A stretch of DNA of 56,984 nucleotides, filler included, from Dugesia japonica (Eukaryota), in assembly GCA_001938525.1 (NCBI GenBank). It is 3 parts of 3 records of this genome, joined end to end, with 100 filler letters (N's around TTAATTAATTAA, not from the genome) between each part and the next. Parts side by side here need not be neighbours in the genome. Positions count along the whole stretch, not along the records: positions 1 to 30,589 come from MQRL01642434.1; 2 more parts are not named here. One strand, given 5' to 3'. Below, piece after piece: positions 1 through 56,984 of the stretch (positions are counted from its first letter, which is position 1; the number at the start of each line of letters is the position of its first letter). Both the position numbers and the translations under genes were made by a program. The notes beneath the pieces were generated by a model that saw nothing but the letters and a program-made list of their open reading frames with translations, did not search any database and was not told where the DNA came from.

Positions 1-70
<70 letters not shown>
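1..70. repeat. (TAA)n/(TAT)n microsatellite
   Basis: Directly visible trinucleotide tract at the window start. Confidence 0.97.
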
Positions 71-71
<1 letters not shown>

Positions 72-1699
72 ATATTGATTGGCTCGACACCTGTGTTCTA
101 GCCCAACAAATTACTAGGGGTCTTCAGAAAAATTCCGTCGAGTTTATTTGTTGTTTCACTTCATTTTTCATTTACTGTTCTTGTCCATTTATTAATTGTC
201 CTCCGACTCTCATTAATCTCTTCACTTTTCCGGTTGTTTATCCTCCAAGAACTGTTTTATATCCTCTGATTATTATTTTACTATTTACTTGCTCAACTTG
301 ATATCTTCCGATAATCTCCTTTCATTACTGTAAATCATTGAATTATCTTTCAATTCTAAATATTTATTGTACACTTTTCTTTCTCCTTTCCTCCCTTCCT
401 TCTTTTCTTTTCCTCCTTCTTTTTCTCTCTCTTTTTACCCCATCTTATAATTTCTCACTTCTGTTAACGTTTTCATTAAACCTGTTACCAACTTTTATTC
501 TCTAACTCTCATCTTATCATCCGTTCTCACTACAGAACACTTCTAGTCTACAAACCACTTCTCTTCTGTCTCTCATTTCGAAGTGCTTTTCTATAATCTC
601 TCCCCTAACTATTCATCCTCATTTTACCTCATTATCGTCATTTACTCTTCATCATCTCTTCCGTCTTTTTTTACCAACAACTCACTACATCAGGTCAACC
701 GATTCCTTATCAGAAAAGATGACTGATAGGTCAAAACTAAAACAGAAAAGAAAAGAAGAAAAAAAAATTAAATCAAATTGGTACATAATTTATAATTCTA
801 GTAAATTTAAACAGCATTATTCATTAATACATTAATCATAAATGTCAGGTTAAATCAAACTTTTAAGTGTAATAAATAACAATTAATAGGAATAGGATCA
901 CAATAAATGTTAATCAAATGTAAAATGTTACTTGAGTGATCCATTAATGAATTTGGACAGGATTGCAGAATTGAATTGGTTTTGGTGGTAAGATCGATTC
1001 TGAAAAGTTAGTTCATAATAAAACCTGTAGTAAAGTCAGGACAAATAAATAATCAGTCAGCCTGCAGCACAGAACTGCCTTAAGAAAAACACATCGTTCA
1101 ATTTGTAATATAGAAATGCTAGAAATAATAGCAATCACAGAGCATTGAAGGTAAACATATAAGTCATTCAAATTGTACATTCAATCGGGATGCTTCGAAC
1201 AGTTGGACTTAGTTGGGTGGTTGAATTGAACTAAATTGAATCGATTTGCACTGATGAATTTAGTTGAAACTGTTAAATAGCCTTAGATTGTAGAGCAGGT
1301 GGATCTTTGTTGTTATAGTAAAATTCTGTACACTGAGATATTGTAGGAATGGATGCAATATAGGATTACTGAACACAAAGTGTCAGGATTGCAGCACAGA
1401 ACATAGATAGTTCCATTAGTAGATTGTCGTATTTACACAAGATACAGGTTCACACGTGATTGATTCAACTGTTCCAGAAGGCTATCTCATCGGCCCTTGA
1501 ATGTGGCCAATTCCCAATCTCTGCTTGTCTTCTCGAGTCTCTTATGCAATGTAAATCTCTCTGGACTCCACCAGCAGTAGAATTCAGATTTATTTCTTCA
1601 GGGGTAGGTAGTAGTGCTCATCTACTTGTTCGTTCCCTTTTGGACAATAGAGGTTGATAATTTTCCATTACGTGTACACCCGGTAATGGTTCACTTCAT

Positions 1700-2400
1700 T
1701 TTTTTCTGAATCTTTCATTTTTCATTTGTAATTGCCGCACTGTAATTTGAACATTCTGGATGTAACACTCGTCGTCGTCTTGTTTGATTATTAATTTACG
1801 TAGTTCAATCTCTAATTGAGCTTTTTTTATGTCAACTCGTTGACTTTTTCACTATCTAACTTCTGGTTCTCCAACCGAGTTTGATTACTTTTTTCCAGTG
1901 CTTTCTCTAGCACTCGCACCTTTCCTTTATGCCACTTTATTTCGACCTGTAATTCGTTAATTTGCTCCAGATGCAATCTATCTTTGGCATTAAGCTTCCT
2001 CTGTAAATCCTCCAATTCTTGAGTTTGCTCAAAGCTTCTCTTTCTCCAATAAATTAATTTTTCATTTGTATTTTGCCATCTTTCTCTAGTAGTTTTTTAT
2101 TTTCGACCTCTAATGAGTCTATCCAGTGACTCATACGTCCTATTTTAGCTTCCTTATTTTGCAATAGACTTATTAGTCTCTCAACTTCTTTTCTATTGAA
2201 TTTCATTTCTAAATATTGATTTTCATTTCGTCTTTCATTTGATGAATTTTTGGCATACATTTCTAAAATTAAGGATAATTTAATAAAGGACTCTTCAATT
2301 ATTAACATTAATAATGCTTTCGTAATAATTATTTACATTTTTCAGGGATTCCAAGAAAGATTAATTTTTGTTGAAAATTTAACTTTATTTCTTAGTTTAA
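1700..2400 (-). pseudogene. Coiled-coil accessory ORF in the 3' region of the giant element
   Basis: ORFs 2054..2308 and 1827..2015 are K/E/L-rich and heptad-like, on the element strand, and separated from the upstream frame by a ~400 bp non-coding spacer. Confidence 0.45.
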
Positions 2401-2841
2401 TAATATTGATAATATTTTTCTATTTTTTTACAGTTTACGCCTTCTGATTCTACATAATTTACTTATACTTTTATGAGATAAAAAATGTTTTTATATTTTT
2501 ACAGAATTTCGTGAATACTGACTGTTTACACTTTCATTATTGTTATTATTTACAATTCAACTGATTAAACGTTTCTACCATATCCAAATTATTACTAAAA
2601 AATAACTGATCCGATAATTGTTTCATACATTTATTACTTCTAACTGCTAATCAATGTTATACTTAACTAATTTTTACTAACTCTATCCTTTTCAAAATCA
2701 TTATTTACAAAAACTCTCATATTACTTCTTTATTTTAAAAATCATTCCAACCAGACTCTTTTTCTGGTTCGAACACCAATTTAGGTGCATGCAAATGTCT
2801 ATCATATAGATTTAGTAAACCCTTTCCGCTATTTTATTCCT

Positions 2842-4325
2842 TTATATTTTCCTCTTCTGATTTTTAACGCTACTTTTGTAAAACAATATTATACTGGCTG
2901 CTGTTATTGCCCCAATTGCTATACCGATAAGTCTTGCTAACCAATTCCGTTCTTTTCCCCTCATGTTTGCAGTAGGTACTACCTCATGTTTCAACTCCTC
3001 ATCCACTAAAATTTCCGTCTTTGAACTGATCCTTGTAAATTTCTTTAACCATTTATTCATATGTTCCTCTTGTTCCTTGTTTAACACATTCAATTGTTCC
3101 GTATTTAAATCAGTAGTATTGATCTGAATTCCATTTTTATTCCTTTTCTTTTTCTATTTCTGTTTGCTTGTTGTTTCAGAGATGTTTCCGATAATTCTCT
3201 TTTTTATAACTGTTGTTGAAACGATGTTCGATTTTCTTGTAATTATTCTTGGTTTATTATTTACTTTATTAGGTCTTCTTGATGATAATTTCTTTTTATT
3301 CCGTAGTAATACATGCTCAATTTTTACCCATAGTCCTTTTAATTGAAATAATTTTTTCGTTGTTCCGACAGGTAACTTCAACCATCTTTTAGCTGACTGT
3401 TTCTCCTTTACTGCCCAATCTTCAAAATCTAAGTATTGTGATACAATTATTTATCGTACCATATCTGATTTTATTTTGAACTGAAGAAATAGATATCTTA
3501 AAATTCTATTTCCTCTTTCTCTTAGAAAATCTATTCCAGTTCCACAGATATCCTTTCTTTCTAATTGAATTATTTTTTGTCTATGCCAATTCTTTAATCC
3601 ATCACTTTCCCATATTAACNCTGTTAATCCAGTAAAATCTATTTTCCAATGTTGTGATATATTATTTACTTCTTGTGATAAACAATTTCCATTATTGTCT
3701 CTCAATGTTGGTAGTCTTGATTCTCGAATGACGTATGAAATTTGGATACGTTTGTTATGATAGGTACTGTAAGCCCTTCTTTCTTTAAATTTCTTTAACT
3801 TTGTATTGTTTTTCGTTGTCCTAAATTCATTACGCCATACTTTCAATGTGAGTCCGTCATATTGGATTGCATAAAAGTGTTGTACTTGATCTGTTTCTAC
3901 TAACACTTCTAATTTCCAGTAATGTTTTTCCAGTCTTACTTGTATTGAATGACTCTTACTTGGTATTGCTGGTGTGATCGTAAATCCAATAAAAAATTTA
4001 TTATTACTAGCACTTCTCGTAACTCTTTCCAACCCTTTTTTTGATACTGTCAATATTCTATTATGCGAGTACCCAATATACACTATATATTCCGTAATAA
4101 TATTTTTATAGTCCAGACGTTTATCTCCGTTTACAAACTTTACGGTTACTATGATTTTTATAACATATATCCATTTACTCATCATTTTCAGTGATCGGTT
4201 TGGCGAAATAGTTGTTTTTGTAATTCTCTGTAAATTGTTTTTTTAAATTCATTCATCGTCATCATTCTAACTTCCGTATTTGCCAAAAACATTGCGATTA
4301 AGACTATTAAACATAAGACAAACAT
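2842..4325 (-). pseudogene. Putative type I membrane protein (signal peptide, ectodomain, TM, basic tail) at the end of the element's coding region
   Basis: MFVLCLIVLIAMFLANTEVR at 4325-4270 (my translation), ORF 3451..4185, then TM LIGIAIGAITAASIILFY (~2931-2878) and KSSVKNQKRKI-stop. Frameshifted. Confidence 0.55.
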
Positions 4326-4399
4326 AGTCGTTGTTGTTGTGAAGTATCTAATCCCAGTTGTTCTGTTACATCTTTGTTTTTGTTTTTTGCCAATTTCTT

Positions 4400-6980
4400 G
4401 AGCATAATTTAAATCAATCTCTTTGCGTTCATTTCCTTGTTAGTCTTTTGCTGAAAATTCTAGTAATGCAGAATTTTGTCTTTCTTCTCATTTCGTTGAT
4501 CCCCTTTGAAATCTCAGTTTATCCTTTGATTTTGTCGATTTTTGTTAGGACTTTGTCTATTGATGTGTCTCTTGCTTGCCACCTCTTCTGTGAGTCTCAA
4601 CATTTCGGATTGGTTCTAAGCTTTTGAGATCTTCCTCTTCAAGGAAAGGTTTACAATTTTCAATTTCTTTCATTAGTACTAAAAGTACTTTATCGCATTG
4701 TAAAATTACTTCCTTCATATTTTTTAGTTCGTCAGAAGAATCTTTTCCTGTTGAGTCTATTGTTTCAGGTCGTTGTCGTTTTTTCTCTTGGCCGATTTCT
4801 TGATCTTTAATTCAAATGTCTCTCTTGCTTGATTTGGTTTCCCTTGTCTTTGATTCTCCAAATATTTGTTGCCATATTTCTTCTTTTATTTTCTTCATCT
4901 CTAGTAAATCTGATCCGCTTAAAAGTGGAGGTCTCCCAGAGTCTTTGCAGTATTCCAGTAACCCACTCTTGATTCCCACCATAAAATCCATATCGCTATC
5001 TTCTTCACTTTGTGATATATTATTCCTATAATTTCTTTCTTTTCTTTCTTTTTCTTGTAGAACCATACGATTACTTATTTCATCAATTTTTTCTATAGCG
5101 TTTTGCAGCGGTCCTTCGTTATTTTCATTTTTTCTAGATTTGTTTTGAATTCTTTGACTTTTACTCTTAACAGTTTCTTTTTCTCGTTTGTTTTGCTTTT
5201 TTAAGTGGGCTTTTAATTTATCAAACGTCTGATAATCTTCTTGCTTCAATTTTNNNNNNNNNNNNNNNNNNNNNNNNNNNNNNNNNNNNNNNNNNNNNNN
5301 NNNNNNNNNNNNNNNNNNNNNNNNNNNNNNNNNNNNNNNNNTTTTTAACGATTTTAATGATTCTTTTCGATCGCGCATTTCTTGATTTTTGAGATGATCC
5401 TTCCACATTTGTTTTGGTTGCTGTTTTGTTTCTTCTGTAATTCTAAGATCAATGTTACTTTCTTTAAATTTATCATACAAATGCCATTCATTTTGCAGTT
5501 CCTGTAATGATCCTCCGAAATTTAATTTTTATACATTGGCCATTCTTTAAAGTCTTGTGCTAATTGTAGCGATCTTTCGTAGTTTTGACAGTTTTGAATT
5601 CTCATTCGACTTCCGTTCCCTTTTTCTCTCCTTTTTCTAGGTAAATTGACATCCTTGGCGATCCTCTTTTGTTCGTTTTTTCTGAATTTCCTTCGAATTT
5701 GCCAACTCTCTGATGATACTTTATCTTCTTCTGTATTTTCTTTATTTTCTATTTCTTGAATTTCTTTGTTAATGTATTTATTTTCTATTTTCTAAATATT
5801 TTGTTTTTGCTTTTTTCATCTGCTTTTAATTTTATTTGTAACATAGCTTTATGAAATTCGTCTACTGCTTCAACCAAATTATATGTTACTATATCTATAC
5901 AATCCAAACAGAAAGTTTTATATACGCTTTCCAAAATTGGAATCTTCACAACTTTCTCCTTTTCTTTGCCCATTTTGCACACATTATTTGTTCACATTTG
6001 ATTGTGTATTATCCATTGTTTTTGTCGTACCACTTATTGTAAAGATTCCTTTAGTTCCTTTTGAACAATACTATAACACCTATCACATAATTTGATCACA
6101 TCTTCCTTTTTGATTGGACATTTNNNNNNNNNNNNNNNNNNNNNNNNNNNNNNNNNNNNNNNNNNNNNNNNNNNNNNNNNNNNNNNNNNNNNNNNNNNNN
6201 NNNNNNNNNNNNNNNNNNNNNNNNNNNNNNNNNNNNNNNNNNNNNNNNNNNNNNNNNNNAAAAGTTGCTTTCCATTTTCTACTGGCATCGTGATTCATTT
6301 TTCGATAATTACTACCGTCTCCTTAGTTACAATCAAAATACTTCTTTTGATATCTACCACATTTCTCGTTGTCACAAATTCTATCAGACGAATAAATTTC
6401 TGTAGTTTTCTCTTTATCAACTGAGCTAATTTTAGACTCAATTTTTTTGGTAACCGAATGAAAGTATCCGTCATTTCTTCCAGCAATATTAATTTCGTTT
6501 CCATTGTCTTTTTTGTTTAATCTGGCCACAAACCCTCCTGAATTTGAAAATGTGACTGGTTCTATTTGCATTCATAATGGTTTTCCTGCTGTAAGTCCTC
6601 TCATATGGCTGTAACAACATGATAAATTTTTATTTATTATTCTGCAAAAATTAATCAAACATCGATTACAAAAATTCTTACATTGTTCTCTTTTTACTTT
6701 ATCAACTATTTCTATTTTTGAACACTGTCCACATGTTAAATTAGCATGTTCTAACTCTACTCATTTCTCTTTTCAAATCTAATAACTGATATACACTGCT
6801 CTTAAACAATAATAACATGATTTAATTAATAGACTTTTTATTAAAGGTATTGATGTTGATTTGATTTTATTATATAGTTTACATCGGTTCTCATTATTGT
6901 ATACGTTAACTTTTGGTCTAGCAGTAATCATATTTATACTTTGTCTTGATCTCAAAGGATATCTGTTTTCGTCATTAGAA
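4400..6980 (-). pseudogene. Post-integrase extension: Cys-rich (CxxC) region followed by charged coiled-coil region
   Basis: The frame continues past the integrase tail RYPLRSR into CYYC, CGQC, CKNFCNRC, CDNEKC, CDRC and CLDC motifs, then the K/E-rich ORF 4812..5480. Confidence 0.55.
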
Positions 6981-8130
6981 ATTTACGGTTTTTGATATTT
7001 CCGTTTCTGTTTCTTTATTTCTGTTGAAAGATCTACTTTAACGATTTTTGGTTCTTCATCTGTTGCTGCTGCTAACTTCCATCTTGTCACGTGCACTAAA
7101 CTTGGTTTCTTTAGTGGATTCCCTACTTCTTTCACTTTTAAATTCGTAGTTGTGGTATCTAATACTACATAAGGACCTCTATTTGGCCGTTTTAATTTGT
7201 TTGATGTGCTAACGTCTATTGATGGTGTATTTACCAAAACTAAATCTCCGATTTTAAATTCATGTGGTTTGGTATCTCTGTCATATAATTTCTTGTAACT
7301 CTCCTGGAAAGATTTTGCATTTGATTTTGCTGATTTTCACAAATCTTCCATATGTTCTTTATTACCAGTCACGTCTTCATTTTCTTCCGTATTCTTAGAT
7401 ATTGGTGGTTGATGTTCTAAATCAATCGGCATGTTGCATTCTCAACCATACATCAATTTAAATGGTGATGCTCTTGTTGCCGGATGTACACCCATCCTAT
7501 AAGCAAATAAACATAAGTTCAACTGTTTATCCCAATTTCTTTAATTTCTAGATACGTACGTCGACAGCATTCTGACTACAGTTTGATTAAATCGTTCCGT
7601 CATCCCATCAGTCTGCGGATGATACGCTGAAGTTCTCAATTTCTGAACGCTAAAGTAGCTTGTAATTTCCTTCATTAGCTCACTCATAAAATTTTTCCCT
7701 TGATCCGTTAAGATCTTCTTTGGTGGTCCGTATCGACTGAATAATTTTTCTACCAACACCTTTGCAATTGTGCCTGCTTTTTGGTCTTTTAACTCAAATG
7801 CTTCTGGATACTTTGATAGATAATCCACACCTACAATGTCCATTGCAATTATATCCATTGGAGCTGATGGTACTATTATTGGCTGTAATAGTGCCTTTGA
7901 CTTCTTGCCAGTGCCCCTTCTTGCTGCACATACTTTACACCGATTTACTTAATCTCTAACACAAGTAGTAATATGCGGCTAATAATATTTCGCTGGCAAT
8001 TTCGATTCCGTTTTCTTTGCAGACATGTGTCCTCCCAATAATTAATTGTGATACTGTTCCAGTATTTTAGTCTATCGACACATAGGGATCACTAATAACA
8101 TTTTCCCTCTTTCTTTCATCCTTAACCTCC
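6980..8130 (-). pseudogene. pol: Integrase (HHCC, DDE core, GPY/F) of giant element copy 1
   Basis: YHN..GGH..CKVC zinc-binding motif; IAMDIVG, ILTDQGKNF, SAYHPQTDGMTERFN; RGPYVV; small internal deletion after DIVG. Confidence 0.93.
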
Positions 8131-8199
8131 CTTTAACATTTTCATATCGTCCTCCCCGTTTTTTGAGGTGTTCATTCATTGCTTTTCCACAGTCAGTTT

Positions 8200-9450
8200 T
8201 ACTTCAATCAAAATGTTTTAGATATTCCGTGATTATTTTCACTTCTTCATCATTTCCTTGATCTTTCTTTAGTTCATTAAAATCTTTATCTTCAGCGAAA
8301 ATTATATATAATGTCGGTACTTCCCGATTCATTAGCTGTTGTAAATCGATTACCATTTTCTCTCCAAATTCTTTTGCTGTAGGCTCTTCTTTATATTCAT
8401 CAAATTTATCTCTTGACATAAAATTTACATTAATGCATATTCCTGTAATTTCATGGCCCATCTTGCCATTCGATTTATTTGTAATGGTTTCTGTCTGATC
8501 ATTGTTAATGGCTGATGATCTGTATATATTGTCAATTGATGTCNNNNNNNNNNNNNNNNNNNNNNNNNNNNNNNNNNNNNNNNNNNNNNNNNNNNNNNNN
8601 NNNNNNNNNNNNNNNNNNNNNNNNNNNGTTGAAAGGTTTTGCTAAAATATCCAAAAACTCGTTCCCAACCTTCCTCATCTAACTGACTCAATACTGATCC
8701 CATTGCATAACCACTTGCATCAGTTGATAGAACGAATAGTTTCTTTAAATCCGGTTGCTCTAATATAGGTGCTGTCATTAATTTATCCCGAATGATTTCA
8801 AATGCGGTTCGCTGTTCTTTTCCCCAATGGAATGTGACATCTAGTTTTACCAAGGATTGTATCGGCTTTACAATTATGGCGAATCCCTTAATAAACTTTC
8901 TATAGAAGTTTGCCATTCCTAGAAATATTTGTACATCATTCACCGTTTTTGGTACTGGAAGATTCTTTATTTTTTCAATAATTTTTGGATCTGGTTGTTT
9001 TCCACTTTCTGATATTAAATGGCCCAAATATGATACTTGATTCTTGGCCCATTCACATTTTGTAGTTTTCACTTTCAATTTCCATTCTCTCAATCTTACA
9101 AATACCTTNCTAAGATCCGTTAGGTGTGCATCAAATGTTGTCAAAAATAATAATAAATCATCAATATATACCATACATTGCGGTAACTCATGTGTTACGA
9201 AATTCGTACATCTCTGAAAAGATGATGGTGCATTTGTTAGTCCAAATGGCATTTTTGTAAATTGATACAAAATCTTTCCCGGCCGAAAATGCAGTCTTGT
9301 CTTTATTAGCCTCTTCAATTTCAATTGCTTCTTCACTAAGTTTTACTTGAGCCTGTGGTTGTCTGAATGGCCTAAGTTTAATTGGTGAATCATCAATTAG
9401 TGGTATTGAATGTTTTTTTACTGAACATATTCCTGATTCTTCATCTTTCC
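8200..9450 (-). pseudogene. pol: Reverse transcriptase and RNase H of giant element copy 1
   Basis: KMPFGLTNAPSSFQR, VYIDDLL, YLGHLIS, FLGMANFYRKFI; RNase H LSTDASGYAMGSVLSQ and IYTDHQPL..RMARW. The RT N-terminal part appears deleted. Confidence 0.95.
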
Positions 9451-9959
9451 AAGCAAAGATGTCTCGAAATTCTTCTAACAGCTCTACTAATCGTTTTTAT
9501 CCTTTTCCGCTAATATTTCTGATTGGATTTTAAATTTTCTATCTACGTCTTCTGTTTCTGTGGTCAGTATAACTTCCATTTTTGCTGCTCTTTGTTTTGA
9601 CATAGGTTTCATTTCTTCAATTTTTAATTTCTCTGCTTTCTCCTCCTCATCAAGAAAGGGTGTCAAAAATCCAATTTGGAATTAAAAAATATTGTAATAT
9701 TCTCTTCCGATGTATTTAACACGTTTATCGGTACTTGTCTTCTATCATCAACATACACCAATTCTTTGACTGCGGGTAGTTTATATCACTTTGTGAATCC
9801 TGGATGAGGCTTAAAATACATATTTCTTCTGTCATTCGTATTTGATTTTGCAACATAACACACATAGCTTTTTCTGGGTATTATGATTTTCTCCGGTATA
9901 TGTACCTCATCATCTTGAGTAAACAAGTTTTCTTTCGAACTAGTAATCTGCAATGTTGT

Positions 9960-10260
9960 CATATCTAAAAGCACATTTTTCATCAGTATAATATCAGTCC
10001 CCAATATACAATGTTCTTTCATTTCCATGATTTTCATATTGTGATCCACTTTTCTTCCATCAAATTCCACTTCACATTTTAATTTTCCAAATACCGCAGC
10101 TTGATTTCCATCTGCCACTATTACCTCCAAGTTACTGATTTCTATATATGGNCATCTAATTTTTGGGACTAAATTAAGATTCAATACTGATATGGTTGAA
10201 TCTGTGTCTAATAATGCTGATATCGGATTTCTATCTATCATTACGTCTATCATTATTCTC
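9960..10260 (-). pseudogene. pol: Main retropepsin-like aspartic protease of copy 1
   Basis: ALLDTDSTISVL (copy 2 has LLDTGAT), flap VADG, C-terminal CILGTD. Confidence 0.9.
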
Positions 10261-10397
10261 GATCCAATTTCCGAGTAAATACAAGATATCATTTTTGGTG
10301 GTTCATATGAATCCAAATTACTTGTTGATTGGATTTCTCGACTATTTCTTGTGTTTGTATGATTACGCGATCTTTTCGTAAATCCTTCTTGAAACCA

Positions 10398-10551
10398 GCA
10401 TTGCCTCTGAATGTGAGCGTATTTTCCACACAGATAACATTGTTTTCTGTCACTTTGATCATCAAATCTTTCTTCTAGTTTAATCGGATAATAACCCTTT
10501 CGATGGTTACATTGTTCTTCTATATGGTTGTTCCTCCTACATATCTGACAT
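10398..10551 (-). other. Two CCHC zinc knuckles in frame with the main protease
   Basis: My translation: CQICRRNNHIEEQC and CYLCGKYAHIQRQC, reading through without a stop into ORF 9786..10316. Confidence 0.88.
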
Positions 10552-10624
10552 CGTTGATTCTTAGTTCAAATTTTACGACTGGTGGTAGTAATAAGTTTAC
10601 TTATTTCTATTTTGCCGTCCGGAA

Positions 10625-11245
10625 AAGTCCTCGGCATCAAATCTAGCCCAATGATACAATCAAACAGCAAATACTCCATTATGTCTACTGGATGTGTGAG
10701 TATCGATTCATGAATTTCGGATGTCTGAGATTTTTTAATTTTTATATTTAATATTAAGATTGGTTNNNNNNNNNNNNNNNNNNNNNNNNNNNNNNNNNNN
10801 NNNNNNNNNNNNNNNNNNNNNNNNNNNNNNNNNNNNNNNNNNNNNNNNNNNNNNNNNNNNNNNNNNNNNNNNNNNNNNNNNNNNNNNNNNNNNNNNNNNN
10901 NNNNNNNNNNNNNNNNNNNNNNNNNNNNNNNNNNNNNNNNNNNNNNNNNNNNNNNNNNNNNNNNNNNNNNNNNNNNNNNNNNNNNNNNNNNNNNNNNNNN
11001 NNNNNNNNNNNNNNTTTTTTAAGAAAAGACTTGTGATAATCAATAAACAATTTATGGAGACTTTTGAGACTTTAAATTTAACTAATAGGGTGTATAAAAC
11101 AAATTGTTTCTGTCTCTATTTTACAATCCATTTCACCTATTATTTTATCTTGTTGTCCACTTTTAAGCACGAAAAATCTCATCGCTGTCTTACTGGCTCT
11201 TGTATCGATCATACAATTGATTTTACGACCATTTATCATTTAACG
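10625..11245 (-). pseudogene. Additional retropepsin-like domain(s) between the glycoprotein tail and the zinc knuckles
   Basis: MINGRKINCMIDTRASKT..SGQQDKIIGEMDCKIE..HPI on one side of the N gap and HPVDIMEYLLFDCIIGLDLM on the other. Confidence 0.7.
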
Positions 11246-11989
11246 TTTCATCAACATGCCACTACTTCGTGATGTTAATGGACATAAACTTTGTGTTTCC
11301 TCATGCTGTGAATTCACTTCATATTCAATAAACTCATTAAATTGTGTAGTTTTGTGTGGCGTAGTTTAAAAAATTTGCATATCATCTAATTTTTTCAATT
11401 TTATCTATGGACGAACTCTCAGTGGATATTCGCATCTTTCTTTATTTTTATTGATTTGTTCATCCAATTGTTGTAATTTTTCATTTAGATAATACGTTTC
11501 TGGAAAATAAAAAAATCGTTCCCCTTGATTTGAGTTCCATATTCGACTTGTTGTTTGTTTAGTTTGCTGTAATTTGCTCCTTGATGCTGGTATCGGTCTT
11601 TCCTAATTCGTCCTTAGAGTATGTGCCCGATGATTGGTTGCTAGTTCTTTTTTACAAAAATTCAGATTTTCATTTATAGCTGTATTCTTATAGTCATCAC
11701 GTTCTTGTTTGCTATCATTTCTTTGGTAATTTAGTTGATAATTTCCGCAATTAATTTCATCTTTATATTCATAGTGTTGGTTATTCACTGTTGCAAACTC
11801 TGCATTTCGTTGTCTTCCATCTGGATAATTATTGCCATCATCGTCACTACTATCATCATCATGACGTTTCCATGGGTGAAACATATCAAAATAAGACGTT
11901 TTCTGATCTTTCTGTTTCCTTAAACCTCTCCCAATTTCCCGCATTTTTGTTCTACAATTTCGCGATCTGTACCTTTTAATTTGCTTTAT

Positions 11990-13845
11990 TTCGTTAGCAA
12001 TTTTCTGGTATTATAGAGATCATTGGAGTAACTATTCAATACCTTTGACTTTGCCCATGCTGGAAATATTCCCATAACCATCGTCCATGAAACTCTTCGT
12101 TTCTTTTTATATAAATCAAAACAGGCTAATATTTGTGTTATTAAGACTTTTACGATAGTTACCATGAATATCACTCCTAATAAACCTGCCATAGCTTGAC
12201 CAAATATAATAAAACGTCCACACATTTTCTTCATTACATTTTCGGCCGCTTTCTGAAAATGATCCGTAGATAATGATCCGTAACTCATAATTTGGCCTGC
12301 CATCTGCCGCATTTCCTCCTCCTGCAATCTGTACTATGTTTGATAATATCTGCATTCATTTTACTGGGAACAACATATGATCCCTTGCTTTATCCAAATC
12401 CAATTGTTTATATACTCCACCTTTGACGATCTTAAACAGGACAAATTTATCTCCTCCTTTTAATTTCAATCTTGAAAAGTTTTTAACATTTCCACCGGCT
12501 ATTAATTTCTATTCCCATTAGGTAATGCAAAATAAGGTCCAAATACGTTTGAGCAATTTAATTTATTCGGTACATATTCTCTCGTGGATATTATTNNNNN
12601 NNNNNNNNNNNNNNNNNNNNNNNNNNNNNNNNNNNNNNNNNNNNNNNNNNNNNNNNNNNNNNNNNNNNNNNNNNNNNNNNNNNNNNNNNNNNNNNNNNNN
12701 NNNNNNNNNATTACTTCTCCAACAACCCGTCCAAATTGTCCTTCTTCCATAGGTAATAAAGGTGTTACGCTATCTGGGTTTGTAAGTGCAGTAGCCAATT
12801 TTGTTTTTAATATTTCCCTATTTAACATACAATCATTCCAGAGTAAATCATGATATGTAACTTCACATCTTGAGGTGACACTGCAGCTTTTGCCCTATCT
12901 AATCTCCTTTTACTCGCATAAATTCCTTTATAATTTGTTTTAAAAGCTAATTCGCCACATTTTGATGCCGTCTTTTTCCGAATTATTTTAATCATATCAT
13001 CTTTTCTAGTCGTCATCAATACGGTAGGAGTATNNNNNNNNNNNNNNNNNNNNNNNNNNNNNNNNNNNNACTCTTTAATTTTATCCACTCGTATTGTTTC
13101 TACTTCTTCTAAATCTACTACTCTTTTCTCGCGATATTCATCAAATGCAGTTTCTTTTAGAAAGGTCAAAATACAATCCTGATGATTAAAATGATATATT
13201 AAAGTATATTTTCCGGATGAACTTGAAAGATCCGTTGCCTTACAGTGTGGATACATTTTCATTGCTAATGTTTCTGTATCAAAATATGCATCATATTCCT
13301 TTAACTCTATTCTGTAACTTTCAATTGCAACTACATAATTGATTACTTTACCATTAACAGTGTATGTTCCTCGGGTGCACCCCCATGTTCATCTGTTATA
13401 CTTCCGGCTGCAAATATTTGTTGTTGAACAATATGACCCGCTTTTGCATTAACAATGACCCCATATCTTATTTGAACTTGTCCGTTAGTGAATCCATTTT
13501 GACAGTGTTGACAAGTTAGATAAATTGACCTTACATCTGTTCTGGCATCTATCATTGCCGTATAGCTTCGGGCTCCGCAATAAAATATTAAGACTCTCAT
13601 TGTTACTATACACTCTTGTATCTTTGCTTTATAATAATCAGATTCCTGATACACAAAATAATTCACACTTTTTCTTACTGGATTCATTCTTTCCGGATTA
13701 GCTTCAGGATACTCGTCTGTGTCTACCAATGAATATACTGTTTCCCAAATTTCCATTTTATCACTATCATAAGTTGTTATAGCTGCAGTTTTATTTATCA
13801 TCATAAATAATAATAAGATCATCATCATCATTGGTTGCCAATTAT
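11990..13845 (-). pseudogene. env: Chuvirus (Jingchuvirales)-like glycoprotein, env-like, with internal signal peptide and C-terminal TM
   Basis: Signal MMMMILLLFMMINKTAA, then YD(C/S)..YSL.D, ECIV..YCG..SY, C..GF..G, FAAGS, C..REIL..KLA....P, G.FG.V.GEV, GGVY...DL...RDHMLFP, FG..MAGLLG..IVK..I. This motif order is characteristic of chuviral G. Confidence 0.82.
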
Positions 13846-13869
13846 TAACTCTACTTGTGGTATGTGTTT

Positions 13870-14500
13870 CTACATCGACTTCATCAATATAATCCTTCAA
13901 TAATTTTTTCGCTTGTACAGGTATACTTTGTTTACAACTATATTTTGGTTTCATTTTCTCAATTAGTCCTGGGCAACCTCCAATTACTGCTAGCAAAGGT
14001 TCAATTTTATCCTTGATTATTTCGATAGCCGGTAGTTTGCGCATGTCAAATTTTGTTATCGGTCTACTTCGGGTAATTATTATAGATGCTTGTTTAATTA
14101 AATATGCAATCGCGATTGCAATTCTTGTTGGTGATGGACCTACTGCAATTAATCCATCTACTGCTTCTTCCGTTTCACTTTTCAAAGTAACTTTTGTTCC
14201 CTGCAAAGCAGGTAATTTTGTAATTAATGGTTCTAATATTGAAGCAATTTGTTCAGATTCTTCCGTTAATTTTGTGCTATCAATCCACATCTTTAGTTCT
14301 GGATATATTTTTAANNAAATTAGATGCATTAGTTGTTCCGTTGTCATTTCTTTTGATTCCATTTGTTCTAACAATTCTTGTGATACAGCTGTTAGTTGTT
14401 TATTTTGCATCACGTTTCTCTTTGATACCTTTTCTTGATTTGAAATTCCATTACTATTTGATGATCCTCATAATTTAGGTAACCTTCCTCGAAATCTTTT
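13870..14500 (-). pseudogene. Conserved helical domain of unknown function, fused upstream of the glycoprotein signal peptide
   Basis: ORF 13343..14413 runs from this domain into G; a homolog is present in copy 2 (48691..49095: IYP.LK.WI.S..L..E..Q.A.ILE..I.KLP). Confidence 0.65.
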
Positions 14501-14959
14501 ATCCATGAATGTTTCTGCATCTCTTGTCGTTGTTTTTTGAAATTCATTTCCAGTTGATTCCCTTGAGCTTCTACATCTTGTATATTTCTTCTGTCANTAC
14601 GTCTGACAAATTCATTTCATCTACCATTTCATCTGCAATTGTTTGTAATCTGGGTGATATTGGCTGTTCTGCATCAATATCCACTTTTTTGGGATTCCAA
14701 ATTAGAGATCCTTCAATCTTTTGACTTCTCATTCCTCTTTCTTTTGCAGGCTCTACTTGAGTTATTTTCGTCATTTCCTTGAGTTTCTGTTCCTTCTTCA
14801 TCATTCGCTGTACAAGATGAACTTTCCGATACTCGTATTGCTGTTTTTGCTGCAATTGTTGATTGAGCTGCCCAGTCTTTTGTGGAACGTCGTCCAGCCG
14901 TAAATTTGGGCTTTTCTGCTAATACTTTTGTAGTTTGTTTCTTCTTCAGCATTCCTTTA

Positions 14960-17900
14960 CCCACCACTGGGTGTATATATATTTTATTTGGATGCCTCAC
15001 TTGCACATCCAGTGTTCCGATAATATCTTTGTTTAGTAATTCCTGATTATAAAAAATAAGTGAATATGGTGGATTAAATGGCAATTTATTCTTTAATTGA
15101 TCCACTGTTTTATAAGCCATTGTTTCCACTCTTGTTTCTTGACTCGTTAGTGCGATTATTCTGAGAGTTATTTTGAGAGGTTTTTCTTCTTCCATCTCCC
15201 GATTTTGCCATTTAGTAATTATAATTTTAAATTGTTTCAGCCTCCAATCACATTCTTCTTTTAATCTTGATATTTGATAAGTTAATTCTCTGAACTCTTT
15301 TAATGATAAATCGCTGCTGATTAGTTGATCCAATAATTGTTGCACTTCTTGCTTTAGTACATTCTCTTGTTTATTGATGGTTGCAAATTGTTGTATTAAA
15401 CTTTGCGTGTTTCCAATATTGTGTCTGTTTCTTGTTGTTGTTGCTGCTATTGACTCGCACGGTTGGCTTATTGGACACAATTCTTTGATCGATTGATCTT
15501 GTGATCTAGATTTTAGTTTTTTTTTAATTTTTTTACTGCTACCGTTTCTCTGAAATCAACATTTAATTCCTCTACATGTATTTGTATTCCCCATGGCACC
15601 TGTGGATTAATTTCATCAATAAAGAACTGAATCGTTTTTCTACGCAACGTTTCTCTTGGTCGTTTCTTAGTATACGGATTCCTTTCTTGATCTTCTGCTG
15701 AAAACACGTAAACATCCATCATCGATTCTGGTCAAATACCTGAAACTTTTACTGAGTTCTCCTCATTTTCCTCAGTGATCTCTTCCCCACAATATATAAC
15801 GATATCTTCGTTTTTAGTTTCTAATCTAATTGCTTTCCTCTTGGCATTTGCGTGTTAATATAGTTAAGTATTTCATTTATTAACTTCTCCCAAGTTGTAG
15901 TTGTTTTAATCCTAAATTCCTTTTCCGATTCATCTGAGAAATATACTGTAACATTTACTGATTGTTTTGGTATGTTTTTAGCATGTATTCCTACCAATGT
16001 ATTAACTAATTCACAGAACATTTCTCCTCCAATTAATTTCAATTGATTTTAATTGATTTATTACTTCTTCTATCTTTAAATTTTGCATTTGTTTATAATT
16101 TTCTTTTATAACCATTCCTATCTTGGTTAATGCCAATCTATATGTCATCCGTGGTTCAATTTCTGTTGTTATTTCTGCTGTTGACCCAATTTCCTCGACT
16201 ATTATATGCGTAAAGCAATCCATTCGATCTATTTCCGCCATAAATATTTCCCTCATTCTTGCACCAATTTTATGTATTGGTTGTATTCGAAACCTTTTTG
16301 GCATTTCGTCATCGAGTTCTAATGTCAATTTTGTTATTTCTCCTGGTCGTAATCTAAATTCAATTAGATGTTCATTATTCTCGTTTAATTTATCTTTTTC
16401 TAATATCATATAATCACACATTATTCTATATTTATTCGATTTCTTCTGCAATGGCAGTTCGCTTATTATATCTCTCAATTCTCCAATAGTTGTAGTTTGA
16501 GAATTTTTAACGGTTTTAGATGTCAAACTTGATGTTGACCCTTTAACTTCGTTTATTACTGGATAAAAAAAATCGGCTCCAACAGTTGTCTCTTTTATCA
16601 GCTCTCGATAACTTTTCGTTATTTTTATCCATTTTCTCTTTTTTTCCCAATTTATTTGAAAATTAAAATATGCGTCGCATAAAAAATTCATCATCTTCCA
16701 ATAACTTTGTTTTGGAATAATCTCTTTTCAATTTATAGTTGTTTTTACTAAATGATCCCTTGCTTCCAAATATCGACTATTTTCTCTCAATTCATCATCG
16801 CACGTCACTAATTGTTCACTCGATTTGCTATGAATTTCTGTAGCTACGCTGCTAGCTTTCTTTTTATCTCTCTTTACTTTGTTCAGTACTTTACTCAAAA
16901 ACGCTCTCAACATACATATATGTGCTTTAGGCCTTTTCTTCGTTTCTGGTATTGAAATTGAGGTTTTTTTGTCATAATTATTATATACCATAACGTTTTT
17001 CTTATACTCCACGTCTAATGATCTCATGATTTGCTCTGTTGTTCGAATATGTAGATGTGACAGTACTGAGGCTTTAAATAAAAACAATCTCTCGTTTTCA
17101 AATAATGTAACTTCAGTAGCACCACCAGGCTTTAATCCATAGATGTAAATGTGCTCATTTACCACCTCTTTGTTAACAATTCTAACTGGTGAACAAATTA
17201 TATAATGTTCAAGTAGTTTTGGCCATTTTAACTCATTCAATGCTTCTAATAGTGCTTTCACCGTTGTATTCTTTAATGCCAATTTTCGAGGAATATTTTG
17301 GTATCCAAATCGGTAATTGTATTTAGATATTTGTTCTTCATCAAATAAGCCATATTTATGCAATCATGTGCGGGTTTTATTGCTTCCATCTCACTAATTT
17401 TATAATCATCCGTAGGCGACCTAAAATTTCCTTTTCATATTCATCGATCATATTCTTCCATTGTAATTAAGTTGTTACATCTATATGTCCTGGCTCTGCT
17501 AATTCAACAATATGATTCATTATCGACCAATATGCTTTTCGATCAATCTTATTTTTCTTTTTTCTAGTTCTTTTCATTTTGTTTCTATATATTCTCTCGT
17601 TTGTGGTTGTTATTTTATTGACGTTTTCATCTTCTCGTTTGTTACAACTTGATTGATCGTCATTTCCGCTCCTTGTTTTGTATTATCATCATGTTTTACT
17701 GAGTTCTTTGATACTTTTGTTTTCCATCTTTTTCTATAATAACCCTTTTAGCTGGTTTCTTTTGTCTGTCCAATAAAGTTTGTGCTCTCATCGAATGCTT
17801 AAAAAATGTCTTGTCCAACGATTAAATTATTTCATTTATTGTTCTATACTCAAAATGCAGGAACGCTGGCTGTTTAGTTTGATATAGTCTATCACTTTCT

Positions 17901-18350
17901 AACAACTTTAAAAGCTGAGTTTTTGCTGGTCGAATTCTATATACCGAAATGTGTTCTTTAAGATTATCCTGATCAATCACNCTTGATGATGAACATAGTA
18001 CATATTCGCATAATGGTTTCGGCCACTGCAGTTCATTTATCGTTGTTTTCAACCCTTTGACTGTTGGTGCATTAATTTCAATTTTCCTCATTATATTCTG
18101 ATATCACCATGGTATAGATTTGGTTTCATCATTAATTGTTGCGTATATGAATCTCTCGATTGACCGTCCCGCCACTTTTGGATCTTCTGAAATCTATTTT
18201 TTCAACGGCTCTATTATCATGATTTTGTAATCATCAGGATTAGTTTCTGTCATCAATTCCACTTCATACTCTTCCGCTTGAGTCTTACAATTCATTTTGC
18301 TAACAGCATCTACATTTGATTAAATGATTCATTATTTTAAAATATGCTTT
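14960..18350 (-). pseudogene. Tandem array of about five ubiquitin-like (beta-grasp) repeats
   Basis: The unit at ~15185-14960 (KITLRIIALTSQETRVETMAYKTVDQLKNKLPFNPPYSLIFYNQELLNKDIIGTLDVQ) aligns by eye with ubiquitin. The other units share TT/TV..L...I/L..L....Y.I....I.......Y/F.L/I.P(G). Confidence 0.6.
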
Positions 18351-18929
18351 CCACTCAATTACATCTCTAATATCTTCTACGAGTTCTAGTTTTTCTTCTA
18401 TCTGTCGTCGAATTGCAGGATAATTTTCCAAAGACTTATCGTCTAAAATCTTCTTGGAACGTATCATATTAATTTGTCCAGCATTAGAATTCGCCATTAC
18501 TCTTGCTCTCAATCTATCCTGAGCTATTTGTTGTTCTTCCACTTGTTGTCACAGATACTCTTGCTCTTGTTTCAATTTTTCAAACGTTTTTTGCTCCTCA
18601 TTCTGAGTCTCTTGTAACATATTTATTTGATGCTGAGGCTTGGCTCTACTACTATTTATTTCCTGCTTTAATGCTTCATTTTGCTGTCTCATTTTCTTAA
18701 TTGTTGGATTTAAATTTGGTTTTGNNNNNNNNNNNNNNNNNNNNNNNNNNNNNNNNNNNNNNNNNNNNNNNNNNNNNNNNNNNNNNNNNNNNNNNNNNNN
18801 NNNNNNNNNNNNNNNNNNNNNNNNNNNNNNNNNNNNNNNNNNNNNNNNNNNNNNNNNNNNNNNNNNNNNNNNNNNNNNNNNNNNNNNNNNNNNNNNNNNN
18901 NNNNNNNNNNNNNNNNNNNNNNNNNNNNN

Positions 18930-20060
18930 TTTCCCACAATTATAACAAGTCATATTTGATGATTGCCAGCTCACTTGTTTGTTGTTATTATTATTCTATT
19001 TAAAATTATTCGTTTGTCCTCTTGTATTCCCAGGTGATAATACCTTCAATAATAGCTGGGCTCTTGCTATAAAATCAGATACCTTAAGAACATTTTTAGT
19101 TTGTTCATCTTGTTCTTCTATTTGAAACACTTTTGATTGAAGAAAGTCAACATTGTGATATACTCTCGCTGAATTTATGGCCAATTCTACTGTTTGCGAC
19201 TGAGTTAAATGCACATGTCTCTTTACGTACGCATTTCCCAACCCTTTTATAAATGCTCCAATTAAAACTTCTTCATTAATATTATCTCAAATAGTTATTT
19301 TCCCAAGTCTTCGCAATTCAGCCGCAAATGCTTGAAATGATTCATCTTTATGCTTTCGTCTGTTCATAAAATCTTGCATCTCCTGACCTTGTAATGCAGG
19401 TGCTTTAAAAATATCTAATAACAATGTTTTAGCCTCTTCCCATGTTTTTACTTCTTTATCTTTCTCAGTGGCTTTATCCAAATAAATAGTTTTATTAGCT
19501 CTAACTAAATACAGTGGTAAACGCTCTACTGCTGTTTTATCGCTTCAACAGCATGCGTTGATATCAATTTCATAGTTTGTGATGAAATCGAGTATTTTAT
19601 CTGGATCTCCGTCATATTTATCACCACTGAAATATGTTCTCCATTCTTTACGTTTATCGTTCATATCCGATTCATGTTGTCTACTATTTGACGACATTTT
19701 ATTTAATTCTTTGATTTCCTCTTGACCGCTTAAATTTTCTGCTTGGCTTTTTGATTCCGAATTCGATAAAAAATGCGACACAAGTACTGTATTATTTCTT
19801 TCTACTATCTGATTTTGATTTTCAATATTGAGTCTGTTTCAATATTTTCCCTTGATTCTGAGGATTCCATTGTTATTCTCAAAGGAAAGCAGTTAGGTGA
19901 TTGATTTGTTTCTGAAGATATTGGCTTTTTAGATATCCTTGATTCCTTTCTTGTAAGTGATGATGCTCTTTGAGATTTTGCTTTGTGCTCTTTTCTACTT
20001 CCAACAGTAGATCTTGTATAATATCTGGGCTTTTCTGAATCTTCAATGGCTATCTTGGTA
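18930..20060 (-). pseudogene. gag: Gag (retrotransposon capsid plus first CCHC knuckle) of giant element copy 1
   Basis: KYDGDP..F...YE, LPLYL, TWEEAK..L...F, DESFQAFAAELRRL, FIKGL, T.ELAI..A, then CYNCGK before an N gap. ORFs 19781, 19481, 19241, 18974 and 18542 are all in one frame. Confidence 0.9.
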
Positions 20061-20449
20061 TAACAATTGTACTGTTCTCTTTAATTTGTAATATAATACT
20101 ATACTGTCCTTTTCCCTTAAATATAAAATAAAAGCCTCTCGGCCTATACATATTAATTAACAATAAAATAATCAATTAGCCTTAATCTTAAGTTATTCAT
20201 TTTTACTAATTCCTCTATTCAGTCTATCATCTTAGAATTAATGCTTTTTTCTTAGTTTTTAAGATGATACTGCCTTTTATGTAATATCAACTTAATTCTT
20301 ATAATCGAATTTTAAACCAATTAATTTATTATTTTTCAATACTATTCAGTCTATGCTTACATCTTATGCTATCTATTTTCTTAAATAAAGACTAAAATAT
20401 TTTTAATTTAACTCAATCTTTTTAACTGGCGCTTATTCAGTTTATTATA

Positions 20450-21640
20450 CTATATTTTATTCATCGTTTTAATTTATTCATTTATTTTCTTATATTTTAT
20501 ATTGCACTCTGATTATTACAATGTTTTTTTACATTATCTCTATTTTGTTTTGCTTCTAATTTTACTTTACATTTGTCAAGATAATATTTCAAAATTTCTC
20601 TTCTTAAAAATTAAAACCTTCGATTCTCTAAGTTTGGGTCTCTCAAATTTATGTGTAATTTCAACTAGATTCTACAATTCCTACTCACATTTGGATTTTC
20701 TTTCAAATCCATGTTATTCTTCTTCACTCCAAGCGCTAATAACTGATCGATTTTCTTTCATCCCCCAAAAATATTTGCGAGTTTTCTTTCAACACCAAGG
20801 CTTTCTTTCAAGCCCATTTCTAAAGTTCGTCTTCACACTTATCCCCAACCTTTGTGTACTTCACATAAATTAAACCTTCATAGTTTTTCAAATAAAATAA
20901 TTTTCTCAAGTTNNNNNATTCCCATACAAAGAATACTGCTTCCAAAATTTCCAACAAAGCAACTCCAAATTCTACAACTTTTCTTTCCTTCCGACAAATT
21001 TCAAACATTTTCCAATAATAAAATGAATATGTGAAGTACCATGCTAACATGAACAACGCTCCATTTTAGCATATATATGACAAAGAATTCTAATCAGAAT
21101 CAACACTACCCTGCTCGCAAACTCTAAAATTCTGTAAAATAATTCCACGATATAAATGTCACTAGTAAAATAACATGCACCATTTGTCAAGAAACATTTA
21201 TAGGGGAAGCATACAGAACCATCTGAACAAGAATTAAGGAACATTTAAAAAAAAGAAAGTGAAGTATTCAAACACTTTCAACACAAACATGAAATTTCAC
21301 CAGAACAACATCACATTACATGGAAAACACTAGGAACAGGCTACATTTTTACACTAAATAGAAAGAAACATGAATAATTACTTATTAAAGAAGACAATTC
21401 AAAATTAAATGTAATTTATAATAATTAAATAATTAAATTTAAATAAAATATAAAAAAATTAAAATTAACTAATTAAAATTTAGAAAAAATAAATTTATTC
21501 AAAAAAATTACTATTATAAGAATAATTATTGAATAAATTAAAAAGTCAATTTCTAAAGAAGATAAGGTCGAAATATCGAATTGTTATCAAATACCAAGTA
21601 AAACAAACTTTTGATCGAAGCTTTTATTTTATTATTTGGT
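20450..21640 (+). mobile_element. Penelope-like element remnant (GIY-YIG endonuclease and 3' pLTR)
   Basis: KITCTICQETFIGEAYRTI*TRIKEH..ESEVFKHFQHKH..RKKHE*LLIK...KLN at ~21165-21420, followed by a hammerhead-like motif. The left boundary is approximate. Confidence 0.8.
21547..21583 (+). ncRNA. Degenerate minimal hammerhead ribozyme motif (Penelope type)
   Basis: CAATTT-CTAAAGA-A-GATAAGGTC-GAAA-TATC-GAATTG: stem I of 6 bp, stem II of 3 bp, palindromic stem III, and a core G5>A change. Confidence 0.6.
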
Positions 21641-22132
21641 TATTTTCAGATAAATTCAAAAATTCCTGATATACTTAATTTTTATATACTCGAACTAATG
21701 CATTGTGGTTTGACGTTTTCAAGCGTGTTTCTTAATTTCATTTTCGTCACAATGTAATAAAATAAATGAAGTGAAGTTTCACTCCAAGAGAATAAATAAT
21801 ACGAGCACTTCAAGAGGGTAAATGAAAATCAATGCATTATTTTTCAGATGAAATGAATATAATGTTCTCAGAAAAGTCGATAACGTTGTAATGCTATTCA
21901 TGAAATTTATAAAGATATATTCNNNNNNNNNNNNNNNNNNNNNNNNNNNNNNNNNNNNNNNNNNNNNNNNNNTATTCAAAATCATAGAACACATGATGCC
22001 CACCGATATACTCAAATAAATGAAATCACATTTTCGTTACTAGAACCGAAACTGATTTTTATGTAAATGTAATAAACATTTCTATCATTATTTCTATCTT
22101 TATTTGTGAAAGACAATTATAATATAGGGTTA

Positions 22133-22134
<2 letters not shown>

Positions 22135-22201
<67 letters not shown>

Positions 22202-22270
22202 NNNNNNNNNNNNNNNNNNNNNNNNNNNNNNNNNNNNNNNNNNNNNNNNNNNNNNNNNNNNNNNNNNNNN

Positions 22271-22335
<65 letters not shown>
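22135..22335. repeat. (TAT)n microsatellite with internal N gap
   Basis: Directly visible. Confidence 0.97.
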
Positions 22336-22749
22336 GGTTAAAATACTATTTTTTATCAAGTTATGAACACAAATAATTCTATATACTTAAAATCTATAAT
22401 AAAAAATTGTATTTTCTTTCAGTCATTTAAGTAAAATACAAATGACAATTGATAAAGCATTTTTCATTGTATTTTTTGACCGCGTTCAAATGAATTATGT
22501 TATCTAATTCATTTATTTTACTTTACATTAATCAGATGTACGCCACCAAATTGATTAATTAGCAAATTACCTTGAAATTTCTAAACTAAAACATATCACG
22601 CCAACAAACAACTCTAAACATTTAAAATTTTAAAATTTTAATTTAAAATAAAAAAGTTTATAATTTAAATAAACCAATATAATTTTGATAAAATATAATG
22701 AATTTTGTAATAAAATTCTATTATCGTTTGAATCTATCAAAAAGTCATC

Positions 22750-22787
22750 ATATTCCTGAAGAAGACAATTGTCGAAAATTTGAATAT
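22750..22787 (+). ncRNA. Minimal hammerhead ribozyme motif (Penelope pLTR type)
   Basis: ATATTC-CTGAAGA-A-GACAATTGTC-GAAA-ATTT-GAATAT: intact CUGANGA and GAAA core, stem I ATATTC/GAATAT, stem II GAC/GTC, palindromic AATT stem III. Flanks (AAAAGTCA and TTTTGATCGAAGCTTTT) are shared with the 21547 copy. Confidence 0.72.
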
Positions 22788-23008
22788 TGTATACAAAAAT
22801 ACAATTTTTTTGATCGAAGCTTTTTCTTTATTTTAATGAAAGAATTTTAATAAATAAAATTATTTGTATTCTTAAATTGATAAAAAAAAATATTATTGTT
22901 ATGATTATTATATAATTATTTATTTATGTAAAATTTAAAATCTCACAACTCTATAAGATTTTTTTTATTTATTATTACAAATTTTTTGATAAAAGTGAAA
23001 AAAAAGAC

Positions 23009-23277
23009 GAAGAACAATTTAAAGTATTCAAACAAATAATCTGAGAAATTTTAATAAAATATTTTTAAAATATTAAATTTTTCTAAAAAAATAATTTCTA
23101 TATATTATATTAGCCAAAATTATAAAAGTATGAAAATTATTTTATGAAATTATGTTTAAAAAACAATTAAAGATATATATCTAAAGTAAAAGTATTTAAA
23201 ATTAAAATCGATATTTTTTCAAAATATTTTATTAAAATTTATCAGATTATTTGTTTGAATATTAAGAATTGTTCTTC
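23009..23277. repeat. Imperfect inverted repeat (foldback or MITE-like)
   Basis: GAAGAACAATT..TATTCAAACAAATAATCTGA.AAATTTTAATAAAATATTTT (~23009-23070) has its reverse complement at ~23221-23277. Confidence 0.75.
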
Positions 23278-23949
23278 ATTGAAATTTGTTTTTACTTTTT
23301 TTTACATAATATTTGAAAATTTCACAAAAAATCAATTTTAATATAATATATATAATAATTAAAAAAAACCTCTCAGATATTTAAAATCTATGAATTATTC
23401 TTACAATTTATATTTCATTTTAAATTTTTTTTTAACTATTTTTACTCAAAATTTAAATCTTCAAATCACCAAATAATTAACTATTTAATATTACAATTTC
23501 TTTTGCACAAATTCTTTTTGTTTTAATGTACAAATAATTTTCATAATTTGAACAATAAGAAATCGATGTCATTGATAAAGGTTTTTCACTCTTCAAACTA
23601 CCAAAATAATATTTTTGTATTTTAATATTTTCAACCAATATTAATTTAGGAATTAATTAAGAATTAATACTAATTAATTAATTTTTTTTAGAATAAAGTT
23701 TTTAATTAATTGTAATTTATTTTTCCAATTATATTTTTATTACTAATTTCTTTAATTATTTCATTTTCATTTTATTTTAACTTCATGAATTTATAATTTA
23801 ATATCAATTAATATTAATAAATTAATAAATAAACAATTAAAAATTAACAAAATTTAACAACAAAAATATTTTGATAAGTTAATTTTCTTTTGTCGTTATC
23901 GACTATTCTTGGAAAATGTAAATTATATTATTTAAATTTATTAAATATA

Positions 23950-26720
23950 AGCCAGTGATACCAAAAGTTTTATGGTTCACAGCGTAACTAATTTATCAAA
24001 CGTTTTCTACGAAATCAAAATATTGGTCTATTATTATAAATGTATATTATTTTGTCTAATTCTAGAGCCATTATTGCAGCATATGAATGTTCTCGTATCA
24101 TTTCGCAACTACAGCTTTTTTGAGCACAATCTAAAAATCTATAAAAACTAGAAGTATTAGTGTAGCTCACTTCAATTTATTTATTGGCTTAGATGCTGAT
24201 TTTAGAGATTTATTGCCATAAGTTTTATCTTTTAATTTTTAATTAAGCCTTTAGAATGTATTCCATTTTTATTTGCATACATTTCAGCTCTTTTATTGTA
24301 TAGTTTTATTACATTTCTTGTCAAATTGTAGATAATATTAAATGGATACTGCTTTCTTCTTTTAATAATACTTGCGTTCATAGACTCAACATTTGAAATT
24401 ACATGTTTATAACTATGGACAAGAAACGCATAGCTGGCCCATTTTTCTTTTGGTATTTGCTAAAGTATTCTTTATTTTTTAGAGCCAGTTTGGTGGTAGC
24501 TATTTCTAGTTTTGACGTTTTGTTCGATGTGGTACACCCAATATGAGTGGCTAGCGTTTGGACACTCTAGATTCACTGCTCTTTTTATGGTCTTTTCTCT
24601 GTCACTGATAATCACGAAATCATTAAAATTAAATAGCTCTAAAACCTTTAAAAGAGAAGACACAAAAATATACCATTAATCAAAATTTTTAATTGGTGCA
24701 ATAGCATAAGATAACATCAATGAATTTCCATTTCCATTCATTATGACAGCCATTAGAATTAGACCCTTATTAGCTTCAGCTGTATGATATGCATCTAATG
24801 CTGTAAGAGGAAAGGTATTTATAAGAACTAAAACAGACACGCTTGGACACATAAAACCGTAATGAAATTTTCCGTTTTTTATAATCTATTTCGTTTAGTA
24901 CTGACTTAAACTTCTGTGTAAATAAATATGCCTTGATTAGACCATATGTTTTTAATTCTTCAGTTATTTGATTTATTTTAATTCTGTTTATCGAATTAGA
25001 TGCTATTTAATGAGATGTTTTAACATTAGTGTCTCTTTCAAGGACTCTTTAGGTTTAAAAACCTCAATGTTATCCTGTAATTCAAGTATTTTTTATTCAA
25101 CTAAAAGTCCATTTAAATTAAATTTACCTNGAATGCAAATATGAGGAGCTAACGTTATTTGATGGAATTGATTGTCAACTCTTCTAATCTAGTATTTGAC
25201 GGATCCAGGAATTTTTCATGGTGGGGGCGATAAAAATAAGTAAATCATTTATTATGTAATCAACCGGGAATTTAATTTTTGTTTAAATGAAATAAAATTA
25301 ATGATTTTTCTTTAAATTTACTAAGAAAAGTAATATTAGAAAAATAACAGAAATAAATGAAAATAAACTACCACTTAAAGAAATAATTTCTTACAGAAAA
25401 TAAATAATAGTAAAAATTTTGCCTGAAATGAATGAAAGAAATAATTAATAACGAAAGTATTAGACATGCAGAAATAATTAATAAAAGTAGTATATTGCTC
25501 AAAAAGAGAAAAGAATTAATGAAAAATAAATATCGTTCAGAAAATAAAATGAACTAATATTCAAAGAGAAAACAGAATTCATTAAATAAAAAAAATATAA
25601 AGACATTAACGTACAGAACTACAACAAAAGAACACAAAGTTGTTAGAGCTGTACACAAAGTTGAAGGGATGTGACCTAGCTCTATCGCAAACCAATTATA
25701 TGATGGCAGACATAATCAAGGTATACGCCAACCAAGGAGTATTAATCGTAACGATTTAAACACTCCCAGGTTTCTCAAATCGACGACNAGGTCACAAAAG
25801 AAGATAAGGGTAAGAAGATAATATGTTATAATTTTTTATAAATAAATCTTTAGTTAACTGAATTACGATTATATCTCACGAAAGGAATTAAGATAAAGAA
25901 CCGTCTATAACAAAGGAAATTAACTGTAATCGTAAAGAATGAAGTATAAAGACGGGATACCGCATAGTCTGAAATGGACTTAAAGTATATGCCATAATAC
26001 ACGAGGTGTTTTGGAATTTATGCCGGCTTCGGGGTATCTACCAACATAAGATATTAACACGAAGAAGAACAATATAAAGAAGAATAGCAATAAAAACAAT
26101 CAGGACAAAGCGTCCACAAAAAACTAATAACATAAAAAACCTCGAAGCCAAACACATTTGTTCGTTAGAGAATTTTATGCTGAGTAATAATAACGCGGAA
26201 AAACGTATATCCAAGGAAATAAATAGAAATGATAATTAAAACAAACAAGTACAATTATTATTTAAGGTTAATTTTTATTATAAAATTTATTTAATTTATA
26301 ATTTTTAGTATTTAATATTTTTACACTAGTTAGATAAATCCTAAATTACTAAACCACTTTGTCGGTGGAGGTGTGCGCCACTTTCTATTTACTTTTTACA
26401 ATCATTTTTATAATATTCAATTGAATTTTTTAGATAAAAAATAGTTTTTTATTTTTTTTTACTTTCTCATACTACTATCATAATATTTATGTGGGTCTGT
26501 CGTTCCTTATCGTTATATAGCCTTTCCTAAATTCGTTTATGGAAGGGCGATTGCCTCCACTGTGGATCCGCCCTTGCTCTAGAAGTACATTCAAACACAG
26601 CACAGCACGCATTTAGAATTTTGGTGCTACTTTCCTTATTTTATAGTTTCCAAACACTTCTGTGCTATAAGATATTAGACAAACGTTAACAATAAATGTA
26701 TCTGAATGCTAAAAAAGCAT
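23950..26720 (-). pseudogene. MULE/MuDR transposase pseudogene, split by an insertion at 25195-26576
   Basis: ALDAYH..KGLILMA..NGNG..SYAI...W, IISDREK.I..AV...P.A.H..VYH, SNVESMNA, and a SWIM-like CSC..H. The N-terminal C..C/H.C part continues beyond the insertion. Confidence 0.8.
25195..26576. mobile_element. Non-autonomous hAT-like TIR element
   Basis: Ends ..GACGGATCCAGGAATTTTT..GGGGGCGA and GGGCGATTGCC..TGGATCCGCCCTTG; flanks ATCTAGTA / CTCTAGAA look like an imperfect 8-bp TSD. Confidence 0.55.
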
Positions 26721-27966
26721 TCATTAATAATTAAATTCATCGAGGGATTATCAAAAACAGTTTATAATTTTCTTTGTATTAATTAATTAAAAAATAAGAC
26801 ATCAAGGTTTCTTATTAGGTAGAAACTTCAGCACTGCCACAATCCCCCTCCGAAGAAAATCCTTTTTGCGGTGTAGGAATTTACTTGTATTTAGTGGAAC
26901 GATAATATGTATGCATATGATTACGTAATAGCAGCTTAAGATTTTATTTGTATTCAGTAAGAATGATTTGATAACATAACTTTTGCTCGTATTTTTTGTG
27001 TGCCTAGTTCATATTTTGTCGAGATTTTTACATCAATCGATGGAGAATTTTTTGAAAAACTATTTTCTTCTCAAAACTTGAAATCATCATGTCCATTAGA
27101 TAAAAACCTTTCTGCTGGTCATGATAGTTATATTTAAAAAGTTATCTCAGATGACATAAATGAGGTTTTGTTATGAAAAATTTCGGATTTAAGCTCTCAA
27201 AGCTCTGTGCGCAGATAACAGCAATGTTTTCAAATTTAGTACCATTTAACTCAGTAGAGAAAACTGAAATAATAAAGTTAAAATATCATCTCGACAAAAA
27301 TGCTTCCTAACGAAGATAAAAATATCCTCGGGAATCTATACCCTGCCCTGTCAATATAAGCCATGATGCAGCCAATAATGATGCCCTGCTCATTGGCTTC
27401 ATTAATTTAAATAAGAAACGCTCTTATGGAACCATATTTAAAAGATGTAGACTTAACCTGCAATTCAAATAAAGATTCGCCTAATCCTTTGAATATTTCT
27501 GACATACTATCTGCTCTTAATGCATGGTTCTCTGAATCTAATAACATATCTAAGCTTTCATCTTCCAAGGATAATGTTTCTTCTGCTAATAGCAGTTTTA
27601 AATCTTCTATTTATGAAATTCCTAAGATACTAGTTGCTGAGAAGTCCAAAATAACACAGATGATGATGATGAATGGTATATATTTTATTGAAAAAGGATA
27701 CATATAATTAAAACATAGTTTAAATGACAAATACGCCCATATAATATATTACGTAATCAATAATATTATATTTGATCTATTATGTAATAATTAATTTTTA
27801 GTTGCTATGCTTAGTAAGAAATCATCCATTGGGGAAGAGGATGAGCAAGACAAAACCAGTGTGTTATTATCAATTGTATTGTATTCTCCTGATGCATTAT
27901 TTAAATTAATATCTGTTCAAGCCCAACAAATAAATAATTTGAATTGTTCTAATATTTTGTCTATAA

Positions 27967-28034
27967 TATTAGTTTTATGTAAATAGTTTCATTATTATTA
28001 GTTTTATGTAAATAGTTTCATTATTATTAGTTTT
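27967..28034. repeat. Short tandem duplication (~29 bp unit)
   Basis: ATTAGTTTTATGTAAATAGTTTCATTATT is repeated. Confidence 0.85.
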
Positions 28035-30589
28035 AAATTTTATCAGAGTAATAATAGATAGGAAACATTTCATAATTTATAACACTTACAATTTACAAAT
28101 CCTTATTTATGAAGTTAAAATTTACTTACTAAACATAAATTTTATTACAGTTAATGCGAAACAAAAATTCATATTACAGTGGCAGCCACTTAATTGAAGC
28201 ATAGAATCATCAGTCCTGTCGCCAATTTGGGCGAAAATATGAAAACAAAATTTATCTCTAGAAGGAACCGTTTTTCCATAGTAGACTTTTACAGTGGACC
28301 TGTATGGACAGTTTTTTATTCTGAGTAGAATAATACCAAATTCCAAGCTACACAGCAATTTGCAATTAGTTAAATATAAAACTAAAGTTCTGGTGCCAAT
28401 CTTTGATCAAACAAAGTCGAAATCAGGATATTTTTCAACTGAAATGTGATGACAAATCACAAAGCAAAAGCAGGTGATTTGGTGCGCACTATATTTATGA
28501 CACAGATAGAATTCTTTCTTTCTCTGATTATTCACTTTATTTTCTTTCTCTGATTTGTTCACTTTATTTTTTTCTTATTTTGTCTTATATCACTATGTTT
28601 CTAATGAGCAAATGTATCTTAAATTTTTTCAANNNNNNNNNNNNNNNNNNNNNNNNNNNNNNNNNNNNNNNNNNNNNNNNNNNNNNNNNNNNNNNTTTTT
28701 ATCTTCTTTATAACTACACTTTATTTCTACTTTATTTAAGTGTAAACGTTCTATCACCATATTTGTCAGTACTTTTTCTTCATGAATTTAAATATTTTAA
28801 ATNTTTGATTGTTTTTTCTTTTGTATTTAAATGCCCTTTGCAACCTAACTTAAAATTGTTTGCTATTTTGTTGTTTTTATATAGATTTCTAACATATTTT
28901 CATTGTGTATTCATGATTTCTGACTATTGTTCTTCCTTTGACTTCAAAATACGTTTCACTTCTACTCAGCATAACAGTTTTGGCATTAATTTGTCTGTGA
29001 TTCAGTCTGTGCTTAACGCAACCATCGTGATAAAGAAATTCACACTTGCCATCATAAGAATCTGCATAGTCTTGTCTAGAAAGAACTGTCAATTTCACTG
29101 TGGACAAGTTAATTGCACTGACTTAGATATCTCTGCTATAAAAAATGTCAGAGATGGTGAATAAATTCAATGAATAAATAATTAATATGAATAAATTGAA
29201 ATGGTTCTCCTTCCATATTCGATTCCTTGTGCCATCTTCTCTTAGTGTCTTCTTTTTTATGTTATTTTCTCTACAAAACACGATGTAAAGTTTTGGGGAA
29301 GATTTTCCGGATTAAAAGACAGCCTTTGTTTATCGTTGATCAGTTTCTGTGGCATTTGAGTATCTAAGTCAAAATTTTATTAAATTTATTCAAATCCAAA
29401 AAAAATAATAAATCCCGTTTTAATATTATTTAAAGTAAATATTTTAAATATAGTTTCCTTGAAATTTTTTCTAACTATTATTGGTTTATTTTGTGAAAAT
29501 TAGTTTTCTTTCAATTATTTTAATTANNNNNNNNNNNNNNNNNNNNNNNNNNNNNNNNNNNNNNNNNNNNNNNNNNNNNNNNNNNNNNNNNNNNNNNNNN
29601 NNNNNNAATTTCAAATAATCTATATATTGAATACCAATATTTTACAATCGTCAATAAGTTAACAAAACAAAATTAAACAGCTGCAAAACAACAAATTTCA
29701 TTGAACAATAATCAATAATTCTATATTGTCAACATGAATAAATAAAGATTTTTCACAAATGAATAATTAACAAAAACATCATCCGATGTTGTAATGCGGG
29801 AGTTAAATATTTATAATATCGACGGAAATAGTAGAAGATGATTAATCAAACAATTAGCAATAGAAAATTAATTCCCATTTATGAAACAGTTGAAATCAGT
29901 TTTACTGGATTTGAAGAAAGATTAAGATGGAAGAAGAAGTAGCAGAAACCAAACCTTTTACATTGGCAGAGATTGCCAGAGAGGAGAGAAAATTTAGAGA
30001 ATATCAAAACAAAAATAATACAAACTAAAATGAGATAGCATCAAATGACACCAGTCAAGAAAGTTACGTATATGAGGATCATTTTTACGAAAATGTAAAA
30101 TGATGCCGAATGTAAGATACAATGCTTATAATGAAGGACATATTCTAAGAAATTGTAATAATTGTCATCGATCAGGAACGTATAAAAACCATGTTATTTC
30201 AAAATTGAATTTGAAAGAGATCAACACAGAAATTGATTTAATAGAAAAATTCAGCGAGAAATGAATGCAAATGGTAATCAATACAATTTTTATGCTAACA
30301 GAGAAACAGAAATAAATATTGTGGTAAGGTATTTGTATTAAGTAGAATAAAAATTTCAGATTTGAGAATTATTCTAGAGAAATTTTCATAATTGAAAAAC
30401 AAGTTAAATTATATTACATTTTATATCAAGTGGGAATATACACAGCTCAAAGTAAAACGGAAACAATAAGTAAATTTGAAAGACTGAAATGTATAAAAGG
30501 TTTGAGAAGTATTTTAAGATTATTATTGAATATTTACTACAAATATGAAGAAAATCTGGAATTTTAGAGATAATATTTAGAAAAGGTAA

Positions 30590-30689
30590 NNNNNNNNNNN
30601 NNNNNNNNNNNNNNNNNNNNNNNNNNNNNNNNNTTAATTAATTAANNNNNNNNNNNNNNNNNNNNNNNNNNNNNNNNNNNNNNNNNNNN
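30590..30689. other. Artificial scaffold-joining linker (44N-TTAATTAATTAA-44N)
   Basis: Exactly 100 bp, symmetric, with stops in all six frames; an identical structure occurs at 43423. Confidence 0.92.
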
Positions 30690-30839
30690 TATATATATAT
30701 ATATATAACATACATGTCTGAGCTACAGTTCAGACATGAGATTAGATAGAATAAGAAAATTTGTAAGAAAAAATCCTGAATATGCAATCAATGTCTTTTC
30801 ATGTAAGGCAAATTGTTAGGTTAAGATTCAACTACAATC

Positions 30840-33800
30840 TATTACAAATATTTATTAAATATCAAAATATATTGAATCAGCTCTGATTCATTGATATATA
30901 TATTCTGACTTTTTGTTAGTGTTTTCAATGCATAGTATAATACTTGTTTCTCTCCATCTTGTACTTGAGAAATTATAGCGCTCATAGCGTTTTGAGAAGC
31001 ATCTGCATCGAAGATATATTTTGGCAAAGCTAGCACTGGGGTTCTATCAACGTTTTACGTAGCTTGTAAAAATATTCTTTATTTTCATCTGTCCACTACA
31101 ATTTGTTTTCTTTTTTTAGCATCGAACCGAGATATTCTTATAAATTTGCATTATTTTTTATGAATCGCCTGTAATAATTACAAAACCTTTAAATTGTATG
31201 AATTTCTTTTCGACATCGAAGAATCTCCCATTTTTGGATTGCCATTATTTTATCAGGATCTGTAGCAATTCCATTTTTAGTTATTATATGTGCGAGATAA
31301 TTTATTTTTTAGTGTAAAAATTTGCATTTATTTGGTGCTAATTTAAGTCCAGCTTCTCTTGTTCTCCTTAATATCTGATCTAGCTTTTCATTGTGCTCTT
31401 CTACAGTTTTTTCAAATATTAAAATATCGTCTAAATATATTACGCACTTTTTCCAATTTTCATTTCGCAATACAATATTCATAAGTTACTGAAATGTCGC
31501 TGGTTCTGAGCATATTTCAAATGGCATTCTGGTAAATTTGTATTTTCCAAACTTTGTGGTGAATACGGTTTTTTCTGATATTGTTTAGCTATTGGCACTT
31601 GATGATATCCACTCGAAAGGTCTAGAGTACAAAAATAGTTAGCTTGAGTCATACTGTCAAATATTTCATCTGATGATAATATTGGAAATATTGCTCAGTT
31701 TGTTTTAGCATTCGGTGCCTTGTAGTCAACACACATGCGGTTATCATCGTTTATCCTTTTAACCACTACAATTGGCAAGCTCTATGAAGAAGTACTGGAC
31801 TTTACAACATCAGCAACTACCAAATCTTTTACCATATGTTCTAATTCTTCTCCAAGTCCTTTTGGTATTCTTCGTGGCTTGAAAGCTATTAGTCTACTAT
31901 TAGTTATTTCTATTTTATGCTCGATCATATCAGTATATTGTCAGTAATTTCTTCCTCTGCTCTTTGTTTCTCAGAAGATAATGTCTGAGTTATACCTTTT
32001 CAAACACTTCTTCATTTTGATTAAACTCTTCTACATATTCGAGTGTAGCTCCAGTAGAAGAGTTTTACATCTGCCTTCTAACATATATACTGACCTACAT
32101 GTATTAATTATTATCGATTGTAATTCCATCTGTTACTAAAAATTTCTGCATGACCATTTCCTCTTTATCTCAAGTAAAAATCCATTCTTTACTCGTGTCA
32201 TAAGTAATTCTCTGATCTGAGTGGTCCATTATTATGTCTTTGATAAAATATTCACCAATTCAACGTACATCTACGTTTTCAGATACCTTAATTCTATAAC
32301 ATTGATTATCATTATAAATCTCACGAGTCTCTGCTTTTTCTAATCCCGTATTACAACTCATTAACACGATCTGTATTATTTTTTTATTGACTCAGGTAGT
32401 ACTGTTTTTTTTAAAAACGGACTCTTAACATTCTGTATTATTCTTTCATCATTAGCTGCATCCACGATCATTTTGTATGTTTTCATGCTTTTTAATCCAA
32501 TATATAGATGTGGAAATATATTGGGCATAATATCAAACACGTGTGCTATCAATACAGGTCTAATTGACATATATTTAATTGTATCTTACCCAAACGTTCT
32601 TCTGTTGCACTATTTGCGCATGTTACTTTTTTCATAGATTTAAAACGTCTTACAGAAGGGTTCATTTTACAGATATGCTGGGCTAGTTCCTGGCTTATAA
32701 CATCCAAATCATCACTCGTGTCAAACATAGTTTTCACTGGTATCCCTNCAACCTGATATTCAACAATTGGTTTATTTTTTGCTTTTTTCTGGCCATGACA
32801 TTGATAATAGTGCTGGTTCATATGTTTCAAGGGTTTGCCTTGGTTGTGGTCTATTTCCTTCGATAAAATTATTAAAATTATCTTCGAAAGACGGTTTAAA
32901 TGTTTTTATTAATTCAGCATATTTCTGAATGTTTCCAGATGATTTATTTTTACTTATCGTATTCAATTGATCGCTTTAATCATCTTCTTCCGATTTTTTA
33001 TTGTTTACAGATACTTTTTGCACTTATTCTTCGGATTAGTATCTTAAATTGCTTGTTTTATTTGCAGTTTCTTATAAGATGGTCGCTCCCACATCTGAAA
33101 CATTTTTGATATTGCAGTCTCTAGCTATATGGCCTGTTTTTCCACATGTAAAGCCTGTTTTTGTTTCTTGTCTAACCACGGTTATCCATTTTTGTGTTTT
33201 TTTCTAAACATTGTGCATTATTATTCCTATTTTTATAATTCAGATTTGGTGTACAAGATTTGTAATTGTGTCTCCTTAGTTCAGCAATTTCTATTTATAG
33301 TTTTTCTATTTCAGTTTTCAAATTCTTTATAATTTCATTCTCTTAGCGTATATTACATAATACATTATTATTCGTTTCATAGTCATCTGTCATCTTTTCA
33401 TCTTTTATACTTTCTACTGCCTCTTCCTATGATTTTGGTTCAAATATGTTTGGCATTTGACAATTTGTATGTCCCAAGCCAATAATAAATGATTTTACCA
33501 CGATTTCCTCTTTCTTTTAAGATAAAACGCTGCTCTCAATACGACTATGCTTAGCAAAATCCTTTATTCTTTCTTCTCGATTTTTTATTAATTCAAGTAT
33601 CGGCATAGCTTGGTTAATTTTTGATGGTTTAACATCCAGTAAATTGATAAGATGTTTTTTCAAGTAATCGATATCTACCTTTGTACTCTCAAAGCTTGAA
33701 TCACATTTGTTTTCTTCATCAAGTTGTCGTCAAAATCTTTATAAAATATTGTAATTCTCTCTTCTGCGGTAATGTTACAATGAATCGAATAAGTTGTTAA

Positions 33801-34113
33801 ATTCTTTGACGTTTTTCAGGTGTTCTCGAATATTGACTGAATTTTCATTATCTTTTCTGAACTTGAACAACTTAGCTTCCTTTTCTTTAAACATAAATTT
33901 CTACAAGAAAAGTATCTGCTCATTTGACACCATGCTATATAAACTTAGATATTAAATAATAAAATATTTAACAAGTTAAAATTATATTAACCATAAAATA
34001 GCGATATTAAAACCAATTAAATTCATTTTAATATTTTTCAATATTTGATTTTAAATATTCAATAATTTGAATTTAGATATATTTAAATATTACTATAATT
34101 TAAATATATAACG
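30840..34113 (-). mobile_element. Small Ty3/Gypsy LTR retrotransposon, 3'-truncated (5' LTR, PBS, gag with two knuckles, PR, RT, partial RNase H)
   Basis: LTR at 33933-34113 next to PBS TGGTGTCA (33925-33932); CGKTGHIARDC knuckle; PR-like MFDTS; RT LDLSSGYHQ, RMPF, YLDD; RNase H DADASQ.A.SAIISQ. Confidence 0.88.
33933..34113 (-). repeat. 5' LTR of the small Gypsy family
   Basis: Highly similar to 40538-40698 and abuts the PBS. Confidence 0.85.
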
Positions 34114-34321
34114 TGACATTAACAATCTATATAAATGGACTCTTTGTCAAAAATTACCATATAAAGACTTTGATTGAGTACATACTGGTTTCGAATAAGT
34201 ATTTCAAGATTCTAAGACAATGGATTTGGAGGCGTTGTTCTACGGATACATTATGGAAGTAGACATGGTTATTCCAGAAGAAATTCATGATTATCTCAAG
34301 GATCTACCAGTAGCAGCAGCA

Positions 34322-35760
34322 TTTTGAAGCGCTCTAAAAATTTTGATGGCAGTACAGGATAACCAGGATACGATCAGACAATTAATTAAGAACATCATAC
34401 ACGCTCCAAACAGCAGTCTCAGTAATTGCTTTTTTTACGTTCCCTCTAAACTTGGTGGATTAGTTTTACTACCTTCAATCAATGAGTACTATATTCAAAG
34501 TAAAGTAAATGCATTCCGGATCCTCAACTCTCAAAACAATTGTTTCAAAGTGTTTACAACTAGAGAACTTGAACACACTGGAAAACACAGATTCAGACTG
34601 AGCACATATTCGACTGAGAAAAGCCTAGACTGGCTTCACAACACTATTCTACCTCACCATAAAGCTGATATTACTGCATTCTAGTGGACCAGAGTAAGGA
34701 CGTCAATAAAAAGACTAAAAGATGCTCATAAATTCAAATTGCTCTTCTTTATTGAAGAGAATGAAATAGTCCTGAAAATCACTGGACTGAATAATTACAA
34801 CTCCTCTCTCAATATACTGATCTATAACAGTTCAAATTCTAAGTTGTATGATGTTCTTCATACTAACTTTGGGATGAAATATTTACACAAATGGAAAAGT
34901 CTTTTTAAACAAGGTCTTCAAGCAACCTGTCCAGGCTTATCAGACTATGATCACTAATTTATGAAAAACGTAAACCATTCTGAAAGCGATTACCTCTTCA
35001 TTTTCCTAGCAAGAAACAATCTTTTGAGAACTAACTACAATCCATACAGACTAAAGAGCAGCATACCAATTCATGTGGTACTGAAGCTAAAACTCAAACA
35101 CACATATTCAACCACTAATCCGCCATGAAGAATCAAAGGTACAATAAACACAATCGTGTAATGGAAAAGATTGCAGCACAAATTAGAAAATGGAACTTTG
35201 ATGTAGAAATTGATTCATGTTCACAAGGCTTCGTAACGAAGCTCAGATCTGATCTCATGATCAAAAGTCACAGAAATGCAAAAATTCACATTCTTGGCAT
35301 CCATGTTCCATATGATTTTATTACAAGTTTTCGCAAAAGTTAGCAAAGATAATAGGAAAAATAATGACAACATCAGAATTGAAATTATCTCAAAGTTACA
35401 CAAAGAGGTTACACTTAATGCTGTTGTCACTGACACGTTAGGCTCATGGGACCCCTTTAATCAAAAGCCTCTAAACTAAATTGGTCTAACCTAGAATAAA
35501 GAAAATCTCGAAAATATCAATCGAAAGAGTAATCAAAGGGAGACATTATATTTACTTAGATCATATGATCAATGAGGCTAAATTCCCCTCAATTCAAAAC
35601 TAAACTTTGTTTAGACTCAGATGCTCAAGAACTTAATCAAATTGATTTTTTTCTGAATAACCAAATTTAAAAAAGAAATTTGATTTCGGATTTATTCAAA
35701 TCATTTAGAACTTATTTTAGAGTATTTACCCACAAATTGATTTATAGATAAATGTTTTTT
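34322..35760 (+). mobile_element. 5'-truncated non-LTR retrotransposon with restriction-like endonuclease (R2/NeSL-like group)
   Basis: FYVPSKLGGL (post-RT), ARNNLL, CG...TQTHIFNH knuckle, KHNRV, KLRSDL.I....I...VPYD, LGSWDPFN. It sits between two collinear polB segments. Confidence 0.82.
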
Positions 35761-38289
35761 TGAATAAACAAATGTTAACTCATTACGCTAAAGAAAATTA
35801 TGTAAACTGCTACAAATTTACAAAAGATTAGGAGTTGAAATATATTGAAAAAATAATTGAAACAAACTCTGCATGAAGAGCAGAATGTAATAGTGAGCTT
35901 GAGAAATATTATTACAAACTATTGAACAATAGCTTGTATGGGAAATCGATCGAAAATGAAAAGAAAAAACGGATTTGCGATTATGCAATACAAGTAAAAA
36001 GCTTATAATATATGCTTCTAAATCCAGCTTCCAGAAATTCATCAAGATTGACGAAGGCCTTATTGCAGCTTTGCTGAATAAAGAGTCAGTATGACTAGAT
36101 CGTCGAAGAAACATTGGTCAATCTGACCTTGACTTGAGCAAATTACGAATGTACCAGCTACAGTACACTGAGCTCGAGAAGTACAGAATAAAAGACAAAT
36201 TTAGTATCAATATTGTAACTGCGATAATATTGTTACTGACAGCTTTTTTCTAGAGTTATTGGATATTAATGTAGAAAAATTTACCGGTTTGACGAAGAAA
36301 GACGGATTATTAGATACTTCAAACTATAGTAAAAATCATCCCTTCTATAGTATTCAGTTGAATGCCGTCATTGGTAAGTTTAAAGACGAGAATAAGCGGA
36401 AGAAGTATATAGAGTGGATATTCTTACGTCCAAAATGTTACAGTTTGATAAAGAAACAATAAAAGCAAAAGGTCTAGCATTGAAGAATAGCAGCATCAAC
36501 AATAAAACATATGTTGACTGCTATAATAATGAGGAATAGATTTTAGTCGATCAATTTAGAAATATATCAAAAAATCATCAGTTGTTTAGCATAAAAAATA
36601 AGAAAATACTATTAAGTAACAACGATGATAAAAGGCATTGGCTAGAGAAAAATTAAAGCGTACCTTACGGACATTTTAAAATAAAATACTTTACACCATA
36701 AAAGATAAAATGATTCGGTCTCATGAAGAACAAAAACTTCAACAATGGTTGGTAATGATTTTTATATCATAAATTATTTTTATTTTAGAAAAGACAAAAA
36801 GAATAATATGTAAAATTTGTATAAAAAACTATTGTTAATGATTATTCGGTCCCATTCAGAATGAATTGTGATAATTTTTGTAAAAATAAAAGATTTTTTA
36901 TTATAATTGTTATTTTATTTATTAATAAGTCATTTTAATTGTTACAAGCATGTATTATATGTCATCATCATGCATTAAACATGGCATAAGCATGCTTGAA
37001 CATGTAATATATAAACAAAATTAATTTTTATGTTCTATCACCATGAATTTAGATTTGGTAATAGAACGAATGATTGAAAACATTGATAAAAATTAATCTG
37101 TAGGTGAACTTCAATTAAGTCTACCAAATAATCCAAATAATATTATACTTTTTTTAAATATGATTAAAATAATAAAAAAGAAATATTTTTTGAATAATAT
37201 GTATTTAATAAAAGAATTGACAGCAAATAACAACAAATAACATTAAAAAAATCTTCAAAGCCATAAAACTTGATGAATCCTCAAGCTTTTCTCCTGACAG
37301 AACGGATCTAAGCTAAAATTATTAGTTTTTAATTAAATAAAAAAAATTACGTTTATTTTTATTTATATCTATCTTAAATTGGCGCTGTTTCCCTAACGCA
37401 ATATATAGAGCTTGAACTTTGATGTTTGCTTTTGCGAAATTTAGTACTTCTGAACTTTGATATTGCAGTCCAAGTTCAATCTGTTTTTACTTATTTTCTT
37501 CTCTCATAAAGTTCGATTGCTGCTATTAGTGGGTTTAGATTGAAAAACTTTTCAAGATTTTTCATTAAAAATCTTGAATTTTTAGTTCTTGTGAACTGTA
37601 ACTGAGCTTATATTTATAATCATCTTTCCTCATGACAACTAAACTGTTAAGTAATTGGATTTCTAATAATGCATGTAGCCGATCTATCAACTTCTCCAAC
37701 TTATACCGATACTTGTGCATGATTGCTTAAATTTTGTATTTTGTATTTTATTTGTAATCTTCATCGTCTTTGTTTCATATTTCGATTTCATTCAACATTT
37801 CTTATTGTCGGAACGAGATCTTCTTAAAGTCTGTAATTTTTTTAAAAAAATAAAGAAATATAACTTAAACTTTCTCTTTATATACTTGTAATTGTATGTG
37901 TGTTCGTTTAATTTTATATTTGTTTTAGAATAGACAAAAATACCTGGAACCATTAAAAAACAATGCAGAGAAACAAAAAACCGAAGATTAAGAAGAAAAA
38001 TTAAAAAGTGGTAACAATAAATGTTTATTATTGAAAAGGTTTTTTCATTTTATAAATATTAAATAAAATATGTAAAGCTATTAGTTAATGCAATAGGGAT
38101 GCTATACAGTTGCAGCACAAATGAGCAACACACAAAAATCAAAAATCACATGTCTAATAATTTTAATTACATTTCTAATAATTTTTATCTCATAAAATCA
38201 TTAAAAAATATACTTGAAACTAATTTTTGCAACACAAAAGCTGTATGCGTGCAACACATGGAACACAGACATTTTAGACTATAGTTACA

Positions 38290-38900
38290 TTTGGCAACCT
38301 ATACACCGATTTTGATGGCCAACTCAAATCCACCATCAAAACCCAAAAATCAAAAAATCAAAAATCATCAAAACCGACACCCATTCTGTTGCGATTTTCA
38401 TTTTTTCAATATATACTTAAGCACACACACTAGCACATAAAAAAACTAAAATATAAAACCATCACCTACCCCAACTCACCCTATTTCATTCAAACCGATA
38501 TTCATTCAAATCCAAGAAAAACTCACAACACCACACCATTTTTAACATAAATCTGATAAATCATCACTGTAACCAACAGTGAATTTTTGCCCATCAATTT
38601 AACCTTCAGGTGTATTTTAGCCCATAGATACCTTTGGCAACCTATGGACCAATTTTGAGGGTCAAGTCAAATCTACCATCGAAACCCAAAAATCTTAAAA
38701 ACACACAAAGTCTGTTTTTTTTGTTTTTCAATATACACTTACATATACACAAGCACCGTCACATAAAAAATATACAAATACAACACCGTAACCTATCCCT
38801 ACTTAGCATCTTTTATTCAAACCCAAATTCATCGAAATCCCACAAAAACTCACAATACCAGACCTTTTTTAATCAAAATGCTATAACTAAAGTTAGTAAT
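38290..38900. repeat. Diverged tandem repeat, ~343 bp unit, about two copies
   Basis: TTTGGCAACCTAT...ATTTTGA.GG.CAA.TCAAATC.ACCATC.AAACCCAAAAATC occurs at 38290 and 38633, with collinear similarity downstream. Confidence 0.75.
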
Positions 38901-39895
38901 GAATTTATATATATTTTTTCAAGATCTATTGAAATCCTTGAATAAAGAAAAAAAGAAAGAAATAAAAGAAAAAAACAAAATTTTAAATTTCCTGCCAAAT
39001 AAAATATTTGAAATTCCCGCTAAATTATCTAATTAATTAAAACAAAAACTTAGTCATACGGTTAAAAATTTTAAATCCCCGGTAACTAGATTTATTTAAA
39101 ATAAATATACATTAGATAGGTCAGCATGCCCTTACTTTTTTGATGAGTCAATTGATCTCACACTCCCTCCCCTTTCCTCCTCCATCATTCTAAACAAACC
39201 AGCACATCAAAAATCAATCAAATTCAAAAAGCAATTAAAATCTAAAATCAATCAATCTTTATGGATCGGCTAGAAGGTGCTTGAATTTGTTGGGTATTAT
39301 CACTCAACAAAAGATTTTATGGTTCGTAATATATAATTGCTTTGTGATTTTTCGGGTGTTGATGTTTTTGTGTATGTAAATACAATATTATATAATCAAT
39401 ATTCAATGCTATAGATATAGTTATATATTGTCAATTTCCTTATATAAATAAATAAATGATAACCTTTGAATAAAAATTTATTTTTTGATGTATACAAATA
39501 TATCACTAACAGTACAAAGCTTATAACGCAAAATTTTAATTATATGAACTACTGCCGCCCGAAGAGGTTGGAGTGTTCAATAATTTGAAGTCTAAGTTTA
39601 CAATGAATTAGTTCAGTATTTATACTGAATCTGTCAATTACATGCATTTACATTATTTACATAAAAATCAATATTTTTCTATATACAATTACATTTTTAA
39701 CTAATTCTTTATAAAAAAAATGATTATACTATAAATAAATAAAAATTTTGTAAAAATAATATTTCAATTTTTCCATAAACAGAATCAATTTCAATTTTTC
39801 TTTTAAACAAAATTAAAACTACTCACAAAATATAAAGCAACTACATTATTGATTCAAAATTTACTTTTATAGAAATATAAATCTAAAAATACACA

Positions 39896-39974
39896 GTCAA
39901 ACAACCGCAAAATAAATTGATTAAATTAATGTCAAAACACCGCAAAATAAATTGATTAAATTAATGTCAAAACA
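39896..39974. repeat. Short tandem duplication (~34 bp)
   Basis: ACCGCAAAATAAATTGATTAAATTAATGTCAAAAC occurs twice. Confidence 0.85.
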
Positions 39975-40537
39975 TAGATATTCAACTGTGAAGTATTTTC
40001 AATATCTGATCTGATAATTGAATTGGTTGGATGGGAAGGTTGGATGGGATTGTTGAATTGACTTGAGTATGCTTCTCGAATATTGACTTGAAATAATATG
40101 TGATGTTGTGTTCATGCTGTATTGAACTATGTGATGTGGTATGCTGTGTTTTTATTTATTCTTATCTATTAACAATTCTCAACAAATTTACCAATCAAAA
40201 AAGTGGGGCGATGCTGATTTATCTAATCAAACAAATATTACTTATTTTCCCGATAGTTGCTGATAGTAGTTTAATAATAAAGCCACTTAATAGTTTTGTT
40301 AAATCAAACTCTAAGACCTCAAAAATTGAAAATATAAGTCTGAAAAAGCTTATTTTTTTGCTTTCCTTTTATACCTCACTTTATCGTCAAAATTTTACAA
40401 ATAAAGTTGGTATCTACTTGAGATATTTTTAGAAATTGCTGAATTTTGCGGTGCTTACTTACGAATTCTTCATATATAGTTTAATTTATATATTCATTTA
40501 TTTTCATTCTCTTTTTCGTCATTTACCTGTGTGAATT

Positions 40538-41170
40538 TGTTATATAAATCTAGATATTAAATAATAAGATATTTAACAAGTTAAAATTATATTTCATAAA
40601 ACAGCAATATTAAAACAAATCAAATTCATTTTAAAATTTTGAATATTTGATTTTAAATATTCAATAATTTGAATTTAGATATATTTAAATATATCACATT
40701 CCTCCCTTTGCTTTATCGATATTGAGGATTCGGATTCTTTGTCATTCTTTCTGGATAACGTCTTCTGATATCGCTCTCAATTTGCCTGTCAGGTTGTACT
40801 GGTAAGGCTGTTTTCTTTTTGCTTACTGATATTTGTGTGCTCCAGGACATGTAGAAAAGTCCATCTCTTGGTATTCTTTTGATTTGGCTGTAATTTCTTT
40901 GAATTAAAGTGTTTCTATTTTCATCAAGCAAAGTGTAAGTCCATTCATCAATTTTCTTTATTACTTTAAATGGTCCAATATATCGCCAATAATTGCAGGA
41001 GGTTTGGCTGCTGCAAGGTCAACTCTTTCTCCTTCAAGTGCTGATATTTAGCTGTTTGTTTCGTTGCCTGATCCTTTAGTTGCAACACCTCATTCCGAAG
41101 CTCTCGGCGCTCCTCTTTGCATTTCTTTTGCATCTCTATCATCTCCTTCGTTGCTATTTTACTGTCTGGT
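40538..41170 (-). mobile_element. 3' end of a second small-family Gypsy copy (integrase C-terminus, PPT, 3' LTR)
   Basis: TG..CA LTR at 40538-40698 matching 33933-34113; adjacent PPT (AGCAAAGGGAGGAA on the minus strand); YIGPFKVIKK and RRRYPER integrase tail. Confidence 0.85.
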
Positions 41171-42389
41171 AATTGATTAACTAAATCTTAAGAGATTTGA
41201 AATTTACACCTCAAGAGAATGATATATGCAAAAATATATATATATATATTTAATTTTTTAAATCGATCAAATTATTAAGGGTAATAATTAGCATTGTACA
41301 AACATTTAAATATAACAATTAACATTGTATCTTGCTCCTATTTGTCCATCACACAATCATATCACCCATCGAACGCTGCTAAAAGTTCTCCTGATTTTCC
41401 TTTTATCATAAAGCAGAAATAAAACTCGAACGAAAAATCGAGAAAAAACCAATGTTATTTCACTACTACCTCTGCAGTTAATTCACTCTAAATCATGACA
41501 TACATATCACACTCTTTAGCTCGATGAAAATCAACAAAATAAATAAATATTTATAAATCCAACAAATAGACTATAATTATGTCCATCACGGACGGGACCG
41601 CTCAGGCTCATCAGATCCCGTACAATTGTCCGCTCTTCGGCTTCTTCATCCACCTCGGTGGTGTTGTAGAGATTGTATGTCTGTTATCTCTATTGATTCG
41701 ATGNATAGCTCCTCTTTGAGCAGTTTTATTTGTGTCAAAAATTGACTCTCGTGTCCTTTTGTTGGGGAAAACCAATGTTAAATTTAACCTGAATACACAC
41801 GTACTCATACATCCACAAAAACATAACAAAACATACACAAACAAACATAAGCAAACAATAAAACAAAATCAACTTTAAAACATAATCACACAACAAGCAC
41901 AGCAAACAAAACACCCAGAATGCATTTGGTGATACCAAACAGCAACAATCAGAACAAAATTCAATCAACTGATCCAAATCAATTCAGACAGCAATCCCAT
42001 CAAATAATTTGACAATTTATCTTGAAAACTTTGTGATTATTAATAATCCATCATATTGCTGTTCTATATTTTTATTGATTTATATTTCTAAGCGATAAAC
42101 ATTATGTAAACTATTTCGAAAATTGTTTATTTAAATTAATTTGACAATTTCTTTTTGATCCATCATATTGTTATTGATTTTATTTTTAAGCAAAAAACAT
42201 TATTATTATATTAATTTTGAATGTAAAATATTTCGAAAACTGTTTATGTACATTGGAATTTTATTAATCACATGGTATATTTACAAATAATAACTGTAAT
42301 TTTTTATTTAATGGAAAATTTTCACTATATTTTAATGTAAATGTTTGAAATATTTATGATTATTGCAATATATTTTATGGAAAACTTAA

Positions 42390-42684
42390 TGTGACTGGAC
42401 CAGATTTCGTTGTTAATTATCTCATTAATTAACAAATTTCTCTATTATAATAATTATTAAATACATATTATAGTAATTAATAAGGCCGTAGACGTCCTTT
42501 ATGTTTATTATATTAGCAGTAATATTATCTCTAGTATACATTTAACTGTACTATTCATCATTTAAACATCTTTCCCATAAAATACGGGTCTTCCCTGCTC
42601 AATTTTCATTTTCTCGATTTTATATAATAACTGCATAATGATTATAACAACGATAGTTAATTAATAATAATTAATGTAGTCACA
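42390..42684. repeat. Possible LTR-like segment bounded by TGTGACT...AGTCACA
   Basis: 7-bp terminal inverted repeat with TG/CA ends, followed by TTTC-TGG; no TSD or partner seen. Confidence 0.35.
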
Positions 42685-43422
42685 TTTCTGGCCCAGCACT
42701 GGTTTTTACTTATTTTTCTGCTCATTTTAGTTTTGATTCTCTTTTTATTATTAATCCGAAAAATTTGGTAATTCCTTTTCCCGAAAATTTTGGCGTTGCA
42801 GACCAACTAACATATAAAATGCTACATGTAAACTTTTATATAAATATTTGTGAAAATTGTAAGATATAAAGAAATAGCGCTTAAAATGCACTTCAGATAA
42901 ACAACAACGCAGCTTTCAAAAATGTCTTTATTCAAAAATGATGTATATTTACTAAACAGTGAAGTCATTCTTTTACCTATTATTAATTTGATTAATTTAT
43001 CATTTTTGTTTATAACATCATTTTGAATTATTTTGTGATCTGGTACTGGTTTTTGCATTATCAACAAACAGAAATAGCTTGTAAACTTTGGTGAATTATT
43101 TAACAATGCCAAACTAAATTTTTCATGCTTTCTATTGTTTGATTATTTATGAAGCGCTATTATGACTAAACCAATATCTTTCTTCTATTAAAAAAAAGGA
43201 TATTAGAGCCGGATGTCAATTAAGTGATGATGAAAAGTGACAATCTTGGAGTTATTTAAAATTTCATAACGCAAGTGTTGGTAGCTCAGAACAAATAGTT
43301 AAAACCTAAAATCAATTAAATAGCTTTTTTGGTGAAACAGTTTCATGTAAGTTATTGATATTTTTATAATAATTGTTATAATTATTATTGATATGATTAA
43401 TTTTTTAAAAATCGAGCAAGTA

Positions 43423-43522
43423 NNNNNNNNNNNNNNNNNNNNNNNNNNNNNNNNNNNNNNNNNNNNTTAATTAATTAANNNNNNNNNNNNNNNNNNNNNN
43501 NNNNNNNNNNNNNNNNNNNNNN
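43423..43522. other. Artificial scaffold-joining linker (44N-TTAATTAATTAA-44N)
   Basis: Identical to the linker at 30590. Confidence 0.92.
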
Positions 43523-43583
<61 letters not shown>

Positions 43584-43590
43584 GTAATAA
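43523..43590. repeat. (AAT)n microsatellite at scaffold start
   Basis: Directly visible. Confidence 0.97.
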
Positions 43591-44469
43591 TGAAATGCAC
43601 AATCCGTTACTGATTTTAATTACTTTATTTTTAATTCTGAGATAAGTCAAACTAACCAATACTTATAAGGTTTATTGCTAAACTTTCACTCTTCAAAATT
43701 TAACGTTAAAGAAAAATTTGAATATTCNGAAAACCTGCAGTGTTCATTATTAACCAAAGGCATACTAAAATCAGATACATTATCGTTTAAGATTGCTGAC
43801 CTCCTCCATCTGACCGACCGAGCTCCTTGCAAGCTCCTATTTGGAACGTTGGCATAATTGGTTAGCAACTGCTGTTGTAATTTATTATACTCTGTGTTTT
43901 CTCTTTTTATCCCCATAGTAATTTTGAACATAACTCATAACTATCTTGTTGTAATCTCTATCACTCAACTAAAACATATACTCATTGCACTCTTGTTGAA
44001 ATCTCTGTCATAATAACCAATGTGGTAATTAACGGCTCGCTCTCAAAACCTCGTTCCTCATTTATAGTCGGATTTATTTACTCATAAAATTTCTTTGCCA
44101 CAACCGGGAACTTGGTCAATCCAATGGAATCAAACATTGAGAATGACACTCAGACAATAGTATTAAAACATGAGTTAAAAACAACTACAATTTTTCCTTT
44201 TTCTATTTATCTCTGCGGTATCCTTTCCTTTAAAATTGTCAATTAAAATCGTAACTTTTAAATTCTTTAACAAACTTTTGTAATTCAAATCAATATATGT
44301 ATTTTTCAAATTATGCTTATAATCTTTTAAGTTCTGCCCTCTTTTCTCCTCGTCATCCCATTTTATTTCTTGTTGGAGAGAGGGATTGTTTGGCTCTCGA
44401 TTAGCCTGTGAATAATGCTACGAGTTTCTCTATCCGGGCTTCCCGATTGGCTGTCACTGTTCTCAATTC

Positions 44470-45420
44470 GATGTGCGTATCTCAGTGTTTTACCTGTGGT
44501 TACAATTTCAATTGTTGGTGTATTAATCAGTACCATATCACCCGTTTTAAACGTATGGGGCTTTGTATCTCGATCATTAAATTCCTTATAACTTTCTTGA
44601 TTTAATTTCGCATTTAACGCTGCTAATCTCTATATTTCTTGCATTCTCTCTTTCATGCCGGTAACGTAATCATCCTCGCCCATGTATTGTGATATCGGTG
44701 GCTGAAGCTCCAAATCGATTGGCATATTCCATTCTCTACCATACATTGATTTAAACGGTGACGCGTTTGTCACGAGATGTTCTCCCATCCGATATGCAAA
44801 AAAAAAATCTCTCTGTGATTTCGTCGCATAACTTGATAACATTCTAGTCAATGTCTGATTGAATCGCTCTGTCATACCGTTCGTTTGTGGATGATACTTT
44901 GACGTCTGTACTTTATGAATATTAAAATAACTAGTCACTTCTTTCATTAACTCACTCATGAAATTCTTTCCTTGATCTGTCAATATCTTTTTCGGTGACC
45001 CGTATCGACTTAATAATTTATCTACTAATACCCTTGCAATTGTCGACGCTTTCTGATCCTTTAACGCAAATGACTCCGGAAATTTTGATAAAAAATCCAC
45101 TACTGTCAAAATATAGACTTTTAAACTGTCCGTTGGTGGTAATGGTCTGATTATATCCATTGCAATTATATTCATTGGTGCTGCTGGCACTGGTATCGGT
45201 TGTAACGGAACTTTAAATTTTTTTCCTTTTCCTTTTTATGCTGTACCAATCTCACATTAACCAATTCATTCTTTCACACATGTCGTAATATGCGGCCAAT
45301 AATATTTTGCTCGCAACTTTGATTCGGTTTTCTTTGCTGACATATGACCTCCTAGAATCACATTATGATACTGCTCAAGTATTTTTGCTCGTCGACATTT
45401 TGGTATTACCAATAACAGTT
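44470..45420 (-). pseudogene. pol: Integrase of copy 2
   Basis: IAMDII.PLP, VDFLSKFPE, ILTDQGKNF, YHPQTNGMTERFN; truncated after GDMVLINTP. Confidence 0.93.
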
Positions 45421-45699
45421 TATCACTTTACTTCATCATTAATCACTCATTTACCACGGTATATCTACCACATCGTTTCTTTAAATGTTCCTTCGTCGCT
45501 TTGCAACAACCCACTTTGCTCAAATCAAAGTGAGATTTATACTCTAAAATTATTTTCACTTCTTCGTCCTGATCCTTTTTCAATCCAGTAAAATCTTTAA
45601 TTCTCTGCCAATATCATGCATAGAGATCGTATGTCTCGATTCATTAATTGCTGTAAGTCTATCCATTCACCTCTGGTTGCTTTATTTTCTACCACTTCT

Positions 45700-47000
45700 T
45701 CTGATTCGTCTGTAAATTTTGCTCTTGACATATAATCTGCATTTGAATTTGCTTTTTCAGTTTTTTACTTGACCAGCGGTGCATATTTTTGTAGCTTCAT
45801 CGCCCATCTGGCTATTCGATTTGCTTGTAATGGCTTTTGTCCGATCATTGTTATTGGCTGATGATCAGTGTAAATTATTATTGGATGTCCCAGTATTAAC
45901 TGATTAAAATGTTTTACCGCCTTTACTATTGCTAAAATGTCTCGTTCAGTGGTACTATAATTCTTTTCAGATCCTTGAAATGTTTTACTAAAATATCCGA
46001 TCACACTTTCTCGCCCTTCCTCCTCTAATTGACTCAATACTACACCCATTGCATAATCGCTTGCATCTGTTGCAAGTATAAATGGTTTCCTAACATCTGG
46101 TTGTACCAATATCGGTCATTAACTTTTCTCGAATTGTTTCAAATGTTTTTTGATGCTCATCTATCCAAATAAACTTTACGTCATGTTTCACTAGTGATTG
46201 AATCGGTCTCACGATTGTCGCAAATTTTTCGATAATCTACAAAAATTTATTTTTTTATAAAAAATTTTCGATAATAATTCGCCATTCTTAGTAAGACTTG
46301 AATATCGTTTACATTCTTTGGCACCGGTAAATTCTTAATCTACTCAATATTTGTCAGATCTGATTGTTTTCCTTTATCTGTTATCAGGTGTCCTAAATAT
46401 GCCACTTGCTTTTTAGCCCATTCGCATTTCGTAGGTTTCACTTGTAGTTTCCATTCTCAAAATTTGTACAAATACATTTCTCAAATCTTTTAAATATTCC
46501 TCAAACGTGACAGAAAATATCAACAGATCGTCAATATATACCATACACTGTGGCATGCCATGTGTCACAAAATTCATGCATCTCTGAAATGATGCTGGCG
46601 CATTTTTCAGTCCAAACGACATTCGAACCAATTAATCATTACTGCTGAAAATGCAGTTTTCTCTTTATCTGCTTCCTCTATTTCGATTTGCGAATACCCA
46701 CTCTACAAATCCAACGTCGTAAATATCTTTACTTTATAATAAAACGTTAACATATCATTGATGTCTGGTAACGGATATGTATCCTTTTTCGTTTTCGCAT
46801 TTAGTTGTCTGTAATCAATGCAGAATCTTATTGTTCCCTCTATCTTTTAAACCAATACTACTGGAAATTGATCGGTGAACAACTTTGGTCAATTAATTTA
46901 CATTTTAACATCTCCTCGATTTTCTCCTCGCAGATATTCCTGTTTGCCTCGACCTGTTTGTAAGTTTGCAACTTTATCGGTGTTTCGTTTGTTAATACTA
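45700..47000 (-). pseudogene. pol: RT and RNase H of copy 2
   Basis: RFCIDYRQLN, TLDL..GY.QI, FGLKNAPASFQR, VYIDD, TDASDYAMGVVLSQ, NYSTTERD.LA, YTDHQP. Confidence 0.95.
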
Positions 47001-47449
47001 TTGAATATGTACCGCACATGTACCTAATTTATTGCCTGTCCACGCAAAAATATCTCTGAATTTCCCCAATAAATTTAATAATTTAGCTTTTTCTGCAGCT
47101 GATAAAATTGTTGATTCCACTTTAAACGTTCGATCGACTTCTTCAAAATTTGTCGGTAGCTCGATTTCAATTCGCTTCGCCATTTCTCCTTTTAATTTCT
47201 CGTAATCATAGTTCACCATATTATCCATCTCTGCCTCGCCGTCTCCCAGTGGAGTTAATACTCCGATTTTTGAATTTGGATATATCGTTATATCTTTTTC
47301 TGTCGTATTTAGTACATTCACTGGCACTTGGCCCTCGTCGGACCTTTTTACTATTTCCCTTGCTACTAGTAATTTATATCGTTTCGAGAACCCCTCGTGC
47401 GGTTCAAAAATCATATTCTCTTTACAGTTTTCTCTGGTTTTAAGGTCAG

Positions 47450-47741
47450 TCCCCAAAATACAATCTTCACTCATATTCATCACCGTCATTTCATGAGATA
47501 CTGTTCACCATTGATATTCAACTTCACATCGTAATTTGCCATACACCTTGGGTTGCCATCCATCCGCTAAAAATATTTCTGATTTATTCTGTGTAATATA
47601 TGGCAACTTGGTTGGTGATACTAAATTAGAATTTAATACTGATATTGTTGCTCCGGTATCCAACAACGCTGATAATATCCTACCATCGATTTTTAGGTCT
47701 ATTAATATCCGGTTTTCAGCCTCAGAATAATTATAACACAC
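47450..47741 (-). pseudogene. pol: Aspartic protease of copy 2
   Basis: ALLDTGATISVL, LADG, CILGTD. Confidence 0.92.
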
Positions 47742-47769
47742 GTAATCCTTCTTTTTTGTGTGTCAGACC

Positions 47770-48568
47770 ACAACAGCGCTTCCTCCTTTGTTTCCATTGC
47801 TACATTTACTTTACCAACGGCTGGCATTCACTCCTTTTTAATGGAGTCAACAATTTTCTTTCCTCGATACTCATCGAACAAGACCTCCCTAAGAAATGAC
47901 ATCGTACATTCCTGATGATTGACTTGATATACTATGGTTGACTCTCATGTATTACACGAATTATTGGAGGCTAAACACATCGAGTACATCTTCATCTTTT
48001 TGGTCGTTGTATTAAATAAGGCATCAAAATTTTTGAATTCCGCTCTTTAAATTTCTATGGTCACGACTCCAGTCGCATAGCCTAAGAGGTTAGTGTATTT
48101 TCCTTGTACGCAAGTTACTGTTGCATTTGAAAAGGATCCTGCTGCGAACAGACGAGTTTGTACTATTTGACTTCTTTTGGCATTTATTGTTTTCCCTTTA
48201 CTCACGTGTTTTTTACCGGTTGTAAATCCAGCTTCGCATTGTTGTCGTGTGAGGATAACAGGTATTGCTTCTATACCTGGGGATATGATTGCCGAATAAC
48301 TACTTCCTTCACAATATACAAACACTTGCATTGTTACTTTACATTCCATGACCTTTGTCTTGTAATTATCTGATTCTTGGTCCACAAAATAACTCATCGA
48401 CTTATGTACAACTTCTAACTTTTCTGGGTTTGCTTCTGAGCATTCCTCTGCATCGATTAATGAATACACTGTTTCCCCGATATCCATATGATCACAATCA
48501 TAAGCTTGAATTGCTGCACTTCGTCCCATTAAGAACATTAAAATTAAAACCATGAACATTGACTGCAT
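47770..48568 (-). pseudogene. env: N-terminal half of the chuvirus-like glycoprotein, copy 2
   Basis: Signal MFMVLILMFLMGRSAA, then IQAYDC..YSLIDAEEC..ECKV..YC..SY..QQC..GF..G..FAAGS..TC; joined by a deletion to PR with no N gap. Confidence 0.82.
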
Positions 48569-49699
48569 ACTGCTCGTGCCTGTACTTCAATTGATCTCTG
48601 TTCCGTATTCATCAATGTTATCCTTTAATAATGCATGTACTCATTCGTTTAATTTGTGATGTGAATTCGTTTTTGGTTTTATCTTTTCCATTATTCCGTT
48701 CCTTTGACATTAACTAGCAATGGTTCAATTCGAACATTTGTTATCTTGACTATTGGCAAGGTGCTTAATTGAAATTTCATTCCCGGTCTACAACGGGACA
48801 ATGCTATTGGCGTTTGTTTTACTAGATATGCACATGCCACTAATAACCTTGGAGTCGTTGGACAATTTGACATTAGTCGTTGTACCTCTTTTTCCATTGT
48901 TTCTTGATCTTTGAGGGATGTATATTTTGCAACTGGTAATTTTACTATTATTGATTCTAATATCGCTGCTAATTGTTTACACTCCATTGACAAAAGTTTA
49001 CTTCCAATCCATAGTTTTAAATTCGGATATATCGCTTGCAATACCTGATGTATTCGTTTCTCGGTCGATATCGTGTGTGGTTCTAATTGCTCCATTATTT
49101 CCGTCTAAAATTCGACCATTTGTTCATCTCTTGTTGGTTTTCGCCTCGTTGTACCACTTGTTGTTGCTCCTTTTTGTCGACCTCTTGGTTTTTTATCCAT
49201 CCACGTCTACACATCACGCATTAATCGTTGATGTGTCTCATTATCGGTGGTTTCATCTGTATTATCCGTTGCGGCAGGTGGTATTATTTCGTCTGCAATT
49301 TTGTCCAATCTAACTGATATATCATCGTCTTCTTGATCCAAATCCACTTGTTTCGGATTAAATCTTCCGACGTCTTTGATTTCATTGGTATTTCCGACTC
49401 CGACTTTGAAGCTGGTTCCATTGGGATTATCTGAATCTCTTACTCATCTACCTCATCTTCAAGATCCAAAATTTGTTCAACTATTTCATCTTCTGTAGTA
49501 TTTTCTGTTGTCAACTCCTTGATTGGCGATTTTCTTGGTCGTCCTCTTGATTTGGCAACTACTTCACTCGTGTTACCTGGCGTCATTGGTTGTACAAATG
49601 ATTTTATCGACGTATGACTTGATCCTAGCCTCGATTGTAATTTATTTTTAATTACCTTGGCTGGTAATTTTCTTCTGATCAATCGTTTACTACCTTTCG

Positions 49700-52430
49700 G
49701 TTTGATATAAATTTTATTTTATACCTTTTGTCGGATATCCAACGTTCCGATGATATCTTTATTCAATAATTCCAGATTATTCAGTAGTAGTACATATGGC
49801 GGGTTGAATGGTATTTTGGATTTCATCTGTTCTACTGTTTCGTAAGCCAAATTCGAGATTCTCGTTTCAAGACCATCTAGTTCTACGATTCTGAAGCTGA
49901 ATCTAAGGGGTACTACTTCATCTTGTTCGTATTTTCTCCATCTTGATATCAGCAGTTTAAATTGTTTTAGTCTCCATTTGCATTCCTCTTAACATCGGGA
50001 TATTTCGTAGGTCAATGATCTCAACTCCTCAATTTACAAATCACTCTGCAATAATTGATCCGCTATACGCTCCACACTGGTTTTGTTTATACTTTTCTCT
50101 TGAATTTTTTATATAAATTGATCTATCATATCGGCAGAATCTTTACTACATTTTTTCGATTTACCAGTTATTACCGCTACCATCTCTTGTGATCTACTCA
50201 ACTCTTGATTTGATTTGTATTTTCGATGTAGCATTGGTCTCTGCTGTATTACCGCTATCGTTTCTCGATTTGCTAATTCAATTTCATCATTATGTAGTTG
50301 CGATCCCCATGGCAACTTTGGATTAATATTATCGGCATAATATCGTATTGTCTTTCTACACAAATTTCTCTGATTGATTTTAACGTATACGGGTTTCTGT
50401 CATTTTCTCCATTGGCAAAAATATAGACATTCATAATATGACCTGGCCATATGCCTGATCGCTTTACCGGATACTCATCATGATTCTCTATGATCTCTCC
50501 TCCGCAATAAACTACAATATCCTCTCATTTAGTAATGTGTGTATTCTCTTTTCCCTTCGCTGTTTGCTTATTTAAATGTTTGATAATTTTCTTTATTAAT
50601 TTATCCCAGCTTGTCGTCGTTTTAATATCGAACTCTTTACTTGACTCATCTGGAAAATATTCTGTTACTTGCACATCTTGCTTTGATATGTTATTTGCAT
50701 GAGTTATTGTTAACGTATGTATGAGCGTATACAACTCTTTTTCTTCAATCATACACAATTGGTTCAATCTGTTTATTATCTCTTGAAAATTTAACTCAGT
50801 CATTTGACTGTAATTCTCGTAAATTGTTAACGCCATTTTTGCCATAGTTTGCTTCAAACTTTTCCACGGTTCACTTTCGTTTTCTGCTTCTGCAATCTGC
50901 TTGATCTCCTCGTCAGTAACGATTCTCAAATATTCCATTTTATCTATTTCGTTTACATACACATTTCTCATTTTTGTTCTAATTCGACTAATTGATTGTA
51001 ATTCAAACTTTTTCGGTTTTCCGTCATCTAATTCCAATGTTAACTCAGTAATCTCTGCTGGTCTCAATCGTAATTCAATCACATGTTGATCCCTTTTATT
51101 CAGTTTGTCTCTTTGTATAATCATCTATTCACACTTAATCCGATATTTCTCAAATATCTTCTCCAAAGGCAATTTACTCAGTATTGCTCGCAATTCACCC
51201 ACTCTGGTAGTTTTAAATTTCTCAACTGTTTTTGTCATCATAGTCATGCACAAATTATCATTCATTGTAGGATAGTGGAATTTTTACCCCAAAATTTGAT
51301 CCCACTGTTGTTGCTGCGATCATCTACTGATACTGTTTAATTAATTCAGACCAATTCCTCCGATGTTCCCATAATATATCATAATGATAGTTTGCATCCC
51401 AAACTAAATTCAGCATTCTCCAATACGTTTGTTTCGGAACTAGTTCCTTCTTCTCCAATGTGATATCCACGTATTTGTTTATTGCAGCTAAAATATGATA
51501 GTATTTCTCATTGCTGTCCGCGTTGGCAGTAGCTGATGTTTCACTCGGCACATTCGCACTTTCTTCTCCCACATTACTTGATTGTTTACCACTCTTTTTA
51601 CCTCTATTTATTATTTTACTCGAAAAAGATATCATCATAAAAACTCTAGGGGGTCCTGGCTGCGTTCTCGATAACTGTTCATCGTTAGCTTCTGTAGTAG
51701 TTTTAATTACAACGCTTGGTATTTCAGCTTTTGGTAATTCACTCGAATGGATTACCAGTGATACCTTCTTTTCTGACAACGGCGCGAGATATTTAATTTG
51801 GCATTTATTTAACGAAATCATTATATTTTTAGTTGTTTTAAAGTAGAAATGAGGCCAAATTAGTTCGTTATATAAACGCATTCTGCGATTTTCTAACAAC
51901 GTAATTACCATATTAGTTCCAGGTTTTAGACCATATTCGTAAATATATGCATTCATATCATTGATACCAACTACTGACACTGGGGTACATATAATATATT
52001 CGCCTATGGGTTTTACCCATTCCAACTCCTTCAACGCGTCGATTAAGTCTGTTACTGTCGTTTCTTTCAGTTTTAACACTCGTGGGATATTCCACTTTGT
52101 TGCAGCTGGTACTTTCTACAAGACATAATCCTTCGTGATGTATGCGGTTCGATCTTCATCTGGTCCCCATGCTTCCATTGCTTTGATTTTATAATCCCCC
52201 GCAGACGTGTTTTCAAACCACTCTTTCTCATATTCCAGAATTAATGGTCTCCATTTCTGATTCGTCATCGTGTCAATATGACCTGGCTCCGCTAGTTCCA
52301 CCAAATGATACATTATTTTCCAAAAAGCCTTCCTAGTTAATTCATCTTTCAATAATTTAGCATCTTTTATGACTGTTTCTACATAATCATACCTTACATG
52401 ATCCGAGTGTTCTTTTCTCATAAATTGTTT
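49700..52430 (-). pseudogene. Ubiquitin-like repeat array of copy 2 (four units visible)
   Basis: Homologous to copy 1 units B-E, e.g. RIVELDGLETRISNLAYETVEQMKSKIPFNPPYVLLLNNLELLNKDIIGTLDI. Confidence 0.6.
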
Positions 52431-52934
52431 TTTAAATCATTCATCAATATTTAAGAAATAGCATTTTCTCATAAAGCCAAACCGATGATCGTGCTCCCGA
52501 AAACAATTTAAATAATCATTTATCACCTTAAATTTTCATAATTTATCAAGATCTGTTATAATTTTATCAATTCTCAAATAATTGATCTGCATCAAAGTAG
52601 ATAAATATGAGCGCACTGGCATTGAACCCCCCCCCGCCCCCCGCCTTCGACTGTTTCAGTTGTTTTGATGTTTTTTGATTTGTAGCTTTTTGATTGGAAA
52701 GTTCTGAATATATGAAAAAATGCTTTGAATTCGGGTTGAAACGGTCAAATTTTTGCTCAGGAAGGTCGAAAATTCGAGTTTTCGAAACCAAATTTTCCGG
52801 TCAAATTTTATCGTGTAATTTTGAATTTGGTATTGATCGTCTTAGAATTGAAAGGTCAACATTTTCTATATAGAGTTTGCTATATGAATATGCTTGGTTC
52901 TCCGAGAAAAGTTATGAGCGCACTGGCACTTTTC

Positions 52935-54530
52935 ACTTGGTTTTACTGTAACACATTAGCTTTACTGTCTTAAACTGGTTTACTGTGTCCATTGGCTTTA
53001 TTAAAACAAATAAGCTTACTATCACATCGGTTTTATTGAAACACATAGGCTTTACTGTAACACGTGGGCTTTACTGTGTCATACTAGTTTACTGAAATAC
53101 ACGGAGTTTACTATGTCTTATTAGCTTTATTGAAACACACTGGTTTACTATGTACACTTATTTACTATAACACATAAGCTTTACTCTATCACATAAGCTT
53201 ACTGTAGTAATCTGTTTACTTTATCCATTGATTTATTGAAACTCGTGTGTTTTACTGTATCAGATCGGTTTTCTATACCCATTTGCCTACTCTATCCACT
53301 TATGTAGTGTATTTACTGGCTTNNNNNNNNNNNNNNNNNNNNNNNNNNNNNNNNNNNNNNNNNNNNNNNNNNTACTCTATCCACTTATGTAGTGTATTTA
53401 CTGGCTTTCTATATCCCTTGCTCAACTCTGAAATTTTTAAAACTTAAAGAAATTAAGGAAGTTATGGGAAGTTTAATAAATTTTAATAAAATTGGTCTAT
53501 ATTAACACATTGTTTTCTACTATTTTAGTATAACTATTAGCTTACNNNNNNNNNNNNNNNNNNNNNNNNNNNNNNNNNNNNNNNAATCTAGTAAACCTAT
53601 TATATTCGATATACTTTAGAGAAATGGATGAAATTAAAGTTTTAGTACATTTAATTAAATTTAAATAACTTTAGAAAAATTAATAAAATTTATTAAACTT
53701 TAAAATTATTAGGGCAGTTAATGGAAACTTAACAAATCTTAATAAGATTAGTCTATATTTTAATTATGGATCTATACATTTTAATGGAATTGCTTATGGA
53801 CTTAGTATATACTTTGTGTATATCTAAAGAAAGTTATAAAAATCAAGTTTTATAAATAAAAGTTAGACTTGAAAAATTCCAAACTAATGTCTCAATGTAC
53901 AATAGATGGTGACAATTTACACTTGATTGGTAACAATTTGCTTATATGTAACTGCAATTTATTCAAAGTGGTTATAATTTACTCCTAACTTTCCATAATG
54001 TTTACATAGTTTGCTAAATTTAACACATAGGTGGTGATAATTTGCTCATAGATGTCAGTAAATCACACNNNNNNNNNNNNNNNNNNNNNNNNNNNNNNNN
54101 NNNNNNNNNNNNNNNNNNNNNNNNNNNNNNNNNNNNNNNNNNNNNNNNNNNNNNNNNNNNNNNNNNNNNNNNNNNNNTTGATTAGATTTGATGCATATTC
54201 AATTGATAAATTAGTAATAAGTCAAACAACTTACTTGAACAATTTTTATGAACAGGTAATATGTATGGTAAATCATTAACTTTACCATATTGCAATGATT
54301 TTATTGTAACAAATGGGCTTTACTATGACCATTGGTTTCCCTGTTACACATTAGTTTACTGTATTACTTGGGATTTACTCTATCATATTCGCTTACTGTA
54401 CTAATACCCTTACTCTATTCATTGGCTTTACTGTATTCCATTGGTTTCACTCTATAGTGTTAGGTTACTATACTTATTTGCTTACTCTATCCATTAGCTT
54501 TGTATATACAGACGCATATAGACTTTGCTG
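52935..54530. repeat. Degenerate ~21-22 bp minisatellite blocks (GG/AGCTTTACTG..ACA..TT-like; GGT.ACAATTT-like)
   Basis: TTTACT recurs periodically at ~52935-53410 and ~54310-54530, and CAATTT at ~53905-54060. Confidence 0.6.
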
Positions 54531-56984
54531 TGTNNNNNNNNNNNNNNNNNNNNNNNNNNNNNNNNNNNNNNNNNNNNNNNNNNNNNNNNNNNNNNNNNNN
54601 NNNNNNNNNNTTGTAAAATGAAATGGATTATAACTATAGAATAATGTTAACCATCAGTAAACATTAGAATCAGCTTAGTGTGTACTTTAATGAAAATATT
54701 GACTTTTGCTTATTGATTTATGTCTAATGAGACAAATTAAGCATATTCAATGGATAAGGTGACTGTATTGCTTAACTTGAACGAGTTGATTAAGATGAAT
54801 GACAGGATTGAATACAACATGTAAGTCAAATACGTAAATAAATTGAATTTATATGTTTAATGAATGTATCGGGTTCATTGAATGTACTAGGTTTATTGTA
54901 TATATTTGGTTATTGGATATATCGGGTTTAATGATTTGTACTGGTCTAGATAGAATGTATACAAGTGCCGATATGTTTTCCTTTGCAATATTGNNNNNNN
55001 NNNNNNNNNNNNNNNNNNNNNNNNNNNNNNNNNNNNNNNNNNNNNNNNNNNNNNNNNNNNNNNNNNNNNNNNNNNNNNNNNNNNNNNNNNNNNNNNNNNN
55101 NNNNNNNNNNNNNNNNNNNNNNNNNNNNNNNNNNNNNNNNNNNNNNNNNNNNNNNNNNNNNNNNNNNNNNNNNNNNNNNNNNNNNNNNNNNNNNNNNNNN
55201 NNNNNNNNNNNNNNNNNNNATTGATGATTTGTACCCATCAAACCAATATGTGTAACCATTTTTATTAATCTAAAGAAAGACAAATGTATTATTACATTGG
55301 AAATCATTGGACATAGTTAAATAGATTTATGAAATATTTCATCAACGTATAACAATTTATGACTTCTGTAAAATATTTATTAATTTACACACACTACTTG
55401 GCAATTTTGGATATATTTCCATGATTTCTGTGAAATCTGAAATAGATTTTCATGACCTCTGTGAAATTTTGGATAACCTTTCATGACTACTCGAAATTTT
55501 TGAATAATTTTCCAACACTTCTCTAAAATTCTGTGTAAATTTTGAACACATCTCGGAAATTTATGCATTCTTTTCCTATTGTTTTACATAGGATTTGAGN
55601 NNNNNNNNNNNNNNNNNNNNNNNNNNNNNNNNNNNNNNNNNNNNNNNNNNNNNNNNNNNNNNNNNNNNNNNNNNNNNNNNNNNNNNNNNNNNNNNNNNNN
55701 NNNNNNNNNNNNNNNNNNNNNNNNNNNNNNNNNNNNNNNNNNNNNNNNNNNNNNNNNNNNNNNNNNNNNNNNNNNNNNNNNNNNNNNNNNNNNNNTCTTT
55801 CATCATCACCATCTGCCTACATTTCTGCGTGCACATCTTCATACAACTCATCTGCCCCTCTGCTTTCTCAATTACTTCTTTCTTCTAAAAAATTAAAAAC
55901 AAACACTTTTAGTCTTTTGTAGAAATATTTCCTTCATTTCTATGTATTTATGACTAATATTTATAAAATCCAAACGCCTGGGGAATACATTACTTATAAT
56001 GTTTTCCAATACTTGGTTTATTGATTGTATTTAATTTTATAGTGTTTAATAAACTTGGATTGAAAAGCTATTAAATAAATTAAATTTATTATGGTTAANN
56101 NNNNNNNNNNNCAGGTTATATTTGTATAAAAGTATTGTATATGTAATATATTAGAACATACATTTAAGTAAACTTCTTAAAACTTGTATAAAACGAAATA
56201 AATGCTTAATTCAATAAAAGTAGTAATACACTTAATGCAATTACTGTTTATCTAAGAAATTTGTGTATAATCTATTAACATATTACTTTTAAAAGTAAAA
56301 TAATTAACAATAAAACAGGACAATTAATAAGAAACACAAAATTTAATAAAAAAGACAACACATTGCCTTTAAAATATTTATTAATGAAAATAGACCATGA
56401 TCTTCATTATAACTTTCTGTTTGTGTCCTCTTGTTCTCTGTATATTCAGTCCTTTTCTGAATCTTTCACAATATTTGCACTGTTCCTTCTTCACCTCGAT
56501 ATTTGAGTGACCAGTTGCTACTAATTACTATATTACACAATGAATTCTCTTGGAGAATATTAGAGGAATTATTATTATTCACCTTATCAATAACTGTATA
56601 ACTATTATTACCATTGTATTTATCTTTTGACAATTATTATTTGAGTCATTATCTTTAATAATTGTATAAAATAATTACTTCTCATAGAATTATTAGAAAC
56701 TATTGATCAAATTTATAGTTAATAAGTAATAAGTTACAATTTATATANNNNNNNNNNNNNNNNNNNNNNNNNNNNNNNNNNNAAATAAGTAACAATATGT
56801 GTAGAAAATAATTAAATCTGAGTACACTAATTACATCTGTTTTGATCATATATATATATGATATGTATAGCCAATTTACGTATAGCAAATTTGATCTATG
56901 GTTTGTAACGATTCTTTGAGAAGTAATTATTCCATTCAATTGATAAAAATAATGTCTCAAGTACTATAGATAAAATAGATTATT

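What the first reader, a model, noticed from the sequence alone, without database searches (positions are those of the whole stretch)
2842..20060. Giant Gypsy-type retroelement with a viral fusion glycoprotein between Gag and Pol, possibly one mega-polyprotein
Seen: about 17 kb of minus-strand coding-like sequence with no obvious spacer, ordered Gag-CCHC, Ubl array, helical domain, signal peptide, chuvirus-like G, TM, extra protease(s), 2xCCHC, PR, RT, RH, IN, Cys-rich, coiled coil, second signal/TM protein. Established: env genes of retroviruses, errantiviruses and BEL/Pao elements normally lie 3' of pol, and giant single-ORF Gypsy elements (Burro) are known from planarians. Inference: this is a decayed endogenous enveloped retrovirus-like lineage with a gag-env-pol layout, translated as a membrane-threading polyprotein of over 5000 aa. 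It is the best candidate for an undescribed system here, though it must be compared with Burro-like elements.
Basis: partly seen in the sequence, partly recalled or inferred. Interest (0 to 1): 0.95.

Follow-up and report, generated by a model that had tools for sequence, protein, structure and literature searches.

The report
Decayed giant Gypsy element, gag-env-pol
This is a dead, heavily mutated copy of a giant Gypsy-type retrovirus-like element whose viral fusion glycoprotein lies between gag and pol. That layout is real and inherited, but it has already been published for planarian Burro elements and other flatworm, nematode and bryozoan elements.

Summary
The minus strand from 20080 to 2845 is one retroelement remnant. 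It runs Gag capsid-like, a lineage-specific repeat region, and a signal peptide plus chuvirus-like fusion glycoprotein (Pfam PF24664) with a membrane anchor. Then come an extra protease remnant, two CCHC knuckles, PR, RT, RNase H and IN. A 4 kb tail follows with Cys-rich and charged stretches and two more hydrophobic segments.

It is not an ORF. It consists of 43 open pieces, the longest 374 aa, separated by at least 22 frame changes and 37 stops of all three kinds.

G is not a nested insertion. Eleven natural relatives carry the same G collinearly with gag and/or pol inside single ORFs of up to 4,844 aa. Their RTs are also the closest to this RT.

The architecture is not new. Arkhipova and Yushenova 2019 described env in frame between gag and pol in Burro. 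Chary and Hayashi (eLife 2026) described GAG-ENV-POL Ty3/gypsy elements in Platyhelminthes, Nematoda and Bryozoa.

Not confirmed: zinc knuckles next to Gag, the Ubl fold (weak hints only), LTRs, and the host. Direct comparison with Burro was not possible. Verdict: a decayed member of a known kind, of low interest.

The parts
2845..20080 (-). Whole retroelement remnant (internal region only; no LTRs identified). All genes are broken: 43 open pieces, at least 22 frame changes and 37 in-frame stops.
   Evidence: Open-run excess over shuffles; chain of open pieces; A-rich strand skew from about 2 to 21 kb; collinear tblastn to relatives from 19.8 to 7.0 kb.
18999..19838 (-). Gag capsid-like region (broken: 2 in-frame stops).
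   Evidence: Retrotrans_gag E=0.011 and Ty3_capsid E=0.045; tblastn to the N-termini of P0004 and P0015, E=8e-7 and 2e-5; break counts.
18725..18929 (.). N-run (205 N) just 3' of the capsid-like region, where relatives carry their zinc knuckles. Not in the program's gap list.
16227..18103 (-). Three copies of a module of about 93 aa (17825-18103, 17025-17303, 16227-16499). Lineage-specific, with no relatives or family hits.
   Evidence: blastp between pieces, E=3e-21 and 3e-4; alignment A3 with 55% mean column identity; no hits.
14953..16048 (-). Two pieces with weak ubiquitin-like (beta-grasp) hints (15824-16048 and 14953-15192).
   Evidence: Rad60-SLD E=0.071, RA_2 0.037, PI3K_rbd 0.11; UBL_UBAC1 E=0.14. 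All are below threshold. No PDB hit.
13832..14467 (-). Helix-rich region directly upstream of G, shared with some relatives. Function unknown; a BCL2-like identity could not be shown.
   Evidence: HMMER alignments of P0013, P0004 and P0010 reach into it; the AF2 model is all-helical but low confidence; no Pfam hit at E<=5.
11989..13831 (-). Env-like fusion glycoprotein G (Monjiviricetes_fusion, chuvirus-like). Signal-like segment at 13775-13831 and membrane anchor at 12139-12195. Broken: 4 frame changes and 1 stop. Two assembly gaps lie inside it and read in frame.
   Evidence: PF24664 at E=1e-12, 5.5e-4 and 2.7e-9 in collinear model order; 1815 of 1842 bases lie under relatives' alignments; hydrophobic segments; gap test.
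10569..11239 (-). Extra retropepsin-like remnant, split by the 249-N gap. It corresponds in position to the DDI-like Asp_protease that follows G in relatives.
   Evidence: gag-asp_proteas E=0.022; weak blastp to protease domains of P0039, P0006 and P0001; relatives carry 2-4 proteases after G.
10398..10550 (-). Two CCHC zinc knuckles, the only ones in the window. They lie downstream of G and directly upstream of PR.
   Evidence: Motif scan of all minus frames. In relatives the knuckles lie only upstream of G.
9987..10256 (-). Retroviral-type aspartic protease (PR). The piece that carries it and the knuckles shows no break.
   Evidence: Asp_protease_2 E=1.1e-4, gag-asp_proteas 3.2e-4, RVP 3.8e-3; break counts.
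8428..9496 (-). Reverse transcriptase plus Ty3/Gypsy-type RNase H. Broken: 2 frame changes, at least 1 stop, and one internal deletion of about 85 codons relative to four relatives. One assembly gap inside reads in frame.
   Evidence: RVT_1 E=2.7e-20 (model positions 100-203 only), RT_RNaseH_2 1.2e-17, RT_RNaseH 3.1e-7; tblastn; counts; gap test.
6986..8206 (-). Integrase (zinc-binding, core and C-terminal SH3-like parts). Broken: 8 stops in the homology-supported frame.
   Evidence: rve E=5.2e-8; MLVIN_C E=3.4e-4; tblastn E down to 4e-82; counts.
2845..6985 (-). 3' tail with no detectable relatives. It holds a Cys-rich piece (6575-6760), a Lys/Glu-rich stretch (about 4560-5991), and a putative signal/anchor-bounded module between hydrophobic segments at 4281-4337 and 2884-2940. 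Broken: at least 5 frame changes and 14 stops.
   Evidence: Open-run excess; translations; hydrophobic segments; no hits; counts.

Best explanation
Window 2845-20080 (minus strand) is a single old, inactivated copy of a giant Ty3/Gypsy (Metaviridae-type) endogenous retrovirus-like element. It belongs to the kind that carries a mononegavirus-type (chuvirus-like, Pfam Monjiviricetes_fusion) fusion glycoprotein between gag and pol. This is the Burro-like, GAG-ENV-POL kind.

Shown: the domain order; its collinearity with natural relatives that keep these domains in single ORFs; the closeness of this RT to the RTs of G-bearing relatives; and the decay of this copy.

Inferred, from the conserved internal signal-like segment and anchor and from how viral polyproteins with internal signals are known to be processed: in intact members Gag is made in the cytosol. 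The internal signal then takes the G ectodomain into the ER lumen. The anchor stops transfer, so the proteases, RT, RNase H and integrase that follow stay cytosolic. Host signal peptidase and the element's own aspartic proteases would cut the pieces apart.

None of this can happen from this copy, because every gene except the short knuckle-PR piece is broken.
For: - Pfam domains in collinear order on one strand.
- 38 relatives of the G piece. Eleven are long ORFs showing knuckle, G, 2-4 proteases, RT, RH and IN in one frame: P0010 (2627 aa), P0033 (2146), P0006 (2855), P0030 (3243) and P0039 (4844). Gag capsid plus knuckle plus G in one frame: P0004 and P0015.
- All align collinearly to the window, and only on the minus strand.
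- The six G-bearing relatives outrank all 120 RT hits from a 5.8-billion-protein search, with 205-224 bits against 179 or fewer.
- Signal-like and anchor segments bracket G in the window and in relatives.
- PR-like remnant, knuckles and PR are contiguous, in the same frame, and about 20 nt apart. That leaves no room for an LTR between G and pol.
- Stops of all three types occur.
- The published descriptions match (PMC6431247; PMC13524379).
Against: - No LTR pair, primer-binding site or target-site duplication was found, so the element's ends are undefined.
- About 8.6 kb (the middle region and the 3' tail) has no detectable relative. These parts could be lineage-specific cargo or foreign insertions.
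- The zinc knuckles sit downstream of G here but upstream of G in every relative that has them.
- Burro's dUTPase, MATH, BIR, ankyrin and BCL2-like motifs were not detected in the window.
- The host is unknown, and no Burro reference could be compared.
- Both structure models were too poor to use.
- The relatives' ORFs come from a prokaryotic-style gene caller on metagenome contigs.
Confidence: 0.85

Rival explanations
1. G is an independent endogenous viral element, or part of a second element, that landed inside or next to an ordinary gag-pol Gypsy copy. On this reading the gag-env-pol order is an accident of this locus.
For: The knuckles lie just upstream of PR, as in an ordinary gag-pol element, and downstream of G, unlike any relative. 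Chuvirus-like glycoprotein insertions are common in invertebrate genomes (PMC7642597 and PMC10084718).
Against: Eleven natural relatives have the same G collinear with gag and/or pol inside one ORF. This RT is closest to the RTs of exactly those relatives. G, the PR-like remnant, the knuckles and PR follow one another without any spacer that could hold an LTR. Strand composition is uniform across the whole span.
Confidence: 0.04
2. The element is composite. The core (Gag, G, proteases, pol) belongs to the GAG-ENV-POL lineage. The middle repeat region (about 18.9-14.5 kb) and/or the 3' tail (6985-2845) are unrelated sequences, such as other transposons or captured host fragments, that merely lie on the same strand.
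For: No relative, family or structure hit exists for any piece of these two regions. In relatives P0004 and P0015 only about 350-600 residues separate Gag from G, against about 1,700 codons here.
Against: The strand, the A-rich skew and the excess of open runs match the core. Burro-type elements are known to carry long lineage-specific cargo inside the polyprotein (PMC6431247). Relatives also continue 430-1,530 aa beyond IN in the same ORF and carry hydrophobic segments there.
Confidence: 0.2
3. The copy is less decayed than it looks. Many of the apparent frameshifts would then be errors of a gappy draft assembly, or some stops would be read through under a variant code.
For: The piece has 21 N-runs, including single Ns. 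This fits a draft assembly in which indel errors are plausible. TGA is over-represented among in-frame stops, at 17 of 37 against an expected share of 24%.
Against: All three stop codons interrupt the frames: TGA 17, TAG 9, TAA 11. The integrase alone has 8 stops without any frame change. An internal deletion of about 85 codons removes the first part of RT relative to four relatives. Identity to the nearest relatives is only 36-47%, and several conserved positions are lost.
Confidence: 0.05

Closest known systems
Burro / GYPSM1 giant Gypsy-like LTR retrotransposons of planarians (Grohme et al. 2018; Jurka 2007; Arkhipova and Yushenova 2019, PMC6431247)
   Same: - Giant internal region.
- Gag at the N-terminus.
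- A Ubl-type motif upstream of env (weak here).
- An env-like region with hits to mononegavirus fusion glycoproteins, placed between gag and pol and in frame in intact members.
- PR-RT-RH-IN after it, and long extra cargo.
- Decayed copies with stops and frameshifts are reported in Dugesia japonica.
- AT-rich host DNA fits planarians (my own knowledge, not tested).
   Different: - dUTPase between PR and RT, MATH, BIR, ankyrin, Smc and BCL2-like motifs were not detected in the window. Ankyrin is seen in relative P0039.
- The knuckles lie after G rather than after Gag.
- There is a three-copy module of about 93 aa.
- No LTRs were seen.
- Direct sequence comparison was not possible with these tools, so family membership is untested.
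GAG-ENV-POL Ty3/gypsy 'errantiviruses' of Platyhelminthes, Nematoda and Bryozoa (Chary and Hayashi, eLife 2026, PMC13524379; Sacco et al. 2022 for nematodes, as cited there)
   Same: - A Ty3/gypsy pol with an env captured from a virus, placed between gag and pol.
- The arrangement is inherited within host-associated clades.
- That paper describes the chuvirus-like glycoprotein as gB-like in structure and finds it next to gypsy pol genes.
   Different: - Those elements were defined as intact, multi-copy, LTR-flanked and 5-14 kb between LTRs, with separate ORFs allowed.
- This one is a much larger, fully decayed single copy without visible LTRs.
- The gB-like fold of this G could not be tested here.
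Mosquito BEL/Pao elements carrying a Chuviridae-like glycoprotein (Dezordi et al. 2020, PMC7642597)
   Same: The same kind of captured glycoprotein (chuvirus-like) associated with an LTR retroelement.
   Different: A different retroelement superfamily (BEL/Pao, not Ty3/Gypsy) and a different host phylum. Env is not described there as in frame between gag and pol.
Drosophila gypsy-type errantiviruses
   Same: A Ty3/Gypsy backbone plus a captured viral fusogen, making a retrovirus-like element.
   Different: Their env is F-type (baculovirus-like), lies 3' of pol, and is expressed from a spliced separate ORF.

Membership tests
Ty3/Gypsy (Metaviridae-type) LTR retroelement | Pol domain order PR-RT-RNase H-IN | tested here: met
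   Pfam hits in that order on the minus strand from 10.3 to 7.0 kb.
Ty3/Gypsy (Metaviridae-type) LTR retroelement | Gypsy-type RT-linked RNase H domains, and nearest RT relatives are Gypsy elements | tested here: met
   RT_RNaseH_2 E=1.2e-17 and RT_RNaseH 3.1e-7. All 120 listed RT relatives carry PF00078, most with PF17919/PF17917 as well. Named ones are Gypsy-type pol annotations.
Ty3/Gypsy (Metaviridae-type) LTR retroelement | Gag with a capsid domain and CCHC nucleocapsid knuckles | tested here: inconclusive
   The capsid-like region is supported weakly by Pfam and by tblastn. Two knuckles exist but lie 8.5 kb downstream, after G. An N-run covers the place where relatives have theirs.
Ty3/Gypsy (Metaviridae-type) LTR retroelement | Long terminal repeats flanking the internal region, plus a tRNA primer-binding site | tested here: not met
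   No direct repeat pair beyond AT-rich low-complexity matches. No tRNA gene or evident primer-binding site. Only 2.8 kb of 3' flank is available and the copy is old, so absence is weak evidence.
Burro (planarian giant Gypsy) | Giant internal region with one ORF of about 4,900-5,100 aa | tested here: inconclusive
   The span is at least 17.2 kb, with 4,864 residues in open pieces. These are split into 43 pieces. The largest ORF among relatives is 4,844 aa.
Burro (planarian giant Gypsy) | Env-like region with mononegavirus glycoprotein similarity between gag and PR | tested here: met
   PF24664 between the capsid-like region and PR. It is in frame in relatives.
Burro (planarian giant Gypsy) | Ubi2/SUMO-like (PF11976) motif upstream of env | tested here: inconclusive
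   PF11976 at E=0.071 (13.4 bits, cut-off 23.8) in one piece, and UBL_UBAC1 at E=0.14 in another. The AF2 model was too poor to use.
Burro (planarian giant Gypsy) | dUTPase between PR and RT; MATH, BIR, ankyrin, Smc and BCL2-like motifs | tested here: not met
   None was reported by Pfam for any window piece. Relatives show no dUTPase either, and only P0039 has ankyrin. Decay lowers sensitivity.
Burro (planarian giant Gypsy) | Sequence similarity to Burro-1..4 / GYPSM1, and a planarian host | not testable with these tools
   No Burro reference came back as a named hit, and none may be fetched. The host was not identifiable.
Pfam PF24664 Monjiviricetes_fusion (viral fusion glycoprotein) | Score above the family's gathering cut-off (27 bits) | tested here: met
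   47.3 and 36.0 bits for two pieces, 18.5 for a third. Model positions 5-150, 328-377 and 524-580 appear in collinear order.
Pfam PF24664 Monjiviricetes_fusion (viral fusion glycoprotein) | Type I membrane glycoprotein layout: N-terminal signal, ectodomain, C-terminal anchor | tested here: met
   Hydrophobic segments at 13775-13831 and 12139-12195 bracket the domain. The same is seen in relatives.
GAG-ENV-POL errantivirus-like elements (Chary and Hayashi) | Order gag, env, pol on one strand with a Ty3/gypsy pol | tested here: met
GAG-ENV-POL errantivirus-like elements (Chary and Hayashi) | Env of the HSV gB-like (class III) fold | tested here: inconclusive
   The AF2 model of the N-terminal G piece had pLDDT 46. 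Sequence and profile searches of PDB found nothing. The gB likeness of chuvirus-type G is taken from PMC13524379 only.

The most novel reading that the evidence does not exclude
This lineage may carry a second membrane protein module. It would be fast-evolving, bounded by a signal-like and an anchor-like segment, and lie downstream of integrase in the same frame as pol. That would give these giant elements two envelope-type proteins, one before pol and one after.

The window has such a pair about 470 codons apart. Three relatives (P0010, P0030, P0039) have pairs 280-350 aa apart after IN. No sequence similarity links them.

Together with the knuckles placed after G, this could mark an undescribed sub-architecture within the Burro-like kind.
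Probability: 0.15. Interest if true: 0.5.

Novelty: new member of a known kind. Interest (0 to 1): 0.22.

Why it matters
Little is new for the field. An in-frame env between gag and pol in giant flatworm Gypsy elements was published in 2019, and GAG-ENV-POL elements in several phyla were described in 2023-2026.

The result does help the scan. It also shows that G and pol descend together, and that natural relatives with single ORFs of up to 4,844 aa exist in public metagenome assemblies. One of them is mislabelled as a Flavobacteriaceae protein.

Two details might repay a descriptive follow-up. One is the zinc knuckles placed after G. The other is the recurring pair of hydrophobic segments after integrase.

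Tried and rejected
- LTR search by exact-seed repeats and by sensitive self-blastn. It found only microsatellites and AT-rich low-complexity matches. One 58%-identical 500-nt direct match (2274-2763 vs 23045-23519) lies in 15%-GC DNA and was judged spurious.
- tRNA and Rfam scans found nothing.
- Host identification from names or sources of relatives failed.
- AlphaFold2 of the helical-plus-G piece and of the repeat module gave pLDDT 46 and 50. No fold search was run on them, because low-confidence models give meaningless matches.
- PDB sequence and profile searches for the Ubl candidate, the repeat module, the G family and the 3' protein found nothing meaningful.
- Large-database searches with the 3' protein piece and the repeat-module piece found no relatives.
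- Comparison of the post-integrase modules of relatives with each other and with the window showed no significant similarity.
- A variant genetic code was rejected, because all three stop codons interrupt the frames and frame changes occur as well.
- The nested-insertion reading of G was rejected.
- Pfam scans of the flanks found nothing.

Full report
OBSERVATION

The piece is AT-rich (about 30% GC). From about 2 to 21 kb it has a strong strand skew that makes the minus strand A-rich. It holds 21 N-runs.

No ORF longer than 374 aa exists. Even so, the minus strand from 20080 to 2845 is clearly coding-like. Residues in open runs of 60 or more exceed dinucleotide-level shuffles several-fold in all three large parts:
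- middle: 1136 vs 163+/-112
- G to IN: 2104 vs 297+/-129
- 3' tail: 1286 vs 159+/-106

The short 5' part points the same way (369 vs 43+/-54). The plus strand shows no such excess.

DOMAINS

I searched each open piece separately. Pfam finds the following, in order along the minus strand:
- Monjiviricetes_fusion (PF24664) in three pieces, with collinear model positions 5-150, 328-377 and 524-580. Two of the three are above the curated cut-off.
- Two CCHC knuckles and a retropepsin.
- RVT_1 plus the Gypsy-type RNase H domains.
- The integrase core and an MLV-IN-like C-terminal domain.

At relaxed thresholds the 5' end shows Retrotrans_gag (E=0.011) and Ty3_capsid (E=0.045). A protease-like fragment lies between G and the knuckles.

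Hydrophobic segments sit directly before the G domain (signal-like) and at its end (anchor). Two more lie in the 3' tail.

The only knuckles in any minus frame are the two at 10398-10550. None adjoins the capsid-like region, where a 205-N run stands instead.

The region between Gag and G contains a genuine three-copy module of about 93 aa. Ubiquitin-like hints are limited to sub-threshold Pfam matches in two other pieces.

ASSEMBLY GAPS

- Three gaps (8544-8627, 12596-12709, 13034-13069) are crossed by single-frame alignments to 5-10 relatives, with homology on both sides. As written they are continuous and in frame.
- The 249-N gap at 10766-11014 has flanks in different frames. The flanks weakly match adjacent parts of one retropepsin domain, so its written length is probably too long.
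- Gaps 5254-5341, 6124-6259 and 18725-18929 cannot be tested. I filled no gap.

STATE OF THE GENES (counts only)

A best chain of open pieces has 43 pieces and 4,864 residues, with at least 22 frame changes and 37 in-frame stops.

| Gene | Breaks along alignments to relatives |
|---|---|
| Gag capsid-like | 2 stops |
| G | 4 frame changes, 1 stop |
| Knuckle-PR piece | none |
| RT-RH | 2 frame changes, 1 stop, one internal deletion of about 85 codons |
| IN | 8 stops |

The stops are TGA 17, TAG 9 and TAA 11, so recoding does not explain them.

RELATIVES

An exhaustive HMMER search with the G piece found 38 proteins.

Eleven are long ORFs. Pfam shows G followed by a DDI-like Asp_protease and one to three more retropepsins, then RT, RH and IN, all in one frame. 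In five of them a CCHC knuckle lies upstream of G. A cluster member, P0039, is a 4,844-aa ORF that also has ankyrin repeats.

P0004 and P0015 align to the window's capsid-like region with their N-termini and to G further on. They therefore carry Gag and G in one frame.

All relatives map collinearly, and only to the minus strand.

The six G-bearing relatives score higher against the window's RT-RH piece than any of 120 RT relatives retrieved from 5.8 billion proteins. That RT search covered only proteins of 131-416 aa. G and pol therefore descend together, and G is not a nested insertion.

The PR-like remnant, knuckles and PR follow each other in one frame within about 20 nt. This leaves no room for an LTR between G and pol.

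MECHANISM (inferred)

In intact members the conserved internal signal-like segment and the anchor would put the G ectodomain in the ER lumen. Gag (before) and the proteases and Pol (after) would stay cytosolic. Signal peptidase and the element's own proteases would do the cutting. This follows from what is established for viral polyproteins with internal signals and was not tested here. This copy cannot express any of it.

COMPARISON WITH WHAT IS KNOWN

- Arkhipova and Yushenova 2019 (PMC6431247) describe Burro/GYPSM1 of planarians. They report a 4,873-5,140 aa ORF1, Gag with knuckles, Ubi2/SUMO and BCL2-like motifs, and an env region with hits to mononegavirus fusion glycoproteins. [quoted passage not shown] They also report dUTPase between PR and RT, and decayed fragments in Dugesia japonica.
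- Chary and Hayashi (PMC13524379) report GAG-ENV-POL Ty3/gypsy elements in Platyhelminthes, Nematoda and Bryozoa. They state that the chuvirus-like glycoprotein is gB-like and occurs next to gypsy pol genes. They cite Sacco et al. 2022 for nematode elements.

Differences from published Burro:
- no dUTPase, MATH, BIR, ankyrin or BCL2-like hit in the window;
- knuckles after G;
- a three-copy module;
- no LTRs.

Membership in Burro proper could not be tested. No reference sequence was available to the tools, and the host could not be named.

WHAT LED NOWHERE

- No LTRs, tRNA genes or Rfam matches.
- Both AF2 models were poor, so I ran no fold search.
- PDB searches were empty.
- The 3' protein and the repeat module have no relatives.

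VERDICT

This is a real, correctly read, but decayed member of a known kind. The headline novelty claim does not hold. Interest is low.

Noticed in passing
window 18725-18929: A 205-N run lies inside the finding's range but is missing from the program's list of gaps. It covers the place, just after the capsid-like region, where relatives carry their zinc knuckles.
   Followed up: partly
window 4281-4337 and 2884-2940; relatives P0010, P0030, P0039 (and one segment in P0006): A pair of strongly hydrophobic segments 280-470 residues apart recurs downstream of integrase. In relatives it lies in the same ORF as pol. This suggests a second signal/anchor-bounded module. No sequence similarity links the modules.
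   Followed up: partly
window 10398-10550: The only two CCHC knuckles lie downstream of G, directly before PR. In the five relatives that have knuckles, they all lie upstream of G.
   Followed up: yes
window 22000-24000: A block of about 15% GC with palindromic self-similarity (22382-23949 against its own reverse complement). It is flanked by (ATT)n arrays at 22134-22335. A (TAA)n array lies at 1-74.
   Followed up: no
window 21300-30589, minus strand: A mild excess of open runs over shuffles (974 vs 268+/-137 residues), with no Pfam hit for the eight minus-strand open pieces tested there. This may be other decayed coding DNA upstream of the element.
   Followed up: partly
relative P0010 (NCBI HBK71150.1): A 2,627-aa knuckle-G-PR-RT-RH-IN polyprotein is deposited as a hypothetical protein of a Flavobacteriaceae metagenome-assembled genome. 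It is almost certainly a eukaryotic retroelement contig binned by mistake.
   Followed up: no
L001 gene table: In the contig of relative P0039, a 923-aa knuckle-bearing ORF ends 54 nt before the called start of the 4,844-aa G-pol ORF and lies in a different frame. Gag and G-pol are therefore separate there, while other relatives have knuckle and G in one frame. The DNA was not examined.
   Followed up: no
window 2845-20080, minus strand: TGA makes up 17 of 37 in-frame stops, against an expected share of about 24% from base composition. The cause was not explored.
   Followed up: no

Follow-up and report, generated by a model that had tools for sequence, protein, structure and literature searches.

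This locus raises the question of whether a retroelement of the planarian Dugesia japonica carries, within its polyprotein, a run of ubiquitin-like (Ubl) domains and, if so, what such a run might have been for. The DNA analysed (‘the window’, the whole stretch of 56,984 nucleotides) is AT-rich and animal-type in character, with a GC content mostly of 23–37% and N-masked stretches. Self-comparison revealed two decayed minus-strand copies of one Ty3/gypsy family, with 64–70% DNA identity between them: copy 1, running from ~19,900 down to 7,000, and copy 2, spanning 52,450–44,500. The coding features described below lie on the minus strand.

Copy 1 has the order Gag, accessory region, class III Env, protease (PR), dUTPase-like segment, reverse transcriptase/RNase H (RT/RH) and integrase (IN); the presence of a Gag capsid and the pol order PR-RT-RH-IN identify it as Ty3/gypsy. 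The capsid domain (19095..19631, with two stops) was matched by Pfam Retrotrans_gag (E 7.5e-5) and Ty3_capsid (E 0.0011), both below the curated cut-off, and is followed by the start of a CCHC zinc knuckle, picked out by eye in the translation, which enters a 205-nt N-masked stretch (18725..18950). The broken Env (11990..13830) comprises a signal peptide, a class III fusion glycoprotein and a membrane anchor (Monjiviricetes_fusion E 1e-12 and 2.7e-9), with the E 1e-12 match upstream of PR, such that Env sits between Gag and Pol. Two further CCHC knuckles, an aspartic protease (near 10,250–9,990) and a dUTPase-like remnant occupy 9660..10565 (Asp_protease_2 E 1.1e-4, zf-CCHC E 6.1, and tblastn to P0004, the best RT/RH match among 493 giant candidates, at 40% identity); the dUTPase match, PF00692 between PR and RT, is weak, with E 0.09 in copy 2 and none in copy 1. 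RT, RNase H and integrase complete the element (7076..9500; RVT_1 E 4.8e-20, RT_RNaseH E 3.2e-17, rve E 6.7e-5). Self-comparison found no long direct repeat around copy 1 that could represent an LTR pair, decayed, giant elements being able to exceed the window, and a tRNA gene search found none.

Directly ahead of Env lies a helical domain (13997..14371; 38% identity to copy 2) in the slot of the Burro BCL2-like domain, its likeness to BCL2 being one of position and of inspection by eye, with no match in Pfam or the PDB. It contains a YPxL-type (ALIX-binding class) motif, at 14305 and, in copy 2, at 49029, the sole such match in each copy; judged from the motif, this would be a better late-domain candidate than the array of units, or may simply be structural.

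Several other features of the window are recorded here in their own right. In the regions 10400–10550 and 11050–11250, the two post-Env knuckles come directly before the protease and are preceded upstream, across a masked stretch, by a second protease-like remnant (z 7.2 against the copy-2 protease, Pfam E 0.021); a nucleocapsid split in two, a nested insertion or a duplication event could account for this. Downstream of the integrase, at 1500–6600, are frame remnants with Cys-rich, coiled-coil-like and hydrophobic segments, three pieces of which gave no real Pfam match when scanned; they may be additional accessory genes belonging to this element. Another gypsy RT/RNase H fragment, the third in the window and a more distant one, occupies 31042–31934, and the DNA between the two copies holds local duplications with a ~330-bp period (38271–38886) and an AT-rich direct repeat pair (33933–34090 / 40538–40692) spaced 6.6 kb apart.

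The nearest published description is of the planarian Burro elements which, in the relevant passages of a review (PMC6431247), encode a single polyprotein (4,873 amino acids in Burro1) with Gag and CCHC knuckles, accessory domains in which a Ubi2/SUMO-like motif (PF11976) precedes a BCL-2 motif, an in-frame Env akin to mononegavirus fusion proteins, and then PR, dUTPase-like, RT, RH and IN. Those passages leave about half of the polyprotein unannotated; in the text of PMC11410931, Burro is only named. Our element is Burro-like by architecture alone, as no Burro sequence was among the homologue-search matches. Its length fits a Burro-type span of ~4,000–5,000 codons, with both copies broken.

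The array itself is bounded by the first zinc knuckle on one side and, on the other, by the helical domain ahead of the Env signal peptide. The original prediction had placed it inside Gag; since both the capsid match and the first knuckle lie upstream, it falls outside Gag proper, but, given the two further knuckles beyond Env, the nucleocapsid may be split. What had been predicted was a series of about five related units, beginning with repeated modules near ~18340, ~17545 and ~16715. These modules, A, B and C, do exist, and begin at ~18344, 17535 and 16706, with a spacing of 809 and 829 nt. Each repeat, of ~270 codons, starts with a helix, which a variable stretch separates from a core of ~80 residues that ends in a short tail. 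A coiled-coil-like linker and the leading helix of repeat A (18306..18722; only weak coiled-coil-type Pfam matches) share the reading frame of the Gag knuckle; the repeat A core, with a short conserved tail (17783..18166), carries several stops and is missing in copy 2. The leading helix of repeat B (17428..17595; 54% identity to copy 2, z 25.9, pN/pS 0.35) precedes its core at 16977..17345, and that of repeat C (16578..16727; 46% to copy 2, z 27.4) a core without stops in copy 1 (16221..16580). All three cores are beta-grasp candidates.

In local alignments scored against 300 shuffles, A and B share 37% identity over 105 amino acids (z 29.9), their leading helices score z 6.0, and B and C reach z 8.6, or z 10.4 when the copy-2 B is used. 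The A-C pair (z 6.2) is marginal on its own, as the highest control pair among the 120 pairs reached z 5.7; in global alignment of the cores, all ten pairs among A1, B1, B2, C1 and C2 gave p=0.002, the lowest value that 500 shuffles allow. The three modules thus form a true repeat of ~270 amino acids.

Two compact units follow, also as predicted. A helical linker (15990..16220), with long helices in the copy-2 model and generic helical matches only, leads from C to unit D (15678..15973), a beta-grasp candidate that in copy 1 is split by a frameshift near 15825; a conserved helical segment (15200..15330; 65% identity to copy 2, pN/pS 0.30) then precedes unit E (~14950..15190), a ubiquitin/SUMO-like candidate without stops in copy 1 and 51% identical to its counterpart in copy 2. 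Kinship of these units with the repeat is another matter: D shows a weak relation to A-C (group z 3.5, p 0.004), E has no detectable relation to them (group z 1.0) or to D (z -0.9), and profile comparisons among the units gave probabilities of 0.2–1.2%. The predicted array of about five units therefore stands as far as the A-C repeat is concerned, and otherwise resolves into three repeats and two single units, rather than five copies. We suggest that one helix-plus-core module of ~270 amino acids was triplicated inside the element to give A, B and C, and that D and E may be older, or were separately gained. As an aside, a cysteine occurs at about the same third-strand position in all seven of the A-D cores seen, across both copies, and is missing in E.

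Copy 2 begins, at its 5′ end, with repeat B (51768..52370; helix and core share a frame that has one stop), upstream of which neither Gag nor unit A was found, and continues with repeat C (50906..51449; 45–46% to copy 1), unit D (50396..50689; one frame, one stop, 53–60% to copy 1, and used for modelling), unit E (49669..49928) and then the helical domain, a truncated Env, PR, dUTPase-like, RT/RH and IN (44516..49095). Around 47750, mid-Env joins the protease directly, the remaining Env and the extra knuckles being missing. Directly upstream of the copy lie arrays of 18–19-bp tandem repeats (52940–54500), and a Burro figure legend in the review likewise marks tandem repeats (PMC6431247).

The predicted conservation of B-E in this diverged copy is borne out by 44–60% identity with third-position-biased change, and the comparison of selection between copies gave pN/pS values of 0.30–0.54 (bootstrap upper bounds 0.45–0.80), with Env at 0.47 and integrase at 0.22 for comparison, all from locally aligned codons, which biases them downwards, and with dS saturated. 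A value of 0.52 for RT/RH was set aside, as its alignment spans a frameshift. B-E are under purifying selection in copy 2, and the ratios, together with the third-position bias, indicate that, before decaying, they encoded protein under constraint. Between Gag and Env, copy 1 is interrupted by stops and by about ten changes of frame, and the breaks sit elsewhere in copy 2, which fits post-insertion decay of one former long frame, so that a single continuous reading frame is inferred. Both copies are dead, and any function belonged to active ancestors.

Do the units have the ubiquitin fold? The case is best for D, whose predicted structure has two strands, a helix and three strands and superposes on beta-grasp chains, matching integral domains (PB1, USP7 Ubl, PI3K, FERM) no less than SUMO or ISG15; OASL-type chains, like those of SUMO and ISG15, do occur among the structural matches. 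Half of D also matched Rad60-SLD (Pfam E 0.061, below cut-off), and by eye its third strand has an aliphatic residue and a glycine at the positions of Ile44 and Gly47 of ubiquitin. A wide structural search with a C+D model was neutral on D, the matches being taken up by the helical linker. For E, the ESM Atlas placed the unit in a Rad60-SLD/ubiquitin cluster (0.93; 168/256 features, these being language-model look-alikes rather than a structure model). The original prediction that E aligns well to ubiquitin was not upheld: its best Pfam match was UBL_UBAC1 at E 0.14, a tighter cut of E gave none, and a PDB sequence search returned nothing at E<=10. More generally, no unit piece scored above a family's curated cut-off in the Pfam ubiquitin clan, and identity to ubiquitin/SUMO chains is only ~8–20%. 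Below formal significance in every case, then, we consider a beta-grasp fold very probable for D and only slightly less so for E, whereas for A-C, where the predicted fold is plausible and unproven, we favour it with noticeably more reserve.

In a rival reading, only D and E are beta-grasp, and A-C adopt some other small alpha/beta fold, either PDZ-like or new; the element would then have an unrelated triple repeat next to just two Ubl domains, not far from the single one in print. The repeat C core had no ESM Atlas match and a model pLDDT of ~30. Against this reading, the modelled first helix has 10 residues and is followed by a strand, a short helix and a strand, as in ubiquitin; the rmsd is mostly lower for rows of the ubiquitin family (2.9–3.4, with two rows at 4.3–4.5) than for the PDZ rows (3.1–6.1); and A-C resemble D in register. 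We regard this alternative as unlikely.

Searches for homologues were otherwise silent. Word-index searches found 0 of 5,547 candidates with B+C (247–788 aa) and 0 of 2,915 with the helical domain plus Env (656–2,000 aa), and an A-C profile run against 1.84 billion representatives found no relative; its two matches, an LRR protein and a DUF3471 protein, were discarded, since each merely added up weak similarities to a repeat protein. PDB sequence searches gave noise at E>0.5 or nothing, NCBIfam nothing useful, and BFVD no match under E 0.4.

Synthesising these findings, our reading, with a probability of about 0.5, is that the units are beta-grasp domains of the integral kind, not conjugated to other proteins, and belong to the accessory region of a polyprotein with the Burro-type order Gag-accessory-Env-Pol. 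As originally proposed, they lack a C-terminal Gly-Gly: none was found at, or within 20 residues past, the last strand in any of eight cores (the frameshift-split copy-1 D being excluded), so that the domains would have been neither conjugated nor cut in the manner of pestivirus ubiquitin inserts. In a polyprotein of this topology, the part ahead of a signal peptide is cytosolic and is freed by signal peptidase. Everything upstream of the Env signal peptide would accordingly have stayed in the cytosol, cut from Env by signal peptidase, and the accessory product was probably trimmed further by the element's own protease. We tentatively suggest that the beta-grasp domains then acted as a row of docking surfaces, in the way that USP7 Ubl1-5 form a row of integral beta-grasp docking domains (PMC4624675), binding host ubiquitin-pathway or cell-death proteins. 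Such proteins would be the likeliest partners on account of the BCL2-like slot and of a Burro1 accessory domain reported, second-hand in PMC13465017, as anti-apoptotic and protecting planarian stem cells. Alongside the adjacent putative BCL2-like domain, the beta-grasp domains might have helped the element to persist in stem or germ cells.

A bolder version would apply if all five units were beta-grasp: a captured Ubl expanded into a tandem, multivalent poly-Ubl hub, comparable to ISG15, OASL or USP7 arrays, that disarmed ubiquitin/SUMO-dependent silencing or cell death in flatworm stem cells. The hub would have been part of a single chain that also held Gag, Env and a BCL2-like protein, and host conflict would have made the number of repeats differ from family to family. 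We consider this doubtful.

SUMO acts in piRNA-guided silencing, and the array could in principle have been a multivalent decoy mimicking poly-SUMO or poly-ubiquitin and soaking up the host readers, ligases or proteases of transposon silencing or innate defence. The tandem arrangement, the repeated duplication, the SUMO, ISG15 and OASL-type matches and the fact that B and C have changed more than the integrase all lean this way, but an identity as low as that seen here would make the domains poor mimics, the units are ~270 amino acids apart rather than head to tail, and there is no sign of positive selection; we find it improbable. Slightly less probable is a role in the particle, where the units would aid folding, act as spacers or bind Gag or RNA of the element itself. 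Coronavirus nsp3 Ubl1, which binds nucleocapsid, is a precedent. That domain is an integral Ubl that binds peptides (PMC12102759), and the units here come directly after a zinc knuckle, with the first helix in the Gag frame, and under purifying selection. Against this, P0004 has the same Gag-Env-Pol frame without the units, and the other Burro accessory domains listed in the review point to host apoptosis and ubiquitination (PMC6431247).

The proposal, made originally, that the array recruits ESCRT for budding, here in place of Gag ubiquitination, found no support. Retroviral late domains can be replaced by a ubiquitin fused to Gag, an Env is present in the element, and the third strand of D by eye retains the two residues noted above; set against these are the lack of any PTAP, PPxY or YPxL pattern in the units, the very low identity to ubiquitin and the fact that P0004 does without the array, and we judge the idea very unlikely. 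Marginally less likely again is a function as processing signals for host ubiquitin hydrolases, since, even though the polyprotein needs several cuts and ubiquitin inserts in cytopathic pestiviruses free NS3 via cellular hydrolases (PMC8310069), all eight cores lack di-glycine and the element has its own protease and signal peptide.

Among known LTR retrotransposons, those of the Burro type are the largest. A single SUMO-like domain has already been reported in their accessory slot (PMC6431247), so the surprise is limited by an element type, a Gag-Env-Pol order and a Ubl in this position that are all in print. A triplicated module, or up to five beta-grasp domains, in a retrotransposon was not found in the literature searched, and up to five probable ubiquitin-fold domains in a row in such an element thus appear to be undescribed, although the domain figures of the primary Burro papers, Grohme 2018 and Lee 2026, may already depict several Ubls. 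If expandable arrays of this kind are real, part of the dark region of the polyprotein would gain a name, small domains would become available for partner screens, and retroelements would be seen to grow host-interaction domains by internal duplication.

Finally, the element can be set beside its known counterparts. With Burro/GYPSM1 it shares Gag with a CCHC knuckle, a candidate Ubi2/SUMO-like domain, the slot for a BCL2-like domain, Env of the mononegavirus fusion type before Pol, PR, a putative dUTPase-like segment and RT-RH-IN, over a coding span of ~12.9 kb (4,300 codons) against the 4,873 amino acids of Burro1. It differs in having up to five candidate beta-grasp domains, three of them from the 270-aa repeat, in place of the single SUMO-like motif given in the review, in two extra knuckles past Env, and in the lack of a MATH, BIR, RING or ankyrin match (Pfam) in the pieces scanned. 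PMC13524379 describes GAG-ENV-POL elements in nematodes, bryozoans and flatworms; gene order, and by eye Env, resemble those of its Platyhelminthes group C1a errantiviruses (Smed_errantivirus_1-6; HSV/gB-type Env), our Env being nearest, among the rows of one supplement page, to the six Schmidtea C1a rows, with 13/20 and 9/17 identities by eye to the first of them in two stretches. No accessory region is described in that account of C1a, and ‘ubiquitin’ occurs 0 times in the wording of the main text and seven supplements. P0004 likewise has an intact Gag-Env-Pol order, in a single frame of 2,293 aa that encodes a knuckle, the Monjiviricetes fusion protein, PR, RT, RH and IN, but its Env follows directly after the knuckle, without an accessory array, and profiles of A-C, D and E had no match in it. 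Beyond retroelements, ubiquitin, SUMO, ISG15 and the pestivirus ubiquitin inserts share with the units a probable fold and, in the last case, a place inside a viral-type polyprotein, whereas the units have no C-terminal di-glycine and no significant sequence match, such that neither conjugation nor hydrolase cleavage would be expected. The closer parallel is with USP7 Ubl1-5, PB1, the PI3K ABD/RBD, FERM F0/F1 and nsp3 Ubl1, where, as probably here, divergent, non-conjugated beta-grasp domains are built into a larger chain; USP7 and other such integral domains, which there serve to bind partners, are the top fold matches for D, albeit at 10–14% identity, which demonstrates no sequence kinship, and with the units here set far apart by helical spacers.

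Follow-up and report, generated by a model that had tools for sequence, protein, structure and literature searches.

A decayed fragment of a probable Burro/GYPSM1-like giant Ty3/gypsy element in Dugesia japonica

The window analysed here (56,984 nucleotides of Dugesia japonica DNA, spacers included; GC content 15-37% per 2 kb) contains two copies of a large retrotransposon, both dead and carrying many lesions. Copy 2, the main subject of this analysis, is a decayed, internally deleted Ty3/gypsy fragment located on the minus strand at 52392-44489, with no N inside (the N count in 43729-53322 is 0). It encompasses, in this order, ubiquitin-like (Ubl) repeats, a BCL2-like stretch, a chuvirus-type glycoprotein (G), protease (PR), a dUTPase-like stretch, reverse transcriptase (RT), RNase H (RH) and integrase (IN) (Table 1). 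A preceding sequence-only reading had assigned 43600-52430 to the element; this span is corrected here because nothing below 44434, where contig depth drops about 100-fold, matches copy 1; 43600-44480 was rejected as part of the element. The match of the integrase to copy 1 stops at 44480 and relatives diverge in their continuation at 44489; at the opposite end, relatives in the DNA runs X4 and X5 diverge at 52392. No paired LTRs were found, copy 2 being a fragment and both copies lying near scaffold or window ends, and no tRNA genes were found in the window.

Table 1. Features of copy 2 and selected features of copy 1, by position in the window
Feature	Coordinates	Strand	Evidence
Spacer and (AAT)n run, outside the element	43423..43591	no strand	sequence
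5' end of fragment; conserved accessory piece, fold unassigned	52221..52392	-	60% aa identity to copy 1 17556-17428
Ubl-like repeat A	51861..52112	-	A3/A8 alignments; copy 1 has two of these
Ubl-like repeat B, homologous to A	51035..51283	-	hhalign A vs B probability 89%, E 2.3e-6
Candidate Ubl-like module C, labelled by eye only	50408..50689	-	57% aa identity, dN/dS 0.15
Ubl/SUMO-like module D, preceded by a coiled-coil stretch	49686..49925	-	54% identical to copy 1 14956-15195
BCL2-like stretch, 143 aa, conserved	48700..49128	-	38% identity to copy 1 13976-14404
N-terminal 40% of chuvirus/mononegavirus-type (gB-like) G	47762..48586	-	PF24664 E 1.2e-18, profile 4-228 of 653
Out-of-frame deletion junction, G to PR	47740..47765	-	lacks about 2.7 kb that copy 1 has
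Aspartic protease	47445..47717	-	RVP PF00077 E 1e-5
dUTPase-like stretch between PR and RT	47262..47402	-	PF00692 E 0.045, 14 bits
Reverse transcriptase, frameshifted	46115..46846	-	RVT_1 E 1.1e-9 and 4.2e-7, two frames
RNase H	45783..46097	-	PF17917 E 4.4e-35
Integrase (H2C2 and core), 3' end missing	44489..45406	-	PF17921 E 2.6e-12, rve E 1e-10
Copy 1 Gag, ends in CCHC start at N gap	18930..19697	-	Retrotrans_gag E 4.2e-5, Ty3_capsid E 6e-4
Copy 1 full-length G, C-terminal membrane segment	11986..13900	-	PF24664 profile 5-150 (E 1e-12), 524-579 (E 2.9e-13)
Copy 1 additional protease-like motif with a pair of CCHC knuckles, lying between G and main PR	10380..11270	-	gag-asp_proteas E 0.17; zf-CCHC E 0.1

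Spacers of the form N44-TTAATTAATTAA-N44 at 30590-30689 and 43423-43522 stand between the two copies and probably represent scaffold joins, in agreement with the earlier proposal that the copies come from different scaffolds. As also proposed, copy 2 is clearly diverged from copy 1, with 64-69% nucleotide identity in five long blastn blocks and amino acid identity that varies by segment from 34 to 75%. The tblastn blocks are colinear (copy 2 52349..44480 against copy 1 17556..7187), so that the domain order is common to both copies; the original formula of this order, Ubl-G-Pol, holds but leaves out the BCL2-like stretch between Ubl and G. The coding-like sequence of copy 1 spans about 17 kb, with about 4,270 codons from Gag to IN.

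A Pfam search identifies the PR-RT-RH-IN order characteristic of Ty3/gypsy (Metaviridae) elements in both copies. The Gag typical of this group is present in copy 1 only; Pfam detects none in copy 2, which is truncated at the 5' end. The dUTPase match of copy 2 is below the PF00692 cut-off of 22 bits, and copy 1 yields no match to this family. The additional protease-like motif and CCHC pair that follow G in copy 1, possibly a new detail, are interrupted by 249 N, with the Cys/His spacing visible in the translation, and are deleted from copy 2.

The accessory region upstream of G appears to contain several Ubl-like modules. Repeats A, A' and B are homologous, and the repeat B region (51240-50930) shows a dN/dS of 0.22. 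A fold search with repeat A returns ubiquitin, SUMO or Ubl titles in 31 of the 50 VIA rows (Z of 3.7 or less for those); the best Foldseek match is at E 0.47, with none at E 0.001 or better, and the copy 1 repeat A model is of low confidence (pLDDT 50). Module D, analyzed through its copy 1 counterpart (14956-15195), is assigned by Atlas, a single source, to the PF00240/PF11976 cluster at 0.92 (recognition 2795; 164 shared features compared to 170 typical for true family members). Helices are predicted before this module, and an AlphaFold model of the coil with module D from a two-sequence input (pLDDT 45) leaves the Ubl unfolded. In hhalign comparisons, D is linked to none of A, B and C, and module C obtains no support from Pfam, PDB or hhalign. 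None of the Ubl modules has a significant Pfam or PDB sequence match (Pfam gives only UBL_UBAC1, E 0.13); the PDB searches, which also covered G and the BCL2-like stretch, gave nothing better than E 0.068. A homolog search with the module D alignment passed none of 7 candidates, Atlas on 50528-51124 reached 0.77 at best, with no lead, and the sole match of the accessory-region profile among 1.84 billion representatives, a fibronectin type III repeat protein, was dismissed as spurious. These negative results, together with the poor models, are what would be expected if the repeats were not ubiquitin-like and the label reflected a pattern recognized by eye. However, the Atlas assignment of D, the prevalence of ubiquitin-type chains among the repeat A rows and the published PF11976 match at the same position in Burro (PMC6431247) make this quite improbable. 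The Ubl label derives from the Atlas match and the weak fold search. The presence of four or five such modules instead of one (one of them supported, one weakly) is possibly a new detail; among openly readable papers, the literature search found none on tandem ubiquitin-like modules in planarian LTR retrotransposons.

In copy 1, a stop-free ORF (13343-14467) includes the BCL2-like stretch and the start of G in one frame. This stretch has no Pfam or PDB match, and we take it to be BCL2-like from its position in Burro and from a BH1-like motif. The copy 2 G contains a hydrophobic leader and in-frame stops, and neither copy keeps an intact frame link from G to Pol. A PF24664 glycoprotein between gag and pol is the arrangement of the GAG-ENV-POL errantiviruses of the HSV/gB type. 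Comparison by eye with the six Schmidtea errantivirus ENV rows indicates resemblance (a hand count gives about 35-40% for row 6) and near-identity to none; none of 744 candidate homologs of the G piece among longer proteins passed.

The gap-free deletion near 47750 that had been described as fusing mid-G to PR is present, with 0 N, but PR does not share the frame of G; hence the fusion exists at the DNA level only and an in-frame G-PR fusion protein is ruled out. On the G side, the match to copy 1 reaches 47830 (copy 1 13102, beside an N gap); on the PR side, it is weak from 47765 (12/17) and clear from 47740 (copy 1 10305/10288). Two relative contigs, among those listed, stop at 47762 and 47763, and none of the 24 pieces listed spans the join. 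Given also that the assembly is fragmented and rich in gaps and that no single run shares more than 28% of the words of the window, the join might have arisen during assembly, from two repeat copies collapsed into a chimera, but this is unlikely, considering the 24,409 further pieces beyond the 24 listed, the absence of N near the join, and a domain order that matches copy 1, so that the architecture would stand even if the join were chimeric.

Relatives of the element are abundant, with 10,061, 7,215 and 6,932 contig records, flanking satellite included, in three runs from three studies; about half of these are 90-95% alike and all 30 bins are covered. Depth is uneven, and in run X1 some G bins (2,200-17,600) are below most Pol and Ubl bins, which could indicate that the form without G is not a private lesion but a non-autonomous subfamily amplified in its own right. 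This, too, is improbable: the out-of-frame join would sever Pol from the polyprotein, the two contigs that end within the junction do not bridge it, and summed contig depth is not copy number. No RNA run is among the listed data sets that share words with the window. In one RNA run, of which about 25% was read, 277 reads matched; 4 of them were at 99% or higher and 244 below 95%, their depth peaked in the flanking satellite, and they give no firm indication for this copy.

Between the two copies, dN/dS is 0.21 for the four Ubl-like segments (95% bootstrap 0.11-0.31), 0.24 for G (0-0.37) and 0.09 for RT-RH-IN, values to be read with dS close to saturation (pS 0.46-0.86) and with the preference of tblastn for better-kept codons. 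The uncorrected pN/pS values, 0.40 for Ubl and 0.48 for G, are below all 400 synthetic neutral replicates (the lowest being 0.64). Ratios near 1 in the Ubl and G regions would have spoken against maintenance of the architecture; the observed ones support selection during transposition and the proposal that the order is ancestral to two subfamilies and was held under selection. The further claim that the architecture is not an artefact of N gaps stands for Ubl-BCL2-G(N-half)-Pol, but copy 2 gives it no backing for the C-terminal half of G, the additional PR-like motif and the pair of CCHC knuckles seen in copy 1, all of which it has lost.

The Ubl-BCL2-env-before-pol architecture was already published in 2019 for the planarian Burro/GYPSM1 elements, which combine a Ubi2/SUMO-like (PF11976) motif, BCL-2 and dUTPase with an env of mononegavirus type that sits in frame between gag and pol; the Burro ORF1 measures 4,873 aa, and decayed fragments of these were reported in D. 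japonica (PMC6431247). By this published description, rather than by sequence comparison, the present copies are like Burro/GYPSM1 of Dugesiidae (PMC6431247, citing Jurka 2007, Grohme 2018) in the CCHC Gag, the PF11976-type Ubl (here module D, by its Atlas match only) upstream of the BCL2 position and env, and the AT-rich genome. Probable further likenesses are an env in frame before PR (in copy 1, G is in frame with the domain upstream), a dUTPase-like stretch between PR and RT, a very long ORF and high copy number. Burro elements exceed 30 kb and have long LTRs. The present copies differ in lacking detected MATH, BIR, ankyrin, Smc and LTRs, in being dead, in apparently having several Ubl modules, and in the additional PR-like motif and CCHC knuckles that copy 1 carries after G. 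Pfam gave no match to MATH, BIR, ankyrin, Smc or AIR1 in the decayed, gapped sequence of minus frames 2499-20200 and 43699-52700 and plus frames 100-7301 and 18700-22101. The lack of MATH, BIR and ankyrin matches, a G near-identical to none of the six Schmidtea ENV rows, the homology of repeats A, A' and B, and the description of the Burro Ubi2/SUMO-like motif without a count (PMC6431247) are compatible with a distinct lineage of GAG-ENV-POL elements that is sister to Burro-1 to -4 and has an accessory set of its own, in which there are several Ubl modules, MATH is absent, and G is followed by an additional protease and a CCHC pair. Such a lineage is possible but the less likely reading: MATH is also missing from ORF1 of the D. 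tigrina element (PMC6431247), weak domains could be hidden by decay and N gaps, and Burro-2 to -4 represent several subfamilies.

No accessory Ubl/BCL2 block is known among non-canonical nematode ERVs. These ERVs reportedly likewise place ENV, an RNA-virus-type glycoprotein, before POL (Sacco et al. 2022, cited in PMC13524379), and the Anakin elements of mosquitoes likewise carry a chuvirus-type G on an LTR retrotransposon, but belong to BEL/Pao rather than Ty3/gypsy and have insect hosts (PMC7642597, PMC10084718). The GAG-ENV-POL errantiviruses with HSV/gB-type ENV, catalogued in flatworms, nematodes and bryozoans, share the gag-env-pol order, the gB/chuvirus-type G, the Ty3/gypsy Pol and, by eye, ENV motifs, although neither copy is near-identical to a listed ENV (PMC13524379). 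For Schmidtea the catalogue has six entries, whose intact copies number from 1 to 215, and the word 'ubiquitin' has zero occurrences in its main text (PMC13524379).

Thus, copy 2 is very probably the dead remnant of a giant, high-copy Ty3/gypsy element that resembles Burro/GYPSM1 and belongs to the planarian GAG-ENV-POL errantivirus type. The active element would encode one polyprotein, Gag - Ubl-like modules - BCL2-like - G - PR - dUTPase-like - RT - RH - IN, in which an internal signal peptide would direct the G ectodomain into the ER, the membrane anchor of G would return Pol to the cytosol, and signal peptidase together with the element's own protease would cut the chain. G, as a class III fusogen, could allow particles to pass from cell to cell, and the BCL2-like domain may hold off apoptosis. 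Since the Ubl modules have no C-terminal Gly-Gly, they are likelier to be built-in binding or decoy domains for the host ubiquitin/SUMO machinery than conjugated modifiers. The deletion in copy 2 presumably occurred late in its lineage, after insertion or during the last round of reverse transcription. A bolder scenario, which we consider doubtful, is that in a Burro-related lineage the tandem of four or five non-conjugatable modules, selected as strongly as the fusogen, forms a poly-Ubl decoy that counters the ubiquitin/SUMO defences of the host, and that the additional PR-like motif and CCHC pair, which immediately precede the main protease, are a duplicated nucleocapsid-protease boundary, a trace of the entry of the Ubl-BCL2-env cassette between gag and pol.

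As a finding, two decayed confirmations of a published architecture add little; the small gain lies in the hints of a multi-module Ubl array and in the measured sign that, between two subfamilies, both the Ubl-like and the G regions are under purifying selection, for which no novelty is claimed. If the Ubl array and the second nucleocapsid-protease unit hold in intact copies, they would be relevant to the way such elements deal with the ubiquitin and apoptosis pathways of the host, and to how the gag-env-pol order arose.

Both decayed Ty3/gypsy-like copies in the window are on the minus strand, and they lie on different scaffolds: the window consists of several scaffolds joined through two spacers, each composed of 44 N, TTAATTAATTAA and a further 44 N. 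In copy 2, the fragment under study in the third record, domains called on a translation with X at stop codons follow the order protease (PR), reverse transcriptase (RT), RNase H (RH), integrase (INT), with a glycoprotein (G) encoded upstream. The latter matches PF24664, Monjiviricetes fusion protein, with E 1.2e-18 (profile positions 4-228 of 653); in copy 1, its relative in the first record, both profile ends are matched (5-150 and 524-579). Gag is present in copy 1 and absent from copy 2. The region from 52349 to 44480 of copy 2 is colinear with 17556 to 7187 of copy 1, at 64-69% nucleotide identity in long blocks. Together with the spacers, these alignments bear out the sequence-only reading that diverged copies on different scaffolds share one domain order. 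We delimit the element fragment to 52392-44489 because the depth of contig records falls about 100-fold below 44434, and relatives in DNA runs diverge in their continuation at 44489 and 52392.

The same reading proposed a gap-free deletion joining mid-G to PR. At the DNA level this holds in the assembled sequence: the region 43729-53322 contains no N, the G side of copy 2 matches copy 1 down to 47830, where copy 1 approaches an N gap, on the PR side the match is weak from 47765 and clear from 47740, and about 2.7 kb of copy 1 is missing at the join. G and PR are, however, in different frames, with in-frame stops within G, so that the join cannot yield a fusion protein. Among the 24 pieces listed, with 24,409 more beyond them, none spans the join, and two relative contigs stop at 47762 and 47763; the pieces listed thus speak neither for nor against it. 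A second deletion, specific to copy 1, removes part of the RT N-terminal region; the corresponding stretch of copy 2 finds no match in copy 1.

To assess selection between the copies, codons were paired through in-frame tblastn blocks, with stops and N excluded. The dN/dS ratios, which are rough because pS (0.46-0.86) is near saturation, are 0.21 (0.11-0.31) for the four ubiquitin-like (Ubl-like) segments (349 codons), 0.24 (0-0.37) for G (240 codons), 0.45 (0.27-0.73) for the BCL2-like stretch (141 codons), 0.17 for PR-dUTPase and 0.09 for RT-RH-INT (575 codons). The Ubl and G values do not approach 1, the outcome that would have counted against the sequence-only reading. Uncorrected pN/pS is 0.40, 0.48 and 0.64 for Ubl, G and the BCL2-like stretch, respectively, compared to means of 0.83-0.94 and a minimum of 0.64 in 400 synthetic neutral replicates of the same identity, a control that takes no account of local-alignment bias. 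Conservation is higher at second than at third codon positions in 7 of 7 segments tested (p 5e-4 or less). The case for selection is weakest for the BCL2-like stretch. Colinear order and dN/dS well below 1 support the proposal that the order is ancestral to two subfamilies and was maintained during transposition.

The observation is confirmed and the inference supported, and the architecture is already known. According to Arkhipova and Yushenova (PMC6431247), Burro/GYPSM1 of planarians, present in thousands of copies, has a 4,873-aa ORF1 comprising Gag with CCHC knuckles, MATH, Ubi2/SUMO-like PF11976, BCL-2, an env that matches fusion glycoproteins of mononegaviruses and sits in frame between gag and pol, and a dUTPase-like domain between PR and RT; D. 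tigrina is noted to have the same plan, and D. japonica to contain decayed fragments. As far as described there, this plan equals the Ubl-G-Pol order of both copies. Both have a conserved 143-aa stretch at the BCL-2 position (in copy 1, in the same ORF as the start of G), and between PR and RT a weak dUTPase match (E 0.045) is seen in copy 2 and none in copy 1. No tool used confirmed a BCL2 fold for this stretch. Since neither MATH, BIR, ankyrin or Smc domains nor LTRs were found when looked for in both copies, and Burro was compared through its published description, we file the fragment as Burro-like, with no numbered subfamily. Chary and Hayashi (PMC13524379) describe gB-type ENV in GAG-ENV-POL elements from nematodes, bryozoans and flatworms, with Schmidtea mediterranea contributing six; by eye, the ENV rows of these six share cysteine spacing and motifs with G of both copies, and G is about 35-40% identical to row 6 (hand count) and near-identical to none. 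These resemblances suggest a dugesiid planarian as host. Other papers report that Burro RNA goes up under smedwi-2 RNAi (PMC8532177), and over 70% A/T and a Burro of over 30 kb (PMC11410931). The window is likewise AT-rich (GC 15-37% per 2 kb). A search that left out key supplements turned up no paper on ubiquitin-like domains arrayed in tandem in LTR elements of planarians.

None of the Ubl-like modules has a significant sequence match in Pfam or the PDB. Module D, 54% identical between the copies, scores 0.92 (copy 1 sequence) to an Atlas cluster (recognition 2795, 164 shared features) with PF00240 in 97% and PF11976 in 77% of members; its top three matches (0.93-0.94) are unnamed clusters. 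Repeats A and B are homologous (hhalign 89%); hhalign finds no link between D and any of A, B and C. A model of repeat A from five sequences has pLDDT 50 and no significant Foldseek match. Of the 50 rows from a wide structural search with it, 31 carry a ubiquitin, SUMO or Ubl title, but Z is at most 3.9 across all rows and the two top rows are unrelated. Module C was labelled by eye. None of the modules ends in a C-terminal Gly-Gly. The Ubl label is thus supported for one module, suggested for two or three more and unproven for one. Copy 1 contains repeat A twice; copy 2 starts too late to reveal whether the first was once present. The copy 2 linker carries an RGRPRK motif, which we take to be AT-hook-like, with no counterpart seen at the matching place of copy 1.

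Coordinates of features in the window
Feature	Copy 2 or window	Copy 1	Remarks
Spacers	30590-30689, 43423-43522
Repeat A	51861-52112 (-)	17852-18118, 17067-17318 (-)
Repeat B	51035-51283 (-)
Module C	50408-50689 (-)
Module D	49686-49925 (-)	14956-15195
RGRPRK motif	49530-49547 (-)
BCL2-like stretch	48700-49128 (-)
RT N-terminal region	~47000-46640	9400-9270 (-)	deletion in copy 1
Region between G and main protease		10380-11270 (-)	extra protease-like motif, 249 N, protease-like C-terminal motif, two CCHC knuckles
Frames 3' of integrase		2842-7100 (-)	Cys-rich ~6900-6500, charged helical frames, hydrophobic leader ~4330, membrane-like segment ~2900
(AAT)n runs	1-74, 22134-22335, 43523-43591
Satellite, period ~18-19 bp	52942-53300, 54300-54500		degenerate
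Mobile-element debris	32552-32905 (-), 40716-41018 (-)		weak retroviral protease (E 0.015), Tf2-type SH3 (E 0.001)
Mobile-element debris	34328-34954 (+), 36205-36459 (+)		by eye only: non-LTR RT tail, B-family polymerase piece

In copy 1, the region separating G from the main protease resembles a second nucleocapsid-protease unit; it falls in the stretch lost by copy 2, which has no power to test it. The frames 3' of the copy 1 integrase, which have no Pfam match, are possibly accessory ORFs. Each copy has an (AAT)n run on its far 3' side, and copy 1 has another upstream of it; these could mark insertion targets or simply points where the assembly broke. The satellite yields the deepest DNA-run bins and is the principal source of RNA reads, which map to both strands.

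In three DNA runs from three studies, 10,061, 7,215 and 6,932 contig records fall on 43800-53300, about half of them at 90-95% identity; these counts include the satellite at ~52940-53300, and summed contig depth is not copy number. The fragment stands for a large diverged family. Order, homology, selection and decay are established for the copies themselves, and copy 2 can carry out none of the functions proposed for an intact element. By analogy with Burro and with what is generally known of class III fusogens and polyproteins, such an element would encode one long ORF, in which an internal signal would thread G into the ER, a membrane segment would anchor it and Pol would be returned to the cytosol; signal peptidase and the protease of the element would cleave the product. 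G might serve spread between cells, the Ubl modules could act as fixed binding or decoy domains, and the BCL2-like domain may counter apoptosis.
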